This document shows, piece by piece, positions 1-64,000 of a stretch of DNA of 64,000 nucleotides. A program made the translations under genes and the position numbers. Below the pieces are notes generated by a model that saw nothing but the letters and a program-made list of their open reading frames with translations, searched no databases and had not been told where the DNA came from. Source of the stretch: Acidimicrobiia bacterium (GTDB lineage Bacteria > Actinomycetota > Acidimicrobiia > Spongiisociales > ZC4RG35); the NCBI GenBank assembly GCA_035462175.1, contig DATHUP010000049.1, positions 52,614 to 116,613 of the forward strand. The letters run 5' to 3'. Numbering within the stretch: the first letter of the stretch is position 1; every line of letters begins with the position of its first letter.

Positions 1-2
1 AC

Positions 3-878
3 GCCGCCCTGATCGCCGTCGCCGTGGTCGCCATATTCGGCGCGGTCGGGGCCTTCGCCGTCGCCTACCGCAGGTCGCAGACCACCGAGAGGCCTGACCC
101 ATTGGCCGGCGTTTCCGAGGAGACCCGCGCCGCCGACCGGGGGACGCGGGCGGCGGCGATCCCTGCTCCGGTCGAGGTGAGCGATGAGGTCGAGCAGGTC
201 GAGGAGACCGCCGAGCCCGAGCCGGAACCGGTCGACGAGGAGCCCGAGGCCGTGGTGGGGATCGTGGAGGCGCAGCGCATCGTGGAGGTGTCGCCCGAGG
301 AGGGCGGTGTCAGCCGGCGTCAGTTCTTCAACCGGGCGATCACGGCCACCTTCGGCACGTTCCTGGCTGCGCAGGGTCTCTACTACCTGGCTTTCTTCTG
401 GCCCAAGCTGACCGGCGGGTTCGGCGCCGACATCGACGCCGGGTCGATCTCCGATCTCCGCACCCAGGTGTTCACCCCGGCGGGCGGGATCCTGCCGGTG
501 TTCATCCCCGAGGCGCGGGCTTACCTGGTCCCTGCCCCTGGTGAGCTCTCCGAGCAGTTCGAGGGCGCCAGCGTGGCCACCGATGGCCTGATGGCCCTCT
601 ACATGCGTTGTGTCCATCTCGGCTGCCGGGTTCCATGGTGTGCACCCTCCCAGGGTTTCGAATGTCCGTGTCACGGGTCGAGGTACAACGCCGTCGGCGA
701 GTACTTCGGTGGGCCGGCGCCGCGCAACCTCGACCGGTTCGTGGTGGAGAACCGTGGAGGCAACCTCGTGATCCGAACCGGAAGCATCATCGAGACACCA
801 CGCGCCCCGGAACTGAGCATCCAGTACCCACAGGGCCCGAGCTGCATCAGCGCCGTGGCTGCGAGCCCCGAGGCATGA
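3..878 (+). CDS. qcrA: Rieske 2Fe-2S iron-sulfur subunit (cytochrome bc-type complex); 5' end lies outside the window
   Basis: CVHLGC...CPCHGS Rieske boxes; N-terminal TM helix; reading frame is open back to the window edge (the GTG at 24 is only the first start within the window). Confidence 0.75.
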   Translation, partial: AALIAVAVVAIFGAVGAFAVAYRRSQTTERPDPLAGVSEETRAADRGTRAAAIPAPVEVSDEVEQVEETAEPEPEPVDEEPEAVVGIVEAQRIVEVSPEEGGVSRRQFFNRAITATFGTFLAAQGLYYLAFFWPKLTGGFGADIDAGSISDLRTQVFTPAGGILPVFIPEARAYLVPAPGELSEQFEGASVATDGLMALYMRCVHLGCRVPWCAPSQGFECPCHGSRYNAVGEYFGGPAPRNLDRFVVENRGGNLVIRTGSIIETPRAPELSIQYPQGPSCISAVAASPEA

Positions 879-2770
879 CCGCCAACATCATCACGGTCAT
901 CGCCGTGGTCGCCGGGATCGCTTGGCTCGGCGTGTTGTTCATCTCCGCCATCCGCGGCCGCGGCGGCGAGGAGGTCGCCCCCAACCTCCGGCCCGGGATC
1001 GACGACGAGAAGATCGAGACCCGCCGGCTGGAGGGAGGTCAGAAAGCGGCCATCGCCTTCTCCGCCTTCCTTGCCGTGTCGCTTCCCCTCTACTTCCTCG
1101 GTGAGCCGGCCCGGCAAGATGGGTTCGTGGACGAGTTCTCCACCGCCTCGGTCACCCGTGGCCAGCACATCGTCGAGGAGTTCGCCTGCTTTTCCTGTCA
1201 TGGCCCGGAAGGCTCCGGTGGCACCACCAACTATGTGGAGAAGAGGTCGGGGGTGACGGTGTCCTGGGCCGCCCCCTCACTCGACGACGTCTTCTACAGG
1301 TACGACGAGGACGAGGTCAACTACTGGGTCACCTACGGCCGGGGGAACACCCCCATGCCACCGTGGGGAATTCCCGGCGGGGGGCCGCTCAACGCAGACC
1401 AGGTGACCGACGTCGTCAGCTATCTGAGGACCATTCAGGTGCCCCAGGAGGAGAACCTGGCCGATGTCGAACCGGGGATCAGCGGTGCCTTGGATGCGCT
1501 GACCAACGCCGACGCCACGGTCGAGGCCGCCATCCTGGCCCAGCGCCAGGTGTTGGCCCAGATCGAGGCGGCAGAGGGAGACGCCGCGATCGTCATCCCT
1601 CTGGCCGAAAGAGCGCGAACCGTGTTCGATGGCGCAGGTGACGGCCTGGACAGCGACGCCGACGGCCTCTCCGATGCCGCCGAGACCGAGCTGAGCGACA
1701 TCTCCCAACAGGCGTTGGAGGCCTTCCGGATCATGGAGACGGTGACCCTCGACCCGGAGACGCCCGACGCCGAGGCAGCCGAGTCGGCCATAGCCACGCT
1801 CGAGGCTGCAGCCGAGACCGACCCCATCGTGCTCTCCAATCTGACCGCCATCGAGGCCGCTGTCGAAGGGGGCTCAGTCGACCCCGAGGTGGGGCTCAGC
1901 CCCGCTGCCCTGGCGACTCTCGGTGAGATCCGGGACGAAGCCGAGGCAGCTGGTGTCGAGGTGCCCGAATCGGTCGAGAATTCCGACGACGCCGAAGCAC
2001 TCGTCGCCGCCCTCGAGGCGGCGGCATCCGAGTCGGCGGCAGCGGCGACAGAGGCGATCACCGCGGGGTCCGATCCCGATGGGGATGGGCTGTCGACGGA
2101 AGCGGAGACGACGATCACGACCCAGATCGAGGCGGCGATCGGCGCCACCATCCCCAACGAGGTGAGTGCGATCGCGCTGGACCCGACCAACCCCGCCTCG
2201 GTTGGAGGCGAGCCCGACGCCACCACCGCGAACCGCTTCGTGGGCAACCTGGAATCCCTGGCCACGACACTCGGAGTCACGGTCAGCAACGAGGATGCCC
2301 TCCGCGAAAACGAGAGCGCCGGTTTGGCATTCCTCGAGGAGGCCCTGGAAGCTCAGCTATACACGGTCGACTTCGAGGGCGTCGCCGGGGCGATGGGCTC
2401 GTCGGCGGAGGAGGCGGAGCGCGCCGTCGGTCTGTTCAACTCGAACTGCGCCCGCTGCCACACCGCGGGTTACAGCGCCGGCCCCGCTTTCACCCAGGAG
2501 GTGGGCTCGGGTGGCTTCGGCCCCGCGCTGTGGGACGGGCGGCCAACAGTTCAGTTCGGAGAGGCTGATGAGAATCCCGAGGAGGACCTGCTGATCCAGT
2601 TTCTGGTCGCCGGATCCGATTCCGAAGCGCCATACGGTCTCAACGGGTTCGGGTCGGGCCGGATGCCCGGATTCGGTCCCAGCCTCAGCCTCGAGGACAT
2701 CGAATTGCTCGCCCGGTATCTGAGAAGTGGCAACCTGGACGGGAAGGAGGGTGTCGATGTTCTTCCGTGA
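875..2770 (+). CDS. membrane-anchored diheme cytochrome c with a long acidic low-complexity linker
   Basis: Two CXXCH motifs (CFSCH, CARCH); two N-terminal TM helices; ATGA overlap with the upstream stop; ~330 aa Ala/Glu/Asp/Thr-rich linker with DxDxDG-like repeats. Confidence 0.65.
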   Translation: MTANIITVIAVVAGIAWLGVLFISAIRGRGGEEVAPNLRPGIDDEKIETRRLEGGQKAAIAFSAFLAVSLPLYFLGEPARQDGFVDEFSTASVTRGQHIVEEFACFSCHGPEGSGGTTNYVEKRSGVTVSWAAPSLDDVFYRYDEDEVNYWVTYGRGNTPMPPWGIPGGGPLNADQVTDVVSYLRTIQVPQEENLADVEPGISGALDALTNADATVEAAILAQRQVLAQIEAAEGDAAIVIPLAERARTVFDGAGDGLDSDADGLSDAAETELSDISQQALEAFRIMETVTLDPETPDAEAAESAIATLEAAAETDPIVLSNLTAIEAAVEGGSVDPEVGLSPAALATLGEIRDEAEAAGVEVPESVENSDDAEALVAALEAAASESAAAATEAITAGSDPDGDGLSTEAETTITTQIEAAIGATIPNEVSAIALDPTNPASVGGEPDATTANRFVGNLESLATTLGVTVSNEDALRENESAGLAFLEEALEAQLYTVDFEGVAGAMGSSAEEAERAVGLFNSNCARCHTAGYSAGPAFTQEVGSGGFGPALWDGRPTVQFGEADENPEEDLLIQFLVAGSDSEAPYGLNGFGSGRMPGFGPSLSLEDIELLARYLRSGNLDGKEGVDVLP

Positions 2771-3122
2771 GTTCTTCCGGTCGCTGCTGTCGGCCAATCT
2801 CTTCGTCACCGGGATACTCCTCACCCTGGCCTCGGTGGCCTTGTTCTACGGGTCGATCTACCTGTTCAACTTCACGAACCTGGGCAAGCGGCTCGGGTTC
2901 CTGGTGACCGGCTCGGCCGTGTTCGGCTGGCTCACCATCACCTCGATGTTGTTTGTGGTCTACGCCCCCCGAGGCCCCAAGCCCGACGACATCGAAGGGC
3001 TCAATGCCTTCGAGGTCAGGATCATCCCGATCACCTATCTACTCGTCTCCCTGGTGCTGTTCCTGGCGTTCCTGGTAGCCCTGCAGCAGTACGAGGAAGT
3101 GCAAGAGAAGTCGTCGGCCTAA
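2757..3122 (+). CDS. small integral membrane protein (3 predicted TM helices), possibly an accessory subunit
   Basis: ATG (MFFREFF...) overlapping the end of the cytochrome c gene; hydrophobic segments; ORF track 2727..3122. Confidence 0.4.
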   Translation: MFFREFFRSLLSANLFVTGILLTLASVALFYGSIYLFNFTNLGKRLGFLVTGSAVFGWLTITSMLFVVYAPRGPKPDDIEGLNAFEVRIIPITYLLVSLVLFLAFLVALQQYEEVQEKSSA

Positions 3123-3138
3123 TGCTCGATCCGACTAC

Positions 3139-3172
3139 CGACTACCGACCACTGAACTACTACGGCAGCCGC
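3139..3172. terminator. putative bidirectional stem-loop terminator between convergent genes
   Basis: actacggcagccgcc-taaa-ggcggcttccgtagt forms a ~14-bp GC-rich stem with one mismatch, between the + strand gene ending at 3122 and rex ending at 3173. Confidence 0.4.
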
Positions 3173-3790
3173 CTAAAGGCGGCTTCCGTAGTAACTCAGC
3201 ACCTGTAGCTCCATCGACAAGTCGACCTGTCTGACTGAGACGGTGTCGGGGACGTTGACCCTTACCGGGGCGAAGTTGAGGATGGAGTGGATGCCGTGCT
3301 CTACCAGCCGCTCCGCCACCTGTTGCGCGGCGACCGCGGGCACGGCGAGGATGGCTATCTCGAATACGTTGGAGCCACAGTCGCCGTCGATGTCGTCGAG
3401 ATGCTGGATGACGACGCTGCCCACCTTGGTACCGATCTTTCGAACGTCGGTGTCGTACAGGGCGACGACATCGAACCCGCGGCGGCCCAGTCCCGCGTAA
3501 TTGGCCAGGGCGCGACCCAGGTTTCCCGTCCCGACGATGGCCACCCGCTTTCTCTCGGCGATGCCCAACTCCTGACGGATCCGCGCCTTCAGCTCACCGA
3601 CCGAGTATCCGATGCCGCGGACTCCGTGGAAGTCGAGGTGGGAGAGGTCGCGCCGCACATTGGCGGCATTGGCCCCTGCCGCCGCGGCAAGCTCCTCGGA
3701 GCTGACCACGTCCCGGATCGCCTCGAGGTCCTCCAGCAACCGAAGGTAGCGGGGGAGCCGGACCACGGTGGCCTTTGGGATTCCGTTCAC
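3173..3790 (-). CDS. rex: redox-sensing transcriptional repressor Rex
   Basis: N-terminal winged helix (VVRLPRYLRLL) plus Rossmann GTGNLGRAL NADH-binding motif; GTG start. Confidence 0.85.
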   Translation of the reverse strand: MNGIPKATVVRLPRYLRLLEDLEAIRDVVSSEELAAAAGANAANVRRDLSHLDFHGVRGIGYSVGELKARIRQELGIAERKRVAIVGTGNLGRALANYAGLGRRGFDVVALYDTDVRKIGTKVGSVVIQHLDDIDGDCGSNVFEIAILAVPAVAAQQVAERLVEHGIHSILNFAPVRVNVPDTVSVRQVDLSMELQVLSYYGSRL

Positions 3791-3863
3791 AAGCGCACCT
3801 TAAAACCCGCGGGGCGTCTTTGGAATCCCGGCTACGGGGTCCCTGTATCTAACCTCACGAACG

Positions 3864-5102
3864 ATGCCATCTCCCTCGGTCCTGGTCGTTGGTGGGGGTC
3901 CGGCCGGCTCGGCCGCGGCCTACTGGCTGGCGCGAGACGGGCACGACGTGACGATCGTCGAGAAGAAGGAATATCCCAGGGACAAGACCTGTGGTGACGG
4001 TCTGACGCCCCGGGCCGTGCTCCAGCTCCAGGACATGGGTTTCGACTTCGACGTCGCGGAGTTCCACCTGATCACAGGTCTCCGCTCCTACGCCGGAGAC
4101 GATCTCATGCTCGAGTTGCCCTGGCCCGAGCACTCCCGCTTCCCCAGCTGGGGTGGTGTGATCCGGCGACGAGATCTCGATGCCCAGGTGGCGACACTCG
4201 CCGAGAAGCAGGGAGTCAGGATCATGGAGAAGACCCTGGCGACACCGACCATCGAGGAGGGAGTGCTCACCGGGGTCACCCTCGCTCACGACGGGGGCGA
4301 AGAGATCGTCACCCCGGATGTGACCGTCATCGCCGACGGCTCGATGAACCGGTTCGGGCGGGAGCTGGGGAGCGAGCGACGAAGGGATTACCCGATGGGC
4401 CTCGCCGCTCGCGGCTACTACTCGTCGTCCCGATCGACCGACCCGTTCCTGGAGAGCCAGCTGGACATGAGGGACTCGTCGGGGGCAACAATGCCCGGCT
4501 ACGGCTGGGTGTTCCCCCTAGGAGACGGAACAGTGAACGTCGGGGTCGGCCTTCTCTCCACGTTCAAACGATGGAAGCACGTGAACACGACCAGGATGCT
4601 GGCCGACTATGTCGCCACCGCCCCCGAGTACTGGGGGTTGGGCGAGGGATCCAAGCTCACCGACCCCGAAGGCGGAAAGCTGACCATGTCCTTTTCCAAG
4701 GGCCCTCTGGTCGGCGCCAACTGGATCACCATCGGTGACGCCGCAGGAGCGATCAACCCGTGGAACGGAGAGGGCATCTCCTATGCGTACGAGACCGGGC
4801 GCATCGCCGCCGATCATGTCGGTCGGGCATTGGGGACTGCAGATTTGGGGCTGTTGCGCCGATATCCACAACATCTGGAAGACGAATACGGGCTCTACTA
4901 CAAGACGGCCCGGATATTCGTGAAGTTGATCGGTCACCCGTCCGTGATGAGGACTCTGGCCCACACCGGGATGCGGAACCGCTCATTGATGGAATGGACC
5001 TTGAAGGTCATGGCCAACCTGCTCGACGAAGACGACAGACACATGGGAGAGCGGGTGTACGGCGCCCTGGCTGCGGTGGTCCGCGCCCTGCCGACGTCGT
5101 GA
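3864..5102 (+). CDS. geranylgeranyl reductase family FAD-dependent oxidoreductase (menaquinone/isoprenoid saturase-like)
   Basis: VVGGGPAGSAAA FAD-binding fingerprint; GDGLTPR; overall GGR-family architecture. Confidence 0.75.
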   Translation: MPSPSVLVVGGGPAGSAAAYWLARDGHDVTIVEKKEYPRDKTCGDGLTPRAVLQLQDMGFDFDVAEFHLITGLRSYAGDDLMLELPWPEHSRFPSWGGVIRRRDLDAQVATLAEKQGVRIMEKTLATPTIEEGVLTGVTLAHDGGEEIVTPDVTVIADGSMNRFGRELGSERRRDYPMGLAARGYYSSSRSTDPFLESQLDMRDSSGATMPGYGWVFPLGDGTVNVGVGLLSTFKRWKHVNTTRMLADYVATAPEYWGLGEGSKLTDPEGGKLTMSFSKGPLVGANWITIGDAAGAINPWNGEGISYAYETGRIAADHVGRALGTADLGLLRRYPQHLEDEYGLYYKTARIFVKLIGHPSVMRTLAHTGMRNRSLMEWTLKVMANLLDEDDRHMGERVYGALAAVVRALPTS

Positions 5103-5767
5103 GACCCGAGCTCGTCGTCTTCGATGTCAACGAGACCCTCCTCGACCTGTCGCCCCTGAGGATCGACTTCGAGGATGTTTTCGGAACCGCTGAGCCGTTG
5201 GGTGAGTGGTTCGCCCGGCTGCTGCATGGATCGCTGGTGTCCAACCACCTCGGGGACTACCGCGCTTTCGGCGTGATCGGGGTCGAGGCGCTGCTCCAGG
5301 TGGCGGAGCGACACGGTGTCGATCTCGACGAAGCCACCGCCACCGAAGTGGTCACCCGCCTCGCCATCCTGCCCGTCCATCTCGACGTGATTCCCGCCCT
5401 GGAGCGTCTCCTCGACGCCGGCTTCCGCACCGCCGCCCTGACCAACAGCAGCACGAAGGCCGCAAACGTCCAGATCGAGAATGCAGGGCTGCACACTTTC
5501 ATCCAACGCGTGGTGTCCGTAGAGGAGGTCGGCCGCTTCAAACCAGATCCTTCCACGTATCGACATGCGGCCCAGGTCATGGACGTCCAGATCGCCAGTT
5601 CCATGCTCGTCTCCGCGCACGACTGGGATGTCGCCGGGGCACTCCAGGCCGGAGCCGGGGCCGCGTTCATACGACGTCCCAGGCTGATGTGGAGCCTCCC
5701 AAGACCGATGCCGGACGTGACCGGGACCGACCTCACGGGAATCGCCGACCAGCTGATCGCCGGGTAG
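5099..5767 (+). CDS. HAD-superfamily hydrolase (haloacid dehalogenase type II-like)
   Basis: VFDVNETLLDL motif I; GTG start overlapping the upstream stop (GTGA); remainder of ORF 4760..5767. Confidence 0.55.
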   Translation: MRPELVVFDVNETLLDLSPLRIDFEDVFGTAEPLGEWFARLLHGSLVSNHLGDYRAFGVIGVEALLQVAERHGVDLDEATATEVVTRLAILPVHLDVIPALERLLDAGFRTAALTNSSTKAANVQIENAGLHTFIQRVVSVEEVGRFKPDPSTYRHAAQVMDVQIASSMLVSAHDWDVAGALQAGAGAAFIRRPRLMWSLPRPMPDVTGTDLTGIADQLIAG

Positions 5768-5799
5768 CTTCCGCCGACGGGGTGCTCTTCTCAGCGGCC

Positions 5800-6816
5800 C
5801 TAGAGGTGAGGGGCGACCTCCTCGGCCAGCTGTTGCATCAACTCCGCCTGTGCCTCGTACTCCAGGGTGGCGAAGTAGCTGCGGGCCACGAACTCGACCT
5901 CGATCCCGGCGCGCTCCCGCACCTGGAGCAGCGTGGACACGATCTCGTCGCTGGGGCCGGCGATGGTGAATCTCCGGTGCAGGCTCTTTCGATTCTCCTC
6001 GGTGAGATCGGGCGCGGGTGCTGGGGGGCCGGGTCTGGTGGCCGACGCCTCCATGTCGGAGTACTTCCATGTCATGTGCCAGACGTCATCGGCGTAACGC
6101 ATCCAGGCGACGTGGGCGTCCTCACCGGGAATGATCACCGAGTAGTGGACAACCCGCAGCTCGGCCGGGTCCCGACCGATGCGGTCACACTCATCCGTGA
6201 GCCAGCCGACCTGCTCGAGAAACTTGTCGGGCGAGACGTTGGAGAAGATGCCGTCGGCGAGCCGGGCGGCGCGGCGGATCGCCGGTTCGGCCCCGCCCCC
6301 GATCAGGATCGGGATGGATGAGGAAGGTGCGGGTCGCACCGCCAGCGCGGGCAGGTCGTACACCTTCCCCTGATGGCGGAACGGCTCGCCGGTCCAAGAC
6401 TTGCGGAGGATGGTGAGCGTCTCCTCCATGGCCTGGCCGCGTCGGCCCATCTCCGCGGCCAGACCGTCGAACTCGATGGGGATCCATCCCAGGCCCAGGC
6501 CAAGCGTGAACCGACCTCCGCTGAGGAGGCTGACAGTGGCGGCGTCCTCGGCAAGACGGAGTGGGTGGTGGAGCGGGGCGAGGATCACCCCGGTGCCGAT
6601 CTCGATGGTCGTGGTGGCGGCGGCGATGGCGCCGCTGACCACGGCGAGGGAGGGCATGTAGCCGTCGTCCACGAAGTGGTGCTCGGTGGTCCACACCGAG
6701 GAGAGCCCGAGTCTCTCCGCCTCCACGGCGAGGCGGATCGTCTCTTCGTAGGCGCGGGTCCAGTCGGTCTCGCCGGGACGGAGCTGGGCGCTGAGCAGAC
6801 CGAAGCCGAGGCTCAT
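5800..6816 (-). CDS. LLM-class F420-dependent oxidoreductase (luciferase-like monooxygenase family)
   Basis: TIM-barrel LLM motifs (SVWTTEHHF, GRFTLGLGLG). Confidence 0.7.
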   Translation of the reverse strand: MSLGFGLLSAQLRPGETDWTRAYEETIRLAVEAERLGLSSVWTTEHHFVDDGYMPSLAVVSGAIAAATTTIEIGTGVILAPLHHPLRLAEDAATVSLLSGGRFTLGLGLGWIPIEFDGLAAEMGRRGQAMEETLTILRKSWTGEPFRHQGKVYDLPALAVRPAPSSSIPILIGGGAEPAIRRAARLADGIFSNVSPDKFLEQVGWLTDECDRIGRDPAELRVVHYSVIIPGEDAHVAWMRYADDVWHMTWKYSDMEASATRPGPPAPAPDLTEENRKSLHRRFTIAGPSDEIVSTLLQVRERAGIEVEFVARSYFATLEYEAQAELMQQLAEEVAPHL

Positions 6817-6846
6817 GGGAAGCGGGTGTTGGTCATGGTGGGGAGA

Positions 6847-7890
6847 CTAAGGGAAGCGCCGGTGAGGTGGGTCAGGCCCCGATTCGGTTTCTCGGTGGAT
6901 TCTGGGGTGGTGGTAGCGGCAGAGGAGGCGCAGGTTGGAGGCTTCTGTGGGTCCGTTGTCGGCCCAGTGTTGGATGTGGTGGATGTCGCACCAGCGGGGG
7001 TTGCGGTCGCATCCGGGCCAGGTGCAGTGCCGGTCTCTGGCGATGACCGCCCGGCGGAGGGGGGTGGGGATGATCCTGGTGCGTCGGCCTACGTCGATGA
7101 TCTCCGAGTCCGGTCCGAGGATGATGCGGCTCGACGAGCAGTCACAGGTGACGGTGCGAAGCTCGGTGATGGTGAGCAGCCGGCCGCTTTCGGTTTCGTG
7201 GAGACCACCGGCGAGACCCTGTAGTGCGGGGAGGTCGCAGACTAGGTTGACGTGGGGTTTCTCCCCGCCCGTCCTCGCCCGGGGCAGGGATCAATGCGTT
7301 CAGTGCGGTGATCAGGGCTTCGCCGGCGAGACGGGTCATCCACCCGTCGACCCACCATCCCACCCAGGGTCGGTGAGGCGGAGATTCCCCTCATCTCTTC
7401 CTCCTCCAACTCGGTGAGCTGGGTGCCGGGCCCGTCCACCATCTGACGCCAGTACCCGAGGGCGCGACGGGTGTCTGTGACGGTCAGGTCTTCAACGATG
7501 GCGGCAAGCTTCGATTCGGCTTCAGAGAACTGGTCGGGCACTGTCACCGCCTGGTCGAGGAGAAGTGCCACCTGGTCGGTGGAGAGCCGGCCCGAAGTCC
7601 AGGCGACCAGCGTGGTTCGGGCTGCAGTCCGCACCCGTGACCTGGCGACGGCTCGGTGCGCCCGACCCGCCGCCATCCGACACCGGTCCTTGAGAAATGC
7701 GGTGACCGACGAGTAGCCATGACGGTCCGGACCGCCCCGCCGGTCGAAGACGGCGATACGACGGAGGCGTTCGTATTCGACCAGCCCCGAGATCAGCTCC
7801 AACTCGACCGGATCATCGGCCACCTGGTCGATTTGCAGCCGGTCGACCTCTTCGGCCTCCCACTCTTCCAATGCTGATCTGTGCTTCGAG
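6847..7890 (-). pseudogene. DUF222/HNH endonuclease (REP13E12-like), frameshifted copy
   Basis: Minus-strand translation gives an HNH C-terminus (WCDIHHIQHWADNGPTEASNLRLLCRYHH, stop near 6847) and a middle region (GYSSVTAFLKDRCRMAAGRAHR...). Both are homologous to the intact copy at 38604..39749 but lie in at least three different frames (shifts near 7270 and 7330). The 5' end abuts the IS30 element. Confidence 0.6.
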
Positions 7891-8930
7891 TCAAGGGGTG
7901 GTTGCAACGATGAGTTCGTCGAGCACTTCGGCGGGTGTCCTGTATGCGTGGGTCTTGCGGGGTCGCTGGTTGAGTTCGTCGGCGACGAGGTCGAGGTCGT
8001 TTTCGGTGAGTGGCGAGTAGTTGGCTCCTCGCGGGAAGTATTGGCGTAGGAGTCGGTTGGTGTTCTCGACGGTGCCCCGCTGCCAGGGGGAGTGTGGATC
8101 GCAGAAGTAGACGTCGATTCCGGTATCGACGGTGAACTGGGCGTGTTCTCCCATCTCGGACCCTTGATCCCAGGTGAGCGTTCTGGTGAGTGCTTGGGGA
8201 AGACTTCCGATCTTTCTGGCGATGGCATCTCGGACTGTTTCGGCACGACGGTTGTCGGGGAGGTGGAGCAGCATCACGAATCGGCTGGTCCGTTCGACGA
8301 GGACCCCTATCTGGGAGGCACCGTCTCGAGTTCCGATGATCAGGTCGCCTTCCCAGTGGCCGGGCACAGCCCGGTCGTCGACTTCGGCGGGTCGTTCCGA
8401 GATCATCACCATGTCTTTGAGCTTTCCCCGGCCTAGAACCCGGTAGCCACGGGGACGACGACGAGCCCGACCCGTGCGCAGAGCATGGCGCAACTCTCGG
8501 TCCAAACCGCCGCGACCCTGCAGATACAGCGACTTGTAGATGGTCTCGTGAGACACCCTCCAGTTTGGATCATCCGGATGTTCCAAGCGGAGCCTGCCCG
8601 CGATCTGCTGTGGCGACCAGCAGCGCCGAAGCCGGTGAGTCACCTCCGCGGCCAGCTCTGAGTTGGCCACCAGCTTCAACGGTTTCGGCCTCCGCGCCCG
8701 CTCTCCCGCAATCCGATGCGCCTTCCACGCCCCATACCGCTCCCGGCCACCATTACGAGCCACCTCCCGGCATATGGTCGAAGCCGGCCGACCCAACAGT
8801 CTCGCCGCCTCGCTCAACGACCGGTCGAACCGGATAGCCCTCTCGATCACATACCGCTCATCCCTCGACAACCGAGCACCAGCCACTCACTCCTCCAATC
8901 GCCGTTGCAACGATTGTTAGAACTTTTCGA
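7880..8930 (-). mobile_element. IS30-family insertion sequence (boundaries approximate)
   Basis: Contains a complete IS30 transposase; palindromic GTTGCAACGA motifs near both ends (~7901 and ~8905); sits next to a degenerate HNH gene. Confidence 0.7.
7891..8886 (-). CDS. IS30 family transposase (DDE)
   Basis: N-terminal HTH; HWEGDLI...DQGSEM...NTNRLLRQYFPRG catalytic DDE region typical of IS30. Confidence 0.85.
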   Translation of the reverse strand: MAGARLSRDERYVIERAIRFDRSLSEAARLLGRPASTICREVARNGGRERYGAWKAHRIAGERARRPKPLKLVANSELAAEVTHRLRRCWSPQQIAGRLRLEHPDDPNWRVSHETIYKSLYLQGRGGLDRELRHALRTGRARRRPRGYRVLGRGKLKDMVMISERPAEVDDRAVPGHWEGDLIIGTRDGASQIGVLVERTSRFVMLLHLPDNRRAETVRDAIARKIGSLPQALTRTLTWDQGSEMGEHAQFTVDTGIDVYFCDPHSPWQRGTVENTNRLLRQYFPRGANYSPLTENDLDLVADELNQRPRKTHAYRTPAEVLDELIVATTP

Positions 8931-9084
8931 GAGAGCTCAAACCCACCTTCGAACATCTGTTCGATACGCTACAGGGAGGCCGAGACAGATTCCAGGGGGC
9001 CGTCTGTTGTCTTCTTGTGAATCCTCGCGATGAGTTCTCGACCCGCTCGAGGTCTAGAGCGCAACCACGAAAGGAGGGTTCCTG

Positions 9085-9675
9085 ATGAGAAAGCTCGTCG
9101 TTGCCGAAGGTCTCACCTTGGACGGGGTGATGCAGGCCCCGGGCGATCCGGACGAGGACCGGAGCGGAGGCTTCGACCATGGAGGCTGGCAGATGCCCTA
9201 TTTCGACGAGGTCGCCGGCGAGGCGGTGGGCAAGTCGATGGCCGAGACCGGTGCGTTTCTCTTCGGCCGGCGCACCTATGAGATCATGGCCGCCCACTGG
9301 CCCAACGTGCCCGAGGGAGACATGTTCGCCGACGTCCTCAACGGCATGCCCAAGTACGTGGCCTCGACGACGCTCCAGGAGCCGCTGTCATGGGCGAACT
9401 CGAATCTCCTCGGGCAAGATGTCCCCACCTCCATCAAGGAGCTCAAAGAGGAGGACGGAGGGACCATCGTCGTCCTGGGCAGCGGCAATCTGGTTCAGAC
9501 GCTGATCGAGCACGACCTGGTCGACGAGTACGCCTTGATGATCCATCCGCTGGTCCTGGGTACGGGAAAGAAGCTGTTCGAAGATGGCCTCGACAAGCTG
9601 TCGCTGCGCCTGTTGGACTCGATGACGACCACCACGGGCGTGGTCTTCGCCAGCTACGCACCCGAGGGGCGCTGA
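9085..9675 (+). CDS. dihydrofolate reductase family protein (RibD C-terminal domain-like)
   Basis: Strong RBS aaaggaggg; YwjB/RibD_C-like sequence (VMQAPGDP..., VVLGSGNLVQTL). Confidence 0.75.
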   Translation: MRKLVVAEGLTLDGVMQAPGDPDEDRSGGFDHGGWQMPYFDEVAGEAVGKSMAETGAFLFGRRTYEIMAAHWPNVPEGDMFADVLNGMPKYVASTTLQEPLSWANSNLLGQDVPTSIKELKEEDGGTIVVLGSGNLVQTLIEHDLVDEYALMIHPLVLGTGKKLFEDGLDKLSLRLLDSMTTTTGVVFASYAPEGR

Positions 9676-9682
9676 GAGCGGC

Positions 9683-10792
9683 TCATTCCAGACAGGTGGT
9701 CGGCCAGCCGGGTGGAAGGTCGACCCTGTCCAAGTAGGCGCACGACCGGGCAAAGACATGAGCCATGCCGGCGCGCACCCGGACGATCAGGTCGCCGTCT
9801 TCGACGGTGACCAGGAACAGCCGATCGGTGGGGAGCGGTTCGACCGTGTCGCGCAGCTCTTCGTCGCTTATGTCACCTGCCCGGATCTCGATGCCTTCCG
9901 AGGTGAGCGGAGCCCAATCGGCCCCGGGGGCTTCCTCGGGCAGGATGTCCGCAGAGCCCAACGGTGCGCGGCTCATCGACCCGGGCTCGAATCGATCGAC
10001 TTCTCGCCCAACGGAGTCATAGGCGACATATACGATCTCGGCCGGCACGTCATCCAGCCTGATGGAGGAGACTCCACCCACCGGGGTCTGCCACCCAAGG
10101 GGGACTCCGTCGAACTGGTATGCCACCACCGAGACCGCAGGGGAGAGACCGAGCCACTCGGCGACTATCACATCCGGCTGGCCGCTCGTCTGCAAGAAGC
10201 TGAACCCGGGCAACCCACCCTCATGGTCCATGTCACCCCCACTGCAGCAACTGAGCGACGTCCCGAGGGTGTCACCGGAGAAATTGCCGGAGATGACCTC
10301 GGAGATCCGATCCCATATCGACGGGGCAGGGGCGGAGTAGATGTAGAAGGGCTCGCCGTCCAACTCGCCGAGGTACACGGCTCGTATCACCCGCTCGTCG
10401 AGATCACCTGCCGCAGGCTCCCCCGGGCCGAACGACAGGTCGTCGCCCAGGGTCGACGTGTCGAAGAGGGGCTCCGGCCCAGGAAGGCCGATCCAGACGT
10501 CCGGATCGGTCGACACCGGCTCGTCGTCCACCACCGGCACCGCCAGGTCGGCGATCTCGACGGTGTCGATCGAGAATGTGTCGGCCGGGTCGATGCGACC
10601 CGGGTCGACGAAACCGACTACGAGCATCAGCCCGGAGAACAGCCCGACCCCGGCCGACGCCCAGCCGGCCCGACGTGTCCGTTGCCGCCTGCGACCCCGT
10701 TCCCGGATCTGCTCGACCGGCATCGGTGTGGCATGGGGCACCGCGGCGGCGGCCGTCTCGAGATCTGTTCTGATCCTCTCGTCAAGAGTCAT
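9683..10792 (-). CDS. putative anti-sigma factor, single-pass membrane protein
   Basis: Overlaps (ATGA) the end of the ECF sigma gene; N-terminal cytoplasmic segment, Arg-rich stop-transfer plus TM (GLFSGLMLVVGF), extracytoplasmic domain. Confidence 0.45.
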   Translation of the reverse strand: MTLDERIRTDLETAAAAVPHATPMPVEQIRERGRRRQRTRRAGWASAGVGLFSGLMLVVGFVDPGRIDPADTFSIDTVEIADLAVPVVDDEPVSTDPDVWIGLPGPEPLFDTSTLGDDLSFGPGEPAAGDLDERVIRAVYLGELDGEPFYIYSAPAPSIWDRISEVISGNFSGDTLGTSLSCCSGGDMDHEGGLPGFSFLQTSGQPDVIVAEWLGLSPAVSVVAYQFDGVPLGWQTPVGGVSSIRLDDVPAEIVYVAYDSVGREVDRFEPGSMSRAPLGSADILPEEAPGADWAPLTSEGIEIRAGDISDEELRDTVEPLPTDRLFLVTVEDGDLIVRVRAGMAHVFARSCAYLDRVDLPPGWPTTCLE

Positions 10793-11316
10793 GCCAAATG
10801 CTCCTTCAGTCGTCCCAGGCCCCGGCTGAGGCGGCTCTTCACGGTCCCGACCGGAATCCCCAGGGCATTGGCGGTGTCCACTTCAGACATGTCGAGGAGG
10901 CAGCGGGCTATGACCACGTCTCTCTGCCGGCGGGGGAGGGCGCGGACTGCGGCAACGAGGCCCGGTTCCGGCTCGGGCTGATAGGTCACCACCGGTCTCC
11001 CCCACTCCCGAACGCTGAGTGCTTGTCGACGGAGGCGGGAGGTGGCCCAGTTCATGGCCACCCGGAACACCCACCCTTCCGGGTTCGACATCTTGGCCAC
11101 CGCTTGCCACCGCTCGTAGGCACGAACCATCGCCTCGTCGACGGCCTCCTTGGCCAGGTCGCTGTTCTTGACACCCACCGCCACCGCCCGATAGATGCGC
11201 TGCCATCGATCGCGGTAGAACACCTCGAACGAGTCGACGACATATGTCTCAGCCGGGGTGATCTGGTCCTCGATCATCTTGCCCGGTAGACGCTCAGCCC
11301 GGAAGCCACGTTCCAT
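10789..11316 (-). CDS. ECF (sigma-70 family) RNA polymerase sigma factor
   Basis: Region 2 (FYRDRWQRIYRAV) and region 4 HTH (EVDTANALGIPVGTVKSRL); true start may be the internal M (MIEDQ...). Confidence 0.75.
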   Translation of the reverse strand: MERGFRAERLPGKMIEDQITPAETYVVDSFEVFYRDRWQRIYRAVAVGVKNSDLAKEAVDEAMVRAYERWQAVAKMSNPEGWVFRVAMNWATSRLRRQALSVREWGRPVVTYQPEPEPGLVAAVRALPRRQRDVVIARCLLDMSEVDTANALGIPVGTVKSRLSRGLGRLKEHLA

Positions 11317-11363
11317 CTTCCGTTGATTTACCGCACGAGAGGGCCCGTTCTAAGCTCCAGACG

Positions 11364-11774
11364 GTGACTCTGGCCGACTATCTCCCGATCGGCATCATGT
11401 TCCTGCTGGCTGCCGGCTTCGTGGCGGTGTCCCTGATCGCGTCCCGATTGGTCCGTCCCGATCGGCCCACCGAGGCCAAGCTCGATCCTTACGAGAGCGG
11501 GATCGTTCCCGAGACCGAGCCGTCGCAACGCTTCCCGGTCAAGTTCTACCTGGTGGCGATGCTCTTCGTGATCTTCGACGTCGAGATCATCTTCCTCTTC
11601 GCCTGGGCCTCGATCTACGACCGGCTCGGCTGGTACGGAGTGGCGGCCATCCTCATCTTCACATTCTTCGTGGCCGAGACCCTGGCCTATGTCTGGAAAC
11701 GCGGCGCGCTGGATTGGAACGTGCACCGCCGCTCTCGCTACATCGCCGCCGACGCATCGGACGAAGCAGCCTGA
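11364..11774 (+). CDS. nuoA: NADH-quinone oxidoreductase subunit A (cluster 1)
   Basis: Three TM helices; conserved YESGI / FDVEIIF motifs. Confidence 0.85.
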
Positions 11775-12241
11775 TGGCAACCACGGCCCCGGGGAACCTG
11801 CTCATGACCACCGTCGACAAGGCGGCACGGTGGGCCCGGACCCGGTCGATGTTCCCCGCCTCGTTCGGTCTGGCCTGCTGCGCCATCGAGATGATGGCGA
11901 CCGGAGCCGCCCACTACGACCTGGGCCGGTTCGGGATGGAAGTGTTCCGGGCTTCGCCCCGGCAGTCGGACCTCATGGTGGTGGCAGGACGGGTGAGTCA
12001 GAAGATGGCCCCGGTCCTCCGCCAGGTCTACGACCAGATGCCAGACCCGAAGTGGGTGATCTCGATGGGCGCCTGTGCCTCCACCGGGGGGATGTTCAAC
12101 AACTACGCCCTGGTCCAAGGGGTGGACCAGGTGGTGCCGGTGGACATCTACGTGCCCGGCTGTCCGCCCGGGCCGCAGAGCCTGATGCACGGGATCCTCA
12201 CCCTCCACGACAAGATCATGAAAGGCGAGATCTCCAATTGA
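11774..12241 (+). CDS. nuoB: NADH-quinone oxidoreductase subunit B
   Basis: [10 protein letters not shown] ... GACASTGG ... PGCPP Fe-S cluster N2 motifs; start overlaps the nuoA stop (TGATG). Confidence 0.85.
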
Positions 12242-12783
12242 GCGACGAGCACGGCAGCCCAGAGGCCGAGACGGTGGGCGAGGCCACGGTCCTCGAGCGG
12301 CTCCTGCCCGGGCAATCGGTGTTGCGGGGCCTCTTCGAGCGCTTCGAGGACGTCACCTGGGAGCTCTCCATAGACCAGGACGTGGCCCGGATCCCCAACG
12401 GGCGCTGGTTCGAGTTCGGCACGGCGGCGAAGGAAGCGGGCTTCGAGGTCTGCGTCGACGTAACCGCCGTGGATTGGATGCGGCAACGACCGGAGCGGTT
12501 CGAAGTGGTGGCCAACCTGCTCTCCATGCAGCATCGGCTCCGGCTCCGGATGATCACCACGGCACCGCGTCAGGAGCCGGCGGTCGCCTCCCTGGTTCCG
12601 ATCTGGCCCGGGGCCAACTTCCCCGAGCGCGAGGCCTACGACATGTTCGGCATCGTGTTCGAGGGCCATCCCGACTTGACCCGGATCCTGATGCCCGACG
12701 AATGGGAGGGTCACCCTCTGCGCAAGGACTTCGGCGTCGGTTCGGTACCGGTCCAGTTCAAGGAAAGCCACAAGGTGAATTGA
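12238..12783 (+). CDS. nuoC: NADH-quinone oxidoreductase subunit C
   Basis: 30-kDa subunit motifs ([22 protein letters not shown]); probable TTG start overlapping the nuoB stop. Confidence 0.7.
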
Positions 12784-12784
12784 G

Positions 12785-14134
12785 ATGACCGACGACACCG
12801 AGACCACTCAGACCCTCGACGTCTGGGTGGCTGGGACCGAAGAGCCCGAGCTCGCCGCTACTGACGAGGGTGCCCAGGAGATCTCGACCGACGAGTCCGA
12901 GACCCGTCTCGACGAGCAGTTCGGCAGGGTGGTCGAGGACGACTACGTCTTCGACGACGACGCCGACCCCGAGGAGCGGATGATCCTCAACATGGGCCCG
13001 CAGCATCCGTCGACGCACGGCGTGCTCCGCCTCCAGATCGAGTTGGAGGGTGAGATCATCCGCCGCACCAAGCCGATCATCGGATACCTCCACACCGGGA
13101 TGGAGAAGACCGGCGAGCAGCTCACGTTCGCCCAGGGCGGGACCAACGTCACCCGCATGGACTACCTGTCCCCGTTCCACAACGAGCTGGCGTACTCGCT
13201 GGCGGTGGAGCGGCTGCTCGGGATCGAGGTCCCGCACCGGGCCGCCGCCATCCGGGTGCTCATGACCGAGTTGAACCGCTGCTCGTCGCATTTGGTGGCG
13301 CTGGCCACCAACGGGATGGACATCGGTGCGGTCTCGATGATGATCTACGGGTTTCGGGAGCGGGAGCAGATCCTGGCCTTCTTCGAGAAGACCACCGGCC
13401 TCCGCATGAATCACAACTACATCCGGCCCGGCGGTGTCGCCGCCGATCTCCCTCCGGGCTGGAAGGACGACGTCGCCGCCATCATCGAGGAGCTGCCGAA
13501 GCGGATCCAGCAGTACGACGACCTTCTCGAGAACAACCCGATCTGGGTGGGTCGGACCAGGGGAGTGGGTGTGATCTCCGCCGAAGAGGCGATCTCCTAT
13601 GGCATCACCGGGCCGACCCTGCGCTCGACCGGTGTCGACTGGGACCTGCGAAAGGCGTTCCCCTACAGCGGGATCGAGCAGTACGAGTTCGACGTGCCGC
13701 TAGGAGAGCATGGCGATGTCTACGACCGCTACCGGATCAGGGTGGTGGAGATCGAGCAATCGCTGCGCATCGTCGAGCAGGTGATGGACACCATGCCGAA
13801 GGGCGACTTCCGGGTCGACGACCGCAAGGTGACCCCCCCGCCCCGGGGGCGGATCGACGAGTCGATGGAGGCGCTGATCCATCATTTCAAGCTGTTCACC
13901 GAGGGCTACAAGGTGCCGCCGGGAGAAACCTATGTCGCCGTGGAGTCGCCGCGGGGCGAGCTGGGCTGTTATCTCGCCTCCGACGGAGGCGCCATTCCAT
14001 ATCGGATGCACATCAGGGCTCCGTCGTTCTCCAACCTGCAGGCTCTCCCCATCACCATGGCCGACTCCCTCATGGCCGACACCGTCGCCACCATCGCCTC
14101 CCTCGACCCGGTGATGGGCGACGTCGACCGGTAA
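12785..14134 (+). CDS. nuoD: NADH-quinone oxidoreductase subunit D (with ~55-aa acidic N-terminal extension)
   Basis: 49-kDa subunit motifs (LNMGPQHPSTHGVLRL, RAPSFSNL). Confidence 0.9.
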   Translation: MTDDTETTQTLDVWVAGTEEPELAATDEGAQEISTDESETRLDEQFGRVVEDDYVFDDDADPEERMILNMGPQHPSTHGVLRLQIELEGEIIRRTKPIIGYLHTGMEKTGEQLTFAQGGTNVTRMDYLSPFHNELAYSLAVERLLGIEVPHRAAAIRVLMTELNRCSSHLVALATNGMDIGAVSMMIYGFREREQILAFFEKTTGLRMNHNYIRPGGVAADLPPGWKDDVAAIIEELPKRIQQYDDLLENNPIWVGRTRGVGVISAEEAISYGITGPTLRSTGVDWDLRKAFPYSGIEQYEFDVPLGEHGDVYDRYRIRVVEIEQSLRIVEQVMDTMPKGDFRVDDRKVTPPPRGRIDESMEALIHHFKLFTEGYKVPPGETYVAVESPRGELGCYLASDGGAIPYRMHIRAPSFSNLQALPITMADSLMADTVATIASLDPVMGDVDR

Positions 14135-14143
14135 AGAACCGCG

Positions 14144-14190
14144 TTCCTAATGCAGGGCGTCACGTATACGTGACGCGGTGCATAAAGAAT
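14144..14190. repeat. copy A of a ~47-bp nested palindromic element (TTCCTAATGCA-N3-CGTCACG-N4-CGTGACG-N3-TGCAT[TA]A[GA]GAA)
   Basis: Outer 11-bp and inner 7-8-bp inverted repeats; reverse complement of copy C (about 90% identity); lies between the nuoD stop and the stop of the minus-strand cassette. Confidence 0.75.
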
Positions 14191-15176
14191 CAACCGAACG
14201 GCGGCGTAGTTGTGGTCGGCACCGGATTGTCGTCGACCGGCGTCTCGTCCTCTTCGATCGTTGGAAACCCCGATGACGGAGGAGGTACCTCGGTCAGTCG
14301 GCCGTACTCGTCGTAGCGGGAGAGCTGGAGCGGATAGAGATTGGGGATGATCCGCCCGAACCTGTCTCGGTCAAAGGACACGGTGCCACTGTCGTATTGG
14401 ATCACACCGGCGCCCGGGTCGAACTCGACCTCCTCGTAGACATATGGCGGGAGGGATAGAAGTGGACGGCCGGCCTGATCGAACAGCAGCACGTCGACTG
14501 GATTCCCATCGAGGTCGTAGGCGTAGATGTTCTCCACCGGTGTGCCATCGGCGGTGACCAGACGGTCGAACCAGAATTCGACCGAAGGCTCCACGTAGTG
14601 GCTGGGGGTGTTCACCAACGTCGCCATCAGTCCGAGGCCTGCAGCAAGGGAGAACACGAACGAACCTGCCGTCGGAAGATGGATCCCGGGTCGGGTCAGG
14701 TCGCGCCACTTGTCGAGCCAGATGGAGAGCCACGTGGCGCCGGCGACCAGGGCCAGGCCAGTCAGGGAGCTGGAACCAAACCGGGGGATGGGAAAGTGGG
14801 TGAACGGGTCTTGGTAGTAGAGCAAAGCCCATGCGGTCACCAGCATCCACCCACGAATCCATATCCAGAACGGCCTGATCGAGGGCCAGTGGATGATCTC
14901 GCTCAACCGGATCGCCCATGCGTCGGCGCGTGCCCGCGCTGTCACCAGCAACCCGGGCGCGGGATGATCAATGTCCAGCCCCGCACTCTGCCGGAACTCG
15001 GCCACGAACGATTCCGGTGACCCGAGGATGGTCTCGACCTCCTCGTCCCCGAGCTCGGCGAGATGTGCTTCCAGATCCTGCACCACCTCCTCGCGATCCT
15101 CGGCGGCGAGGTCGGCGAGACCCTCGGCGACCCGCGCGAGATAGGCGGCTTTCGACGGTGACAACGTGATGCTCAT
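14190..15176 (-). CDS. PadR-associated membrane protein with N-terminal HAAS/DUF1700-like helical domain
   Basis: N-terminus (AAYLARVAEGLADLAAEDREEVVQDLEAHLAELGDEE...SPESFVAEF) matches the DUF1700/HAAS pattern found downstream of PadR regulators; about 4 TM helices; overlaps the padR stop. Confidence 0.5.
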   Translation of the reverse strand: MSITLSPSKAAYLARVAEGLADLAAEDREEVVQDLEAHLAELGDEEVETILGSPESFVAEFRQSAGLDIDHPAPGLLVTARARADAWAIRLSEIIHWPSIRPFWIWIRGWMLVTAWALLYYQDPFTHFPIPRFGSSSLTGLALVAGATWLSIWLDKWRDLTRPGIHLPTAGSFVFSLAAGLGLMATLVNTPSHYVEPSVEFWFDRLVTADGTPVENIYAYDLDGNPVDVLLFDQAGRPLLSLPPYVYEEVEFDPGAGVIQYDSGTVSFDRDRFGRIIPNLYPLQLSRYDEYGRLTEVPPPSSGFPTIEEDETPVDDNPVPTTTTPPFG

Positions 15177-15499
15177 TCCTCTTCTCCCTCGAGCAGTTGG
15201 TTCATGACCCCGGCGAAGTCGTGCCAGGTCTTCTTGGAGCGGTCCAACAGGTCGGTGCCGGCTCGGTTCAGCCCGTAGTACTTCCGCGCCGGGCCTTCCT
15301 CGGACGGAACCACCTCGGAGGTGAGGTATCCACCCCCGAAGAGGCGACGCAAGGTCCCGTAGACCGAAGCGTCTCCGACCTCGTCGAAGCCACTGACCCG
15401 AAGTTGTCGCACCAAGTCGTAGCCATAGGTGCGGCCCCGACTCAGAACGGCGAGCACCGCCGTGTCGAGCACCCCCTTGAGCAGCTGGGTCGAGTCCAT
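15173..15499 (-). CDS. PadR-family transcriptional regulator
   Basis: Winged HTH (LLKGVLDTAVLAVLSRGRTYGYDLVRQL...YGTLRRL) and PadR C-terminal helix; probable start at the MDSTQLLKG methionine (the ORF track extends to 15601). Confidence 0.75.
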   Translation of the reverse strand: MDSTQLLKGVLDTAVLAVLSRGRTYGYDLVRQLRVSGFDEVGDASVYGTLRRLFGGGYLTSEVVPSEEGPARKYYGLNRAGTDLLDRSKKTWHDFAGVMNQLLEGEEE

Positions 15500-15565
15500 T
15501 CGCACTCCAATCGTCGCTAGTGCGACTTGCACACTACCACGCAATACGGAGTAGTGATCGGTCAA

Positions 15566-15611
15566 TTCCGAATGCAGCCCGTCACGGATACGCGACGCCA
15601 TGCATTAGGAA
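15566..15611. promoter_or_regulatory. copy B of the nested palindromic element; candidate PadR autoregulatory operator
   Basis: TTCCGAATGCA-gcc-CGTCACG-gata-CGCGACG-cca-TGCATTAGGAA, about 65 nt upstream of the probable padR start and just downstream of the amidohydrolase stop. Confidence 0.5.
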
Positions 15612-15615
15612 TCGT

Positions 15616-17079
15616 CTACGGCCAGCCCTGGTGGTGGAGCCTGAACTCACGCACCTCCTCGCTCGTCGACGGTCCCCAGGTCATGGTGGGGACGAGGTGC
15701 TCGACCCGGGCCGCCTCGAGCTCGTCGACGGTGAATCCCACCGGCTCGGTGATGGGGTCGATCTGGTAGAGGCTGGCCGCGTTCCAGCCCAGGATCTTCG
15801 CTTTCATCCCCCGCGTGAGCTCGGGGTATCCATGGCGCTCGCGCAGGTCCGCCGGGATTTGGAAGGCGCGCAGGGCGTCGATCTGACCCTGGGGCGACCC
15901 GTAGAAGATGGAGTCGGTGCCCCAGAGCAGGTTGTCCTCCCCGACCGCCACCAACAGTTTGCCCAGGGCATGTGCCGCCTCGTCGGGACGACGGAGTAGG
16001 TGCCACCACGTCGACCCGATCTCGGCATACACGTTCTGCCCAGGGCCGACCCCGGCTCGTCGCAGCGAGTCGACCAGCCGGTTCACCCCGAGATGGGCGG
16101 TGTCCTCGGTGAAGGGACCCTCCCTCTGCGCCACCTCGAACCCGGAGTGGTAGACGACGAACCGTACATCGGGATGGTTTTTCGCCGCGGGGCCGACGTC
16201 CTCGGGCGACCCAAACCGGGTCTGGTCGGAGAGCCCCTTGTGCACGAACAGGATGGGCGCCCCGGATCCCGCCACTGCATCGAGGAACCGGTCTCCCACC
16301 GCGGGGAGGTCGGGGTCGTGGTCGTCGAGCCACCAGTGGATCCCCGAGGGGAAGTGGGTGAAGGTCTTCCAGCCGGAGATGGTGTTCTCGGCGACGGTCC
16401 GCTGCATCTCTTCCACCACCGATTCGATCGGGGCGGTCTGAGGAAGCGCAAGTGCGTTGACCAATACCCGTTCGTCGCCAGACAGCCCCTGCACCATCTG
16501 CCGGGTCTCCTCCATCACCTCGGGCGAGAGAGGGCTGCCTTCTGGGTGGATCGGCAGTCCGGAGAGGGCGACCATCGTGGTATCCGATCTGATGAAGATC
16601 TCCTCGAGGAAGTGGTTCATCGAGAAACACGCCCGGGGATCGTCCTCGTCCTCGCAGCGTGCCTGGGGGAAGTTCCGACCCCAGAACCAGTCGCCCCGGG
16701 TCGAGGGGTCCAGGTCGTATTCGAGGAGATGGCCCTGGACGTCGAAGACGAACTGAGTCGGGCCCAAGACGGCGCGGGCAGCGTCGGTGTCATGGCGGGA
16801 GGCCGGGTCGAACGGGTACCAGAGCCCGGGTTGGAGGCCGAGGGCGGAGGCCATGACGGAATCGATGGCAGCAAGTGAGACGGCGACGGCGGAGGCCGAG
16901 CGGAGGAACTCGCGTCGGCTCAGACCGGTGCGTCGGATGGCCTCGTCGATGCCGGCGCGGGCGGTCTTCTCCATCTCGCGGCGGACCGGTGTTATCTGCT
17001 CCGGCTCGTATTCGCCATTCGAGCACTGCCCGAAGGCGATGGGAAGGCCCGGGTCCTCGTCGCGCCACGATCGGGACAT
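15616..17079 (-). CDS. amidohydrolase-family (TIM-barrel metal-dependent hydrolase) protein with TAT signal
   Basis: Twin-arginine motif (SRREFLRSASAVAVSLAA) followed by amidohydrolase_2-like motifs (FVHKGL, VVYHSGFE, WGTDS). Confidence 0.65.
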   Translation of the reverse strand: MSRSWRDEDPGLPIAFGQCSNGEYEPEQITPVRREMEKTARAGIDEAIRRTGLSRREFLRSASAVAVSLAAIDSVMASALGLQPGLWYPFDPASRHDTDAARAVLGPTQFVFDVQGHLLEYDLDPSTRGDWFWGRNFPQARCEDEDDPRACFSMNHFLEEIFIRSDTTMVALSGLPIHPEGSPLSPEVMEETRQMVQGLSGDERVLVNALALPQTAPIESVVEEMQRTVAENTISGWKTFTHFPSGIHWWLDDHDPDLPAVGDRFLDAVAGSGAPILFVHKGLSDQTRFGSPEDVGPAAKNHPDVRFVVYHSGFEVAQREGPFTEDTAHLGVNRLVDSLRRAGVGPGQNVYAEIGSTWWHLLRRPDEAAHALGKLLVAVGEDNLLWGTDSIFYGSPQGQIDALRAFQIPADLRERHGYPELTRGMKAKILGWNAASLYQIDPITEPVGFTVDELEAARVEHLVPTMTWGPSTSEEVREFRLHHQGWP

Positions 17080-17119
17080 CGATGTTGATTCTGCCCCACA
17101 ACCGTGAGGTATGGGTCCG

Positions 17120-17166
17120 ATTCTTTATGCAGTCCGTCACGCATACGTGACGCCCTGCATTAGGAA
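17120..17166. promoter_or_regulatory. copy C of the nested palindromic element; candidate operator in the divergent amidohydrolase / nuoE control region
   Basis: gATTCTTTATGCA-gtc-CGTCACG-cata-CGTGACG-ccc-TGCATTAGGAA; 41-87 nt upstream of the amidohydrolase start and 60 nt upstream of the nuoE start. Confidence 0.5.
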
Positions 17167-17225
17167 CGCGGTGTGACCCCCCGGGTTTCGCTCGGGATAG
17201 GGGTGCTACCTAATCTCCGGCCTCG

Positions 17226-17849
17226 ATGAGTCAATGGTCGGAGGCCACTCAGGAGCGCGCCCGGCAGATCATGGCGCGTTATCCGCAGAAGCGGTCGGCG
17301 GTCATGCCGTTGCTCTATCTGGCCATGGCCGAGGAGGGCCATCTCAGCGACGAGGGGATGGAGGAAGTCGGCCGCTGGGTCGGCATCACCCCGGCCCAGG
17401 TGCAGGCAGTGGCCACCTTCTACACGATGTACAAGCGGAGACCGACCGGGAGGTACCTGATCTCGTGTTGCACCTCGATATCCTGCATGCTGCTTGGTGC
17501 TGACGACGTTCTTCACGGGGTCGAGGACGAGTCGGGCGTGCCCCACGGCGAGACCGATCCCGACGGGCTCTTCTCGGTGGAGCACGTCGAGTGCATCGGC
17601 GCCTGCGGGGGAGCGCCTGCGGTCCAGGTCAACTACGAGCTGATCGAGGGAGTGACCCCCGAGAAGGCCAGGGAGCTGGTGAGGTGGCTCGGCAAAGCCC
17701 GCCCCGAAGTGGTCAACGGCGACGAGATGCAGGAGCTGTTCGGCGGGGTTCGCAGCTTCGATTGGGCGATCAGGGAGGAAGACGGGGCGGTTGGCCCCTA
17801 TCCGGCCTTCCAGCCGCTGGGCACGGTGGGAAGCGAGGGCGGCGCTTGA
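17226..17849 (+). CDS. nuoE: NADH-quinone oxidoreductase subunit E
   Basis: 24-kDa subunit, 2Fe-2S motifs (CCTSISC...CIGAC). Confidence 0.9.
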   Translation: MSQWSEATQERARQIMARYPQKRSAVMPLLYLAMAEEGHLSDEGMEEVGRWVGITPAQVQAVATFYTMYKRRPTGRYLISCCTSISCMLLGADDVLHGVEDESGVPHGETDPDGLFSVEHVECIGACGGAPAVQVNYELIEGVTPEKARELVRWLGKARPEVVNGDEMQELFGGVRSFDWAIREEDGAVGPYPAFQPLGTVGSEGGA

Positions 17850-19159
17850 CGACGCCACTCGTTGTCACCAAGCGGATGACCGAGTTCCCCGCCGACTCGC
17901 ACAGCATCGACCGTTACGAGGCAACCGGCGGCTACGAGCAGGCCCGCCGCGCCCTGGGGATGACCCGGGACGAGCTGGTGGAGGAGATCAAGGCCTCGGG
18001 TCTTCTCGGGCGGGGCGGAGCCGCCTTCCCCGCCGGCCTCAAGTGGAGCTTTCTCGCCCCGGCCCGGCCCTCGTTCCTCGTGGTCAACGCCGACGAGTCG
18101 GAGCCGGGCACGTTCAAGGACCGCCAGTTGCTGGAACGAGACCCGCATCAGATGTTGGAGGGGGTGATGATCACCGCCATCGCCAACGAGGCGCACCACG
18201 CTTTCGTCTACATCCGTGGCGAGTACCCGAAGCCGGCTCGCCGGGTCCAGGCCGCAGTCGACGAGGCGTATGCCCGGGGGTATCTGGGAGGGGGGATCTT
18301 CGGCTCGGATTACGACCTGGATGTGATCGTCCACCTCGGAGCCGGCGCCTACATCTGCGGTGAGGAGACCGCCCTGATCAACAGTCTCGAAGGTCTCCGC
18401 GGCGAGCCGCGTCTCAAGCCGCCCTACTTCCCCGCGGCGAAGGGCCTCTACATGCAGCCCACCATCGTCAACAACGTCGAGACGGTGTCCAACCTGCCTC
18501 ACATCCTGGCGATGGGCGCCGAGGCCTACACCCAACTCGGTCACCCGGACGACACCGGGACCTTCCTCATCTCGGTCTCGGGTCATGTCAAGAAGCCGGG
18601 CAACTACGAGCTTCCCCACGGGATCACCTGGCGTCAGCTCATCTTCGACATTGCCGGGGGCATCGCCGGAGACCGGGAGTTGAAAGCGATCATCCCCGGC
18701 GGCGCCTCCGCGCCCTGGTTCGTCCCCGAGATCCACCTCGACGACCGGATCACCAAAGACGTCTGCGCCGAGGCGGGCTCGATGCTCGGGTCGGGTGCCG
18801 TAATCGTGATGGACGAGAACACCTGCATGGTGCGCGCTGCCGAGCGTCTGGTGCGTTTCTTCGCCCACGAGTCGTGCGGCCAATGCACCCCGTGCCGTGA
18901 GGGAACCACATGGATGGAGATGATCCTGCGCCGAATCGAGGAAGGTCAGGGGCGGGCCATCGATCTCGACCTCCTTCTCGACGTCTCCGACAACATCAGC
19001 GTCGGTCTCAACTGGCCCCCGAAGATGACCACCATCTGCCCCCTCGGCCCGTCGGCGGTGTCTCCGATCCTCGCCCTCCGCGACTACTTCCGCGACGAGG
19101 TCCAGGCCCACGTGGAATTGGGCGGATGTCCATTAGAACTGGCGAAGGCTGCAGTATGA
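17846..19159 (+). CDS. nuoF: NADH-quinone oxidoreductase subunit F (start uncertain: TTG 17846 or ATG 17876)
   Basis: 51-kDa subunit; NAD/FMN site GRGGAAFP, Fe-S site ESCGQCTPCREG. Confidence 0.85.
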   Translation: MTTPLVVTKRMTEFPADSHSIDRYEATGGYEQARRALGMTRDELVEEIKASGLLGRGGAAFPAGLKWSFLAPARPSFLVVNADESEPGTFKDRQLLERDPHQMLEGVMITAIANEAHHAFVYIRGEYPKPARRVQAAVDEAYARGYLGGGIFGSDYDLDVIVHLGAGAYICGEETALINSLEGLRGEPRLKPPYFPAAKGLYMQPTIVNNVETVSNLPHILAMGAEAYTQLGHPDDTGTFLISVSGHVKKPGNYELPHGITWRQLIFDIAGGIAGDRELKAIIPGGASAPWFVPEIHLDDRITKDVCAEAGSMLGSGAVIVMDENTCMVRAAERLVRFFAHESCGQCTPCREGTTWMEMILRRIEEGQGRAIDLDLLLDVSDNISVGLNWPPKMTTICPLGPSAVSPILALRDYFRDEVQAHVELGGCPLELAKAAV

Positions 19160-19315
19160 GCCTGACGCGAACCACTTCTGGGGGGACCACTACTTCTGGG
19201 GGGCGACCCCCAGACCCCCGCTCGCTCCGAGCCGTAAGTGCCAAGACATCACGGCGGCCAACCTCAGTGGTCGCGCCGGGCTGTGATCGCGAATGAGGCT
19301 CAAACCGTGAGCGAG

Positions 19316-21742
19316 ATGGGCCAAACGGTCAGCATCACCATCGACGGGGTGGAGCATCGGGTGGCGGCCGGGTCGCTGCTGATCAGGGCGGCCCAGGACA
19401 CCGGGACCTACATCCCCCGTTTCTGCTGGCACGAGCGGATGAAGCCGGTGGGGATGTGCCGGATGTGCCTGGTGGAGGTGGAGGGGCCGCGGGGGCCGAT
19501 GCTGGTCACGGCATGTACCAACGAGGTCGTCGACGGGATGGTGGTCGACACCGGGAACGCCACGGTGAGGAAGGCCCAGGAGGGGGTACTCGAGTTCCTC
19601 CTCGCCAACCACCCCCTCGACTGCCCTGTGTGCGACAAGGGAGGGGAATGCCCGCTTCAGGACCAGGCGTTCTCGCACGGGCCGGGAGAGAGCAGGTTCG
19701 TCGAGATCAAGCGCAACTACGAGAAGCCGATCGCGATCTCGAGCCTGGTCCTCCTCGACCGGGAGCGATGCATTCTCTGCGCTCGCTGCACCCGGTTCTC
19801 CGAAGAGATCAGTGGCGACCCGCTCATCGAGTTCAAGGCGAGGGCCAACATCACCGAGGTCAACACCTTTCCGGACCACCCCTTCGCCTCCTACTTCTCG
19901 GGCAACACCATCCAGATCTGCCCGGTCGGTGCCCTCACCTCGGTTCAGTACAGATTTCGCGCCCGGCCCTGGGACCTGCAGATGGTGGAGAGCTCCGGTC
20001 TCCACGACACCGCCCACCCGCGGGTGTCGGTCCATGCCAGCCAGAACCAGATCCTCCGGCTGGTGGGAGTGGACAACGACGCAACCAACCATGGCTGGCT
20101 CTCCGACAAGGAGCGGTTCGGCTTCGAGTACCTCGGCTCCGAGGAGCGTCTCACCGCACCGCTGGTTCGGAAAGACGGCCGACTGATCGAGGTGGATTGG
20201 GCCGAAGCCCTGGAGCTGGTGGCGGAGAGGATCGGGCGGATCAGGGACGAACACGGGGGTGAGTCGTTTGCAGTGATCGGCGGCGCTCACGGCACCAACG
20301 AGGACGCCTACGCCCTTGCCAAGTTCGCCCGTGTGGTGCTCGGGACCAACAACGTCGACGCCCGGCTCGATGACACGCTCGCATCGCATTTCCTGGCGGC
20401 CACGGTCGATCGAGCCCGGATCGCCGACATCGACACCGCCGACACCATCCTCGTCTGGGGGCCAGACCTGAAAGAAGAGCATCCCACCCTCTACCTGCGG
20501 GTGCGGATGGCGGCGCAAGAGCTCGGCGTCCGGCTGGTCGTGGTCCATCCCCGGGCCACCGGTCTCGACGACCGCGCCACCATCAAGGTCGAGTACCGCC
20601 CCGGGGCGGGCTTCGCCCTCCTCGACGAGATCGCCGAGGGCCGTCACCCCGAGCTGAGTGAGGCCCTCAGCGCAGAGCGGGTCGTGGTCTTCGCCGGGCA
20701 GGCCTCGTTCGCCGATGGTCCCCGGTTGGCCGAGGCGGTGGCGGCATACGTGCGGAGCAAGGCAGGCTCCACCCGCATCCTCCCCCTGGCTCGGAGGGGC
20801 AACCTCTTTGGCGCCCTGGACATGGGCCTCGCCCCCGACCTGCTTCCCGGGCGGGTGGGCGACGACGAGGCGGGCCGGGCGGCCCTCGCCGAAGCGTGGG
20901 GCGAGATCCCGGCGGCCCGGGGCCAGGACACCAAGGGGATGCTCGGAGGGCTGGCTTCGGGGGAGATCAGGTTCCTCCTCCTGGTCGGCTCCGACCCTGT
21001 CCGCGACCTGCCCGACCCGAGACCGGCACTCCCCGCCCTCGAGGGTGCGGAGTCCGTGGTCTCGATCGACCTGTTCCTCAACGACTCCAACCGGGAGGCC
21101 GACGTCATCTTCCCCGCAGCCGGCTTCACGGAAAAGGAGGGGACCGTGACGAACCTCGAGGGGCGGGTGCAGAAGGTGAACATGCTCGCCCCCGGCCCGG
21201 GTCAGACACGACCCGACTGGGCGATCCTGGCCGATCTGGCCGACAGGGCGGGTCGCTCGATCGGTCTTTCCTCCGCGGACACCATCGCCAAGGAGATCTC
21301 CGATCTGGCACCTGTCTACGCCGGGATCACCTGGGACCACCTGGAGTGGGAGGCCAGGGACGGGGCGGTCGTTCCGCTCTCCGGTGTCTCACCGCTCACT
21401 CACATCCCGGTCTCCCTGAAAGGCGACATCGCCCCGTCGGCGGAGTTGACGCTGCATGTGGGGCGGACCCTGTACGACGACGGGGTGATGATGAGGCACA
21501 GCCCCAATCTCCATCCTCTCGCCCCCGGGCCCCTGGCTCATCTCAACCCCGAAGATGCCAAGCGGGCAGGGGCGCTCCATGGTCACACGGTGAGAGTGGT
21601 GACCAAACACGGTGAGGGCGAGTTCTCCGCCGTGCTCGACGAGGGGACCCCGCCCGGCGTGGTCTACGTCCCTTTCAACCAGCCGGGCGCAGCTCCGCTG
21701 GGCACCGACGCCGTGGTCCGGGTAACGACGGTGGGCCGGTGA
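19316..21742 (+). CDS. nuoG: NADH-quinone oxidoreductase subunit G
   Basis: 75-kDa subunit: N-terminal 2Fe-2S/4Fe-4S Cys clusters (CRMCLVEV, CPVCDKGGECPLQD), molybdopterin-like domain; ATG 19316 (GTG 19307 is also in frame). Confidence 0.85.
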   Translation: MGQTVSITIDGVEHRVAAGSLLIRAAQDTGTYIPRFCWHERMKPVGMCRMCLVEVEGPRGPMLVTACTNEVVDGMVVDTGNATVRKAQEGVLEFLLANHPLDCPVCDKGGECPLQDQAFSHGPGESRFVEIKRNYEKPIAISSLVLLDRERCILCARCTRFSEEISGDPLIEFKARANITEVNTFPDHPFASYFSGNTIQICPVGALTSVQYRFRARPWDLQMVESSGLHDTAHPRVSVHASQNQILRLVGVDNDATNHGWLSDKERFGFEYLGSEERLTAPLVRKDGRLIEVDWAEALELVAERIGRIRDEHGGESFAVIGGAHGTNEDAYALAKFARVVLGTNNVDARLDDTLASHFLAATVDRARIADIDTADTILVWGPDLKEEHPTLYLRVRMAAQELGVRLVVVHPRATGLDDRATIKVEYRPGAGFALLDEIAEGRHPELSEALSAERVVVFAGQASFADGPRLAEAVAAYVRSKAGSTRILPLARRGNLFGALDMGLAPDLLPGRVGDDEAGRAALAEAWGEIPAARGQDTKGMLGGLASGEIRFLLLVGSDPVRDLPDPRPALPALEGAESVVSIDLFLNDSNREADVIFPAAGFTEKEGTVTNLEGRVQKVNMLAPGPGQTRPDWAILADLADRAGRSIGLSSADTIAKEISDLAPVYAGITWDHLEWEARDGAVVPLSGVSPLTHIPVSLKGDIAPSAELTLHVGRTLYDDGVMMRHSPNLHPLAPGPLAHLNPEDAKRAGALHGHTVRVVTKHGEGEFSAVLDEGTPPGVVYVPFNQPGAAPLGTDAVVRVTTVGR

Positions 21743-22842
21743 GCGGGGCCCAGTTCTGGATCGTGGTGCTGCGGGTGGTGCTCACGTTCGGCCTGCTGCT
21801 CCTGGTCACACTGCTCAACGTGTGGGCGGAGCGGAAGATCCTGGCCGATATGCAGAGCAGGATCGGGCCGAAACGGGCCGGCCCGTTCGGGATTCTCCAG
21901 ACCGTGGCCGACGGGCTCAAGCTGTTCTTCAAGGAGGCCGTCACCCCGCGCAAGGTCGAGTTGGGCATGTACCTCCTCGCCCCGTTCCTGGCCGTGGTCC
22001 CGGCCTTCCTCATCTTCATGATGGTGCCCTGGGGCAGGCCATTCATGATCGGGGACAACGAGGTCGCGCTGCAGGGAGCCGATCTCAACATCGGCCTGCT
22101 CTTCATCCTGGCCATGTCGTCGCTGGCGGTGTACTCGGTGGTCCTTGCCGGGTGGTCCTCCGGCTCCAAGTACCCCCTCCTCGGCGGGGTGAGGGCGACG
22201 GCCCAGGCGATCTCCTACGAGGCGGCGATGGGCTTGGCCATGGTGGCCGTGGTCATGTTCACCGCCACCCAAGGCGACGGAGGCACGCTCTCCCTGGCCG
22301 AAATCGTCAATCGTCAGGCCGGCACCTGGGGCGATGTGATCCCGGCACTGGAGCCGATCCTCCGCTTCGTCCCGAGATGGAACCTGTTCCCCCAAATCGT
22401 GGCCTTCGTCATCTTCTTCGTGGCCATCGTCGCCGAGACCAACCGCGCCCCGTTCGACCTGGTCGAGGCGGAGCAGGAGATCGTCGGCTTCCACACCGAG
22501 TACTCGGGGATGAGGTTCGCCATGTTCTTCCTCGCCGAATACGTCAACATCTTCTCTATGTGCGCCATCGCCGCCACCCTCTTCCTCGGTGGCTGGAACG
22601 GGCCAACCTTCGAAGGGTCGGTCCCCGGGTTCGTCTCCGCCCTCCTCCCAACGGTGTGGTTCCTGGCCAAGACCTACTTCCTGGTCTTCATCTTCTTCTG
22701 GATCAGAGCCACGCTTCCCCGGCTCCGCTACGACCAGCTGATGCAGGTGGGCTGGAAACGACTCATCCCGGCCGCTCTGGGCTGGCTCGTCGTTTCGGCA
22801 ACTGTCATATCGTTCCGTCAATTCGGTCCACCCTGGAGCTGA
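21739..22842 (+). CDS. nuoH: NADH-quinone oxidoreductase subunit H
   Basis: ND1-like polytopic protein; GTGA overlap with nuoG. Confidence 0.9.
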   Translation: MSGAQFWIVVLRVVLTFGLLLLVTLLNVWAERKILADMQSRIGPKRAGPFGILQTVADGLKLFFKEAVTPRKVELGMYLLAPFLAVVPAFLIFMMVPWGRPFMIGDNEVALQGADLNIGLLFILAMSSLAVYSVVLAGWSSGSKYPLLGGVRATAQAISYEAAMGLAMVAVVMFTATQGDGGTLSLAEIVNRQAGTWGDVIPALEPILRFVPRWNLFPQIVAFVIFFVAIVAETNRAPFDLVEAEQEIVGFHTEYSGMRFAMFFLAEYVNIFSMCAIAATLFLGGWNGPTFEGSVPGFVSALLPTVWFLAKTYFLVFIFFWIRATLPRLRYDQLMQVGWKRLIPAALGWLVVSATVISFRQFGPPWS

Positions 22843-22845
22843 GCA

Positions 22846-23501
22846 TGGGTCTCATAGCAGAGCTGATCAGAGGTCTCCGGGTGACTGGTGGGACGATGCT
22901 CCGCACCATCGCGGGCTCTGGGTTGGTCACCACCGAGTACCCAAAGGAGATGCGGGTCAAGCCGCAGCGCTTCCACGGGCGTCATGTGCTCAACCGCTAC
23001 CCCGACGGCATGGAGAAGTGCATCGGCTGCGAGCTCTGTGCCGGGGCGTGCCCCGCCGACTGCATCTACGTGCGGGGGATGGACAACGACCCGGAGGCCC
23101 CGACCTCGCCGGGAGAGAGATTCGGCTACGTGTACGAGATCAACATGCTCCGTTGCATCTTCTGCGGTCTGTGTGTCGAGGCATGCCCCACCGAGGCGAT
23201 CACCATGACCCATCTCTTCGAGTTCTCCACCACCAACCGCGAGGACGCGGTCTACACCAAAGAGACGCTGCTCATGGAGCGGGACGGGACCGTGCCTCAC
23301 ATGTTCCCCGACGACGAGTTGGCCGATCTCGGCGAGCTCGACACCGCCGACGGGTGGATGCGGGCCACGGCCTCCTCGGGGGTCGCCGCCTACGAGGGGA
23401 CCCTGATGTGGCAGGGCACCCCCGGGCCGGCCGACTGGGCTCCCGAGCCCACCCAGGAGGAGCGAGACCGCAGGAGTGGTGAGGACGAGACCGATGGTTG
23501 A
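22846..23501 (+). CDS. nuoI: NADH-quinone oxidoreductase subunit I (with ~60-aa C-terminal extension)
   Basis: Two 4Fe-4S ferredoxin motifs (CIGCELCAGACP, CIFCGLCVEACP). Confidence 0.85.
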
Positions 23502-24018
23502 GGGCGTCCTCTTCGTCATAGCCGGGCTCGCCGCCCTGGCCGGGGCGGTGACCGTCGTGGTGGCGAGGAACCCGGTCTACTCGGCCGTGGGCCTGCTCGG
23601 CACCTTGTTCTCGGTGGCCGTGCTCTACGTGCTCCAGCTGGCCCACCTCGTGGCCGCGGTCCAGGTGATCGTCTACGCCGGAGCGGTGATGACCTTGTTC
23701 CTCTTCGTGATCATGCTCATCGGCGTGGACAAAGAGGAGACCCGGTCGGAGTCACTCCCGCTGCAGCGGATATGGGTCGGGATGTTGGCCGTGGGGATGA
23801 TCCTCTTCGCCGCCGGCGTCACCCTGTTCGGGGACTTCGAGTGGGTGCCGGCCGCCTCGGCGAGGTTCATCGAGAGCAACACCAACGGCACGATCCAGGC
23901 CATCGCCGAGCCCCTGTTCACCGATTGGGTGCTTGCCTTCGAAGCCACGGCGCTGCTCTTGACCATCGCCGCGGCGGCCGCCGTGGTGCTGGCCCAGTTC
24001 AAGAGAAAGCGATCCTGA
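23494..24018 (+). CDS. nuoJ: NADH-quinone oxidoreductase subunit J
   Basis: ND6-like; overlaps the nuoI end. Confidence 0.8.
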
Positions 24019-24320
24019 TGGTCCCGGTCGACTGGTACATGGGGCTGGCTGCTGCGCTGTTCCTCATCGGCGCCCTCGGCATGTTGCTCAGACGCAACGC
24101 ACTGGTCATGTTCATGTGCATCGAGCTGATGCTCAACGCAGTCAACCTGACCCTCATCTCGGCGGGCCGGGTCATGAACGACATCAACGGGCAGGTGGCG
24201 GTGTTCTTCATCCTGGTGGTTGCCGCCGCCGAGGTGGTGGTCGGCCTGGCCATCATCGTGGCCATCTTCCGCCGGCGCTCTACGGCCTCGGTAGACGAGT
24301 TGAGCGAGATGAGAGGCTGA
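24018..24320 (+). CDS. nuoK: NADH-quinone oxidoreductase subunit K
   Basis: ND4L-like, 100 aa, ATGA-type overlap with nuoJ. Confidence 0.85.
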
Positions 24321-24340
24321 TGATGCTTCGCATCATCAGC

Positions 24341-24413
24341 CGCTACGAGCGACGAGCCACGAGCCATGAGCCAGAAGCTCGTTGCTCGTTGCTCGTTGCT
24401 CGTTGCTCATTGC
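24341..24413. repeat. intercistronic heptamer-periodic hairpin repeat, copy R1 (GAGCNAC arm / GCTCGTT arm)
   Basis: Left arm cgctacgagcgacgagccacgagccatgagc, loop cagaa, right arm (gctcgtt)x4 gctcattgc; preceded by small hairpin tgatgc-ttc-gcatca; lies between nuoK and nuoL. Confidence 0.8.
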
Positions 24414-24426
24414 TGGAGGTCACAAC

Positions 24427-26310
24427 GTGACCGACTATCTCTGGCTGGTCATTGCCCTTCCGCTGGCCGGGTCTCTGTTCTTGCACTTTTTCGGGCGGTA
24501 TGTGCGCGAGCCGCTGAGTGGGTGGCTGGCCTCGGTGGCGATCGGGGGTGCGTTCGTCATCGCTGCTGTGGCGGCTTGGCCCTTCCTCGAGGGAGGTGAG
24601 GCGGCGAGCACGATCGCGCTCTGGGAGTGGATGCCCGCGATCGGGGCGTCATTCGAGCTGTTGTGGGACCCGCTGGCCGCACTGATGACCCTGGTCGTGA
24701 CCGGGGTGGGCACCCTGATCCACGTCTTCGCCATCGGCTACATGCACGGTGACGAGAGGTTCCATCGTTTCTTCACCTACCTCAACCTGTTCGCCGCCTC
24801 CATGCTCACCCTGGTCCTCGCCGGGAACTACGCCATGTTGTTCCTCGGCTGGGAGCTGGTCGGGCTCTGCTCCTACCTGCTCATCGGGTTCTGGTTCACC
24901 CGGCCCACCGCCTCCGCTGCGGCCAAGAAGGCCTTCGTCGTCAACCGGATCGGCGACTTCGGGTTCATGATCGGCTTGATGCTGGTCTTCGCCACCTTCG
25001 GCACGCTCTCCTTCGGCGACGTGTTCGAGAGAGCCGGCGCCGAGATGAGCAGCGGGCTGGCCACGGCCATCGGCCTGCTCTTCCTGCTCGGGGCGGCGGG
25101 CAAGTCGGCTCAGATCCCTCTCTACGTGTGGCTGCCCGACGCCATGGAGGGTCCCACCCCGGTGTCGGCCCTGATCCATGCCGCCACCATGGTCACCGCC
25201 GGCGTCTACGTGATCGCCCGCTCCGCCCCCATCTACGAGTTGACCCCGTTCGCCTCGACGGTGGTGGCCAGCGTCGGGGCCCTCACCGCGATTTGGGCCG
25301 CCTCGATCGCCCTGGCCCAGCGCGACATCAAGCGCGTCCTCGCCTACTCGACCATCTCCCAACTCGGGTTCATGTTCCTCGCAGTGGGCACCGCCGCCTA
25401 TGTGGCCGGAGTCTTCCACCTCATGACCCACGCCTTTTTCAAGGCCCTCCTCTTCCTCGGTGCCGGATCGGTGATCCATGCCATGAGCGACGAGCAGGAC
25501 ATGCACAAGATGGGTGGGTTGCGGCGCAGGATGCCGATCACCGCGGCCACGATGGGGATCGCCTCCCTGGCCCTGGCCGGGATCCCTCCCCTGGCCGGTT
25601 TCTGGTCCAAGGACGAGATCCTCGCCGCGGGTTTCGCCCGGGGCGGCTGGTACTACTTCCTCTGGGTCATCGGGCTGGTCACAGCCCTGCTCACCGCCTT
25701 CTACATCACGAGGTTGTGGGCCCTGGTCTTTCTCGGAGAGCCGCGCTGGGCCGAGGGCGCCCAACCGCACGAATCGCCAAGGGTGATGACACTCCCCCTC
25801 ATCGCATTGGCCGCACTCTCCGTGGTGGGTGGGTTGGTCAACACGCCGTTCCGCCTCACCCTGGAGCACTTCCTCGAGCCAAGCTTCGAGTTGGTCCATC
25901 TGCAGCACGCCCCTGACGACTGGGCGCTCCTGGGGATCTTGGCCGGTCTCTCCACCCTGGCCGCACTCGGCGGCGCCGCGGCTGGGTACCTGGCCTACAA
26001 CCGGCCGCCGGAGAGATGGAGACGGTTCGAGGATTCCTTCCAACCGCTCTGGGGGGCATGGGAGCAGGCGTACGGGGTCGACGATCTCTACGGGAGAGCC
26101 CTGGTCGCGCCCGGCCGGCGACTGGCCGAGATCGGTGCCTTCGACTTCGACGCCAGAGTGGTCGATGGGGCGGTCAACGGTGTGGGCCGCCTGGTCCGGG
26201 ACGTCGGCGAATGGGCCCGCCCCCTCCAGACCGGTTTCGTCCGAAACTACGGAGTGTTGTTCCTCGCAGGTGCCCTCGTGGTCATCACCTGGCTGGTGGC
26301 GGGCGGATGA
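24427..26310 (+). CDS. nuoL: NADH-quinone oxidoreductase subunit L
   Basis: ND5-like antiporter subunit; GTG start preceded by GGAGG (the ORF-track start at 24382 reads through the repeat and is rejected). Confidence 0.85.
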   Translation: MTDYLWLVIALPLAGSLFLHFFGRYVREPLSGWLASVAIGGAFVIAAVAAWPFLEGGEAASTIALWEWMPAIGASFELLWDPLAALMTLVVTGVGTLIHVFAIGYMHGDERFHRFFTYLNLFAASMLTLVLAGNYAMLFLGWELVGLCSYLLIGFWFTRPTASAAAKKAFVVNRIGDFGFMIGLMLVFATFGTLSFGDVFERAGAEMSSGLATAIGLLFLLGAAGKSAQIPLYVWLPDAMEGPTPVSALIHAATMVTAGVYVIARSAPIYELTPFASTVVASVGALTAIWAASIALAQRDIKRVLAYSTISQLGFMFLAVGTAAYVAGVFHLMTHAFFKALLFLGAGSVIHAMSDEQDMHKMGGLRRRMPITAATMGIASLALAGIPPLAGFWSKDEILAAGFARGGWYYFLWVIGLVTALLTAFYITRLWALVFLGEPRWAEGAQPHESPRVMTLPLIALAALSVVGGLVNTPFRLTLEHFLEPSFELVHLQHAPDDWALLGILAGLSTLAALGGAAAGYLAYNRPPERWRRFEDSFQPLWGAWEQAYGVDDLYGRALVAPGRRLAEIGAFDFDARVVDGAVNGVGRLVRDVGEWARPLQTGFVRNYGVLFLAGALVVITWLVAGG

Positions 26311-26321
26311 GCAAGCTCATC

Positions 26322-26392
26322 CGCCGTTCTACGTTTTACGTGTTACGTCCTACGTACGACGTAGGGCGTAGGACGTATGACGGGGCGACCGG
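26322..26392. repeat. intercistronic heptamer-periodic hairpin, TACG-type variant
   Basis: ttctacg ttttacg tgttacg tcctacg / tacgacg tagggcg taggacg tatgacg; arms complementary (tcctacg vs cgtagga); between nuoL and nuoM. Confidence 0.7.
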
Positions 26393-26401
26393 AGGTCGCC
26401 C

Positions 26402-27931
26402 ATGTTGACCGCCCTCGTGCTGGTGCCTGCGGTCAGCGCCTTGATCGTGGCGTTGGTGCCTTCGCGGAGGAGGGAGGTCCATCTCCCGCTCGGGATCGCC
26501 CTGTCGGTGATGCCGCTCGCCCTCGCCGGCTATCTGTTCTGGGTATTCGAGCCGGCGGCAGGGTTCCAATATGTCGACCGGGTGGCCTGGTACGAGCCAT
26601 GGGGGATCGACTGGTTCCTCGGTGTCGACGGGATCTCCCTGCCGATGGTCGCCCTTACCACCCTCTTCGTTCCCATCGCCCTCGCCGCCTCGACCTCGAT
26701 CACCACCCGGACCAAGGAGTTCGTGGTCTTCACGTTGTTGCTCGAGGCCGGTCTGATTGGGGCCTTCCTCGCCCTCGACCTGTTCCTCTTCTTCGTCTTC
26801 TTCGAGGCGATGCTGATCCCGATGTACTTCATCATCGGAATCTGGGGCTCGGAGCGTCGGGTCTACGCCGCGGTCAAGTTCTTCATCTACACCGCTTTCG
26901 GCTCCGCCCTGCTGCTGGCCGCGATCATCGGTCTCGCCCTGATCCATGCCACCGAGGAAGGTTTTGCCTCCTTCGCCCTGACCGACCTGGTCGGGCTCGA
27001 CCTCTCCGTCGGCGCGGAACGATGGCTCTTCGCCGCCTTCGCCATCGCCTTTGCCATCAAGGTCCCGCTCTTCCCGTTCCACACCTGGCTCCCCGATGCC
27101 CATGTCGAGGCGCCGACGGCCGGCTCGGTCCTGCTCGCCGCAGTCCTCCTGAAGCTGGGCACCTACGGCCTGCTTCGCTTCAACCTGGCGCTCTTCCCGG
27201 AGACCTCGGTCGACGCGGTTCCGATCATGGCCGCCCTCGCGGTGATCGGGATCATCTACGGGGCGGTGGTCGCCATCGTCCAGCCTGATCTCAAGAAGCT
27301 CGTCGCCTACTCCTCGGTCAGCCATCTCGGCTTCATCGTGCTCGGCACCTTCGCCCTGACCTCGGGGGGTTTACAGGGCGCGGTGATCCAGAACGTGAAC
27401 CACGGGCTGACCACCGGTGCCCTCTTCCTCCTGGTCGGGATGATCTACGACCGGAGACACACCAAGAAGATCGCCGACTTCGGAGGTCTGCAGAAGACAG
27501 TCCCCATGCTCGCCGGGTTCTTCCTCTTCATGGCTTTCGCCTCGATCGGGCTCCCCGGCCTGAATGGGTTCGTCGGGGAGTTCCTGGTCCTCATCGGGAG
27601 CTTCCCCACCCTCCCCGTCCCGACCGTCCTCGCCGCCTCCGGGGTGGTGCTCGCCGCCATCTACCTGCTCTGGGCCTACGAACGGGTCTTCACCGGTGTC
27701 CCCGACAACGAGGAGAACAAGGTCCTGTCCGACCTCTCACCCCGTGAGATCGCGGTCCTCGCACCCTTGGCCGTGTTGGTGCTCGTGATCGGGCTCTATC
27801 CCAACCTGCTCCTCGACAAGATCACGCCTTCGACCGAGGCCGTGCTCGACCACATCGAGGCGCAGACCGACTTCGTCGTTCCCGAACCGGGACGGATCGA
27901 CGAGGTCGTGATGATCGGAGGCGAAGGATGA
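26402..27931 (+). CDS. nuoM: NADH-quinone oxidoreductase subunit M
   Basis: ND4-like antiporter subunit. Confidence 0.9.
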   Translation: MLTALVLVPAVSALIVALVPSRRREVHLPLGIALSVMPLALAGYLFWVFEPAAGFQYVDRVAWYEPWGIDWFLGVDGISLPMVALTTLFVPIALAASTSITTRTKEFVVFTLLLEAGLIGAFLALDLFLFFVFFEAMLIPMYFIIGIWGSERRVYAAVKFFIYTAFGSALLLAAIIGLALIHATEEGFASFALTDLVGLDLSVGAERWLFAAFAIAFAIKVPLFPFHTWLPDAHVEAPTAGSVLLAAVLLKLGTYGLLRFNLALFPETSVDAVPIMAALAVIGIIYGAVVAIVQPDLKKLVAYSSVSHLGFIVLGTFALTSGGLQGAVIQNVNHGLTTGALFLLVGMIYDRRHTKKIADFGGLQKTVPMLAGFFLFMAFASIGLPGLNGFVGEFLVLIGSFPTLPVPTVLAASGVVLAAIYLLWAYERVFTGVPDNEENKVLSDLSPREIAVLAPLAVLVLVIGLYPNLLLDKITPSTEAVLDHIEAQTDFVVPEPGRIDEVVMIGGEG

Positions 27932-29388
27932 TCGCCACGCCCGAGATCTCCTGGATCGCCATCGCCCCCGACCTGGCCCTCGCCGTCGGTGCTGCCCTGG
28001 TGCTGCTGGTCGACGTGCAATGGAAGCCGCGGCCCGTGGTGCTGGGATGGGTTGTCGGGGCCACCCTGGCCGTGGTGGCCGGTTTGACCATCCTGCAATG
28101 GCTGATCGGGACCGACGCCGTGGCCGCGGGGGACAGCGCGAGCCTGATCGCGTTCTCCGGGATGATCACGATGGACGGGTTCACCGTCTTCGCCCGTCTC
28201 GCATTGATCGCTGCGACGGCACTGGGTGTGACCGGCGGCTGGCGCTTCGTGGTCGGGATGGGCCGTCGCGGGGCGGAGGCCCTGGCCCTCGTCTTGCTGG
28301 CGACGGCCGGCTTCTCACTGATGGTCGCCTCCAACAACCTGGTCATGATGTTCCTCGGTCTGGAAGTCGGCTCGATCTCCCTCTACGTGCTCGCCGGGCT
28401 TGCCCGGGAGAGAAGGGAATCTGAGGAGGCGGCGATCAAGTACTTCCTGCTCGGGTCCTTTGCCTCCGCCCTGTTCGTGTACGGGGTGGCCCTGATCTAC
28501 GCCGGCACCCGGCAATTCCAGATCCTCGAGATCCGGCACTACCTGGACAACTTCATCGTGACCAACCCGGCGGTTATCTACGTCGGGCTCGGGCTCGTGA
28601 TCGCCGGTCTCGGGTTCAAGGTGTCGGCCGCCCCCTTCCACGCCTGGGCCCCCGACGTCTATCAGGGGGCGCCGGCCGGACTGGTCGGATACCTGGCCGC
28701 GGTGGCGAAGATCGCCGGATTCGCCGCCATAGCCCGGGTCCTGCTCACCGCTCTCCCCGAACTGGACGCCGCCTGGATGCCGGTTGTGGCCGGGATCTCG
28801 GTCGTGTCCATGACTCTCGGCTCGTTGCTCGCCCTCGTCCAAGGGGACGTCCGCCGGCTACTCGCCTACTCCGGAGTGGCCCACGCCGGGTTCATCATGA
28901 CCGGCGTCGTCGGCGGGTCGACGGAGGCGATCCTGTTCTATCTGGCCATCTACTCCATCCAGCTGCTCGGCGCCTTCGCCGTGGTGTCGGTGGTGAGCGG
29001 CCCCGACGGGGCCGGGTCGGCTCTGGATCGGTATCGCGGGCTGGGTCGGCGAAGCCCTCTCCTCGCCTCGTCCTTCGCCGTCCTCCTCCTGGGGATGGGG
29101 GGTCTGCCCCTGACCTCGGGGTTCGTGGCCAAGTTCGGCGTGTTCACCGAGGCGTGGGCCCGGGGATACGAATGGCTGGTCATTGTGGCCGTGGTGGCAT
29201 CGGTGGTCGCCTTTGCCTTCTATATCCGGGTCATCGTCGTGATGTACATGGACGACGCCGGGGACGAGGAGTCGTTGAGGGTCGGGCCCGAGGGTTGGGT
29301 GTTGGCGGTGGCTGTCGGAACGACGATTCTCTGGGGCATCTTCCCGTCGTCGCTTCTCGATCTGGCAGCTGATGCGCTTCCGCTATAG
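27928..29388 (+). CDS. nuoN: NADH-quinone oxidoreductase subunit N
   Basis: ND2-like antiporter subunit; ATGA overlap with nuoM. Confidence 0.9.
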   Translation: MIATPEISWIAIAPDLALAVGAALVLLVDVQWKPRPVVLGWVVGATLAVVAGLTILQWLIGTDAVAAGDSASLIAFSGMITMDGFTVFARLALIAATALGVTGGWRFVVGMGRRGAEALALVLLATAGFSLMVASNNLVMMFLGLEVGSISLYVLAGLARERRESEEAAIKYFLLGSFASALFVYGVALIYAGTRQFQILEIRHYLDNFIVTNPAVIYVGLGLVIAGLGFKVSAAPFHAWAPDVYQGAPAGLVGYLAAVAKIAGFAAIARVLLTALPELDAAWMPVVAGISVVSMTLGSLLALVQGDVRRLLAYSGVAHAGFIMTGVVGGSTEAILFYLAIYSIQLLGAFAVVSVVSGPDGAGSALDRYRGLGRRSPLLASSFAVLLLGMGGLPLTSGFVAKFGVFTEAWARGYEWLVIVAVVASVVAFAFYIRVIVVMYMDDAGDEESLRVGPEGWVLAVAVGTTILWGIFPSSLLDLAADALPL

Positions 29389-30535
29389 GGCTCTACCGGG
29401 CACCGGCCTCGTCGTCGTCTTCCTTCTCGCCTCGGCCGGGCCCGCCCTCGCCGCGGAGACGGCGTCGTCTGAGATCGTCGTCATCAGAGAGAACGACACG
29501 GTCGCGGAGGACCTCTACGCCTCCGGAGTTCGCATCATTGTCGAGGGAGTGGTGGACGGTGATCTGGTCGCCTTCGCCGCCGAGGACGTAGTCATCACCG
29601 GAGAGGTGACCGGGAGTGTGCTGGCGGTCGCACCGACGGTCACGATCGACGGCGACGTCGGGGGGTCGGCCCGCGTGTCTGCTGGGAATCTCTCGGTGCC
29701 CGGGTCCGTGGGTGTGGATCTGGTGGCCGCCGCGCTCTCCGTCGAGCTCGACCAGGGCTCGGTGATCGAAGGTGACGTTCTGGTCTGGGCGTTGGAGATG
29801 ACATCGGAAGGTACCATCGGAGCCGACCTGGAGGGATCCCAGCGCAGCCTCTATTTGGCTGGCATCGTGGAGGGCGACGTCGAAGTCAGTGTCAATCGTC
29901 TCGTCGTTACGGGCCCGCTCCAGGTGACAGGGGACATGGGTTATCGCTCGCCCTCCGAGGGGGATGGGTTGGATCAGGCCGACGTGGGAGGGGTGGTTGC
30001 GCGTAAGAGCCCGCTGCCTCCCAACATCCGGGTCCGCGCTCTCGGTCTCTTGGCCCGCTTCTTGGTGGTTGTCGCCCTCACCGCGACGGCGCTGCTGGTG
30101 GGGTGGGGATGGCCGAAACGGACCAGGCTGGCGGCTGAGCGGGCTCGGGCCCAGACGTGGCGTGCCTTCGGATATGGCGCCGTCGTGGTGCTCTCGCCGC
30201 TCCTCCTTGCTGCTGTGGCAGCCGTTGTCGCCGGTCTCGCCCCCGCCGCCGCCAGCCTGCCGCTCGTGGCCATCTTCGGGCCGCTGGTCATTGCCACCGC
30301 GGGTGTGGTCCTCGTGCTCAGCCTCGTGGCAGGCGTGCCCGCAGTCCTCGCCGCCGGCCGCGCCCTTCCCAGTGATCTCGGCATGTTCGGCGCGATCGTC
30401 GCCGGGTCGATCCTGGCCGGCGTGGTCTGGCTCATCCCGATCGTGGGCTGGATCGTCCCACTGTTGGTCCTGCCCACCGGGGTGGGGGCTTGGCTGCTCA
30501 GCTTCCGAGAGAGTCAGGAAACGCAGACAGGCTGA
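29372..30535 (+). CDS. bactofilin-like (polymer-forming cytoskeletal, DUF583-type beta-helix) protein with C-terminal polytopic membrane domain
   Basis: Signal/TM at N-terminus; repetitive G-D/S-V-x-G-x-V beta-strand repeats (VIEGDV, VEGDVEVSV, VTGPLQVTGD); 4 C-terminal TM helices; overlaps the nuoN end by 17 nt. Confidence 0.4.
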   Translation: MRFRYRALPGTGLVVVFLLASAGPALAAETASSEIVVIRENDTVAEDLYASGVRIIVEGVVDGDLVAFAAEDVVITGEVTGSVLAVAPTVTIDGDVGGSARVSAGNLSVPGSVGVDLVAAALSVELDQGSVIEGDVLVWALEMTSEGTIGADLEGSQRSLYLAGIVEGDVEVSVNRLVVTGPLQVTGDMGYRSPSEGDGLDQADVGGVVARKSPLPPNIRVRALGLLARFLVVVALTATALLVGWGWPKRTRLAAERARAQTWRAFGYGAVVVLSPLLLAAVAAVVAGLAPAAASLPLVAIFGPLVIATAGVVLVLSLVAGVPAVLAAGRALPSDLGMFGAIVAGSILAGVVWLIPIVGWIVPLLVLPTGVGAWLLSFRESQETQTG

Positions 30536-30542
30536 TCCACGA

Positions 30543-32927
30543 TCAGATACCCGGGTTGACGCCCAGGTGGGCGACCTCGACCGTCCCCTCGAACCGCTTG
30601 ACCGGTGGCCGGGAACGGTCGGCGATCACTGTGAACACCCCGGCGTGGACCAGGTCCTGTGACGAGGCGCCGACCATGACCTCGATCTCCCCGGGCTCGA
30701 CCACGTAGCTCAGGTGGCGATCGTAGAAGCCGAGCTGGCCCACCGGCAGCCGGAAGGTGACTCGCTTCGAGGCTCCGGCCTCCACCTCGACCCGGACGAA
30801 GCCCTTCAGCTCCAGCACCGGCCGGGTCACGCTGGCCTGCGGGTCGCGCACATAGAGCTGGACCACTTCGTCGCCATCCCGCTGACCGGTGTTGACCACC
30901 TCGATCGCGACGCTCACCTCGTCGTTCCAGGTCACGAGGTCGGGGGTCACCGACGGCGAGCTGAGCTCGAAGGTGGTGTAGCTCAGACCGTGGCCGAACG
31001 GGTACAGCGGGGCCACCGGGCCGTCGACGTAGTCGCCCTTCCAATAGGATCTCCCACCGGACACCTTGTGCCCGTAGTAGACCGGGATCTGGCCGACGGT
31101 GCGAGGGTGGGTGATGGGGAGCTTGCCCCCCGGGTTCACCTCTCCGGTCAACACGTCGACGATCGCAGCGGCACCCTCCTGACCGGGGAGCCAGGCGGCG
31201 ACCACCGCCGCGCAACTCTCATGGGCCCAAACGCTGCCGGTGGGTCGCCCGGCAACCAGAACCAGCACCACTGGGGTACCCGTCTTGACCACTTCCGCCA
31301 GCAGTGCCTCCTGCACCCCGGGAAGATCCAGCGAGTGCCGGTCCCTGCTCTCACCGCTGGTGCAGTCTTCGGTCAGGCCGGACTTGTCGCCGAGAACGAG
31401 GACCGCCACATCGGAGTCGGCGGCCAGGGCCACGGCCTCGGCGAAACCTTCGGTCGAGTCCTCGCTGATCCCACACCCCATGGCGAGGCGCACTTTGTCC
31501 CCAAAGCGGCCCTCCAGCGCATCGAAGACGGTGGGGAAGCGAATCGTCGGCCCACCGAGGTCGGCCTCGTCGGGAAGGGGAATCGAGAACACGTTGCCGT
31601 GGTCCCGCATCTCGAGGAGCGACTCGACATGGGCCGGATAGGTGTAGTCGCCGAAGAGGTTGCGGGCCTCATGTGCGTTGGGGCCGATGACGGCGATCGA
31701 CTCCAGCTTCGGTGACAACGGCAGGATCCCATCGTTGCGCAGCAGAACGATGCTCTTCCGGGCCAGTCGCCCCGCCAGCTCCAGCTGGAAGGGAGTGCTC
31801 ATCACCGATAGGGCCACGTCGGGATCGATGAAAGGATGTTCGAAGAGCCCGAGCTCGAGCTTGGCGCGGAGGACCCGGCTCACCGCGTCGTCCAGCGTGG
31901 CCTCGGTCAACCTGCCCGATTCCAGTGCCTGAAGCAGCGGCTGTCCGTAACAGTCGGTCGAGGGGAGCTCCACGTCGAGACCGGCTTCGAGTGCGATCGA
32001 GGCCGCCTCGGGGGCGTCCTCGGCCAGATGGTGGTAGTCGCTGAGCTGGCGCACCGCGAAGTAGTCGGAGACCACGCAACCCTGGAACTCCCACGACCGG
32101 CGCAGGATCTCGGTGAGCAGCTCCCGGTCGGCGGCTCCGGGGACGCCGTCGATCTCGTGGTAGCCGTTCATGACGGATCGAAGCCCGGCGAGCTTGACCG
32201 CTGCCTCGAAGGGGTGGAGATAGACCTCGCGCAACTCGCGCGGCGGGATGTGGGCAGGTGCCCAGTTGAGCCCACCTTCGGAGGCCCCGTATCCGACGAA
32301 GTGCTTCCCGGTGGCTACAACACCGTTGGTCGGCGAGTTTCCCTGCAGACCCCGGACCATGGCCAAGCCCATCTGGGCCACGAGATGGGGGTCCTCGCCG
32401 AATGTCTCCTCGGTCCGTCCCCACCTCGGGTCGCGGCAGACGTCGAGGACCGGGGACAGCCCCTGATGGGCGCCCACCGCTCTCATCTGGACCCGGACAA
32501 CGTCGGCCATCGCCTCGGCCAGCCCCGGGTCCCATGTGCTGGCCACACCGATGGCCTGGGGAAACACGGTGGACTGGCTGGCCATCAGACCGGAACAGAC
32601 TTCCTCGTGGACGATGGCGGGGATCCCGAGCCGGGTTCCCTCCAGGAGGAACCGCTGGATCTCGTTGGCGAGGCGGGCCGCCTCTGCCGCCCCGAGGCTG
32701 CTGGCACCGGAGATTCTGGTCACCTGGCCGAGTCCCCGTCGGAGCAAGGGCGCCGCCTTCGACTCGGACAGACGGTCGCCCTCGGTCAGCTGGAACACCC
32801 AGACGCTGCCCAGTTGGGCCACCTTCTCCTCGCGTGTCATCCGGCGCAACAGGTCTGCGGCGCGCTCGTCCGCCCCCCGAGACGGGTCGCGATACGGCGG
32901 CGCCTGCTCCAGCGGGACGGTGCTCAT
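30543..32927 (-). CDS. glycoside hydrolase family 3 beta-glucosidase (BglX-like, with FnIII-like C-terminal domain)
   Basis: GH3 N- and C-terminal domain motifs (GFVVSDY..., KHFVGYGASEGG). Confidence 0.85.
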   Translation of the reverse strand: MSTVPLEQAPPYRDPSRGADERAADLLRRMTREEKVAQLGSVWVFQLTEGDRLSESKAAPLLRRGLGQVTRISGASSLGAAEAARLANEIQRFLLEGTRLGIPAIVHEEVCSGLMASQSTVFPQAIGVASTWDPGLAEAMADVVRVQMRAVGAHQGLSPVLDVCRDPRWGRTEETFGEDPHLVAQMGLAMVRGLQGNSPTNGVVATGKHFVGYGASEGGLNWAPAHIPPRELREVYLHPFEAAVKLAGLRSVMNGYHEIDGVPGAADRELLTEILRRSWEFQGCVVSDYFAVRQLSDYHHLAEDAPEAASIALEAGLDVELPSTDCYGQPLLQALESGRLTEATLDDAVSRVLRAKLELGLFEHPFIDPDVALSVMSTPFQLELAGRLARKSIVLLRNDGILPLSPKLESIAVIGPNAHEARNLFGDYTYPAHVESLLEMRDHGNVFSIPLPDEADLGGPTIRFPTVFDALEGRFGDKVRLAMGCGISEDSTEGFAEAVALAADSDVAVLVLGDKSGLTEDCTSGESRDRHSLDLPGVQEALLAEVVKTGTPVVLVLVAGRPTGSVWAHESCAAVVAAWLPGQEGAAAIVDVLTGEVNPGGKLPITHPRTVGQIPVYYGHKVSGGRSYWKGDYVDGPVAPLYPFGHGLSYTTFELSSPSVTPDLVTWNDEVSVAIEVVNTGQRDGDEVVQLYVRDPQASVTRPVLELKGFVRVEVEAGASKRVTFRLPVGQLGFYDRHLSYVVEPGEIEVMVGASSQDLVHAGVFTVIADRSRPPVKRFEGTVEVAHLGVNPGI

Positions 32928-32970
32928 CGGCCCCGTCCCCGAAACCGGCCGGTTCTGTCGATCATCTCTC

Positions 32971-33840
32971 TCACCCCTTCAGGGCACCCTTGGGGAGGAT
33001 GCCGCGCACGATCTGACGTTCGGCAATGACGTAGAAGAGGATGGCGGGGAGCATGGCCAGGGTGGTGTAGGCGAGCACGAGGGCGGTGTCGGTCGAGTAC
33101 TGGGCCGATATGTTGTTGACCCCGATGGGGAGGGTCCACTGCTCGGCGCGGATCAGGACGTGGAGGGGGAGGAGGAAGGCGTTCCAGCTGGTCACGATGG
33201 CGAGCACCGCCACCGTGCTCATGACCGGCCGCGACAGGGGAAGCATCACCGACCAGTAGAAGCGGAGCGGGCCGCAGCCGTCAAGGGAGGCGGCGTCTTC
33301 GAGATCTCTGGGGATGCCCTGGAAGAAGGGACGGATGATGACGATGGACAGGGGAAGGGCGAAGGCGGCCTGGGGCAGTGCCACCCCGAGCGGGTTGTCG
33401 AGGAGCCCGGTCTGGCGGAGCACGATGAAGAGGGGGAGGATGGCCACGGCCACCGGGAAGAGAAGCCCGAGAGTGAACAGGGCGTATACCGCGTTGCGAC
33501 CCCGGAACTTGAACCGGGCGATGACGAAGGCGGCCAGAGAGGAGGCTGGGAGGACCAGGAGGATGGTGACGAGGGCGATGAAGGCGCTGTTCCCCATCTG
33601 CTTCCAGAATGAGGCGGAGCCCAGGGTCTCCAGGTAGTTGCTGGTGACCCAAGGGTCGGGGAGGCTCACCGGGTCGACCACGAGCTGGCCGGTGGTGCTG
33701 AAGCCGCCGAGCACGGCGAAGGCGAGGGGGACGATGATCACCGCCAGCACCCCGAGCGCGACGATATAGAGCAGTCCCCGGCCCACGGTCCGTCGCAGGC
33801 GGTGATTCGGTGCTGTCCTCGGGTGGGTCACATCAAGCAC
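32971..33840 (-). CDS. carbohydrate ABC transporter permease
   Basis: 6-TM MalG-like permease with EAA loop (DAASLDGCGPLRFYW). Confidence 0.8.
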   Translation of the reverse strand: MLDVTHPRTAPNHRLRRTVGRGLLYIVALGVLAVIIVPLAFAVLGGFSTTGQLVVDPVSLPDPWVTSNYLETLGSASFWKQMGNSAFIALVTILLVLPASSLAAFVIARFKFRGRNAVYALFTLGLLFPVAVAILPLFIVLRQTGLLDNPLGVALPQAAFALPLSIVIIRPFFQGIPRDLEDAASLDGCGPLRFYWSVMLPLSRPVMSTVAVLAIVTSWNAFLLPLHVLIRAEQWTLPIGVNNISAQYSTDTALVLAYTTLAMLPAILFYVIAERQIVRGILPKGALKG

Positions 33841-34810
33841 CGGTCAGGGCTCCTTCGAGGTCTCGTCGCAGGACGAACCGCTGGTAGAGCAGGGCGACGA
33901 TCAGTGAGAGGACGAAGACGATCACCGACACGGCACTGGCATAGCCGAACTGGCCGCGCCGGAAGGCCGAGTCGACCAGGTAGGTGGCCATGGTCGAGGA
34001 GGCGTTGATCGGGCCGCCACGTGTGGTCACCCAGACCAGGTCGAAGAGCTGTAGGGAGCCGATGATGGAGAGGAAGACCGAGACCCGGATGGTCGGGCCG
34101 AGCAACGGGAGCGTGATGTAGCGGAATGTGTCCCACCAATTGGCCCCGTCGATGGCCGCCGCCTCGTCGAGCTCGCCGGGGATGGTCTGCAGCCCGGCCA
34201 TGAGCAGGATCATGTGGAAGCCGAAGTATTTCCAGGAGATGACGAAGAACAAGCTGTAGAGCACCACCTCGGGGTCCCCCAGCCATTCCCGGACCACGCT
34301 TTCCCCTCCCGCCGACGCCAGAGTGGTGTCGAGAAAGCCTCCCGGCCGCAGCATCTGGCGCCAGACCACCCCGGTCACCACCTCGGAGAGGATGTAGGGA
34401 GCGAAATAGAGGGTACGGAGCAGGGCTCGTCCCTTCAGCTGCTGGTTGAGCATTACGGCAAGGGCGAGGGCGAAAGGGAGTTGGAGGGCCAGGGAAAGGA
34501 CCACGATGATCGCGTTGTGGCTCAGCGCCTCGAGGAACTCCGGCTCGGTGAAGGCGTCGATGAAGTTCTGGAGGCCTACCCACTGGTTCAGGGGCTCCAG
34601 GCCGTTCCAGTCGTAGCCGCTGTAACGGATGCTCTGAGCGATGGGATAGAGGACGAAGAGGCAGTAGAGCGCCAGGGCTGGGATGAGGAAGAGGATGACG
34701 ACCGGCCACGGTGTCCGGTGCAGGGATCGCCTGGGACGCGCCGAACCCGTGCCCGTTGTCTCTTTCTCTTGAACTGTGGTCATGACCAGTTGGGCCGGGG
34801 AGGGCCGCAC
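33833..34810 (-). CDS. carbohydrate ABC transporter permease
   Basis: MalF-like permease with EAA loop (EAAAIDGANWWDTFRYITLP). Confidence 0.8.
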   Translation of the reverse strand: MRPSPAQLVMTTVQEKETTGTGSARPRRSLHRTPWPVVILFLIPALALYCLFVLYPIAQSIRYSGYDWNGLEPLNQWVGLQNFIDAFTEPEFLEALSHNAIIVVLSLALQLPFALALAVMLNQQLKGRALLRTLYFAPYILSEVVTGVVWRQMLRPGGFLDTTLASAGGESVVREWLGDPEVVLYSLFFVISWKYFGFHMILLMAGLQTIPGELDEAAAIDGANWWDTFRYITLPLLGPTIRVSVFLSIIGSLQLFDLVWVTTRGGPINASSTMATYLVDSAFRRGQFGYASAVSVIVFVLSLIVALLYQRFVLRRDLEGALTGA

Positions 34811-34851
34811 ACCGGCGGCCCTCCGGCTCGACCGATTTCAGTCGAATCTCA

Positions 34852-36210
34852 TCAGCCCTGCGCTGCTTCGGTGATAGTTTCGGCTATCTCCTCCGAGGTG
34901 GCGGTCCCGGCAAACAGGGTCTGCACCGCGTCATTGATCGCGGCGCCGAGCTCCGGGTCGAAGAACTGGTCCAGGTAGAGCTGGACGAAAGTCGCTGCGG
35001 CGCGGCCCTGAAGTACCTCCACCATGTTGGGATCGGTGACCGAGTCCTCGGAGCCGACCGTGATCGGGAGGATGGTCCCGACTTCACCCACCCGGTTCGC
35101 CTGTTCGATGGCCGTCAGGTACTCGAGGAACTGGACCGCTTCGGGTGGTGCGTCACGTCCCACGGCGAAGCCGTCGCCGCCTCCCAGAGCGTCGGTGATC
35201 GCACCGGCGCCTCCTTCGACCTCGGGGAAGGGGAACCAACCGAGATCCTCCCCCAGACCCTCACCGTCGGGCGAGGCGTTGACGAACGCATTGGGGGCCC
35301 ATTGCCCCATGAGGTCCATCGCGGCCTGGCCGCTGCCCATGAACCCGGCCTCGCCGTCGGCCCCGTCCCACGGGGTGGCCAGGAAGCCAGGCTGGAACGG
35401 CTCCATATCGATCAGCCGTTGCAGCTGGTTCCCCGCCTCTATGAACGGCTCGGCGGAGAAGTCGCGGTCTTCGGCCAGCTGGTTCATTGCCTCCTCGCCC
35501 CCGATGCGGATCATCAGGTAGGTGTAGTAGAAGTGGGCGGGCCATTTGTCACCGGCTCCCACGGCAATGGGGGTGATCCCGGCGTCCTTGAGTGTTTGCA
35601 CGTCCTCGAGGTACTCCTCCCAGGTGGCGGGTGGAGCGTCGATCCCGGCCTCGGCGAAGAGCGCCTTGTTGTACCAGGCGCCGACCATGCCCAGGTTGTA
35701 AGGGATCCCGTATTGGACCCCGTCCACCTGATACAGGCCCACCGCGCCCGGGTTCAGGTTCTCGATGAAGCCGGCCGAGGCCTCGGTTATATCCTGCACC
35801 AGCCCGGCTTCGACTTGCTCACGAAGACCGCCGCCTCCCCATGACTGGAACAAGTCGGGTGGATCCCCCGCCTGGAGCCGGGTCTGAAGCGCCGCCTTCA
35901 ACGCCTCGTTCTCCATAGCGGTGATCTCGATGGTCACATGGGGGTTGGCCGCCGTGAACTGGTCGGCCATCTCCTGCCACACGCCGAGCATCGGATCGAC
36001 GTTCTGCAGATGCCACCACTCGAGGGAGACCGGCTCCATCTCATCGGTGGGGGCACCTGTCGTCGTGGTCTCATCGGCGGCCGCGGTTGTCTCCGAGGTG
36101 TCGGGCGCCGCGGTGGTGGTGGCCTCGCCGCCCTCACCCCCTCCACAGGCGGCGACGAGCATGGCCAGGACGGCCAGCAGCGTCAGTAGGCGTGTCGGGT
36201 TTTTCTTCAT
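34852..36210 (-). CDS. ABC transporter sugar-binding lipoprotein (extracellular solute-binding protein family 1)
   Basis: Lipobox LVAACGGG; SBP_bac_1-like fold; strong RBS GGAGGAG. Confidence 0.8.
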   Translation of the reverse strand: MKKNPTRLLTLLAVLAMLVAACGGGEGGEATTTAAPDTSETTAAADETTTTGAPTDEMEPVSLEWWHLQNVDPMLGVWQEMADQFTAANPHVTIEITAMENEALKAALQTRLQAGDPPDLFQSWGGGGLREQVEAGLVQDITEASAGFIENLNPGAVGLYQVDGVQYGIPYNLGMVGAWYNKALFAEAGIDAPPATWEEYLEDVQTLKDAGITPIAVGAGDKWPAHFYYTYLMIRIGGEEAMNQLAEDRDFSAEPFIEAGNQLQRLIDMEPFQPGFLATPWDGADGEAGFMGSGQAAMDLMGQWAPNAFVNASPDGEGLGEDLGWFPFPEVEGGAGAITDALGGGDGFAVGRDAPPEAVQFLEYLTAIEQANRVGEVGTILPITVGSEDSVTDPNMVEVLQGRAAATFVQLYLDQFFDPELGAAINDAVQTLFAGTATSEEIAETITEAAQG

Positions 36211-36252
36211 TTGGCTCCTCCTCTTTCTCGCCCCTGCGCTGGGGCGATGATG

Positions 36253-36268
36253 TTGGAATCGTTTTCAA
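36253..36268. promoter_or_regulatory. candidate LacI-family operator upstream of the ABC importer operon
   Basis: TTGGAATCGTTTTCAA pseudo-palindrome about 45 nt upstream of the SBP start; shares the A[AT]CGTT[GT]TC core with the site at 37337. Confidence 0.3.
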
Positions 36269-36307
36269 CGGCACATGGTTGTCTCGTCTCTTCCTCCTCC
36301 GGTTGTT

Positions 36308-37321
36308 TCAGGTGGCCAGGGCCCGGCATGACTGCCGGACCACCAGCTCGGTGGGCAAGGTCAAGTGAACCGGCTCGCGGGCGGGCTCGTCGATCAGCTC
36401 GATGAGCAGCCGGGCCGCCTCCGAGCCCATCTCTTGTATCGATTGGTCGATCGTGGTCAGGGGCGGGGTGGAGAGGGCCGATTCGGGGATGTTGTCGAAA
36501 CCGATCACGGAGACGTCCCTCGGCACCTCGAGCCCCAACTCGCTCGCCACCTTCATGGTCCCGATGGCGGAGACGTCGTTGGCGGCGAAGACGGCGGTCG
36601 GTCGCCGATCGAGGAGGAGCAGCTCCCGGGCAGGCGTCTCGGCCGTCTCCTCGGTGTAACCGCCGACCCGGACGAGTTCGGGATCGAATGCGATGCCGGC
36701 TTGATCCAACGCCTTGCGGTATCCCAACTCGCGGAGACGGGCGGACTCCAGATCGGGCCGACCGGCGAGGAATCCGATGTGGCGATGCCCCAATGAGATG
36801 AGGTATTCGGTGGCAGCGACTGCCCCTTCGAGGTTCTGGGAGTCGACGGTGGGGAGGCTGGAGGATCCGGCGTGGGGATCGACCGCTACCACCGGGGCGC
36901 CTCTGGGAACGTCGACCACGGTGGGTGTGACCAGGATGGTTCCGTCTGTGAGCGTGCCGTTGAGACGGGATAGGTAGCGGCGCTCCCACCCGACCTGATC
37001 CTCGACGTGACCGCCCCCGGAGTAGATGATGAGCTCGTACCCGGTGCCGCGGATGGCTCGGGCCGCTCCTTTCAGCAACTCGGCGCTGAACGGCTCGAGA
37101 TCGGCGACGACGATCCCGATCACATTTGTGCGGCGGCTGCGCAGACTCCTCGCCACCAGGCTCGACTCGTAGCCGAGATCCTCGATCACTGCCCTGACCC
37201 GGGAGAAGGTGTCGGGTGCCACCCCGTAGCGGCCATTCACCACCCTGGAGACAGTGGCGATGGAGACCCCGGCTTCGGCGGCTACGTCACCGATGGTGAC
37301 TCTCTCAGTCGATCGTCGCAT
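36308..37321 (-). CDS. LacI-family transcriptional regulator
   Basis: N-terminal HTH (VTIGDVAAEAGVSIATVSRVVNG) plus periplasmic-binding-protein-like sugar-binding domain. Confidence 0.85.
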   Translation of the reverse strand: MRRSTERVTIGDVAAEAGVSIATVSRVVNGRYGVAPDTFSRVRAVIEDLGYESSLVARSLRSRRTNVIGIVVADLEPFSAELLKGAARAIRGTGYELIIYSGGGHVEDQVGWERRYLSRLNGTLTDGTILVTPTVVDVPRGAPVVAVDPHAGSSSLPTVDSQNLEGAVAATEYLISLGHRHIGFLAGRPDLESARLRELGYRKALDQAGIAFDPELVRVGGYTEETAETPARELLLLDRRPTAVFAANDVSAIGTMKVASELGLEVPRDVSVIGFDNIPESALSTPPLTTIDQSIQEMGSEAARLLIELIDEPAREPVHLTLPTELVVRQSCRALAT

Positions 37322-37336
37322 CTTCGTCCCGAGCGC

Positions 37337-37350
37337 CGATAACGTTGTCG
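37337..37350. promoter_or_regulatory. candidate LacI operator (CGATAACGTTGTCG) overlapping the lacI 5' region
   Basis: 14-bp palindrome with one mismatched pair centred on AACGTT; half-site repeated immediately downstream (cgataacgttt). Confidence 0.35.
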
Positions 37351-37524
37351 ATAACGTTTACAAACCTACACCGTGGAGTGAGGACGGCGCAAGCCAAAGC
37401 GAGGTATTTCTGCTCAATCTCGTCTCGGCCGGGTCTGGCCGGCGTGACGCGTTTGCGTCTCCGCCGCTGGAATGAGAGGTCGAGTACCACCTTTGGCGCG
37501 GAGGCCAAATACTGTTGGCATCAG

Positions 37525-38529
<1,005 letters not shown>

Positions 38530-38603
38530 GCGCCTTCACAGCGCGCTTTCCGTCCAGAACTGGCCGAGCGGCCGACATGATCATTTGAGGGGGAGCTACG
38601 CCC

Positions 38604-39749
38604 CTAGGTACTTCGTCGTCGGGCCGACCCGGCCAGGGGTCTGATCTCCAGGTCCTCGAGACAGAGCTGCCCGAGGTGCACCTGGCCGTGGTGGTAGCGG
38701 CAGAGGAGACAGAGATTGTCGATCACGGTCTCGCCTCCATCGAGCCAGGGGACGATGTGGTGGACATCGCACCAGCTGGCCGAGCGTCCGCAGCCGGGAG
38801 CGACGCAGTGACGATCACGGGCGATCACGCCCCGACGTAGCCCGGCCGGGATCACCCTGGTCTTGCGGCCGACGTCGAGCACTTCGGAGGCGGGGCCGAA
38901 GACGATCCTCGACACCGAGGCGTCGCAGGCGAGCTGACTCACCGCGAACGGGTCGAGGACAAAGCCGCCGTCGGTCTCGTGGAGACCTCCCGGGCGATCA
39001 TGCAGGCCGTCGAGGTCGACATGGATGTTCAGGTGGGGGCGCTCCCCACCAACGAGCGCCGTCTCGGAACCTTCGAGGTAGCTGCGAGCGAGATCCCCGA
39101 GGGCATCGGCGCGTCGCTGGGTCGTGGTCCGCTTGTCGTTGTCAGCCGGAGGCGGCATGAGAGTGTCGACAGCCGCGAGCAAGCCCTCTCCTTCCAGCTG
39201 CGGCAGTAGGAACTCGCCGGCGACCATTCCGTTGTGCCTCCTCGTCAGGTCGAAGCGTCGACGCTGTAGCTGGTCTTCGAGATCGAGCCGCACGCCGGGG
39301 AGGTCTACGTCGCTTCGCCAGTAGTCGAGGACCCGCCTGGTCTCGTCGACACCATCGCCGACGAGCTCGAGAAGGACACTCTCCGCTTCGGGGTACTTGT
39401 CCGGAAGGCGCTCGGATGCCTTGAACATGAGCTCGGCCTCGTCACCCGAGATCTGACGATGTCTCCATGCCGAGAATGTGGCCGCATGCTTCGTCGCGGC
39501 CCGGGCGATCCTCACGTACCGATGCGCCCGGCCGCCGGCCATCCGCATCCGGTGCTTGAGATAGGCGACCATCGACGGGTACCCCATGACATTGTGGTCT
39601 GACGCCGCTTCGGCAGCAGCGAGGGTCTCGGTCCATTCGACATCGAGGGCATGACGCGCTGCTTCGAGCAGCATCAGATGCTCGTCACGTTCGTCCAGCG
39701 AGGCGGCGGACGGGTCTTCGAGTCGGGGGATGATGATCGGCATCATCCT
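38604..39749 (-). CDS. DUF222 / HNH endonuclease (REP13E12-like), intact copy
   Basis: HNH motif HHIVPWLDGGETVIDNLCLLCRYHH; DUF222 N-region; probable start at the MMPIIIPR methionines (the ORF track extends to 40031 through antisense of a methyltransferase remnant). Confidence 0.65.
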   Translation of the reverse strand, partial: RMMPIIIPRLEDPSAASLDERDEHLMLLEAARHALDVEWTETLAAAEAASDHNVMGYPSMVAYLKHRMRMAGGRAHRYVRIARAATKHAATFSAWRHRQISGDEAELMFKASERLPDKYPEAESVLLELVGDGVDETRRVLDYWRSDVDLPGVRLDLEDQLQRRRFDLTRRHNGMVAGEFLLPQLEGEGLLAAVDTLMPPPADNDKRTTTQRRADALGDLARSYLEGSETALVGGERPHLNIHVDLDGLHDRPGGLHETDGGFVLDPFAVSQLACDASVSRIVFGPASEVLDVGRKTRVIPAGLRRGVIARDRHCVAPGCGRSASWCDVHHIVPWLDGGETVIDNLCLLCRYHHGQVHLGQLCLEDLEIRPLAGSARRRST

Positions 39750-39859
39750 CTGCGAGGTCCTTCCCCTTCCCATGCCCACAACGTACAAGGAGGGTCTGAC
39801 AGATATCACCGGCTGGAAGAAAATCGCAAGCAGTCGCAATCCGATCGTCCCTACATCCC

Positions 39860-40202
39860 CGCCGGTGCCGCCGAGCATCTCGATCCTGGTGGCCGTTTCG
39901 TCATCGAGGTGGGTGTCCCCGACCTGCGCCGCCTGCCTCCGGGTCAAACCAGCATCGTCTTCCGCTCCGACGACACCGGCTGGAACATCGACGACTACGA
40001 CGTGGCCAACCAAGGGCTGATCTCGCATCACCTCGACCTGGTCGACGGAGACATCAGACGATTCTCGGTGCCATTTCGCTTACGTGTGGCCGGGCGAGCT
40101 GGACCTGATGGCTGAGATGGCCGGGATGAAGTTCGTCTCGCGTCATGCCGGCTGGGCCCGGGAACCGTTCACCGGCGACAGCCGAGAGCACGTCTCGGTC
40201 TA
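39860..40202 (+). pseudogene. 3' fragment of a class I SAM-dependent methyltransferase, frameshifted
   Basis: ...AAEHLDPGGRFVIEVGVPDLRR...DDYDVANQGLISHHLDLVDG...RFSVPFR then +1 frame YVWPGELDLMAEMAGMKFVSRHAGWAREPF; no N-terminal part present. Confidence 0.35.
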
Positions 40203-40237
40203 GGAGAAGCTCTGACCGAGCCGCCGCTGAGATGAAG

Positions 40238-40945
40238 CTAGTTCGGGGGCTGACCGGCCACTGCTCCGACTCCGGCCCGATCATCCGACACTCGTTTTCC
40301 CGACGCCACCCGGTAGCCGGCCCAGATCAGCGTGACCGCGGCCAGCAGGGACAAGGCGAATGCGCTGGACTCGCCGAGGGCCAAGCCGGTGCCGCCGGAC
40401 GCCGCGGCCAATGTCCCGCCCACGATGAGGAGGTTGCCCCACACGATGCTCCTGTTCTTCTTCCAGAAACGGAGCGCCGACACCAGGGCGAGGGCGATCA
40501 AGATCGTGGAGCCGGTGGCGCCGCCGATGATGGCGAACAACCTGGGCCCGAACCCCGAGGCGAAGATGTCGTGGGGCACGCCGGTATCGGGCAGCGGGTT
40601 GGCGAAGGCTACGGTCGCGGTCAGGGTGGCCGAGATGGCGGTCAACGCCCCCAGGGCAATCGCCATGGCGTGGCCGGAGCGCTTCCCGACGACCAGGAAC
40701 ATCGAGCCGAGCGCGAGGAAGGGGATGTTGAGGATCGCCCCGAACAGATAGAAGGTCCGGTAGAGCGGCCCGGACCAGCCGATGGTCAGGCCGAGGTAAA
40801 AGGCCATCGTGGCCACGGCGAACATGCTCATCCCGGTGCCGAAGGCAGCGATGTGCGGTCGGGGGCGTCTCCGGTAGTCGAGCCAGAGGTCGATGGAGAA
40901 GCCGAGGGCGGCAAGTGCGGCGAGCAGGGCTAGGGCCGAGTCCAT
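40238..40945 (-). CDS. hypothetical polytopic membrane protein
   Basis: About 6 hydrophobic helices; no recognisable motif. Confidence 0.4.
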   Translation of the reverse strand: MDSALALLAALAALGFSIDLWLDYRRRPRPHIAAFGTGMSMFAVATMAFYLGLTIGWSGPLYRTFYLFGAILNIPFLALGSMFLVVGKRSGHAMAIALGALTAISATLTATVAFANPLPDTGVPHDIFASGFGPRLFAIIGGATGSTILIALALVSALRFWKKNRSIVWGNLLIVGGTLAAASGGTGLALGESSAFALSLLAAVTLIWAGYRVASGKRVSDDRAGVGAVAGQPPN

Positions 40946-41000
40946 AGGGTGGCGAGGCTAGGGGCCGGTGGCGAGGGCGGGCCCGTTTGGTGGGGCATCC

Positions 41001-42026
41001 TCACGTCGCCTTGGTGAAGATGCGGGCGTCACTGGCTCTCACCCGTGCCGTCTGCCCGACCCGGTATACCGGCTGAGGGCCGATCCGGGCACGGACCCTG
41101 GTGCCGCCGTGCAGTGCCAGGGTCACCAATTGGTCGTGACCGAAGAACTCGGATCCGGCCACGACTGCGTTGGGGGTCTCGCCGAGGGAGATCTGGACGT
41201 TCTCGGGCCGGATGATCACCGACACCGGGCCGAGCAGGGTGGTCTCGAATCGACCGATCGGTGTGTCGACCAGACCGTCGCGCGCCTCCGAGTCGAGGAT
41301 GTCGGCGTCACCAAGGAACTCGGCGATCCACGGATCGGCGGGATTCGAGTAGAGGTGGGCCGGTGTGTCCGCCTGGAGGACCCTGCCCTCCCTCATCACC
41401 GCGACGATGTCGGAAGTGGCCAGAGCCTCCTCCTGGTCGTGGGTGACGAACACAGCCGTGGTGCGAGCCTCGGTCAAGATCGCGCGCAACTCGCGACGGA
41501 CCCGATCGCGCAGACCTGCGTCGAGGTTGCTGAACGGCTCGTCGAGGAGGATGACCTCGGGACCCGGTGCCAACGCCCGGGCCAGGGCAACCCTCTGTTG
41601 CTGACCACCGGAGAGCTCGTTCGGCATCCGGCTCTCCAGCCCGGTCAGCCCTACCAGTTCCAGCACCTCTCCGACGCGGGTTTGGCGATCCTCCTTGGGA
41701 AGACCGTAGGCGACGTTTCCGGCCACGGTCATGTGGGGGAACAATGCGTAGTCCTGGAATACCATCCCCACCCTCCGCCGCTCTGGTGGAACGAAGACAT
41801 CGGGGCCGAGCACTGCTCGCCCGTGGATCTCGACGGTGCCGTGGGCGGTCTCGAAACCGGCGATCACCCGTAGCGCTGTGGTCTTGCCGCAGCCCGACGG
41901 CCCGAGGAGGGTGACAACACCCCCCTCCCACACGTCGAGACTGAAGCGGTCGAGGGCCACTGCGTCGCCGAACGTCCTGCTCAGTTCCCGGGCACGGATT
42001 GCCAGCCGATCAGTCGCAGAGCTCAC
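41001..42026 (-). CDS. ABC transporter ATP-binding protein with C-terminal TOBE domain (ModC/PotA/FbpC-like)
   Basis: Walker A GPSGCGKTT, signature LSGGQQQRVALARAL, Walker B ILLDEP; TOBE-like C-terminus. Confidence 0.8.
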   Translation of the reverse strand: MSSATDRLAIRARELSRTFGDAVALDRFSLDVWEGGVVTLLGPSGCGKTTALRVIAGFETAHGTVEIHGRAVLGPDVFVPPERRRVGMVFQDYALFPHMTVAGNVAYGLPKEDRQTRVGEVLELVGLTGLESRMPNELSGGQQQRVALARALAPGPEVILLDEPFSNLDAGLRDRVRRELRAILTEARTTAVFVTHDQEEALATSDIVAVMREGRVLQADTPAHLYSNPADPWIAEFLGDADILDSEARDGLVDTPIGRFETTLLGPVSVIIRPENVQISLGETPNAVVAGSEFFGHDQLVTLALHGGTRVRARIGPQPVYRVGQTARVRASDARIFTKAT

Positions 42027-42044
42027 ATCACATCATCCCGAAGG

Positions 42045-42626
42045 GTGGCAGGTATCCCAAAGACAGGCCAACCCCCGGGTCAGAATGAGTGGATGGACCC
42101 GGTCACGGTGCAGTTCTACAAGAGCCCCCGAGGTATGCATTGGGGGTTCGCCGGGTATCTCATCGGAGAGGACGAGCACGGGCACTGGGTGGGTCTCCCC
42201 CGGGGCAGCGATCGGTGGAAGGGAGAGACCGCCTGGAGGCCGACCCAGGAGGATGCGGTCCAATGCTTCCCCCACGACGGATGGTGGGTCCTCCACTACA
42301 ACGGGCCGGTGCGACCCGTTTCGCATTTCGTCGACATCACCACACAGCCGACCCTGAGTCACGGACGTTTCGAGATGATCGATCTCGATCTCGACGTGGT
42401 GGTGCTGGCAGACGGGACGGTGGAGATCGAGGACGAGGACGAGTTCGAGGTCAACCAGGTGAGCTTGGGCTACAGCCAGGAGACGATCCGGAAGGCCGAG
42501 GCGGAGACCGAGCGGGTGGCCGAGCTGCTGCGCCGGCGCGAGGAGCCCTTCTTCGAGGTTGCGGAGCAGTGGCTGCACATGGTCAGCTCCGGCTCTTTTC
42601 CTCACCCTGGCGCTGAACGAAGCTGA
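42045..42626 (+). CDS. DUF402-domain protein (possible start at the MDPVTV methionine near 42093)
   Basis: DUF402-like core (WGFAGYLIGEDEHGHWVGLP...HFVDITTQP). Confidence 0.45.
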   Translation: MAGIPKTGQPPGQNEWMDPVTVQFYKSPRGMHWGFAGYLIGEDEHGHWVGLPRGSDRWKGETAWRPTQEDAVQCFPHDGWWVLHYNGPVRPVSHFVDITTQPTLSHGRFEMIDLDLDVVVLADGTVEIEDEDEFEVNQVSLGYSQETIRKAEAETERVAELLRRREEPFFEVAEQWLHMVSSGSFPHPGAERS

Positions 42627-43044
42627 AACGCCCGTCCGCCTCGAGCACGGCGAACTCGACCTGGCTCAGGTCACCGATGCCCTCCATGCGGGCGGCTTCC
42701 TTCAGCTCCTCGAGCGTCACGCGTTCCTGTTCGAGCCGGGACATGATCGGCTCGCCGGAGTGGATGACGATCACCGGCTCGCTGGCGAAGATCCGGTTGG
42801 CGGTCCGGGATCGCCGCCCCCACATATCGGCGACCAGAGTCCAGAGCACGAACACGGATACGGCGATCATCGCCCCTGTCATCGACATGTCCTCCTGGGT
42901 CACGCCTTGCTGCACGAAGTCGCCTAGGACCACGATCAGGAGCAGGTCGAGCGGAGTCAGCTCGGCGAGCGACCGCTTCCCGGTGCCGCGGACCACGATC
43001 CAGAGGAACCAATAGATGACGGTGGCGCGCAGGAACAGCTCCAT
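42583..43044 (-). CDS. DUF421 (YetF-like) membrane protein
   Basis: Two N-terminal TM helices plus C-terminal YetF-like domain. Confidence 0.55.
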   Translation of the reverse strand: MELFLRATVIYWFLWIVVRGTGKRSLAELTPLDLLLIVVLGDFVQQGVTQEDMSMTGAMIAVSVFVLWTLVADMWGRRSRTANRIFASEPVIVIHSGEPIMSRLEQERVTLEELKEAARMEGIGDLSQVEFAVLEADGRFSFVQRQGEEKSRS

Positions 43045-43053
43045 CAGTCCTCC

Positions 43054-43647
43054 TCAGGGCAGGACCCATGTGGTGAATTCGACCGATGCCTTCCTGTCGT
43101 CGGCGATCTCCAGTGCAGCCGAGCCCGACCGGGCCCATTGGACCGCAGGCTCCAGGCGGACGTCGAGCTCGATGTGAAGACTCCTCCGGCCCGGTGGCAC
43201 CTCGAACTCCCACCAGGTCCATTGTCCGGTGCTGTAGGTGCTCGACGGAGTTGGACTGAGCCCGTTGAGGTCGAGCATGGCCAGATAGGACGTGGTCAGC
43301 CCGACGGCGACCATCCCGGGCAAGGTGGATCCGTCGACAGTCGACACTTCCGCGCTCCAGGGTGTCGCCAGGCCGGGACGGCTGACCTCGGTGTGTTTGA
43401 CCTGCAGCACGTATCCATCGCCGGAAGACTCCACCACGCCGGTTCGAACTCCGAGCAGCCCGACCGCGGCGGCCAGAACGATCGCCGCGACCAGGGCGAT
43501 GGACGCGGTGTGGAAACGTCGCTCCCAGCGGTTCCAATGCTCGGGTGGCTCGTCGGGAATCGTCGAGCTGTTCAGGGCGGGGGAGCCCGGATCGGGCGCT
43601 CCATCCATGGCCCGGAGATTTACCCCCGGGATTTGGTTTCCTAACAA
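43054..43647 (-). CDS. hypothetical membrane-anchored protein
   Basis: Single TM (IALVAAIVLAAAVGLLGV), extracytoplasmic domain; no motif recognised. Confidence 0.35.
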   Translation of the reverse strand: MLGNQIPGVNLRAMDGAPDPGSPALNSSTIPDEPPEHWNRWERRFHTASIALVAAIVLAAAVGLLGVRTGVVESSGDGYVLQVKHTEVSRPGLATPWSAEVSTVDGSTLPGMVAVGLTTSYLAMLDLNGLSPTPSSTYSTGQWTWWEFEVPPGRRSLHIELDVRLEPAVQWARSGSAALEIADDRKASVEFTTWVLP

Positions 43648-43706
43648 CAGGAACCCTCATCGTCTCCGGTTTGGGGATGGCGGCGAGGGGGAATCGTTGC
43701 CCGTTC

Positions 43707-44738
43707 ATGACCATCGAAGACTCGATGTCGCTCGCTGCGCACGCCGGTCTGCACTATGTCGCCGAGGAGACCCCTGGTCTGCGGCGGATCCGGCGGGGAC
43801 GGGGGTTCTCCTACGTCGGCCCCGATGGCGGGACGGTCAACGGCGAGGTCCGGAAGCGGATCGAATTGCTAGTGATACCGCCGGCCTGGGAAGGGGTTTG
43901 GATCTCACCCGATTCGTCGGGGCACATCCTGGCCACCGGCTACGACAGTGCCGGGAGGAAGCAGTACATCTATCACCCGCTCTGGGAGCAGGTCAGGGAC
44001 GAGGCGAAGTTCGAGCGGATGGGCGAGTTCGGGCGCCGCCTGGCCAGGTTGCGTCGCCGGATGGACTCCGATCTGAGACGACCCGGGCTGTCCCGGGAGA
44101 AAGTGACGGCTCTTGCCGTCTCGGTCCTGGATCGGACGCTCATCCGGGTGGGCAACCGGAAGTACGCCGACGAGAACGAGGCCTACGGGCTGACCACACT
44201 CACCTGTGACCATGTCGAGGTGGACGGCTTCCACGTCCATCTCGAGTTCGCCGGCAAGGGTGGCGCCGATCACCAGTTGGTGTTCCGCGACCGCCGGCTC
44301 GCTTCGTTGATTGCCCGCTGCCAGGAGCTGTCCGGACAGACCCTCTTCGGGTATGAGACGGGCCAGGGTGTGAGCCCGATCACGTCGACCGACGTCAACG
44401 GCTACCTGTCCGAGGTGATGTCGGGCCCGTTCACAGCCAAGGACTTCCGGACCTGGGGGGCGAGCACGGCCGTGGCCGAGGACCTGGCCACCGGCCCCGA
44501 CAACGAAGACGCCGAGGTCCGGTTGTTGCGGGCAATCGACGCGACGGCCGAGAAATTGGGCAACACACGGGAGGTCTGCCGCAGCTCCTATCTGCATCCA
44601 ATCATCCCCGAGGCTTTTCGGGCCGGGTCGCTGCAGAAGACATGGGCCCGATCCCGTCGCGGCCTGTGGCTGGGGCGGGCCGAATCGGCGGTGAACCGGC
44701 TGGTAGCGGAACGAGTCGGGTCGAACGGTTCTGTTTGA
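43707..44738 (+). CDS. DNA topoisomerase IB (poxvirus/eukaryote-type Topo I)
   Basis: TopIB catalytic region (FRTWGAS...RSSYLHP with active-site Tyr region), N-terminal DNA-binding domain; ORF track starts 43545. Confidence 0.75.
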   Translation: MTIEDSMSLAAHAGLHYVAEETPGLRRIRRGRGFSYVGPDGGTVNGEVRKRIELLVIPPAWEGVWISPDSSGHILATGYDSAGRKQYIYHPLWEQVRDEAKFERMGEFGRRLARLRRRMDSDLRRPGLSREKVTALAVSVLDRTLIRVGNRKYADENEAYGLTTLTCDHVEVDGFHVHLEFAGKGGADHQLVFRDRRLASLIARCQELSGQTLFGYETGQGVSPITSTDVNGYLSEVMSGPFTAKDFRTWGASTAVAEDLATGPDNEDAEVRLLRAIDATAEKLGNTREVCRSSYLHPIIPEAFRAGSLQKTWARSRRGLWLGRAESAVNRLVAERVGSNGSV

Positions 44739-44788
44739 GCGGGCGCGGCTGCGGGTATCGAAAGGCAGCACGAATCAGGAGGCGCAAG

Positions 44789-45247
44789 ATGGTGGGAAAC
44801 CCCGCAGCCACGATTCTCGAAGAGCTCGTGGAGACGCTCGAAGACGGGCGTGAAGGATTCAGGAAAGCAGCCGAGAAGCTGGAAGAGGATGGGTACCCGG
44901 ACCTCGCCCAGAGGATGACCCGGTACTCGGACCAACGCGCCCGCCTCTCCGCCGAGTTGCGCGAGATCGCTCTCACCCAGGGCGTGGAGCTCGAAGACGA
45001 GGGGACCGTGGCCGCGGCCCTGCATCGCGGTTGGATGGCGATCGCGGACGCCGCCACCGGTGACGACCCACACGCCGTCTTGGCCGTGGCCGAGAGTGGA
45101 GAGGACCACGCTGTCGCCGAATTCGAGAAGGCGCTCCAGAACGACGACCTACCCGCCGACTGGCGACCAGTGATCGCAGCCCAGGCCGACGCGGTCAAGA
45201 CCGCCCACGACGAGGTGCGGGCTCTGCGGGACCAGGTCGGAGGCTAA
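44789..45247 (+). CDS. DUF2383 (PA2169-family ferritin-like four-helix bundle) protein
   Basis: RBS aggagg; EELVETLEDGREGFRKAAEKLEE...RARLSAELRE pattern. Confidence 0.55.
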   Translation: MVGNPAATILEELVETLEDGREGFRKAAEKLEEDGYPDLAQRMTRYSDQRARLSAELREIALTQGVELEDEGTVAAALHRGWMAIADAATGDDPHAVLAVAESGEDHAVAEFEKALQNDDLPADWRPVIAAQADAVKTAHDEVRALRDQVGG

Positions 45248-45304
45248 GACGCAGCCTGGCGGACGGCGATAGGTGATCCCGGTCACCATCCGCCACCGTG
45301 ACAG

Positions 45305-45351
45305 ACGGGGAGGGAGCCCAGGGATGATCGATTCACACGCTCCCTCCCCGT
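45305..45351. terminator. GC-rich stem-loop (acggggagggagc / gctccctccccgt, 13-bp stem)
   Basis: Perfect inverted repeat downstream of the 44789..45247 gene; no U-tract (common in high-GC actinobacteria). Confidence 0.35.
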
Positions 45352-45391
45352 CCGTCGTTCCGCCGAGGCGGTTCGGAGGTAAAACCACACC

Positions 45392-46351
45392 ATGGTCCAA
45401 TACGGGTTGACACTGTCGAGTGAGGAGCACCCTCCGTCCAAACTGGTGGAGATGGCCGTCGCCGCTGAGGAAGCCGGGTTCGACTTCGTGTCGGTCTCCG
45501 ATCATTTTCACCCCTGGATTGGCGAGCAGGGGCACAGCCCCTTTGTATGGTCAGTCCTCGGAGCCATCTCCCAGGTCACCCACCGGTTGAAGGTGGGGGT
45601 CGGTGTCACCTGCCCCACGGTCCGTATCCACCCGGCGATCAACGCCCACGCCGCCGCCACGGCGGCCTGTCTGCTCGAAGGCAGGTTCACCTGGGGTGTG
45701 GGCACCGGTGAGGCCCTCAATGAGCATGTGCTCGGCGATCGCTGGCCGCCGGCCGAAGTCAGGCTCGAGATGCTGGAGGAGGCGATCGAGATCATCAGGG
45801 CCTTGTGGACGGGTGAGAGTGTCACCCATCGCGGCCGTCACTACACGGTGGAGGACGCCCGCATCTTCGATCTGCCCGACCAGCTTCCTCCCATCGTCGT
45901 CTCGGCCTTCGGGGACCAGGCGGTGGCCCTCGCCGCCCAGGTCGGGGACGGGTTGTGGATCACGGGGCTCGAGGCCGACATCATCGACAATTATCGGGCC
46001 CAAGGTGGAAAAGGGCCGATATGGAGTCAGCTGTCACTCAGCTGGGATCCGGATCGTTCCACCGCCGTCGACCGGGCTTTCCGCGTCTGGCCGAATACCG
46101 GCCTCGCCGGCCAATTGGCCCAGGACCTGCGCACCGTTGCCCACATGGAGCAGGCGGTGCAGATGATCCATCGCGAGGACATCGAACAGGCCCTGCCCTG
46201 CGGGCCCGATCCCGGCCCGATCATCGAATCCATCGAAGAGGCCTCGAGCCTCGGGGTGGACCACATATACCTGCATCAGATCGGAGACCCAATGGACGGG
46301 TTCATCGAGTTCTGGCGCGAAGAGATACGACCGGCCCTGGAAGAGTCTTGA
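45392..46351 (+). CDS. F420-dependent glucose-6-phosphate dehydrogenase family / LLM-class F420-dependent oxidoreductase
   Basis: LLM TIM-barrel with the F420-G6PD family pattern (FDFVSVSDHFHPW, GVGTGEALNEH). Confidence 0.7.
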   Translation: MVQYGLTLSSEEHPPSKLVEMAVAAEEAGFDFVSVSDHFHPWIGEQGHSPFVWSVLGAISQVTHRLKVGVGVTCPTVRIHPAINAHAAATAACLLEGRFTWGVGTGEALNEHVLGDRWPPAEVRLEMLEEAIEIIRALWTGESVTHRGRHYTVEDARIFDLPDQLPPIVVSAFGDQAVALAAQVGDGLWITGLEADIIDNYRAQGGKGPIWSQLSLSWDPDRSTAVDRAFRVWPNTGLAGQLAQDLRTVAHMEQAVQMIHREDIEQALPCGPDPGPIIESIEEASSLGVDHIYLHQIGDPMDGFIEFWREEIRPALEES

Positions 46352-46566
46352 GCCCCCAAGTCGTGCTCGTGCTCGCCGTGACCCTGGCAGTCGGGATCTC
46401 CGTCGTCTTGCTCCTCAAAGCATCCGGGGCTGGACGGCGGGACACTTCGGAGCCCTTGGCCGAGCCGGGCTCGGAGGGGATGCATGTCGCCGACGATGGC
46501 GAGATCGCGCCCGGGCCGCCGGGGCGAACGGCCGATTAGCCGGTCCCGGGGTTGCGGCCGAAAGGT

Positions 46567-47016
46567 TCAGATCCCTTGGCCAACTCTCATATCGTCGGAG
46601 ACCACGCGAACGCCGTCGACCGATTCCACCAGTCTGATCAACTCTCCGGCCTGATCCGGGTCTGCCGGCCCTCGCACAATCACGTTGCCGTCACGGACGT
46701 CTATCACGAGGTCCCTCTTCGGCCCGTCCCAGCGACCGACCGCTTCGCTCTTGATCTTCTGGAGGAGGGTCTCGTCGTCGACCTCGACGGGCTCCTGGAA
46801 TGGCTCGGTGAGCTTGTGGGCCACCCCGCGGGCGACACCCTGTTGGTAGCGCGCCTTCGCCATCATCTTGTCACGGGCGGTCCGCAGGGCGGCGTTGGAC
46901 TGGTCGGCGAGCTTGGCCCGTCGGGTCCGACCGCGATCCGGATCGAAGAGATAGACGCCTGCTGCGCCGACGGTGGCACCGATGCCAGCCGAGCGCCAGA
47001 ACTTTCCCATGCTCAT
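46567..47016 (-). CDS. YtxH-like plus BON-domain stress protein
   Basis: N-terminal GIGATVGAAGVYLFDPDRGRTRR (YtxH/DUF948 motif); C-terminal BON (VIDVRDGNVIVRG...ESVDGVRVVSD). Confidence 0.6.
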   Translation of the reverse strand: MSMGKFWRSAGIGATVGAAGVYLFDPDRGRTRRAKLADQSNAALRTARDKMMAKARYQQGVARGVAHKLTEPFQEPVEVDDETLLQKIKSEAVGRWDGPKRDLVIDVRDGNVIVRGPADPDQAGELIRLVESVDGVRVVSDDMRVGQGI

Positions 47017-47096
47017 AGCTGTGCCTCCACACTTGGCCTGTCGGCGTCCCTTACCCTCCCCACCACGTGGGAAAACCCGCCGGGGGTCACCTCCGC

Positions 47097-48731
47097 ATGA
47101 TCAGTCCGCGTCAAGCCCTCGGTGCTGCGCTTTGGAGGCTCTCCGACCTGGTCCGGGCCGATGAGAGAGGTCGCTCCTTTCGGGCCAAGGCCTACCGGAA
47201 GGCGGTTTGGTCGCTGGACGACCTCCCCCCGGACCTGGCCGGGCCTGTCGAGGCCATGCTCGCCGTCCCCGGCATCGGGCCCGGGGTCCTCAGGCTCGTC
47301 GACGAGTTCCGGTCCAGCGGCGAGATCTCACTTCTGGAAGCGCTCAGGGAGCAGTATCCGCGCGACGTGGCCAGGCTGCGGAAGCTGCCCCGGATGACTC
47401 CCGCCCTGCTCAGGTCTCTCAAAGGGGAGCTCGGTGTGGACCAGACCGCCGACCTGATCGCAGCGGTAGAGAGCGGTGCAGTCGAGACCCTCAAGGGCGT
47501 GGGCCCGACCACGGCGGATCGATGGGCTCGCGCCCTCGAGCTGGCACCCTCGGCGAAGGCGATTCCCGCCTTCGAAGCGGCGGGGCTCGCCGGGAGTCTC
47601 GATCACCACCTGACCCACCACCATGGCGGGAGAACCTGGGTTGCAGGCGCGGTGCGCCGACTCGACGAATGGGTGGAGACAATCGACCTGGTCTCGGAGA
47701 TGGACGATCCGATCCGGGTTGGCCGGTTCCTCGAGGAGACCGCGGTGGCCCGCTTCCTCGGCCAAACCGGAGCAGGGACATCGACGCTCGAGTCTCACGA
47801 CGGTGTCGGGCTCCGGGTCCATTTGGCCCCAGCGGGTGAAGGAGGAGCCCGGCTCATCGAAGCGACTGGGCCACCGGACCACGTCGCCACATTGGTCCCC
47901 GGGATCGACGACGCCACCCTGTCCGAAGCCGAGATCTATGCCCGCCGGGGTCGGGTGTGGATCCCGGCCCCTGCACGCGGTCTCCCGGAGAATCAGGCAA
48001 TCGGTGTGGTCCGCTCGACGGAGATCCGCGGCGACCTCCACATTCACACCGAACGATCACCAGACGGCCGGATGAGCCTCGGCGAGGTTCTCACCACCGC
48101 GGTGGACCTCGGCTACGAGTATGTCTTGATCACAGATCACACCTCGGGCCTCCGCTTCGGGGGACTCGACGAGCAGGAGCTCGTCATGCAACGGGCCGAG
48201 ATCGACGCGGTCCGGGGCCGCTTCCCCGATCTCTTGGTGCTCCACGGGGCTGAGTTGAACATCGACCGCGACGGCGGGCTCGACATCGGCGACGAAGGTG
48301 TGGCGCTCCTCGACCTAGCAGTGGCCGGGCTTCACTCCCACTTCGATCTGGGGCGGGAGGAACAGACGGCCCGTGTGCTCACTGCCATGCGTCATCCGGT
48401 TGTGCGGATCCTGGCGCACCCCACCGGCCGACGGATCGGGATCCGCCCCGCAGTCGACCTCGACGTCGAGGCGGTGATCGCCGCTGCGGTGGACCACGGC
48501 GTGGCGTTGGAGGTCAACGGCCATCGCGACCGGCTCGATCTGTCCGCCGATCTCGCCAAAGCGGCTCTGTCGGGCGGGGCGATGCTGGCGGCGAACTCGG
48601 ACGCCCACAGAATGGGAGAGTTGGGCAACGTTGCCAACTCGGTGGGCACCCTGCAGAGAGCCGGTGTTGCCCCGGCATCCGTCGTCAACACGCTGCCCCT
48701 CCCGCGTTTCCAGGACTGGATCTCGGGATGA
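47097..48731 (+). CDS. PolX-family DNA polymerase/PHP-domain phosphoesterase
   Basis: N-terminal Pol-beta-like 8-kDa/HhH region (SFRAKAYRKA, GVGP), C-terminal PHP (DLHIHTERSPDG...ITDH...HGAE...AHP); ORF track starts 47067. Confidence 0.75.
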   Translation: MISPRQALGAALWRLSDLVRADERGRSFRAKAYRKAVWSLDDLPPDLAGPVEAMLAVPGIGPGVLRLVDEFRSSGEISLLEALREQYPRDVARLRKLPRMTPALLRSLKGELGVDQTADLIAAVESGAVETLKGVGPTTADRWARALELAPSAKAIPAFEAAGLAGSLDHHLTHHHGGRTWVAGAVRRLDEWVETIDLVSEMDDPIRVGRFLEETAVARFLGQTGAGTSTLESHDGVGLRVHLAPAGEGGARLIEATGPPDHVATLVPGIDDATLSEAEIYARRGRVWIPAPARGLPENQAIGVVRSTEIRGDLHIHTERSPDGRMSLGEVLTTAVDLGYEYVLITDHTSGLRFGGLDEQELVMQRAEIDAVRGRFPDLLVLHGAELNIDRDGGLDIGDEGVALLDLAVAGLHSHFDLGREEQTARVLTAMRHPVVRILAHPTGRRIGIRPAVDLDVEAVIAAAVDHGVALEVNGHRDRLDLSADLAKAALSGGAMLAANSDAHRMGELGNVANSVGTLQRAGVAPASVVNTLPLPRFQDWISG

Positions 48732-48783
48732 TGCAGAGGGCCGAGTCGAAGCAGCCGGCTGACACGGCTGGCCTACTGAACCG

Positions 48784-49455
48784 TCAGCTGCGGAGACGGG
48801 TCGGCTGGAGGTGCTTACCTCTCGGGAGCAGCGATGTGCTGGTGTCGTCGTGGTCGAGCCACGATCCGAGCACCTCGAGCGGAGAGAGGCCAGCACCGTG
48901 TTGCCACATCACCCGCTGAGCGGGGGCGCGGGCTCCGGGGCGGGTCCGCGCTCTGAAGGTCATCGGGTCGTGGCGCCCCATCACCGTCTCGGCGAGTCTC
49001 GCCTTGTCCGGCTCGAGCGCGTCGACCTCGACGGTCAGACCTCTCTCCGGGTAGGCCAGTAGATCCTCTTCACGGGGGGGGTGGGCGGTGGTGGCGATCG
49101 CGCTTCCGATCCATCCCGTCAGCGCACCGACAACGACACCGAGCAGGCCGTACAGCACCCAGTGCCTCCCCTCAAGCCAGACGAGAGATCCGAACGTGGT
49201 CACCAGCCCCAGCACGAGGGCGCCGGTGGCAGCCGTGCTCATCGAGTGCTCGAGGACTCTGCCACCGGGACCCGGTCCGGACCCCGTCAAGGAGCCGAGC
49301 GGGACGATCACGGTGGGGCGAAGCCCGGCTTGCTCTAGGGCCTCGACCACAGCCCGCGCCGCGGATGAGTCGGAGTATGCGGCACTGACCGTGCTCAGCT
49401 CGTCGTGAGCGATCCCTTGGGCCGAATTCGCAGGTAAAGAGACGTTCATGGACAT
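48784..49455 (-). CDS. hypothetical membrane protein, YflT/general-stress-17M-like N-terminal domain
   Basis: N-terminal domain AVVEALEQAGLRPTVIV...; central TM helices. Confidence 0.35.
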   Translation of the reverse strand: MSMNVSLPANSAQGIAHDELSTVSAAYSDSSAARAVVEALEQAGLRPTVIVPLGSLTGSGPGPGGRVLEHSMSTAATGALVLGLVTTFGSLVWLEGRHWVLYGLLGVVVGALTGWIGSAIATTAHPPREEDLLAYPERGLTVEVDALEPDKARLAETVMGRHDPMTFRARTRPGARAPAQRVMWQHGAGLSPLEVLGSWLDHDDTSTSLLPRGKHLQPTRLRS

Positions 49456-49511
49456 GAAATCCTCCTGGACCGACTCATTTACCCCCTGATCGGCCGCCCG
49501 AAACGCCTATG

Positions 49512-49937
49512 TCAACTCTCGTCGTTCAGCACGGTCATCGAGGTCTTCGGGGAATCCCGGCGCGCTCTGGCCGCGAGCGGGATCCCGTCGTCTTGTGGGA
49601 AGGTGCCGCGCAGGGTGACGGTGCCCTGGTCGATGTCGATGTCCACTGTCGCCATCGGGAGCTCCCAGCTGTCCGCCGCAGTCGGTGGCACCCTTCGGAA
49701 TGACCAGCCCCGGAGGCCCTTGCCGGAGCGGAGTACGGCGATCACTCGGGGGGTACGGCCGGTCCTGGCGACGGCGCGGCGCTCGACCTCCGTGACGGCC
49801 GCGTCGAAGGCGGCGCCGGTGGCCCGGCCCATCCGTGCGGCCAGGGCGCGACGACGCGATTTGCCGTTGGCGGGGTCGAGGAGATACGCGAGGGAGGCTC
49901 CGATGACTGCGCCCTCGAGCAGATCGAGACGGCTCAT
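49512..49937 (-). CDS. YtxH-like plus BON-domain stress protein (paralog of 46567..47016)
   Basis: GAVIGASLAYLLDPANGKSRRR; BON-like TVDIDIDQGTVTLRG. Confidence 0.6.
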   Translation of the reverse strand: MSRLDLLEGAVIGASLAYLLDPANGKSRRRALAARMGRATGAAFDAAVTEVERRAVARTGRTPRVIAVLRSGKGLRGWSFRRVPPTAADSWELPMATVDIDIDQGTVTLRGTFPQDDGIPLAARARRDSPKTSMTVLNDES

Positions 49938-50092
49938 GAGTCGAAGACGGGCGCCCGTACTCGGTTGGTCTCACACGTCGCGTGCTCGCATCCGCAGAAT
50001 TGGCCTGACATCGCTCCCAACTCGCATACCTCGCTGCAGTACTCGCCCGGTTCCGGCACGTGACAGGTGCAGGGCTGGTGTGCACACTCCAT
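49934..50092 (-). CDS. 52-aa cysteine-rich small protein (8 Cys, 3 His); candidate metallothionein/metal-binding peptide
   Basis: MECAHQPCTCHVPEPGEYCSEVCELGAMSGQFCGCEHATCETNRVRAPVFDS; its TGA overlaps the ATG of the downstream BON gene (ATGA); below the ORF-track size cutoff as a separate gene. Confidence 0.45.
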   Translation of the reverse strand: MECAHQPCTCHVPEPGEYCSEVCELGAMSGQFCGCEHATCETNRVRAPVFDS

Positions 50093-50154
50093 GGCAACTC
50101 CTGGTCCGGTGAGACCGTCATACCCCGGCGCGATGCCTCCGAAACCCTGCCCGG

Positions 50155-50919
50155 TCATGGCTGCCAGATCTCGCCGGCGTCGAGATCGGGGAAGGGGGCG
50201 GGCTCGATGCTGGACAGAGGGGTGACGGTGACGAAGTTCTTGGCGCAGAGCGCGGTGTCGCTGGCCGGGTCGGTACCCGCCGAGGACGAACCGACCACGA
50301 ACTGAAGCCTCCGGTCTTCGACGTCGGCATTGGCGACCCGGAAGTAGCCGAAGTCGTCGAGATCTGCCCAATGGATCCCGTTGATCTCGGAAAGCGGGAC
50401 GCCGGGGACGTTGATGTTGAGCACATAAGGCCCGCGGCTGCGATCGATGATCCACCGCGCGGCGGAGACCCCCACCTCGACGGCAGTCTCCCACCTCCAC
50501 GGATCCGACTGGGCGAGACTGATGGCGATCCCGCGGCTGCGAAAGGTCCGCGCGGTCAGGGCGGCCCCAACGGTTCCGGAGTGAATGATCGAGTGACCGG
50601 TGTTCATCCCGGCGTTGACTCCGGAGACCACCAGGTCCGGGAACCGGCCGAATGCACCCAGGGCGGCTGCCATCACCGCAAGCCCGGGAGGCCCGGCGAT
50701 GGTGAAGGCCGTCATGTCGTCCATGTCGACCTCGGTGAGCTCGACGCCGGTGACCGGGTCGAATCCACCAATCCCCGTGCCACTGCCTGACATGTCGCTG
50801 CTGGGGGCGGCGACGACGACGTCGTAGTCTTCGGCCAGCCTGATGGCCAACATGCGGAGGCCGGGCGAGTCGATCCCGTCGTCGTTGGTGACTATTACGC
50901 GGCGCTGCTCGGTCGTCAC
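50155..50919 (-). CDS. surE: 5'/3'-nucleotidase SurE
   Basis: VIVTNDDGIDSPG N-terminal motif and full-length SurE similarity. Confidence 0.85.
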   Translation of the reverse strand: MTTEQRRVIVTNDDGIDSPGLRMLAIRLAEDYDVVVAAPSSDMSGSGTGIGGFDPVTGVELTEVDMDDMTAFTIAGPPGLAVMAAALGAFGRFPDLVVSGVNAGMNTGHSIIHSGTVGAALTARTFRSRGIAISLAQSDPWRWETAVEVGVSAARWIIDRSRGPYVLNINVPGVPLSEINGIHWADLDDFGYFRVANADVEDRRLQFVVGSSSAGTDPASDTALCAKNFVTVTPLSSIEPAPFPDLDAGEIWQP

Positions 50920-51860
50920 GGTGCCGTGGAGAGGATCTCGATCTCGACCCGCTCCGCCAGCTTCGGTATCAGGTCGTGGGATGCGCTGCCCAACCCGTGG
51001 CGAGTGACGTTGGCCGCACCGGCGCCGGAAGCCAGCCGGAGCAGCTCTTCGGGTCCGAGACGCCTGCTGACTCCGGCAGCAAGCCCGGCCGTCATCGAGT
51101 CACCGGCACCGCGGAAGTCGGCAGGCTCGAGCGCGGGCCCGGTCACCCGGAAGGTGGTGTCGCCGAGACGTGCGAGCGAGGGCTGCCGGCCCCGCGAGAT
51201 GACGACACTCCGGGCCCCCTGCTCGATCAGCTGATGCAGCGCATCGAGTGCCGCCGGCTCCTCGCGGCTCTCTAGGGCACCGTCCTCGATCAGGTCGTCG
51301 TCGCTCACCTTGAGCAGGTCTATGGGGCCACCATCGAGGTAGGCCTGCAGCTCCCGGCCGTGGAGGTCGCCCACCACCCGGACATCGGCTGAGGCAAGAT
51401 CGTGGCCGAGGCGCCGGTAGGTGTCGACCGGCACGATCTCGGTTCTCTGGCCGGTGATGACGACCACCTTGGAGCTCAGCGCATGGTCCAGGATCTTCCC
51501 GTAGGCGTCGTCCAGCTCATGGCGGGCCAGCCCGTAGGACGGTGCCTCGGCGATCGGGTTGCGGTCACCGGTTCGTCGATCCTGGATGATCGCCGGGGAG
51601 CTCTCCTGGACCTCCACCGGGCTCAGGTCGATGCCCCACTGCCGAACCAACCCGCGCAACACAGCACCCGACTCCCCTCCGATCGGACCGCAGAGCAACG
51701 GTTTCTCGCCGAGATGGCGGAGCATCCGGGCCACCCAGAACCCCTGACCCCCGGGGTGGATGTGGATATCGTCGGGCCCGTCTTCCCTCCCTTTCTCGAT
51801 GGTCACAGTCAACGCCAGGTGAGGGGCGAATACGGCCACCGTGTGCTGGGCTTGGGCCAT
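50916..51860 (-). CDS. PfkB-family carbohydrate/nucleoside kinase (1-phosphofructokinase/ribokinase-like)
   Basis: PfkB C-terminal signature region DFRGAGDSMTAGLA; GG dipeptide (GGQG) N-terminal motif. Confidence 0.7.
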   Translation of the reverse strand: MAQAQHTVAVFAPHLALTVTIEKGREDGPDDIHIHPGGQGFWVARMLRHLGEKPLLCGPIGGESGAVLRGLVRQWGIDLSPVEVQESSPAIIQDRRTGDRNPIAEAPSYGLARHELDDAYGKILDHALSSKVVVITGQRTEIVPVDTYRRLGHDLASADVRVVGDLHGRELQAYLDGGPIDLLKVSDDDLIEDGALESREEPAALDALHQLIEQGARSVVISRGRQPSLARLGDTTFRVTGPALEPADFRGAGDSMTAGLAAGVSRRLGPEELLRLASGAGAANVTRHGLGSASHDLIPKLAERVEIEILSTAP

Positions 51861-51863
51861 CGA

Positions 51864-52247
51864 TCAGCCTTCCCCGGATCCTTCGGATCCGACGCGGTTG
51901 AAGCTCCACTCCCCGAGCCGCCACATGTCGTGAGCGTCGTGTTCCTCGAGGACGGTAGCCACCCGCGCTGCCTCATCTGATGTCACATCGACCGACACCA
52001 CCGACGCTCCCTCGTCCAAGGCGGCCTCCATGCGGTCCAGAATCCGGGTCTCGTCGCCGAAGACGATGGCCAGCTTGCTGACCAAGCCGGATACACCCTC
52101 CTCCTCCCGATCGGGGGCGAGTGCTGCCTTCCCCGCCTCTCCGTGGAAGAGTTCGGCCGGGAATTGCTCGGCAGCCAGAGCCGCCACTGCGTCACGCCCC
52201 TTGCCGTGATCATCGATGATGGCTACGACCGTGTCGGTGCGATCCAT
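51864..52247 (-). CDS. hypothetical protein, YflT-like stress domain
   Basis: VVAIIDDHGKGRDAVAALAAEQFPAE pattern resembling general stress protein 17M family. Confidence 0.35.
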   Translation of the reverse strand: MDRTDTVVAIIDDHGKGRDAVAALAAEQFPAELFHGEAGKAALAPDREEEGVSGLVSKLAIVFGDETRILDRMEAALDEGASVVSVDVTSDEAARVATVLEEHDAHDMWRLGEWSFNRVGSEGSGEG

Positions 52248-52283
52248 GCGCCGTCTAGGCCAGCCTGGCCGGGTCGGCCACGA

Positions 52284-52457
52284 TCATGCGTCGGGTATGA
52301 ACGAGAGCAGCACCACCACCGCGGCGATCGCCAGCAAGATGAGGGCCAGAGAGAGCCAGACGGCTTTGGCGTTGTTTCGCCTGCCGTGGGGTGTTCCAGT
52401 GGGGAGCTCGCGCTCAGCCATCGGCCGGTCCGTGGGTGAGAGTCCTCCGGGGATCAT
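52284..52457 (-). CDS. putative 57-aa single-TM small protein
   Basis: GGAGG RBS 6 nt before the ATG; MIPGGLSPTDRPMAERELPTGTPHGRRNNAKAVWLSLALILLAIAAVVVLLSFIPDA; under the ORF-track cutoff. Confidence 0.25.
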   Translation of the reverse strand: MIPGGLSPTDRPMAERELPTGTPHGRRNNAKAVWLSLALILLAIAAVVVLLSFIPDA

Positions 52458-52546
52458 CGTCTACCTCCTGTTGTAGACCGCGCCCTATCGAGGGCTCTCT
52501 TGATTACCCACGAGAGCTCGTCGTCAAACCCGCGGCTCGCACCTGT

Positions 52547-53629
52547 TCAGCCGACCAGCAATGGGATTTCCAGCTCCTCCTTGGCCTGGCCGCCGTGATA
52601 GCTGCGGAGACGCTTGTCGAAGCCCGGCGGGAGGAGAATCTTGCCTGGGGGTGCGAGGAGGAGAACCTCGCCTACTCGGGCCCTCGCGGCCGGGATCGGG
52701 CCAGGTCCGAGCAGGGCCAATGGATCGGCGGGGAGGGCGCCGGTGATTCGGGCGAGCTCGTCGATAATGGCCTGGGATCCCCAGACATGGACGCCTCTCG
52801 GGTCGCCCGCATAGCGGAGATCGTCGAAGGGTTTGCCCCGGATCAAGATCTTGTCTCCCTCCGCGTAGTCGATGAGACCGTGATCCGCGGTTCCCAGCAA
52901 TGTCACGTCGGGTGGGAGCCGGGACGCCACAGCTTCCCAAAGATTGGCGGCAAGGCGCATCGCCTCGCCGAACTCCTCGGATCCGACCCCGTGAACGTGC
53001 CCGGCGAAGTCGACCGGCCAGAAATAGGTGAAGACCAAGCGATTCGGCTCCGAGGCGAGCTGAACGGTCGCCTCCACCAGGTCTTGGTCGTCCCATGCGC
53101 CCTCGAAGCGAGCGCCCCGATAGAGCAGTCGGGAGAGCGGGCTGCCGGCGAACGTCGCAGGCTGGACGGTGATCGGCTCCACCCCGCCTCGACGGAGACG
53201 CTCCCAGAGATTGGGGCGAGGGAGGAACGATTCATAGTCGTATGCCACCGGTCGACCGGAGAGATCGACCCACTTCAAGGTGTTCACCACCTGCCCCGTC
53301 TCCTCGAGCCAGGTGAGATGGGCAACCAGACCGTGACGCGAGGGGGGGAGGGCGGTGGCGATCGTGGCGAGCGAGACGCTGGTTGTGGTCGGGAACGGGG
53401 CGTGCAGCGTCGCCTGATGCGTTTTAGCGAGTGGCCCGGCCTCCGCGTGCCCGAGTTGGGCCACGCCGAGACCGTCGAACAAGATGAGCACGTAGGTCCT
53501 GCCCTCGGAGACGAGGTCACCGACACCGGGATCGAGACCGGGGGAGGGAGAGCTCCCGATCAGGCGGGATTCGATCTCCGCGACCAGATTGACCAGACCG
53601 CGCGAGTCGTACGAAGGGGCGTCGACCAT
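52547..53629 (-). CDS. alkaline-phosphatase-superfamily (nucleotide pyrophosphatase/phosphodiesterase type I-like) protein
   Basis: Metal-ligand motifs of the AP superfamily (LFDGLG, GTADHG). Confidence 0.65.
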   Translation of the reverse strand: MVDAPSYDSRGLVNLVAEIESRLIGSSPSPGLDPGVGDLVSEGRTYVLILFDGLGVAQLGHAEAGPLAKTHQATLHAPFPTTTSVSLATIATALPPSRHGLVAHLTWLEETGQVVNTLKWVDLSGRPVAYDYESFLPRPNLWERLRRGGVEPITVQPATFAGSPLSRLLYRGARFEGAWDDQDLVEATVQLASEPNRLVFTYFWPVDFAGHVHGVGSEEFGEAMRLAANLWEAVASRLPPDVTLLGTADHGLIDYAEGDKILIRGKPFDDLRYAGDPRGVHVWGSQAIIDELARITGALPADPLALLGPGPIPAARARVGEVLLLAPPGKILLPPGFDKRLRSYHGGQAKEELEIPLLVG

Positions 53630-53687
53630 CGCCGCAGGCTAGGACCAGTCCCGGGGTTTTTCCCGATAGGACTTGGAGATTCCAAAC

Positions 53688-53716
53688 TTCGACCAGAAAC
53701 GACCTCTGCGTATACT
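53688..53716 (+). promoter_or_regulatory. putative sigma-A-type promoter for nuo cluster 2
   Basis: TTCGAC-17 nt-TATACT about 35 nt upstream of the nuoA2 ATG. Confidence 0.35.
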
Positions 53717-53750
53717 CGCCCGCGGTGCTGTCCTTTCCACCCGAAACGGT

Positions 53751-54116
53751 ATGACCCCATACTTCGAGAGTTACCTGACAGTCGGCGCATTCGCCGTTCT
53801 CGGGGCAGTCCTGGTGATGATGATGCTCGGCCTGGCCACGGTGCTGCGACCGACCAACCCCACGGCCACCAAGATGCTCACCTACGAGTGCGGGGTTGAC
53901 CCTGTCGGATCGGGGTGGAGCCAGAGCTACGTTCGCTACTACGTCTACGGGCTGCTATTTGTCATCTTCGACGTGGAGGCGGTCTTCATCTTTCCCTGGG
54001 CGATAGTGCTCGACCAGTTGGGCACGTTTGGCCTGGTGGAGATGTTCGTGTTCATCGCCATCCTCCTCCTTGGGCTGGTCTACGCGGTCCGCAAAGGAGT
54101 CCTGCGGTGGGAGTAG
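53751..54116 (+). CDS. nuoA: Nuo-like complex subunit A (cluster 2)
   Basis: YECGVDP / [12 protein letters not shown] motifs; 121 aa. Confidence 0.85.
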
Positions 54117-54604
54117 TCCAGAAGTTCGGGGCCCCGAAGCCGGTGACTTGGCTTCTCAACTGGTCCCGGAAGTACTCCCTCTGGCTGTTCCAGTTCGGTC
54201 TGGCCTGCTGTGCCATCGAGCTGATGGCAGCGTCTGGCCCCCGGTTCGACTTCATGCGCTTCGGGATCATCCCTCTTCCCGCCTCGCCCCGTCAGGCCGA
54301 TCTGATGGTCGTCGCCGGGACGGTCACCGACAAGATGGCTCCGGCCATTCGTCGTCTCTACGACCAGATGCCCGATCCCAAGTACGTCATCTCGATGGGG
54401 TCGTGCGCCAACTGCGGCGGCCCATATTGGGATTCCTACTCGGTGACCAAGGGAGTCGACCAGGTGATCCCGGTGGACGTGTACGTCCCGGGCTGTCCGC
54501 CTCGGCCCGAGGCATTGATGGACGGGATCGTGCTCCTCCAGAAGAAGATCCAGGGCGAAGACATCAAAGAGAAATGGAACCGGCGTGACCTCGAGCCCGT
54601 CTGA
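54107..54604 (+). CDS. nuoB: Nuo-like complex subunit B (cluster 2)
   Basis: [12 protein letters not shown]...GSCANCGG...PGCPPRP; GTG start with AAAGGAG RBS. Confidence 0.85.
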
Positions 54605-55229
54605 GACCGAGACGGCCGCCGTCCACCCGCTCCAGGAGTACGCCGATCGGGTTGCTGCCGCGGTAGGGGGCGATGGGACGGTGACCTTCGACACGGTCAA
54701 GATCAGGGTTCCCCTCGAGCGATGGGTCGATGCCCTGACCACGGCACGCGACGAGCTCGATCTCGTCTTCTTCTCTTGGCTCTCTGCAGTCGACTGGTCC
54801 TCCGAGGTCGAGGTGGGCGACCCTTTTCCCGAGCCGGTCGAAGATCGTCTCGAGCTCCTCGCCACCGTGGCCGATGTCAGCGAGGGGCGACGGGTGATCT
54901 TCTCCACCGATCTGGACAAGGAAACGCCTTCTGCACCCACCCTGATCGACGTGTACGCCGGGGCCAACTGGCACGAACGGGAAGCCCACGAGATGTTCGG
55001 GATCCATTTCGATGGTCATCCCAACCTGATCCACCTCTACTTGCCCGACCAGTTCCTGGGCAACCCGCTGCGAAAGAGCTATCCCCTTCTCAGCCGTGAG
55101 GTCAAGCCCTGGCCCGGCACGGTCGACGTCGAGGCGATGCCGGGCAGTGACGAAGGAACAGAGGACGAAGGAGCAGAGGGAGACGGGGCCGAGGCGGACG
55201 GGCCCTCCGAGGAGAACCCGGAGGCATGA
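54585..55229 (+). CDS. nuoC: Nuo-like complex subunit C (cluster 2), acidic C-terminal tail
   Basis: [18 protein letters not shown] motif. Confidence 0.85.
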
Positions 55230-55230
55230 C

Positions 55231-56421
55231 ATGGTGCTAGACCAGGATCTGGTCCGCCACCTCTCCGAGTCTTCGGTGTCGGTGGAGCTCGACACCGAGG
55301 ACATGACCCTCAACATCGGGCCCCAGCACCCGTCGACTCACGGCGTTCTCCGACTCAAGGCACGGGTGGACGGCGAACGCGCCTTCGACGTGCAACCGGT
55401 CATCGGCTACATGCATCGCGGCTACGAGAAGCTGTCGGAGGCGAGGACCTACCCCCAGATCACCACCCTCGTCAACCGCATCGACTGGGTGTCGGGTTAC
55501 GCCAACGAGATCCCCTTCATCGTCGCCGCCGAGAAGCTGCTCGGCGTCGAGGTGCCGGAGCGAGCCCAATACATCCGGCTCATCCTCACCGAAATGGCCC
55601 GGATCTCCTCCCACCTGGTCTTCATGGCGTCCTACCCGCTGGAGCTGGGGGCGGCCACCCCGCTCTTCTTCGCCCTGAGGGAGCGGGAGCGTGTGCTCGA
55701 CCTGCTCGAGGGTGTGACCGGTGGCAGGTTCCACCCGAACTTCAACCGGATCGGCGGGGTCAAGCCGGCGTACGGGTCGGGCTCGGCGACCCGGAAGGTG
55801 ATCCAAGACCTCCCTGCCGGGTTCCTCGCCGAGACCAGGGATGCGATGGACAAGGTGGTGGAGGCGGTGGACGAGCTGAATCAGCTGGTTGCCGACAACG
55901 AGATCATCGTGGCCCGGACCAAGGGGGTCGGGGTCCTGCCCCCCGAGGTGGCTGCCGCATACGGGGTCTCCGGGCCCAACCTCCGTGCCTCCGGAGTCGG
56001 GTTCGATCTGCGCAAGGTGGAGGACTACCTCCCCTACCACCTGTTCGACTTCGAGATCCCGACCGGGGAGAACGGCGACTGCTGGGATCGATGGCATGTC
56101 CGCCTCCTCGAGATTCGCCAGTCGGTGCGCATCGTCCAGCAGGCGATCGACGGCATCCCCTCCGGCCCGCTCCAGGCCAAGGTGCCCAAGGTGATCAAGG
56201 TGCCTCAGGGAGAGACCTATGTCCGGGCGGAGAACCCGAAGGGGGAGATGGGCTACTACCTGGTCTCCAACGGCAACCAGGGCCCCTACCGGCTGAAGAT
56301 CCGCTCCGCCAGCTTCTCCAACATCTCGATCCTTCCCTGGATCCTGGAGGGTGTCCTGGTCCCCGACATCATCGCCATCATGGGAAGTCTGGACTTCGTG
56401 TTGGGGGACGTGGACCGATGA
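55231..56421 (+). CDS. nuoD: Nuo-like complex subunit D (cluster 2)
   Basis: NIGPQHPSTHGVLRL...RSASFSN motifs; no N-terminal acidic extension, unlike cluster 1 NuoD. Confidence 0.9.
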   Translation: MVLDQDLVRHLSESSVSVELDTEDMTLNIGPQHPSTHGVLRLKARVDGERAFDVQPVIGYMHRGYEKLSEARTYPQITTLVNRIDWVSGYANEIPFIVAAEKLLGVEVPERAQYIRLILTEMARISSHLVFMASYPLELGAATPLFFALRERERVLDLLEGVTGGRFHPNFNRIGGVKPAYGSGSATRKVIQDLPAGFLAETRDAMDKVVEAVDELNQLVADNEIIVARTKGVGVLPPEVAAAYGVSGPNLRASGVGFDLRKVEDYLPYHLFDFEIPTGENGDCWDRWHVRLLEIRQSVRIVQQAIDGIPSGPLQAKVPKVIKVPQGETYVRAENPKGEMGYYLVSNGNQGPYRLKIRSASFSNISILPWILEGVLVPDIIAIMGSLDFVLGDVDR

Positions 56422-56439
56422 GTGCTCGCTTCGCTGATT

Positions 56440-56518
56440 TGGCTACGAGCTACGAGCCACGAGCAACGGGCCAGAGCGCGATTCTGGCTCGTCGCTCGTT
56501 GCCCGTTGCTCATCGCGT
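56440..56518. repeat. intercistronic heptamer-periodic hairpin repeat, copy R2
   Basis: gctacgagctacgagccacgagcaacgg / GCCAGAGCGCGattCTGGC apex / gctcgtcgctcgttgcccgttgctcatcgc; between nuoD2 and nuoH2. Confidence 0.8.
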
Positions 56519-56533
56519 CAGGAAGGACACCCA

Positions 56534-57538
56534 GTGTCCTTCCTGACCGAGCTGTTCTCCAACTTCTGGGTCTCTCTTGCCGGGAAGCTGCTCATCGTCG
56601 CTCTCATGATCCCGCTCGTGGGCATGGTCATCGGGTTCGCCGAGATGAAGCTCTCGGCCAAGATGCAGGCACGGGTCGGCCCCTACTTCGCCGGGGGACG
56701 CTGGGGCTGGGCACAGCTCATCGCCGACGGGGTCAAGTTCTTCCAGAAAGAGGATCTGATCCCCACCGAGGCGGATCGCCCGGTGTTCAAGCTGGCGCCT
56801 GTGCTGGTGCTGGTGAGCACGGTCGCCCTTCTGGTGGTGATCCCCTTTGGCCCGGACCTGATCTTCCGCGATCTCTCGGTCGGCATCTTCTACGCCCTCG
56901 CTATCTCCTCGCTGAGCACTGTCGGGATCCTGATGGCCGGCTGGTCGTCGGGCAACAAGTACTCGCTGATGGGTGGGCTCAGGGCCGCCGGACAGCTGAT
57001 CGCCTACGAGCTGCCCCTGGTGCTGGCCGTCGTGGGCGCGGTCATGCTGGCCGGGACCATGAGCATGTCCGGGATCGTCGAGGCCCAGATCGAGGCCGGG
57101 TACCCCTTTGTGGTACTCCAGTTCCTCGGCTTCGGGATCTTCCTGATCGCCGCCCTCGCCGAGCTGAGTCGGATCCCCTTCGACATGCCCATCGCCGAGT
57201 CGGAGCTGGTGATGGGATATCTGACCGAGTACTCGGGATTCCGTTTCCTGTTCTTCTTCCTGGCCGAGTTCGCCAATATGTTCACCCTGTCGGCGATCGC
57301 CGTGACCCTTTTCCTCGGCGGCTACTGGCTTCCCGGGATCCCCGAGGACGTCCTCGCCTATGCCGGTCCGGTGATCCTCATCGCCAAGACCTTCCTCCTC
57401 GTCTTTGTCATGATCTGGTTCCGCTGGACCTTCCCCCGGTTCCGAGAAGACCAGTTGCAGAGCATGGCCTGGAAGTGGTTGATCCCGATCGCCCTGGCCA
57501 ACATCCTCCTCACCGGAGCCTTCAAGGTGTACCTATGA
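56534..57538 (+). CDS. nuoH: Nuo-like complex subunit H (cluster 2)
   Basis: ND1-like; GTG start embedded in the palindrome gtcaggaaggacac-cca-gtgtccttcctgac. Confidence 0.9.
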   Translation: MSFLTELFSNFWVSLAGKLLIVALMIPLVGMVIGFAEMKLSAKMQARVGPYFAGGRWGWAQLIADGVKFFQKEDLIPTEADRPVFKLAPVLVLVSTVALLVVIPFGPDLIFRDLSVGIFYALAISSLSTVGILMAGWSSGNKYSLMGGLRAAGQLIAYELPLVLAVVGAVMLAGTMSMSGIVEAQIEAGYPFVVLQFLGFGIFLIAALAELSRIPFDMPIAESELVMGYLTEYSGFRFLFFFLAEFANMFTLSAIAVTLFLGGYWLPGIPEDVLAYAGPVILIAKTFLLVFVMIWFRWTFPRFREDQLQSMAWKWLIPIALANILLTGAFKVYL

Positions 57539-58035
57539 CCAGCGCCACCGACCGACGTGTGCTTCCCGGCGTGGGGATGCTCAAGGGCCTCTGGGTGACC
57601 ATCTACACCATGTTCCGCACCATCTTCCGTCCCGGGAAGTACCTCGCCACGATCAACTACCCGGTGGTCAAGGAGACCCCGGTGCCCCGGGCGCGGGGCG
57701 TCATCGCCCTGGACCAGGAGGCGTGCACGGTGTGCATGCTCTGTGCCCGCCAGTGCCCCGACTGGTGCATCTACATCGAAGGGCACAAAGAGGAGAAGGA
57801 GCCGGACAAGCCCGGGGGCAGGGTCAAGGTGCGGAACACGCTCGACCGTTTCGACATCGACTACGCGCTCTGCATGTACTGCGGGATCTGTGTCGAGGTG
57901 TGCCCGTTCGACGCCCTGTTCTGGTCACCGGAGTACGAGTACTCCGAGACGCAGATGGGCGACATGTTGCACGACATGGACCGTCTCCAGGACTGGCTCG
58001 CCACCGTCCCCGACAATCCGGAGCTGGAGAAATGA
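57535..58035 (+). CDS. nuoI: Nuo-like complex subunit I (cluster 2)
   Basis: Two 4Fe-4S motifs (CTVCMLCARQCP, CMYCGICVEVCP). Confidence 0.85.
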   Translation: MTSATDRRVLPGVGMLKGLWVTIYTMFRTIFRPGKYLATINYPVVKETPVPRARGVIALDQEACTVCMLCARQCPDWCIYIEGHKEEKEPDKPGGRVKVRNTLDRFDIDYALCMYCGICVEVCPFDALFWSPEYEYSETQMGDMLHDMDRLQDWLATVPDNPELEK

Positions 58036-58039
58036 GAGC

Positions 58040-58113
58040 TCGGCTTCGCCTCGCCGCTGCGAGCTACGAGCTTCGAGCTACGAGTTGCTCTGGCTCGTTG
58101 CTCGTTGCTCGTT
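58040..58113. repeat. intercistronic heptamer-periodic hairpin repeat, copy R3
   Basis: gagctacgagcttcgagctacgag / ttgctctg / gctcgttgctcgttgctcgttgctcatggc; between nuoI2 and nuoJ2. Confidence 0.8.
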
Positions 58114-58129
58114 GCTCATGGCGCCCGGA

Positions 58130-58690
58130 GGGTGGATCGTGAGTTTCGGCGACTGGGTGTCCGAGCCGGTCAACTGGGTGTTTCTCGTCGTCGGGGCCCT
58201 GGTGCTGGTTTCCGCGTTCCGGGTGGTCACCGCTAAGAACGTGGTGCACGCCGCCCTGTTCCTGGTTGCCGCTCTGGCCGGGACCGCAGTGCTCTTCCTC
58301 ATGCTCTCCGCCGAGTTCGTTGCCTGGGTCCTGGTGTTGGTCTACATCGGCGCGGTGATCGTCCTGTTCCTGTTCGGGATAATGATCACCCGGGCCCCCA
58401 CCGGTCGTGACGTGGGCCTCGACGTGGAGAAGCGACTGTGGGCCGGGATCCTGTCCCTAGCCACCTTCGTGCTCCTCTCCTGGGCCTCGATCGACGCTTT
58501 CGGATCGACCCGGATCGAAGAGGTGGGAGAGGCCACCTCGACCGAGGTCCTCGGGCTGGCCCTGTTGGGTCGATTCGTCATCCCGTTCGAGGTGGTCTCC
58601 TTTGTTCTCCTCGCGGCCCTGATCGGGGGGATAACCATCGCCCGCCGCGATCTCACTCCCCTCGAGGAAGAGCAGAGGAGCTCGGTATGA
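58130..58690 (+). CDS. nuoJ: Nuo-like complex subunit J (cluster 2)
   Basis: ND6-like; GTG start 7 nt after GGAGGG (the alternative ATG at 58109 lies inside the repeat and has no RBS). Confidence 0.75.
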   Translation, partial: GWIVSFGDWVSEPVNWVFLVVGALVLVSAFRVVTAKNVVHAALFLVAALAGTAVLFLMLSAEFVAWVLVLVYIGAVIVLFLFGIMITRAPTGRDVGLDVEKRLWAGILSLATFVLLSWASIDAFGSTRIEEVGEATSTEVLGLALLGRFVIPFEVVSFVLLAALIGGITIARRDLTPLEEEQRSSV

Positions 58691-58770
58691 GAGCCATGAG
58701 CCACGAGCTACGAGCGACGAGCCGGAGCGCGTTGCTGGCTCATTGCCCGTCGCTCGTTGCACGTCGCGCA
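58691..58770. repeat. intercistronic heptamer-periodic hairpin repeat, copy R4
   Basis: gagccatgagccacgagctacgagcgacgagc / GCCGGAGCGCGttgCTGGC apex / tcattgcccgtcgctcgttgcacgtcgc; between nuoJ2 and nuoK2. Confidence 0.8.
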
Positions 58771-58790
58771 TCGTTCGCCGGAGGTGAACG

Positions 58791-59096
58791 ATGCTTCTGA
58801 ATCAGTTTCTGATTCTCGCGGCGGCAATGTTCTCGCTTGGGATCTACGGGCTGTTGGTCCGGCGCAACATCGTGCTCATCCTGCTCTCGGTCGAGTTGAT
58901 GCTGGCCGCGGTGAACATCAACCTCATCGCCTTCGAAGCGGTGCTGCGCAGCCCTGATGCGATCGGCCAGGTGTTCGCCATATTCGTGATCACCGTTGCC
59001 GCCGCCGAGGTGGGCATCGGTCTCGCCATCGTCCTGATGATCTTCCGCAACCGGAAGTCGGCCAACGTCGACGAGCTCCACCTGATGAGATGGTGA
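58791..59096 (+). CDS. nuoK: Nuo-like complex subunit K (cluster 2)
   Basis: ND4L-like, 101 aa; start codon inside the hairpin gcatcgttc-gccggaggt-gaacgatgc. Confidence 0.85.
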   Translation: MLLNQFLILAAAMFSLGIYGLLVRRNIVLILLSVELMLAAVNINLIAFEAVLRSPDAIGQVFAIFVITVAAAEVGIGLAIVLMIFRNRKSANVDELHLMRW

Positions 59097-59109
59097 GAGC
59101 GTCGCTCCG

Positions 59110-59195
59110 CTCCGCAGCTACGAGCTATGAGCTTCGAGCTCTGAGCCAGAGCGCGTCTTCGGCTCGTTGCTCGTTGCTCGTTGCCCGTTGCCCGG
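59110..59195. repeat. intercistronic heptamer-periodic hairpin repeat, copy R5
   Basis: gcagctacgagctatgagcttcgagctctgagcc / AGAGCGCG apex / ggctcgttgctcgttgctcgttgcccgttgccc; between nuoK2 and nuoL2. Confidence 0.8.
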
Positions 59196-59205
59196 AGGTC
59201 ACGAA

Positions 59206-61233
59206 GTGACCTCCGTCCTTGCCACCGAGGCGGAGCAGGCGGTCGAAGCCGGCATCACCGGCGGCTTCTTCGTGGACACAGCCGGAATCATGCTGGTACT
59301 GCCCTTCGTCGCCTTCCTCCTCATCATCGCCTTCGGGAAGCGGATGAGGAACCAGGGGGCGGAGCTGGCCATCGGGGCTCTCACCGTCAACACGGTGTGG
59401 GCCACCGTCCTCTTCGTGATGAACATGACCGACGGGGTGCTCGCCACCACCACCTTCGAGATCGGCCGGATCGGGAGCAATCTCGTCTTCGAGCTGGGGT
59501 GGGTGGTCGACGGGCTCTCCATCATGATGTACTTCCTGGTCAGCCTGGTGGGCCTGATCGTGTTCATCTACGCGGTGGGCTACATGCACGGCGACGTCAG
59601 GGTCCCCTGGTTCTTCGCCGCCTTCTCCCTGTTCGCCGGTTCGATGCTGGTCCTGGTGGGGGCCCCCAACTTGATCCAGCTCATCATCGGCTGGGAAGGG
59701 GTCGGTCTCGCCTCTTACCTGCTCATTGCCTTCTACTGGGAGGACATGGCCAATGTGAACGCGGGCAACAAGGCTTTCATGGTCAACCGCACCGCCGACA
59801 TCGGGCTCATGCTCGGGGCGATCATCGTGGCGGTGGCGGTGGGCACCTTCGACTTCGCCGCCATCAACGAGGCCGCCGTCGCCGGGCTCGGCGCGCTCTC
59901 CACTGTCGCCGTAGTGGGTGGGGCACTTCTCTTCGTCGGGGCGATGGGCAAGAGTGCCCAGTTCCCCTTCCATATCTGGCTTCCCGATGCCATGGCCGGC
60001 CCGACCCCGGTCTCTGCTCTGATGCACGCAGCGACGATGGTCACCGCCGGGGTGTACCTCATGGGCCGGATGTTCCCTCTCTTCCAGAACATGGCCACCG
60101 AGCTCAGGCCCTGGATGGTGGTCATCGGCGCCGTCACGCTGTTCGCCCTGGGCTTGCTCGCCCTGGTCGCCGACGACATCAAGAAGGTGCTGGCCTATTC
60201 GACCGTGTCCCAGCTCGGCTACATGATGACCGCGGTCGCCGCCGGCGGCTACACCGCCGGGCTGTTCCACCTGTTCACCCACGCCTTCTTCAAGGCCTTG
60301 CTCTTCCTGGGTGCGGGATCGGTGATACATGCCGTCCACTCCAACAACATGAGCGATATGGGCGGTCTGAGGAAGTTCATGCCCCGCACCTACTGGACCT
60401 TTGTGATCGGGGCCTTGTCCCTGGCCGGGATCTTTCCCCTGGCCGGGTTCTGGTCCAAGGACGAGATACTGGCCACCCTCGGCTTCGAGGGGTACACCGC
60501 GATCATGTGGATCGCGGTCGCCGGCGCATTCGTCACCGCCTTCTACATGACCCGTGCCGTCGCTCTCACCTTCCATGGGGAATACAAGGGGCACGGGCAT
60601 CCCCATGAGTCACCGAGAGTCATGACCGGCCCACTGATCGCCTTGGCCATCCCCTCGGTCCTCTTCGGGCTGTTGAACATTCCCGGTGTCGGGTTCCCGG
60701 TCATCGGCAACTTCACCGAGTGGCTGGCGGTGCGAGCGGTCCCGATGGGGGACCATCACGCCGAGGGGATCGACTTCCTCCTCGCCGGAGCCGGGCTGCT
60801 CGCCGCCCTGGGCGGCATCGCCCTGGGCTGGCTGGTCTGGGGCAAGGACCGGGATACCCAGGCGGAGCGGGACCGCTTCCAGATTCCTGCTCTCTACCCG
60901 CTGCTCCGCAACAAGTATTTCGTGGACGACCTCGCCGACGGTGTCGTGGCGGGGACCATGGGGCCGCTCGCCCGTTTCACCAATTGGGTCAACGACTACA
61001 TCATCGACGGGATCGTCAACGGGGTCGGGTTGCTCACCAGAGGTTTGGGCTCGTTCGTCTACGGGGTGGTTGACCAGAAGGGTGTCGATGGTGTGGTCCA
61101 CGGTTTGTCGGCGGGAGCCGACGGCGCCGGGTCGGCTCTGCGTAGGTGGCAGACCGGCCGGGTGCAGCAGTATGCGGCATCGGTGGTCGGGGGCGCCCTG
61201 ATCCTGATAGTCCTGTTCGTGTTCGTGAGATAG
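59206..61233 (+). CDS. nuoL: Nuo-like complex subunit L (cluster 2)
   Basis: ND5-like; GTG start inside the perfect palindrome ggaggtcac-gaa-gtgacctcc (the ORF-track start at 59167 reads through the repeat). Confidence 0.85.
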   Translation: MTSVLATEAEQAVEAGITGGFFVDTAGIMLVLPFVAFLLIIAFGKRMRNQGAELAIGALTVNTVWATVLFVMNMTDGVLATTTFEIGRIGSNLVFELGWVVDGLSIMMYFLVSLVGLIVFIYAVGYMHGDVRVPWFFAAFSLFAGSMLVLVGAPNLIQLIIGWEGVGLASYLLIAFYWEDMANVNAGNKAFMVNRTADIGLMLGAIIVAVAVGTFDFAAINEAAVAGLGALSTVAVVGGALLFVGAMGKSAQFPFHIWLPDAMAGPTPVSALMHAATMVTAGVYLMGRMFPLFQNMATELRPWMVVIGAVTLFALGLLALVADDIKKVLAYSTVSQLGYMMTAVAAGGYTAGLFHLFTHAFFKALLFLGAGSVIHAVHSNNMSDMGGLRKFMPRTYWTFVIGALSLAGIFPLAGFWSKDEILATLGFEGYTAIMWIAVAGAFVTAFYMTRAVALTFHGEYKGHGHPHESPRVMTGPLIALAIPSVLFGLLNIPGVGFPVIGNFTEWLAVRAVPMGDHHAEGIDFLLAGAGLLAALGGIALGWLVWGKDRDTQAERDRFQIPALYPLLRNKYFVDDLADGVVAGTMGPLARFTNWVNDYIIDGIVNGVGLLTRGLGSFVYGVVDQKGVDGVVHGLSAGADGAGSALRRWQTGRVQQYAASVVGGALILIVLFVFVR

Positions 61234-61248
61234 GAGAGGCAGAGAGCG

Positions 61249-62871
61249 ATGGAATTGTTCGAAACGTGGGCCCTGACCCTGATCGTCTTCCTGCCTCTGG
61301 CCGGTGCCCTCCTCCTCGGGTTGGTCCCCAAGGAGAACGAGGGGGCGCTGAAGGCGTTGTCCCTCCTCGTCACCGGCGCCGCCTTCATCCTCTCCGTGGT
61401 CGCCATCGGTCTGTTCGACTTCTCCGGCGCCCCCTACAACACCTATCAGTTCGAGGTCAACGAGAGCTGGATCGGGGCGATCAACGCCAACTACCACATT
61501 GGCATCGACGGGATCAGCCTTCCCATGCTCGTCCTGTCCACCTTCGTCATGGTGCTCTCGGTGATCTACAGCTGGAATCACTGGGAGGAGCCGAGGAACC
61601 CCAAGGTCTTCCTCATCCTCATGCTGATCCTGGCCACCGGGCTCAACGGCACCTTCGTCGCCCTCGACCTGGTCCTGTTCTTCATCTTCTTCGAGGTGGT
61701 CCTGGTCCCGATGTACTTCATGATCGGGATCTGGGGCGACCGGTCGCCACGCAGGCTGCCCGGGTTCGGCAGGGAGGTGCAGACCCGTCTCTACGCCGCC
61801 ATCAAGTTCTTCCTGTTCACCCTGTTCGGGTCGGCGTTCATGCTCCTCGGCTTCCTGGCCCTCTACTTCGCCTCGGGCGACGCCAGCGAGACCGGATTGC
61901 GCACCTTCGACATCGTCGAGCTCACCGTCCTCGGATCGGAAGGTGCTTTCACCGGCACCTTTGCCTTCCTCGTGTTCGGGGCGATGTTCCTCGGGTTTGC
62001 GGTCAAGGTGCCGATGTGGCCTCTCCACACCTGGCTGCCCGACGCCCACACCGCCGCCCCCACGGTCGGCTCGGTCTTGCTGGCCGCCATCATGCTGAAA
62101 CTCGGCTCATACGGGTTCATCCGCATCTCGCTGCCGATTCTCCCCGATGAGGCGCGCAACTGGGCTCCTGCCATCGCCATCCTCGCCGTGATCGGGATCA
62201 TCTACGGCTCGCTGGCCTGTCTCGCCCAGACCGACATGAAACGGCTCATCGCCTTCTCCTCGGTCGGTCACATGGGATTCGTGATGCTGGGGATCGCGAC
62301 CCTGACCGACGTCGGGATCAACGCGGCCGTCATCGGGATGGTGGCCCACGGTTTGATCACGGGTCTCCTCTTCTTCCTGGCCGGCTCGATGTCACATCGT
62401 TATCACACGAGGGAGATGTCCCGCCTCGGGGGCAACATGAGGTTGATGCCGGTGATGGGGGGCATCCTCGCCTTCACCGCGATGGCATCCCTCGGTCTGC
62501 CCGGCCTGGCCGGGTTCTGGGGCGAGTTCATGTCGCTGGTGGGCGCCTACAACCCCCTCGACGGGCTCTCCCTGGGTGTGTTCCGCACCTCTATGGTCCT
62601 CGGGGCGGTCGGGACCGTACTCACCGCCGGGTACATGCTCTACATGCTGCAGCAGGTCAACCTGGGTGAGCCGGGCGAAGAGTGGCAGGGTCGTGAGTTC
62701 CACGACGTGGACCGCTTCGAGATGACCGCCTGGGTCCCACTAATCGTCCTGATCGTGGTGGTCGGGTTCTACCCCAAGATCATCTTCAACGCCACCACCG
62801 ACAGCGTGGTGTCCCTGGTGGAGATGGTGTTCAAGCCGGAGACCGTCGCCTCGCTGGGCTCGGGAGGATGA
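61249..62871 (+). CDS. nuoM: Nuo-like complex subunit M (cluster 2)
   Basis: ND4-like antiporter subunit, 540 aa. Confidence 0.9.
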   Translation: MELFETWALTLIVFLPLAGALLLGLVPKENEGALKALSLLVTGAAFILSVVAIGLFDFSGAPYNTYQFEVNESWIGAINANYHIGIDGISLPMLVLSTFVMVLSVIYSWNHWEEPRNPKVFLILMLILATGLNGTFVALDLVLFFIFFEVVLVPMYFMIGIWGDRSPRRLPGFGREVQTRLYAAIKFFLFTLFGSAFMLLGFLALYFASGDASETGLRTFDIVELTVLGSEGAFTGTFAFLVFGAMFLGFAVKVPMWPLHTWLPDAHTAAPTVGSVLLAAIMLKLGSYGFIRISLPILPDEARNWAPAIAILAVIGIIYGSLACLAQTDMKRLIAFSSVGHMGFVMLGIATLTDVGINAAVIGMVAHGLITGLLFFLAGSMSHRYHTREMSRLGGNMRLMPVMGGILAFTAMASLGLPGLAGFWGEFMSLVGAYNPLDGLSLGVFRTSMVLGAVGTVLTAGYMLYMLQQVNLGEPGEEWQGREFHDVDRFEMTAWVPLIVLIVVVGFYPKIIFNATTDSVVSLVEMVFKPETVASLGSGG

Positions 62872-62877
62872 TGGCTG

Positions 62878-62958
62878 GCAAGCGAGCTACGAGCTACGAG
62901 CTTCGAGCTACGAGTCGGAACGGTCTGGCCCGTTGCCCATTGCTCGTTGCTCGTCGCC
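62878..62958. repeat. intercistronic heptamer-periodic hairpin repeat, copy R6
   Basis: gcgagctacgagctacgagcttcgagctacgag / tcggaacggtct / ggcccgttgcccattgctcgttgctcgtcgcctcg; between nuoM2 and nuoN2. Confidence 0.8.
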
Positions 62959-63001
62959 TCGAGGGTTGCCGACGGGCAAAGTCGGCCGGCAAGGAAAAAC
63001 A

Positions 63002-64000
63002 GTGACCTTCGAGATCGACTATCTGGCCCTGGCGCCCGAATTCGTGGTGGTGGGGACGATGCTCGGAGTGTTCACTCTCGACCTCGTCCTTCCCCGCGCC
63101 CGGAAGTACTGGACCGCCACCATGGCCGTGGCCGGCACCACCCTCGCCGCCGTCCCCCTGGTCCTCCTCGCATCCGAGGGGACGACCAGGTCGATGTTCG
63201 ACGGTTCGTACGTTGTGGACGAGTTCGCAGTCATCCTCAAAGGCGTCTTCCTCGTCTCGGCATACATCGTCCTTCTCATGTCCCACCATTACATCGAGTC
63301 GGATCGCTACTACCAGGGCGAGTACTACTTCCTCCTCCTGGCGTCGGTGCTCGGCTCCCTGGTCATGGCATCTGCTCGAGACCTGATCATCCTGTTCATC
63401 GGTCTCGAGCTCACCACCGGGCCCCTCTACATGCTGGCAGGATGGAGAAAGGGCGACGCCAAGTCCAACGAGGCCTCGATGAAGTACTTCATCCTCGGGG
63501 TCCTATCGACGGCGATTCTGCTCTACGGGATGTCGATGCTGTACGGATTGACGGGGGAGGTCACCTTCGCCGGTCTCGCCGAGGCGACCACGGGCATGGC
63601 CGACGAGCCCGCCATCATCGTGGCCGTGTTCGGGCTCATCGTCGGGTTCGGGTTCAAGATCTCGGCGGTGCCCTTCCACTTCTGGGCGCCGGACACCTAT
63701 GAAGGGGCGCCCACGCCGGTGACCGCCTATCTCTCGGTCAACTCGAAGGCAGCCGGATTCGTCGCCTTCCTCCTCATCATGTACCAGGCCCTTCCCGGGC
63801 TCTCCGAGATCTGGGCTCCGGCGCTGTGGCTGCTGGCTGTCTTGTCCATGACGGTGGGCAACCTGGCCGCCCTGCGTCAGAGCAACATCGTCCGTCTACT
63901 TGCCTACTCGTCGATCGCACAGGCAGGTTTCATGCTGGTCCCCTTCGCCGCGGCGGCCGTGGCGGGAGCCGACCTGGCCGAGGCGTTCTCGGCGACCGTG
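63002..64000 (+). CDS. nuoN: Nuo-like complex subunit N (cluster 2), 3' end outside the window
   Basis: ND2-like (GLELTTGPLYML, KISAVPFHFWAPDTYEGAPTPV); GTG start after a short hairpin gccgac-gggcaaa-gtcggc; the ORF-track entry 62947..63702 is a wrong-frame read through the repeat. Confidence 0.8.
   Translation, partial: MTFEIDYLALAPEFVVVGTMLGVFTLDLVLPRARKYWTATMAVAGTTLAAVPLVLLASEGTTRSMFDGSYVVDEFAVILKGVFLVSAYIVLLMSHHYIESDRYYQGEYYFLLLASVLGSLVMASARDLIILFIGLELTTGPLYMLAGWRKGDAKSNEASMKYFILGVLSTAILLYGMSMLYGLTGEVTFAGLAEATTGMADEPAIIVAVFGLIVGFGFKISAVPFHFWAPDTYEGAPTPVTAYLSVNSKAAGFVAFLLIMYQALPGLSEIWAPALWLLAVLSMTVGNLAALRQSNIVRLLAYSSIAQAGFMLVPFAAAAVAGADLAEAFSATV

What the first reader, a model, noticed from the sequence alone, without database searches (positions are those of the whole stretch)
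53751..64000. Second, 11-gene Nuo-like operon lacking nuoE, nuoF and nuoG
Cluster 2 encodes A, B, C, D, H, I, J, K, L, M and N in canonical order, but has no NADH-binding N-module between D and H. 11-subunit complex-I relatives such as Fpo/Fqo F420H2 dehydrogenases and cyanobacterial or ferredoxin-dependent NDH-1 use a different electron-input module. The same window encodes at least two F420-dependent enzymes (5800-6816; 45392-46351, G6PD-family), so the organism uses F420. An F420H2- or ferredoxin-oxidising complex is a reasonable hypothesis. The subunits are clearly divergent paralogs of cluster 1: NuoD2 lacks the acidic N-extension, NuoI2 lacks the C-extension, and NuoC2 has an acidic tail.
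Basis: partly seen in the sequence, partly recalled or inferred. Interest (0 to 1): 0.6.

Follow-up and report, generated by a model that had tools for sequence, protein, structure and literature searches.

The report
Second complex I operon without NADH module
This Acidimicrobiia genome carries, next to a normal 14-gene respiratory complex I, a second intact 11-gene copy that lacks the NADH-binding part; this arrangement and the F420 idea are already published for this bacterial class, and its electron donor is still unknown (ferredoxin fits best).

Summary
Window 53751-64000 (+) encodes nuoA2-B2-C2-D2-H2-I2-J2-K2-L2-M2-N2, with nuoN2 cut by the window end. Only 112 nt separate D2 and H2. A full nuoA-N set lies at 11364-29388.

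The organism is an Acidimicrobiia bacterium. All 80 related genome loci keep the same gene order, and none has nuoE, F or G within 10 kb.

The arrangement is already described for actinobacteria: Streptomyces nuo2, and Ca. Actinomarinales, where the F420 hypothesis was also proposed. The operon is therefore a new member of a known kind.

The F420 idea fails the tests I could run. No FpoF or FpoO lies nearby. Every Fpo model scores far below its cut-off. Cluster 2 is no closer to Fpo than cluster 1 is.

Cluster 2 is an old, separate lineage, 30-57% identical to cluster 1. Its FeS ligands and proton-pump residues are intact, and NuoI2 is strongly divergent.

In NuoD2 the quinone-site Tyr87 is replaced by Trp. 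The Arg that NDUFAF7 methylates in mitochondria is present in NuoD2 but not NuoD1. Both features are invariant in all 120 listed Acidimicrobiia homologues and in all 120 listed homologues of the Nocardioidaceae-type protein.

Best reading: a proton-pumping ferredoxin-type:menaquinone oxidoreductase. This is inferred, not shown.

The parts
53751..54116 (+). nuoA2 (121 aa)
   Evidence: PF00507 scores 123 bits. NCBIfam NuoA scores 133 bits.
54107..54604 (+). nuoB2 (165 aa). N2-cluster ligands CCAIE, GSC and GCPP are present. The gene overlaps nuoA2 by 10 nt.
   Evidence: NF005012 scores 240 bits against a cut-off of 116. Sequence. It is 99% identical to the L001 and L002 orthologues.
54585..55229 (+). 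nuoC2 (214 aa), with the conserved C-terminal motif [17 protein letters not shown] followed by an acidic tail
   Evidence: PF00329 scores 109 bits. Orthologue C-termini.
55231..56421 (+). nuoD2 (396 aa). His37 corresponds to Thermus H38, Arg63 to Thermus T64 and human NDUFS2 R85, and Trp86 stands in place of Thermus Y87. There is a 13-aa insertion after RIGGVK.
   Evidence: PF00346 scores 282 bits. Alignment to Nqo4. Invariance of the residues.
56441..56522 (+). intercistronic hairpin built of heptamers (D2|H2)
   Evidence: folding energy -44.7 kcal/mol. nhmmer E-value 1e-23.
56534..57538 (+). nuoH2 (334 aa)
   Evidence: PF00146 scores 355 bits. NF004741 scores 326.7 against a cut-off of 305. 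The best solved relatives are NdhA of photosynthetic NDH-1.
57535..58035 (+). nuoI2 (166 aa). Both CxxCxxCxxxCP motifs are present. It is the most divergent subunit.
   Evidence: Conservation within the clade.
58053..58128 (+). intercistronic hairpin (I2|J2)
58139..58690 (+). nuoJ2 (183 aa)
   Evidence: PF00499 scores 118.5 bits.
58690..58774 (+). intercistronic hairpin (J2|K2)
58791..59096 (+). nuoK2 (101 aa). Both membrane Glu residues are present (SVELML and AAAEVG).
   Evidence: PF00420 scores 95.6 bits. Sequence.
59114..59198 (+). intercistronic hairpin (K2|L2)
59206..61233 (+). nuoL2 (675 aa)
   Evidence: NF005141 scores 607.8 against a cut-off of 556.
61249..62871 (+). nuoM2 (540 aa)
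   Evidence: TIGR01972 scores 553 bits against a cut-off of 264.
62885..62963 (+). intercistronic hairpin (M2|N2)
63002..64000 (+). nuoN2, first 332 codons; cut by the window end
   Evidence: PF00361 scores 179.6 bits. Orthologues are 494-506 aa.
11364..14134 (+). context: cluster 1, nuoA1-B1-C1-D1
17226..29388 (+). context: cluster 1, nuoE1-F1-G1-H1-I1-J1-K1-L1-M1-N1. This is the only N-module in the window.

Best explanation
[quoted passage not shown] It has the Q-module (NuoB2, C2, D2, I2, carrying clusters N2, N6a and N6b) and the full proton-pumping membrane arm (A2, H2, J2, K2, L2, M2, N2). It has no NADH-oxidising NuoEFG module of its own. The most likely mechanism has three steps. A soluble low-potential one-electron carrier docks on the exposed, strongly remodelled NuoI2/NuoC2/NuoD2 surface. 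The best candidate carrier is ferredoxin reduced by 2-oxoacid:ferredoxin oxidoreductases of the TCA cycle. Electrons then pass N6a, N6b and N2 to menaquinone, which binds in a modified pocket holding His37 and Trp86 instead of His and Tyr. The reaction drives proton pumping. What is shown: gene content, intact cofactor ligands and pump residues, deep divergence from cluster 1, and class-wide conservation. What is inferred: the identity of the donor, the acceptor and the direction of the reaction.
For: Anatomy: eleven genes, with overlapping or tightly spaced reading frames, and no E, F or G. FeS ligands: NuoB2 has CC...C...CP and NuoI2 has 2 x CxxCxxCxxxCP. NuoD2 has no NiFe cysteine pairs. 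NuoK2 and NuoM2 keep their charged pump residues. Selection: the same order holds in 80 Acidimicrobiia loci, 54 of them with all 11 genes. The D2-H2 gap is at most 407 nt and there are no E, F or G hits. Orthologue identity reaches 99% for B2. The operon is kept even in the roughly 1-Mb Ca. Actinomarina genomes. Separate lineage: paralogue identity to cluster 1 is 30-57%. D1 and H1 score best against PDB entry 8e9g (470 and 320 bits). D2 scores only 257 bits with that entry but 364 with Thermus Nqo4 and 341 with cyanobacterial NdhH. H2 scores best with NdhA, at 248 and 231 bits. In a neighbour-joining tree the D2 clade lies apart from D1. Input surface: NuoI2 fails every NuoI cut-off (86 bits against 163) yet is nearly invariant within the clade. 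NuoC2 has a conserved extended C-terminus, and in Thermus the NuoC C-terminal loop contacts NuoG. Context for ferredoxin: the Acidimicrobiia order UBA5794 lacks 2-oxoglutarate dehydrogenase and uses KorAB, so each TCA turn yields reduced ferredoxin (PMC12008989). Ferredoxin is the donor of NDH-1 and the proposed donor of other Nuo11 enzymes.
Against: No ferredoxin gene, ferredoxin-docking subunit (NdhS-like) or ferredoxin-reducing enzyme lies in the window or among the conserved neighbours. Whether this particular genome has KorAB is unknown. The acidic NuoC2 tail would not attract an acidic ferredoxin. Trp in place of the proton-donating Tyr87 raises doubt about ordinary quinone reduction: mutants at this Tyr keep activity only with short-chain quinones. 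Cluster 1 and cluster 2 always co-occur in the described genomes, which is also what sharing of NuoEFG would predict. No biochemical data exist for any actinobacterial nuo2 enzyme.
Confidence: 0.45

Rival explanations
1. An NADH-dependent isoenzyme. The single NuoE1-F1-G1 module from cluster 1 docks in trans on either Q-module, giving two NADH:menaquinone oxidoreductases with different membrane and Q parts.
For: Only one nuoEFG set is seen, and the two clusters lie 24 kb apart in the window. They are also neighbours in Ca. Actinomarina. [quoted passage not shown] In the window nuoE1-N1 is separated from nuoA1-D1 by two opposite-strand genes.
Against: The subunits that would have to bind NuoG are the ones most changed. 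NuoI2 is 34% identical to NuoI1 and fails all NuoI cut-offs. NuoC2 is 34% identical and has a different, extended C-terminus. NuoD2 lacks the D1 N-extension and NuoI2 lacks the I1 C-extension. Cluster 2 belongs to a lineage separate from the actinobacterial 14-subunit enzyme. A redundant 10-kb NADH enzyme would be unexpected in extremely streamlined genomes; this last point is inference.
Confidence: 0.2
2. An F420H2:menaquinone oxidoreductase that works like archaeal Fpo or Fqo. An F420H2-oxidising subunit encoded elsewhere in the genome feeds NuoI2.
For: The window encodes two F420-dependent LLM oxidoreductases. Acidimicrobiia synthesise F420, and this role was proposed for the same operon in Ca. 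Actinomarinales (PMC7771536). In Methanosarcina fpoF is encoded away from the fpo operon; this point rests on my own knowledge.
Against: No FpoF- or FpoO-like gene lies in the operon, in the window's annotated genes, or among the conserved neighbours of 80 loci. Fpo models score far below their cut-offs: FpoD 346 against 600, FpoH 264.5 against 475, FpoL 366 against 1050, FpoI 45 against 180. These scores are no better than for cluster 1, where FpoD scores 336, FpoH 278 and FpoI 61. FpoD is reported to keep Tyr87 but lack His38 and Asp139, whereas NuoD2 shows the reverse. Moparthi and Hagerhall found FpoF only in Euryarchaeota. A 2021 F420 review lists Fpo and Fqo only in archaea and gives Ddn as the F420H2-to-menaquinone route in mycobacteria. 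The published argument of 'up to 35% identity to M. mazei Fpo' is not specific.
Confidence: 0.1
3. An enzyme that does not work as an ordinary quinone reductase. Because the catalytic Tyr is replaced by Trp, it may run mainly in reverse, using the proton-motive force to drive menaquinol oxidation and reduce ferredoxin. Alternatively it may pass electrons to a non-quinone partner.
For: Tyr87 to Trp is invariant in the 57 locus orthologues, the 120 listed Acidimicrobiia homologues and the 120 listed homologues of the Nocardioidaceae-type protein. Trp at this site also occurs in C/D-fused subunits from Methanofastidiosia and Methanonatronarchaeales. Tyr87 mutants lose activity with long-chain quinones.
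Against: His37, the whole beta1-beta2 loop, Glu138 (at the Asp139 position), Asp at the 401 position and the N2 ligands are all kept. NuoH2 and NuoA2, which form the quinone tunnel, are well conserved. No candidate alternative acceptor is encoded nearby.
Confidence: 0.1

Closest known systems
Truncated nuo cluster of Ca. Actinomarinales (Acidimicrobiia): Lopez-Perez et al. 2020, PMC7771536; Bulzu et al. 2021 preprint, 10.1101/2021.02.01.429150
   Same: It has the same 11 genes in the same order and lacks nuoEFG. It sits beside a full 14-gene nuo cluster in the same genome. Actinomarina loci are direct orthologues (L052, L053, L056, L057 and L059, M2 67-68% identical). The F420 proposal and the NDUFAF7 neighbour are already published.
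   Different: The window comes from a high-GC (65%) lineage. The two clusters are 24 kb apart, with sugar-uptake, MoaA, topoisomerase IB and other genes between them. Among the genes scanned between the clusters no heliorhodopsin was found, and no complete Fe(III) ABC transporter operon like that described for Actinomarina was identified. In the nearest relatives the NDUFAF7-like gene is not directly downstream. The intercistronic hairpins are specific to this genome.
Streptomyces nuo2 genes (nuoA2, B2, D2, H2-N2) and the Nocardioidaceae orphan nuoD2
   Same: It is a second, EFG-less nuo set beside nuoA-N in Actinomycetota (PMC8388888). The Nocardioidaceae-type NuoD2 is the nearest outgroup (50% identity). 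It shares His, Arg63 and Trp86 and is linked to a PF02636 gene.
   Different: In Streptomyces and Nocardioidaceae nuoD2 is detached from the other nuo2 genes, and Streptomyces has no C2 and a degenerate J2. Here all eleven genes form one operon. The 13-aa NuoD2 insertion is present in every Acidimicrobiia orthologue examined and absent from the one Nocardioidaceae-type sequence inspected, P0125.
11-subunit 'ancestral' complex I (Nuo11) of Bacillota, Chlorobi, Chloroflexi and others (Moparthi and Hagerhall 2011; Desulfitobacterium hafniense, Willemin et al. 2024)
   Same: It has the same subunit set, no designated electron-input partner, conserved Q-module ligands, and a proposed ferredoxin donor and menaquinone acceptor.
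   Different: Those organisms usually have Nuo11 as their only complex I, and many are anaerobes. Here it coexists with Nuo14 in an aerobe-type respiratory neighbourhood with Rieske protein, cytochrome c and Rex. Most of the nearest NuoD representatives carry Tyr at the Tyr87 position.
Cyanobacterial and plastid NDH-1 (ferredoxin:plastoquinone oxidoreductase)
   Same: It lacks NuoEFG and uses ferredoxin as donor. NdhA is the best solved match of NuoH2, and NdhH is the second-best match of NuoD2.
   Different: NDH-1 models are far below cut-off: NdhH 365 against 583, NdhI 52.5 against 302, Ndh5 477 against 963. No NdhL-V/S accessory genes lie in or near the operon. NdhH keeps Tyr87. B2 and M2 are closer to mitochondrial and proteobacterial subunits.
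Archaeal Fpo/Fqo F420H2 dehydrogenases
   Same: The core A-D and H-N subunits are shared, and NuoEFG is absent.
   Different: There is no FpoF/FqoF and no FpoO. All Fpo models are below cut-off and no closer than for cluster 1. The pattern at the His38/Tyr87/Asp139 positions is the opposite.

Membership tests
[quoted passage not shown] | One cluster encoding NuoA, B, C, D, H, I, J, K, L, M and N | tested here: met
   NuoN2 is truncated by the window end but is full length in orthologues.
[quoted passage not shown] | No nuoE, nuoF or nuoG in or next to the cluster | tested here: met
   The D2-H2 gap is 112 nt. None lies in the 24 kb upstream back to cluster 1 among the genes scanned. Downstream is not visible in the window, but no E, F or G hits occur in 80 related loci within 10 kb either side.
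[quoted passage not shown] | Cys ligands for N2 in NuoB and for two 4Fe-4S clusters in NuoI; no NiFe cysteine pairs in NuoD | tested here: met
   NuoB2 has CCAIE, GSC and GCPP. NuoI2 has CTVCMLCARQCP and CMYCGICVEVCP. NuoD2 has GPQHPSTHG and SLDFVLGDVDR, neither containing Cys.
Canonical 14-subunit NADH:quinone oxidoreductase | Own NuoE, NuoF and NuoG N-module (FMN and NADH site) | tested here: not met
   It is absent from cluster 2. The only set in the window belongs to cluster 1.
Canonical 14-subunit NADH:quinone oxidoreductase | Quinone-ligating His38 and Tyr87 of NuoD (Thermus numbering) | tested here: not met
   His is present, but Tyr is replaced by Trp86. This is invariant in orthologues. 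NuoD1 has both residues.
Canonical 14-subunit NADH:quinone oxidoreductase | Subunits reach the curated equivalog scores | tested here: inconclusive
   B2, D2 (NF004739), H2, K2, L2 and M2 pass a NuoX model. A2, C2, I2, J2 and D2 (TIGR01962, 425.9 against 459.35) do not.
Fpo/Fqo F420H2 dehydrogenase | F420H2-oxidising subunit FpoF/FqoF (FrhB family) | tested here: inconclusive
   None lies in the operon, among the window genes scanned, or among conserved neighbours in 80 loci. The rest of the genome could not be searched.
Fpo/Fqo F420H2 dehydrogenase | Core subunits match the Fpo-specific NCBIfam models | tested here: not met
   FpoC 59 against 220, FpoD 346 against 600, FpoH 264.5 against 475, FpoI 45 against 180, FpoJ 36 against 110, FpoK 100 against 145, FpoL 366 against 1050. 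Cluster 1 scores are similar.
Fpo/Fqo F420H2 dehydrogenase | FpoD site pattern: Tyr87 present, His38 and Asp139 absent (as reported in PMC4758237) | tested here: not met
   NuoD2 has His, Trp at the Tyr87 position and Glu at the Asp139 position.
Photosynthetic NDH-1 | Ndh-specific core models, and accessory subunits including ferredoxin-binding NdhS | tested here: not met
   NdhH 365 against 583, NdhI 52.5 against 302, NdhJ 60 against 175, Ndh5 477 against 963. No extra small genes lie in the operon, whose gaps hold only hairpins. A genome-wide NdhS search was not possible.
Actinobacterial nuo2 lineage (Streptomyces, Nocardioidaceae, Actinomarinales) | Coexists with a full nuoA-N cluster in an Actinomycetota genome | tested here: met
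   Cluster 1 lies at 11364-29388. Taxon assignment.
Actinobacterial nuo2 lineage (Streptomyces, Nocardioidaceae, Actinomarinales) | NuoD2 signature of His37, Arg63 and Trp86 (my own definition) | tested here: met
   GPQHPSTHG, GYMHRGYEK and NRIDW are present in the window. They are invariant in the 120 listed Acidimicrobiia homologues and the 120 listed homologues of the Nocardioidaceae-type protein.
Actinobacterial nuo2 lineage (Streptomyces, Nocardioidaceae, Actinomarinales) | Linked NDUFAF7-family (PF02636) methyltransferase gene | not testable with these tools
   The window ends inside nuoN2. The gene is present downstream in 33 of 71 related loci and next to the orphan nuoD2 in L081. It is not within 8 kb in the nearest relatives.

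The most novel reading that the evidence does not exclude
The actinobacterial nuo2 enzymes (Acidimicrobiia operon, Nocardioidaceae and Streptomyces D2) may form a functionally distinct class of complex I-like enzyme. In this class the catalytic quinone-site Tyr is replaced by Trp in every sequence examined. The N2-proximal Arg, absent from the co-resident NuoD1, would be methylated by a dedicated bacterial NDUFAF7 homologue. Such an enzyme would couple oxidation of KOR/POR-derived ferredoxin to the menaquinone pool with altered quinone chemistry or directionality. It would also give a bacterial model for NDUFAF7 function. The operon-NDUFAF7 linkage is already noted in a preprint. I did not find the Trp/Arg signature, its restriction to D2, or its conservation across two classes in the papers searched.
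Probability: 0.3. Interest if true: 0.6.

Novelty: new member of a known kind. Interest (0 to 1): 0.3.

Why it matters
The electron donor of N-module-less complex I is a long-standing open question (Moparthi and Hagerhall 2011). Acidimicrobiia are abundant in oceans and soils, and even the most streamlined of them keep this 10-kb operon, so it must matter for their energy budget. This window adds no new kind of system. The comparison does sharpen the question in four ways. The F420 label used in the literature has no specific support. The likely input surface (NuoI2, NuoC2) is remodelled but tightly conserved. The quinone site carries an invariant Tyr-to-Trp change. The NDUFAF7 target Arg exists only in NuoD2. 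These are concrete, testable handles for biochemistry in culturable actinobacteria.

Tried and rejected
- An exact look-up of NuoM2 in the contig index found nothing. The source genome itself is not in the collections, and the nearest relative is 91% identical.
- The search for homologous proteins with NuoD2 returned only close Acidimicrobiia relatives, so it gave no broad phylogeny.
- The representative search has no names, and the listing of cluster members named only a few clusters. The neighbour-joining tree is therefore largely unlabelled, has no bootstrap support, and serves only to show that D2 is separate from D1.
- I looked for the heliorhodopsin reported between the two clusters in Actinomarina. 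The only candidate membrane protein (40238-40945, minus strand) has no Pfam hit.
- Rfam found nothing for the hairpins, only sub-threshold miRNA-like hits.
- A metagenome scan with a 25-nt heptamer-repeat probe returned unrelated heptamer microsatellites. None lay near nuo genes, and only one formed a hairpin. This scan was uninformative.
- A motif scan found no stand-alone ferredoxin gene in the window.
- One search failed because of a wrong reading frame.
- I considered a decaying pseudo-operon and rejected it. The ORFs are intact, third-position GC is 0.77-0.91 in the genes the composition filter listed, and orthologues are up to 99% identical.
- I could not test whether any genome has nuo2 without nuoEFG, or whether it has an FpoF, KorAB or NdhS homologue.

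Full report
**Observation.** The window has 65% GC. Six-frame translation, start-site inspection and HMM scans place eleven + strand genes between 53751 and the window end. In order they are nuoA2, B2, C2, D2, H2, I2, J2, K2, L2, M2 and N2. The pairs A2/B2, B2/C2 and H2/I2 overlap, and C2/D2 and L2/M2 are 1-15 nt apart. The gap between D2 and H2 is 112 nt, so no N-module gene can sit there. NuoN2 is cut after 332 codons; its orthologues are 494-506 aa.

- A complete cluster 1 exists. nuoA1-D1 lie at 11364-14134 and nuoE1-N1 at 17226-29388, with Pfam-confirmed NuoE, F and G.
- The genes at 5800-6816 (minus strand) and 45392-46351 (+) pass the NCBIfam cut-offs of two F420-dependent LLM families.
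- The N-terminal, C-terminal and tail differences between the paralogues are as described.

**Who it is and how conserved it is.** A genome-collection scan with NuoM2 returned 80 loci, almost all labelled Acidimicrobiia, including Ca. Actinomarina. Identity ranges from 91% down to 58%. In every locus the cluster-2 genes are colinear, and 54 loci hold all eleven genes. The D2-H2 gap never exceeds 407 nt. tblastn with the window's NuoE1, F1 and G1 finds nothing within 10 kb on either side.

In the closest relatives nuoN2 is followed by a convergent beta-lactamase-like hydrolase, a GNAT and a Nudix gene. The operon is under strong purifying selection. B2 is 99% identical to the nearest orthologues, and NuoI2 is almost invariant across the class.

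**It is already described.**
- Moparthi and Hagerhall (2011) list actinobacteria among the holders of 11-subunit complex I. They found FpoF only in Euryarchaeota and no designated partner protein.
- Streptomycetes are known to carry nuoA-N plus nuoA2...N2.
- Lopez-Perez et al. (2020) describe exactly this pair of clusters in Ca. Actinomarinales, note the loss of EFG in one, and propose F420 as its donor.
- A 2021 preprint describes the same 11-gene operon followed by NDUFAF7, htpX and other genes.

The finding is therefore a further member of a known, biochemically uncharacterised kind.

**Relationship to the known families.** Cluster 2 is not a recent copy of cluster 1. Paralogue identity is 30-57%.
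- Against solved structures, D1 and H1 score best with entry 8e9g (470 and 320 bits). To my knowledge this is mycobacterial complex I.
- D2 scores only 257 bits with 8e9g, but 364 with Thermus Nqo4 and 341 with cyanobacterial NdhH.
- H2 scores best with plastid and cyanobacterial NdhA (248 and 231 bits, against 206 for 8e9g).
- B2 and M2, however, score best with mitochondrial and proteobacterial subunits. The affinity to NDH-1 is therefore partial.

I built a neighbour-joining tree from 117 representatives at the 50% identity level plus D1 and D2. D2 groups with a Nocardioidaceae/Propionibacteriales protein set and lies apart from D1. The tree is unlabelled and has no bootstrap support. The second refuting condition, nesting inside canonical complex I, is thus not met.

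Membership in Fpo or NDH-1 fails on scores. Every Fpo and Ndh model is far below its cut-off. The Fpo scores of cluster 2 (FpoD 346, FpoH 264.5, FpoI 45) are about the same as those of cluster 1 (336, 278, 61).

**Functional residues.**
- NuoB2 keeps the N2 ligands.
- NuoI2 keeps both CxxCxxCxxxCP motifs.
- NuoK2 keeps both membrane glutamates.
- NuoM2 keeps the Glu/Lys/His motifs.
- NuoD2 has no hydrogenase cysteines.

The enzyme should therefore carry out electron transfer coupled to proton pumping.

Two features set NuoD2 apart. The first concerns the quinone site. The ungapped alignment to Thermus Nqo4 puts Trp86 ('NRIDW') at the position of Tyr87. Tyr87 and His38 hydrogen-bond the quinone head group. 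His37 is kept, Asp139 is Glu, and Asp401 is kept. Trp is found in all 57 full-length locus orthologues, in all 120 listed Acidimicrobiia homologues, and in all 120 listed homologues of the Nocardioidaceae-type protein. NuoD1 and most representatives have Tyr.

The second feature concerns a known methylation site. The residue aligned with Thermus Thr64 is Arg63 ('GYMHRGYEK') in NuoD2, but Thr in NuoD1. This position corresponds to human NDUFS2 Arg85, which NDUFAF7 dimethylates and which lies about 7 A from N2. A PF02636 (NDUFAF7-family) gene lies on the same strand 0.07-4 kb downstream of nuoN2 in 33 of 71 related loci. One also lies two genes from an orphan nuoD2 in a Nocardioidaceae contig. 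The methylase target is thus present only in the D2 paralogue.

The likely electron-entry surface is remodelled. NuoI2 is the most divergent subunit. NuoC2 has a conserved extended C-terminus plus an acidic tail. NuoD2 has a conserved 13-aa Lys/Arg-containing insertion.

**Mechanism.** What is shown is an N-module-less, intact, conserved complex I-like enzyme of a separate lineage. The donor is inferred.

*F420H2 (about 0.1).* Nothing specific supports it. No FpoF or FpoO lies nearby. There is no Fpo affinity, and the site pattern is the opposite of FpoD. Reviews place Fpo and Fqo only in archaea and name Ddn as the mycobacterial route from F420H2 to menaquinone.

*NuoEFG shared in trans (about 0.2).* This cannot be excluded, because the clusters co-occur and the idea has a precedent. 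However, the subunits that would bind NuoG are the most altered. A redundant NADH enzyme would also be odd in 1-Mb genomes.

*Ferredoxin or a similar carrier (about 0.45).* This fits best. It is the donor of NDH-1 and the favoured donor of other Nuo11 enzymes. At least one Acidimicrobiia order runs its TCA cycle with 2-oxoglutarate:ferredoxin oxidoreductase instead of the dehydrogenase. That creates a need to re-oxidise ferredoxin. No ferredoxin gene or docking subunit is linked to the operon, though.

*Atypical quinone chemistry or reverse operation (about 0.1).* The Trp substitution leaves room for this.

**Passing observations.** Five of the six larger gaps of cluster 2, and the K1|L1 gap of cluster 1, each hold one copy of an 80-nt hairpin. 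It is built from ACGAGCN heptamers and their complements, with folding energies of -40 to -47 kcal/mol. All copies share one orientation, and each ends just before the next gene's Shine-Dalgarno sequence. A profile search finds exactly these six copies in the 64 kb. They match no Rfam family. They are almost absent from the 80 relatives, so they are a recent, lineage-specific spread.

**Verdict.** The operon is a new member of a known kind and of modest interest. The residue-level signature of NuoD2 and its link to the methylase are the parts most worth following up.

Noticed in passing
window 56441-56522, 58053-58128, 58690-58774, 59114-59198, 62885-62963 and 24339-24418: There are six copies of an 80-nt perfect-type hairpin made of ACGAGCN heptamers and their complements, with folding energies of -40 to -47 kcal/mol. 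All are on the coding strand, all lie in intercistronic gaps of the two nuo operons, and each ends just before the next gene's ribosome-binding site. They match no Rfam family and are nearly absent from 80 related loci. They could be REP-like elements or mRNA-processing or stabilising elements.
   Followed up: partly
L029:15955-17259; also 32 other loci; L081:8596-9396: An NDUFAF7/MidA-family methyltransferase (PF02636) lies downstream of nuoN2 in 33 of 71 Acidimicrobiia loci and next to an orphan nuoD2 in a Nocardioidaceae contig. Its mitochondrial target Arg (NDUFS2 R85) is present in NuoD2 (R63) but is Thr in NuoD1. The operon linkage was noted in a 2021 preprint. I did not find the D2-only target residue described in the papers searched.
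   Followed up: partly
window 55486-55488 (NuoD2 Trp86) and 55417-55419 (Arg63): The quinone-ligating Tyr87 (Thermus numbering) is Trp in NuoD2. It is invariant in the 120 listed Acidimicrobiia homologues and in the 120 listed homologues of the Nocardioidaceae-type protein. Trp at this site also occurs in C/D-fused subunits named Methanofastidiosia and Methanonatronarchaeales (P0137, P0172).
   Followed up: partly
window 14190-17079 (- strand): Cluster 1 is split. Two opposite-strand genes sit between nuoD1 and nuoE1: a HAAS-domain protein (14190-15176) and an amidohydrolase-family protein (15616-17079). The 14 genes therefore cannot be one transcript.
   Followed up: no
window 24-5102: This is a respiratory neighbourhood. 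It holds a Rieske-domain protein, a cytochrome c-domain protein, a Rex-type redox-sensing repressor (3173-3790, minus strand) and a geranylgeranyl-reductase-like flavoprotein (3864-5102).
   Followed up: no
window 7891-8886 (-) and 38604-40031 (-): There are signs of mobile elements: an integrase-core plus HTH_38 transposase (IS30-like), and a DUF222 plus HNH endonuclease protein.
   Followed up: no
window 43545-44738 (+) and 47067-48731 (+): A bacterial type IB topoisomerase and a PolX-like protein (HHH_8 plus PHP domains) lie between the two nuo clusters.
   Followed up: no
window 40238-40945 (-): A 235-aa multi-pass membrane protein with very high third-position GC (0.90) has no Pfam match. 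It is not the heliorhodopsin that occupies the inter-cluster position in Ca. Actinomarina.
   Followed up: partly
L001:11620-11883: In the nearest relative the M2|N2 gap is about 260 nt. It holds a different repeated element, which translates as repeated 'GLFALRC...RDPY.GPRVAEG'. The intercistronic gaps of this operon therefore seem to be recurrent landing sites for repeats.
   Followed up: no

Follow-up and report, generated by a model that had tools for sequence, protein, structure and literature searches.

The DNA analysed here (the window, a 64,000-nt stretch from an Acidimicrobiia bacterium) contains two nuo operons, clusters 1 and 2. Copies of a repeat of about 100 bases, built of 7-base units, are placed exactly between adjacent genes of both operons. 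Seven such heptad-periodic hairpins were found, five at junctions of nuo cluster 2 and two in nuo cluster 1. An earlier note on this DNA had described five, in the D-H, I-J, J-K, K-L and M-N spacers of cluster 2. All five are present at these junctions, but the count was too low, since the K-L (24321-24426) and L-M (26311-26401) elements of cluster 1 had been missed. Similarly, the proposed extent of 56422-62960 starts correctly, but the M-N spacer continues for about 40 nt past its end. Independent gene calls for the source contig give start codons identical to those used here. The elements and their parts, in window coordinates and all on the plus strand, are:

E0, 24321-24426 (+): type A heptads, nuoK1-nuoL1 spacer of nuo cluster 1; fold -56.5 kcal/mol, z -6.0; site empty in relatives L183 and L185, without the 60-nt hairpin in L182
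E0 mini-ORF frame, 24317-24430 (+): opens with CTG; first ATG one codon on, at 24320
E0 left palindrome, 24315-24341 (+): takes in the nuoK1 stop
E0 start-codon hairpin, 24418-24432 (+)
E0b, 26311-26401 (+): type C heptads (TCTACGT / ACGTAGG), nuoL1-nuoM1 spacer; fold -48.1 kcal/mol, z -4.8
E0b mini-ORF, 26307-26408 (+): 33 codons; the sole heptad with a would-be in-frame TAG reads TAT
E0b left palindrome, 26302-26325 (+), and SD hairpin, 26382-26401 (+)
E1, 56422-56533 (+): type A heptads (GCTACGA / GCTCGTT), spacer from the nuoD2 stop (56419-56421) to the nuoH2 GTG (56534); 112 nt (1 mod 3); fold -57 kcal/mol, z -4.7; orthologous junction an ATGA overlap in L001, L003, L005 and L007
E1 bridging mini-ORF, 56418-56546 (+): 42 codons; ATG overlaps the nuoD2 TGA, own TGA 10 nt past the nuoH2 start
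E1 start-codon hairpin, 56517-56547 (+): GTCAGGAAGGACAC-CCA-GTGTCCTTCCTGAC; SD-like AGGAAGGA and GTG start paired with the first nuoH2 codons; fold -29.7 kcal/mol, z -7.3; different, equally complementary stems in the L151 and L158 orthologues
E2, 58036-58138 (+): type A, nuoI2-nuoJ2 spacer; empty GTGA/ATGA overlap in relatives
E2 mini-ORF, 58032-58142 (+): 36 codons, from ATGA to GTGA
E3, 58691-58790 (+): type A, nuoJ2-nuoK2 spacer; empty TGATG junction in relatives
E3 mini-ORF, 58687-58800 (+): 37 codons
E3 start-codon hairpin, 58768-58794 (+): GCATCGTTCGCC-GGA-GGTGAACGATGC
E4, 59097-59205 (+): type A, nuoK2-nuoL2 spacer; empty in L001, L003, L005 and L007
E4 mini-ORF, 59093-59209 (+): 38 codons, from GTGA to GTGA
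E4 start-codon hairpin, 59193-59215 (+): CGGAGGTCAC-GAA-GTGACCTCCG
E5, 62872-63001 (+): type A, nuoM2-nuoN2 spacer; extra 27-nt insert with a small hairpin at about 62968-62986
E5 mini-ORF, 62868-63005 (+): 45 codons, from ATGA to GTGA

Architecture of the elements

With up to three mismatches allowed, GCTACGAGCTACGAGC gives 34 matches against 0.46 expected. A self-similarity scan returned 11 segments at period 7 and none at periods 4, 5, 8, 10 and 11, and TRF called period-7 arrays on both arms, i.e. tandem 7-nt units in intergenic DNA. RNA folding of each spacer yields a long imperfect hairpin (-48 to -57 kcal/mol; z -2.2 to -6.0 against shuffles) with one U.U mismatch per heptad on the plus strand. 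The 7-nt periodicity and the imperfect palindrome with one systematic mismatch per heptad, both described in the earlier note, are thereby confirmed. Its three copies with a conserved apex were not recovered as such: the exact form GCCAGAGCGCG-N3-CTGGC occurs in one copy only and the others carry variants, but copies at other loci do conserve the apex. Nor is the heptad periodicity, which had looked unusual in the earlier note, peculiar to this genome; hairpins made of other heptads were found in many phyla. One-armed heptad arrays also exist (window 3131-3152; rpmD-rplO in L136).

Copies lying between co-directional genes all have one orientation, that of the operon genes between which they are located (7/7 in the window, 23 copies overall). 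The junctions of nuo cluster 2 that lack an element are overlapping or tightly coupled, as had been proposed: H-I is an ATGA overlap, L-M measures 15 nt, and homology with gene calls indicates overlapping or abutting genes at A-B, B-C and C-D. No terminator or promoter motif was found at the elements, which show no GC-rich hairpin followed by a T-run, and the terminator-like sites of the scan coincide with none of them. Rfam gave no match at the gathering score, only generic miRNA-precursor hairpins below threshold (25-30 bits against thresholds of 70-83).

Filled and empty sites in relatives

In the nuo2 orthologues L001, L003, L005 and L007 (about 80% DNA identity, same flanking genes) the junctions are overlapping or 2-3 nt long at 5/5 sites, the empty sites being of the types ATGA, GTGA and TGATG. 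At the K-L junction of nuo cluster 1, L183 and L185 show an ATGA overlap. Relatives of about 93% identity have filled sites, in some cases with a hairpin of another heptad: L158 (92.5% identity) carries such hairpins at D-H, J-K and K-L. In L006, K-L is filled by a hairpin of a fourth heptad type. L182 retains leader and tail of E0 and lacks exactly 60 nt of hairpin. The number of heptads differs among orthologous copies.

Type A copies with a conserved apex, CCAGAGCGCG..CTGG, lie at the rplO-secY and secY-adk junctions of a related metagenomic contig. Further type A copies with this apex were found after rplQ (in L136, where it is the last gene of its operon; Pfam), upstream of a probable leuS (labelled from its N-terminal sequence only) and elsewhere. 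The elements are insertions and belong to a dispersed family. The empty orthologous junctions and the homologous copies at unrelated operon junctions support the idea, raised in the earlier note, of a small non-autonomous mobile element that targets intercistronic spacers. A restriction to operon junctions, about which it had asked, does not hold, since some copies lie elsewhere, where a translational relay is not needed. Copies are also found in non-coupled contexts.

Comparison of orthologous junctions had been expected to expose target-site duplications. Presence and absence are evident, but no clear target-site duplication was seen at the element borders, and the 40 window ORFs scanned yielded no transposase for the elements. 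A short direct repeat, (R)TGA of 3-4 nt, flanks the filled sites at both borders; it may reflect selection rather than insertion chemistry. The only IS in the window is IS30-like (7894-8886) and showed, at the level of the ORF scan, no evident link to the elements.

A bridging reading frame in register with its neighbours

Every element in the window has a reading frame of 33-45 codons on the coding strand. Its ATG or GTG start overlaps the upstream TGA, and its terminal TGA overlaps the downstream start or follows within 10 nt. Across the family these mini-ORFs comprise 18-45 codons. Read from the start codon that overlaps the upstream stop, the frame stays open through 23/23 elements between co-directional genes. 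It ends at +1 in 15 of them, i.e. with a -4 overlap with the downstream start, and at +4, +7, +10, -3, -5 or -13 in the others. The spacer length is 1 mod 3 in 7/7 window elements and in 21/23 hairpin elements overall, and length differences between orthologues are multiples of 3 (112/100/97, 103/109, 100/106 and 130/103). The K-L element of L170 has one heptad more, and its shifted frame has acquired a TAA at -3. There are exceptions: in two hairpin elements the mini-ORF ends ahead of the downstream start (-13 and -5), and a 116-nt element is out of register.

None of the 29 plus-strand stop triplets falls in the mini-ORF frame, against 18 and 11 in the other two frames (p = 8e-6; p-values are optimistic because three genomes share orthologous elements and the copies are thus non-independent). 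The minus strand of the spacers holds 81 stop triplets against 29 on the plus strand. The six open frames of the earlier note cannot be upheld, since every frame on the left arm's minus strand (TCGTAGC) contains a TAG. The mismatch in each heptad sits at the exact spot where perfect pairing would yield TAG (TCGTAGC to TCGTTGC; CGGTAGT to CGGTATT). Three elements retain some TAGs, and precisely the in-frame one is replaced by TAT or TAC. Open frames had been regarded as a nuisance that seeds spurious ORFs; instead, one specific frame, open and in register, bridges upstream stop and downstream start, and to judge from its sequence it looks like the key functional feature.

The downstream start codon is usually sequestered by a second, small hairpin (loops of 3 nt, z down to -7.9), the stems of which differ in sequence between orthologues while complementarity is kept. 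Most tails contain a good SD at normal spacing, so that ribosomes could also initiate independently on the downstream gene. About 20 nt separate the re-initiation codon from the big hairpin (about -50 kcal/mol), and a very stable hairpin so close could hinder re-initiating ribosomes.

Proposed translational relay

We propose, with moderate confidence, that the family consists of dispersed, insertion-prone intercistronic hairpins of an Acidimicrobiia clade, and that these mobile elements may keep translational coupling by a relay of MIRU-like logic in a new heptad-hairpin architecture. The insertions, the kinship of the copies, the conserved frame, the avoidance of stops and the hairpins at start codons are shown by the comparisons above; that ribosomes translate the mini-ORF and use it as a relay, and how the element moves, we infer. 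Insertion would occur directly 3' of the upstream TGA, typically at a former stop/start overlap (ATGA, GTGA, TGATG). The element would bring a short leader, a hairpin of 60-80 nt with tandem 7-nt arms, an SD tail and usually a new (A/G)TGA, which would re-create the start codon of the downstream gene. The start codon left at the left border would then open the mini-ORF through the whole hairpin. A ribosome finishing the upstream gene would re-initiate on the mini-ORF, melt the big hairpin as well as the small one masking the SD and start codon of the downstream gene, terminate at the overlap and re-initiate on the downstream gene. Coupling, and hence subunit stoichiometry, would outlive the insertion and become obligatory. 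No plus-strand frame of the heptad arms contains a stop, so that the core can be entered in any frame and register is required of the total length only. Probably, the mini-ORF hands ribosomes from one gene to the next, and insertions would consequently do little harm.

Alternatively, along the lines of the mRNA processing or stability determinants suggested in the earlier note, the elements could be untranslated REP/BIME-like RNA hairpins that block 3'-5' exonucleases or guide RNase III/E and so adjust the stabilities of nuo segments. Stable folds on the transcribed strand and an intra-operon position without terminator tails fit this proposal, as does the copy after rplQ in L136, where a stabiliser at the end of an operon makes sense; known REPs, too, mostly follow ORFs in the gaps between unidirectional genes and act at the RNA level (PMC3733652, PMC3184786). 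However, RNA hairpins alone explain neither the spacer register (21/23) nor the stop-free frame with its frame-specific changes of TAG to TAT/TAC, nor the placement of the stop on the downstream start. Type A gave no covariation support because its paired columns never vary, and G.U and A.C mismatches are about equally frequent (30 vs 26, a noisy count). There is hence no wobble-pair signal that would point to RNA-level selection on one strand. We regard this explanation, which is in any case compatible with the relay, as rather unlikely.

A purely selfish origin appears more doubtful still. The elements would be ssDNA palindromes without a role in expression, moved by an HUH/Y1 or other transposase, and frame and SD would be what remains after harmful insertions have been purged. 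Presence and absence of sites among relatives, swapped cores, the one deleted hairpin and the copies in non-coupled contexts agree with it. Three of the four heptad types (A, B and C) have CTAC on one arm, i.e. GTAG on the other strand, and type D has CTAG; this heptad GTAG may be related to the GTAG of REPs. The latter is the tetranucleotide that RAYTs cleave (PMC3733652). In the elements, however, GTAG sits within paired arms and there is no unpaired terminal tag, and a Pfam scan of 40 window ORFs revealed no Y1/HUH-type or RAYT transposase. Moreover, the selfish origin overlaps heavily with the relay and differs only on its use, which frame selection implies.

Origin in situ at each junction, by polymerase slippage that expands a local heptamer into an array and then a palindrome without any movement, is already disfavoured and very improbable. 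Many bacteria have an excess of heptamer repeats, for which slippage has been put forward as an explanation (PMC4692102); the varying heptad number among orthologues and the one-armed arrays agree with this. Independent origin cannot account for the same heptads, apex and similar leaders at unrelated junctions and operons, and the empty orthologous sites contain no seed heptamer. Equally remote is the idea that the arrays bind an oligomeric protein for single-stranded nucleic acids (cold-shock or HutP-like, 7-nt footprint) that regulates the operon: the register is strict and one heptamer per CspB monomer has been discussed for TAACTGA repeats (PMC4679880), but no candidate protein is known, the frame constraints stay unexplained, and at least four unrelated heptads in one architecture, even at the same site, argue against sequence-specific recognition.

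Comparison with known repeats

The relay proposed here most directly recalls MIRUs, for which such coupling logic has already been suggested (PMC12548453, citing Supply 1997; PMC3184786). The ends of the MIRU ORF overlap the neighbours' stop and start codons (-4 spacing), which has been read as coupling kept and insertion tolerated. MIRUs also share an actinobacterial host, a position between genes of polycistronic operons in the genes' orientation, and orthologous sites that may be filled or empty, flanked by very short direct repeats (PMC12548453, PMC3184786). The internal ORF is likewise present in 23/23 elements here, with the exact -4 overlap in 15 and the rest within -13 to +10 nt. MIRUs, however, are units of 40-100 bp, often in tandem arrays (VNTRs), whereas one element with period 7 occupies each site here. 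MIRU descriptions do not speak of 7-nt building blocks or one long hairpin, and this sets the elements apart, as do their heptad-periodic palindromic core with at least four possible heptads and the separate hairpin that hides the downstream start.

REP/BIME elements are also GC-rich extragenic palindromes, mostly after ORFs between unidirectional or convergent genes, plausibly transcribed and variable between strains (PMC3733652, PMC2817692). Besides the CTAC/GTAG, CGTC occurs in some right-arm units here. REPs, however, measure 20-40 bp, carry an unpaired tetranucleotide tag (GTAG/CGTC) at the end and have RAYT transposases, whereas our hairpins measure 60-80 nt and repeat the tetranucleotide inside the stem. 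We know of no REPs with bridging ORFs. Like MITEs (Chunjie of Geobacter, Correia, ERIC, RUP), the elements are small, of non-coding size, multicopy and polymorphic between filled and empty sites, fold stably as RNA and can sit in operons without breaking them (PMC3184786, PMC10969869). MITEs have IS-matching terminal inverted repeats and target-site duplications (Chunjie: 21-bp TIRs, 9-bp DRs). Here, the inverted repeat makes up the entire element, which has no known parent IS and, as its sole flanking repeat, the (R)TGA of 3-4 nt.

An excess of heptamer repeats in bacteria has been reported before (PMC4692102, PMC4679880). The cyanobacterial, Xanthomonas (GGGAATC) and Beggiatoaceae (TAACTGA) repeats are tandem intergenic 7-nt units with several heptamers per genome, sometimes in inverted pairs, sometimes intercistronic (pecE-pecF) or ending just before starts, absent from the same sites in related species and of unknown function. 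They differ in being mostly one-armed direct arrays, several with stops in the gene's orientation (same sources). Hairpins whose bridging ORF keeps the register of the flanking genes have not been described among them, and their sequences and phyla are others. In coupling by unmasking of a sequestered RBS, the downstream SD and start also pair with the beginning of the coding sequence (PMC12548453), and the upstream frame ends atop the start codon in genes for subunits of heteromeric complexes (PMC12548453; overlaps in PMC6728339 and PMC10666635). Here, however, the coupling frame would come from an inserted repeat and not from the upstream gene itself.

Implications

Stop/start overlaps are expected to be among the worst insertion sites. 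Overlapping stop and start codons are the main device that fixes subunit ratios in complexes such as complex I. With its own relay frame and a locked downstream start codon, an element would keep the coupling, and the family may thus represent a second, independent solution after MIRUs for repeats that live at such overlaps. Frame-specific removal of TAG offers a sequence-only handle on translated small ORFs in uncultured bacteria, and the elements provide a concrete, testable setting for the long-noted, unexplained excess of 7-nt repeats in bacterial genomes.

Quite tentatively, heptad hairpins could form a widespread, undescribed class of mobile palindromes in soil and sediment bacteria that is translatable in any frame. 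If so, palindromes made of a 7-nt unit, which is not a multiple of 3 and can lack stops in three frames, might colonise the places in essential operons where stop and start codons overlap. One heptad more or less would shift the end of the bridging ORF against the next start, and slippage would tune subunit ratios heritably. For moving elements or swapping cores, an HUH-type enzyme would cleave at the CTAC/GTAG that each unit retains in one arm.

For annotation, it should be taken into account that high-GC gene callers may make spurious long ORFs through the elements. As a separate observation, the nuoK at such a junction in L185 is called 30 residues longer than its homologues.

Heptad elements at the nuo junctions

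A repeat with 7-nt periodicity had been noted at five junctions of nuo cluster 2. All five copies were confirmed at the named junctions, with period-7 arms on both sides, but the list was incomplete since two copies in nuo cluster 1 had been missed.

Heptad elements in the window (forward-strand positions)
56422-56533, nuo2 D-H spacer
58036-58138, nuo2 I-J spacer
58691-58790, nuo2 J-K spacer
59097-59205, nuo2 K-L spacer
62872-63001, nuo2 M-N spacer
24321-24426, cluster 1 nuoK1-nuoL1 element, copy of the type A family
26311-26401, cluster 1 nuoL1-nuoM1 element, TCTACGT/ACGTAGG units in the same architecture

The nuo2 spacers are 100-130 nt long and consist of GCTACGA-like units in the left and GCTCGTT-like units in the right arm (TRF period 7). 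With up to three mismatches, the 16-mer GCTACGAGCTACGAGC occurs 34 times versus 0.46 expected. Local self-similarity was detected in 11 segments at period 7 and in none at periods 4, 5, 8, 10 and 11. Every spacer is predicted to fold into a long imperfect hairpin (-48 to -57 kcal/mol, z-scores -2.2 to -6.0); the opposite strand folds about equally well. Counts of G.U versus A.C in 1x1 loops of no-GU folds (30 vs 26, with noisy flanks) gave no strand signal. RNAalifold found all pairs invariant among 15 type A copies and hence no covariation. Rfam searches at gathering and E-value thresholds returned no relevant family for the elements, and no motif from a terminator and promoter scan coincided with any of them.

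Filled and empty sites

The window belongs to an Acidimicrobiia bacterium. NuoK homologues come from named Acidimicrobiia MAGs, and the window is matched at 99.9% identity by a 119-kb ENA metagenome contig, k141_368896 (ERZ27272640; locus L188). Among NuoK2 relatives with long contigs, the closest (loci L001, L003, L005 and L007; ~80% DNA identity) share the flanking phosphodiesterase gene and carry the 11-gene nuo operon, without spacers. Two metagenomic relatives, Ga0299914_10004271 (L158) and Ga0214468_1000041 (L128, L151, L170, L175), are 92-95% identical. Flanking genes of the elements were confirmed by Pfam and orthologue gene calls, and an independent gene caller chose the same downstream start codons on the 119-kb source contig.

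The comparison of orthologous junctions suggested in the earlier note separates these relatives: all five nuo2 junctions are filled in both 92-95% relatives and empty in those at ~80%. The empty junctions read ATGA (D-H), (A/G)TGA (I-J), TGATG (J-K), TAGGGATG (K-L) and TGACGCTTG (M-N). Likewise, cluster 1 K-L is a plain ATGA overlap in the relatives L183 and L185. When filled and empty sites are compared, the left border always lies immediately 3' of the TGA of the upstream gene, and the element usually ends in (A/G)TGA, which contains the new start codon.

Examples of element borders (slashes mark the element ends)
L151 D-H: cgATGA / ctctgg...cattcgATGA / ccgct
Window K-L: gGTGA / gagcg...cgaaGTGA / cctcc
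L136 secY-adk: cATGA / gaagcc...gcaGTGA / agctc

The direct repeat flanking the elements is (R)TGA, 3-4 nt only. It would fit a short target duplication or an insertion 3' of a TGA target, and could equally be a remnant of selection. Empty orthologous junctions, together with copies at unrelated junctions, support the earlier suggestion of a mobile element in intercistronic spacers, and it is highly probable that the elements are an inserted, dispersed repeat family.

A dispersed family with several heptad types

A two-arm pattern, scanned against metagenomes, matched 55 loci, about one third of them by chance in coding DNA; true copies have the arms in common and an apex similar to GAGCCAGAGCGCGTTCTGGCTCG. 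On the related contig L136, copies were found at rplO-secY, at secY-adk and after rplQ (Pfam), and L152 again carries copies at rplO-secY and secY-adk. A copy in L154 precedes an ORF whose N-terminal sequence, read by eye, we take to be leucyl-tRNA synthetase-like. Further copies apparently sit between convergent genes (L174, from sequence reading alone) or 3' of predicted terminators (L142). For six copies outside operon junctions the ORF-based context is ambiguous, with many open frames in high-GC DNA. No copies were found in the viral contigs searched.

Heptad types (left arm / right arm; occurrence)
Type A: GCTACGA / GCTCGTT; five nuo2 elements and cluster 1 K-L of the window
Type B: ATTCGGT / ACCGACT; L158 D-H, J-K and K-L
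Type C: TCTACGT / ACGTAGG; window 26311-26401
Type D: TCTAGGT / ACCTATG; L006 K-L

In L158 the D-H, J-K and K-L sites hold hairpins of ATTCGGT/ACCGACT-type units, with a similar leader at D-H and similar tails at J-K and K-L. The K-L site of L006 holds a TCTAGGT-type hairpin and is empty in the closest relatives of L006. In L182, leader and tail of the cluster 1 K-L element are present and exactly 60 nt of the hairpin are missing. By these comparisons the architecture is conserved and the heptad interchangeable.

One-armed arrays were also observed. At window 3131-3152 (context 3120-3190), CCGACTA CCGACTA CCGACCA has the unit of the type B right arm of L158; it lies directly 3' of the TAA of ORF 2724-3122, is followed by a terminator-like hairpin and faces a convergent Rex-like gene (3176-3799, minus strand). 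In the ribosomal-protein operon of one relative, GGTACTT/GGTACCT heptads form such an array between rpmD and rplO (L136 3183-3216, and L177 3830-3866), and the neighbouring rplO-secY and secY-adk junctions each hold a type A hairpin.

A reading frame bridges the elements

At the left border the start codon from the former overlap persists, and a reading frame from there crosses the entire element. This bridging frame (mini-ORF) is open over 18-45 codons in all 23 elements between co-directional genes. Counted from the downstream start, its stop is at +1 (NTGA overlap) in 15 of these, and at +4, +7, +10, -3, -5 or -13 in the other eight. Divided by three, spacer lengths leave a remainder of 1 in 7/7 window elements and 21/23 overall, and length differences between orthologous spacers are multiples of three (D-H 112/100/97, I-J 103/109/109, J-K 100/106/100, M-N 130/103/103 nt). 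None of the 29 plus-strand stop triplets in the spacers falls in the bridging frame, the other frames containing 18 and 11 (binomial p = 8e-6, with copies partly non-independent); 81 stop triplets are present on the minus strand. The one mismatch per heptad is found at the exact position where a perfect complement gives TAG on the coding strand: type A has TCGTTGC in place of TCGTAGC, and type B CGGTATT in place of CGGTAGT. TAG-bearing units remain in three elements (window 26311-26401, L006 K-L and L158 J-K), in which the lone unit with a would-be in-frame TAG reads TAT or TAC. The K-L element of L170 is one heptad longer (116 nt), and in its shifted frame a TAA, replacing GAA in the loop, serves as stop at -3.

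Considering spacer register, absence of stops, TAG-site mismatches, TAT/TAC units and the L170 stop, the bridging frame is probably under selection. The open frames, regarded in the earlier note as noise that seeds spurious ORFs, are instead the most informative feature, since one frame is open and in register. A stop-free unit of 7 nt is open in all three frames from any entry, which suits a translated insert.

The M-N element of the window contains 27 extra nt (62962-62990) with their own small hairpin, GCCGAC-GGGCAAA-GTCGGC; these are absent from the orthologous elements of L158 and L128, and the bridging frame is intact (130 vs 103 nt). Among cluster 1 relatives, L184 (6300-6320 and 8200-8215) has 10-nt ATGA...GTGA spacers with mini-ORFs of 5-6 codons and no hairpin. 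In L183 (8185-8255) a 23-nt unit, CCCCATGTTGAGAGGCAGGTCCT, which contains the nuoM start codon, is tandemly duplicated 2.5-fold, and in L185 (6001-6393) the gene call for nuoK runs across the junction to a length of 130 aa.

Hairpins at the element borders

Most tails carry a GGAGG-type motif 6-8 nt 5' of the new start. Most elements also close with a small hairpin (3-nt loop) in which the start codon and the first downstream codons make up the 3' arm. Examples are found at 56517-56547 (GTCAGGAAGGACAC-CCA-GTGTCCTTCCTGAC, -29.7 kcal/mol, z -7.3) and at 59193-59215. Orthologues with differing N-terminal codons have matching changes in the 5' arm: three distinct stems occur at D-H, and at J-K the stem GUUCGCC/GGUGAAC is swapped for CUCCAACC/GGUUGGAG. 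Such matched changes may result either from selection for start-site sequestering or from a copying process at the DNA level. Mirroring these hairpins, both cluster 1 elements have perfect or near-perfect palindromes at the left border, formed by the last codons and stop of the upstream gene and their reverse complement: GGCTGATGATGC-TTC-GCATCATCAGCC (24315-24341) and GGCGGATGAGC-AA-GCTCATCCGCC (26302-26325). Either selection or an inverted duplication mechanism may have produced them.

A possible translational relay

Presumably, the elements are transcribed with their operons. Ribosomes would then terminate at the upstream TGA and re-initiate at the ATG/GTG that overlaps it. While translating the mini-ORF they would open first the large and then the start-codon hairpin, and by terminating at the (A/G)TGA overlap would pass to the downstream cistron. 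Thereby the ancestral termination-reinitiation coupling would be kept, and the translated spacer would stay covered by ribosomes. Coupling of this kind is typical of subunits of heteromeric complexes (PMC6728339, PMC10666635). Judged from sequence, we lean towards this relay as a whole. A part in mRNA processing or stability, as also raised in the earlier note, would be a less likely reading. A -1 frameshift into the bridging frame is needless, because the ATG/GTG left over from the former overlap already opens it. A reading as integron attC sites was rejected, since the nuo genes are no cassettes and, in relatives, codons overlap at the sites concerned.

Relation to known repeats

Like MIRU, the heptad elements are intercistronic repeats that would keep translational coupling (proposed for MIRUs by Supply 1997, cited in PMC12548453; see also PMC3184786), but they lack its unit size and tandem arrangement. 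By defining features, they are also not REPs and probably not classical MITEs. The elements may therefore best be filed with intercistronic repeats preserving translational coupling. CTAC, or GTAG when read from the complementary strand, occurs in types A, B and C, and CTAG in type D. GTAG is the tetranucleotide cut by RAYT enzymes in REPs (PMC3733652), and a REP/RAYT link may be a lead; in REPs, however, the tetranucleotide is an unpaired tag, whereas in the heptad elements it lies inside the stem. A Pfam scan of 40 window ORFs identified no Y1/HUH or other plausible enzyme; its transposase-type search found only the IS30-like gene and HNH proteins.

Heptamer repeats are over-represented in bacteria generally (PMC4692102, PMC4679880). 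With GCYCGTY x3 as a degenerate right-arm pattern, a contig scan proved unspecific: among the matches listed, plain GCCCGTC/GCCCGTT arrays came from many phyla, and heptad arrays and heptad hairpins were common. Hairpins built from unrelated heptads were present, among these matches, in MAGs of Chloroflexota, Acidobacteriota, Gemmatimonadota, Planctomycetota and Deltaproteobacteria. The relay property appears to be specific to the Acidimicrobiia family rather than general, because the one such hairpin inspected (L017) has TGA inside its units.

Also among the matches listed, two-armed tandem-heptad hairpins lie in intergenic DNA of MAGs of several phyla (L008, L016, L017, L022, L035, L049, L051, and further L064, L066, L073, L075, L104, L113, L118). 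Example units are GGATTTT/AAAATCC, GCGATGA/TCATCGC and GGTGAAT/ATTCACC; some of these hairpins combine two or three heptad types in a nested arrangement.

Other features of the window

Nuo cluster 1 (11262-29388) is split. Its nuoA-nuoD part ends at 14131, three minus-strand genes follow, and the remaining genes, from nuoF (17504) through nuoG and nuoH to nuoN, come after these. The L188 contig is arranged in the same way. The 1047-bp segment 7882-8928, which contains an IS30-like transposase gene, is absent from this otherwise 99.9% identical contig (k141_368896) and is therefore an insertion polymorphism within the population.

Further genes of the window
7894-8886, minus, IS30-like transposase (HTH_38 + rve)
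14190-15176, minus, 328-aa ORF, splitting cluster 1
15176-15604, minus, PadR, splitting cluster 1
15619-17124, minus, amidohydrolase, splitting cluster 1
38607-40079, minus, DUF222 + HNH endonuclease protein, between the two nuo clusters
43401-44735, bacterial type IB topoisomerase, between the two nuo clusters
47019-48728, PolX-like (HHH + PHP) protein, between the two nuo clusters
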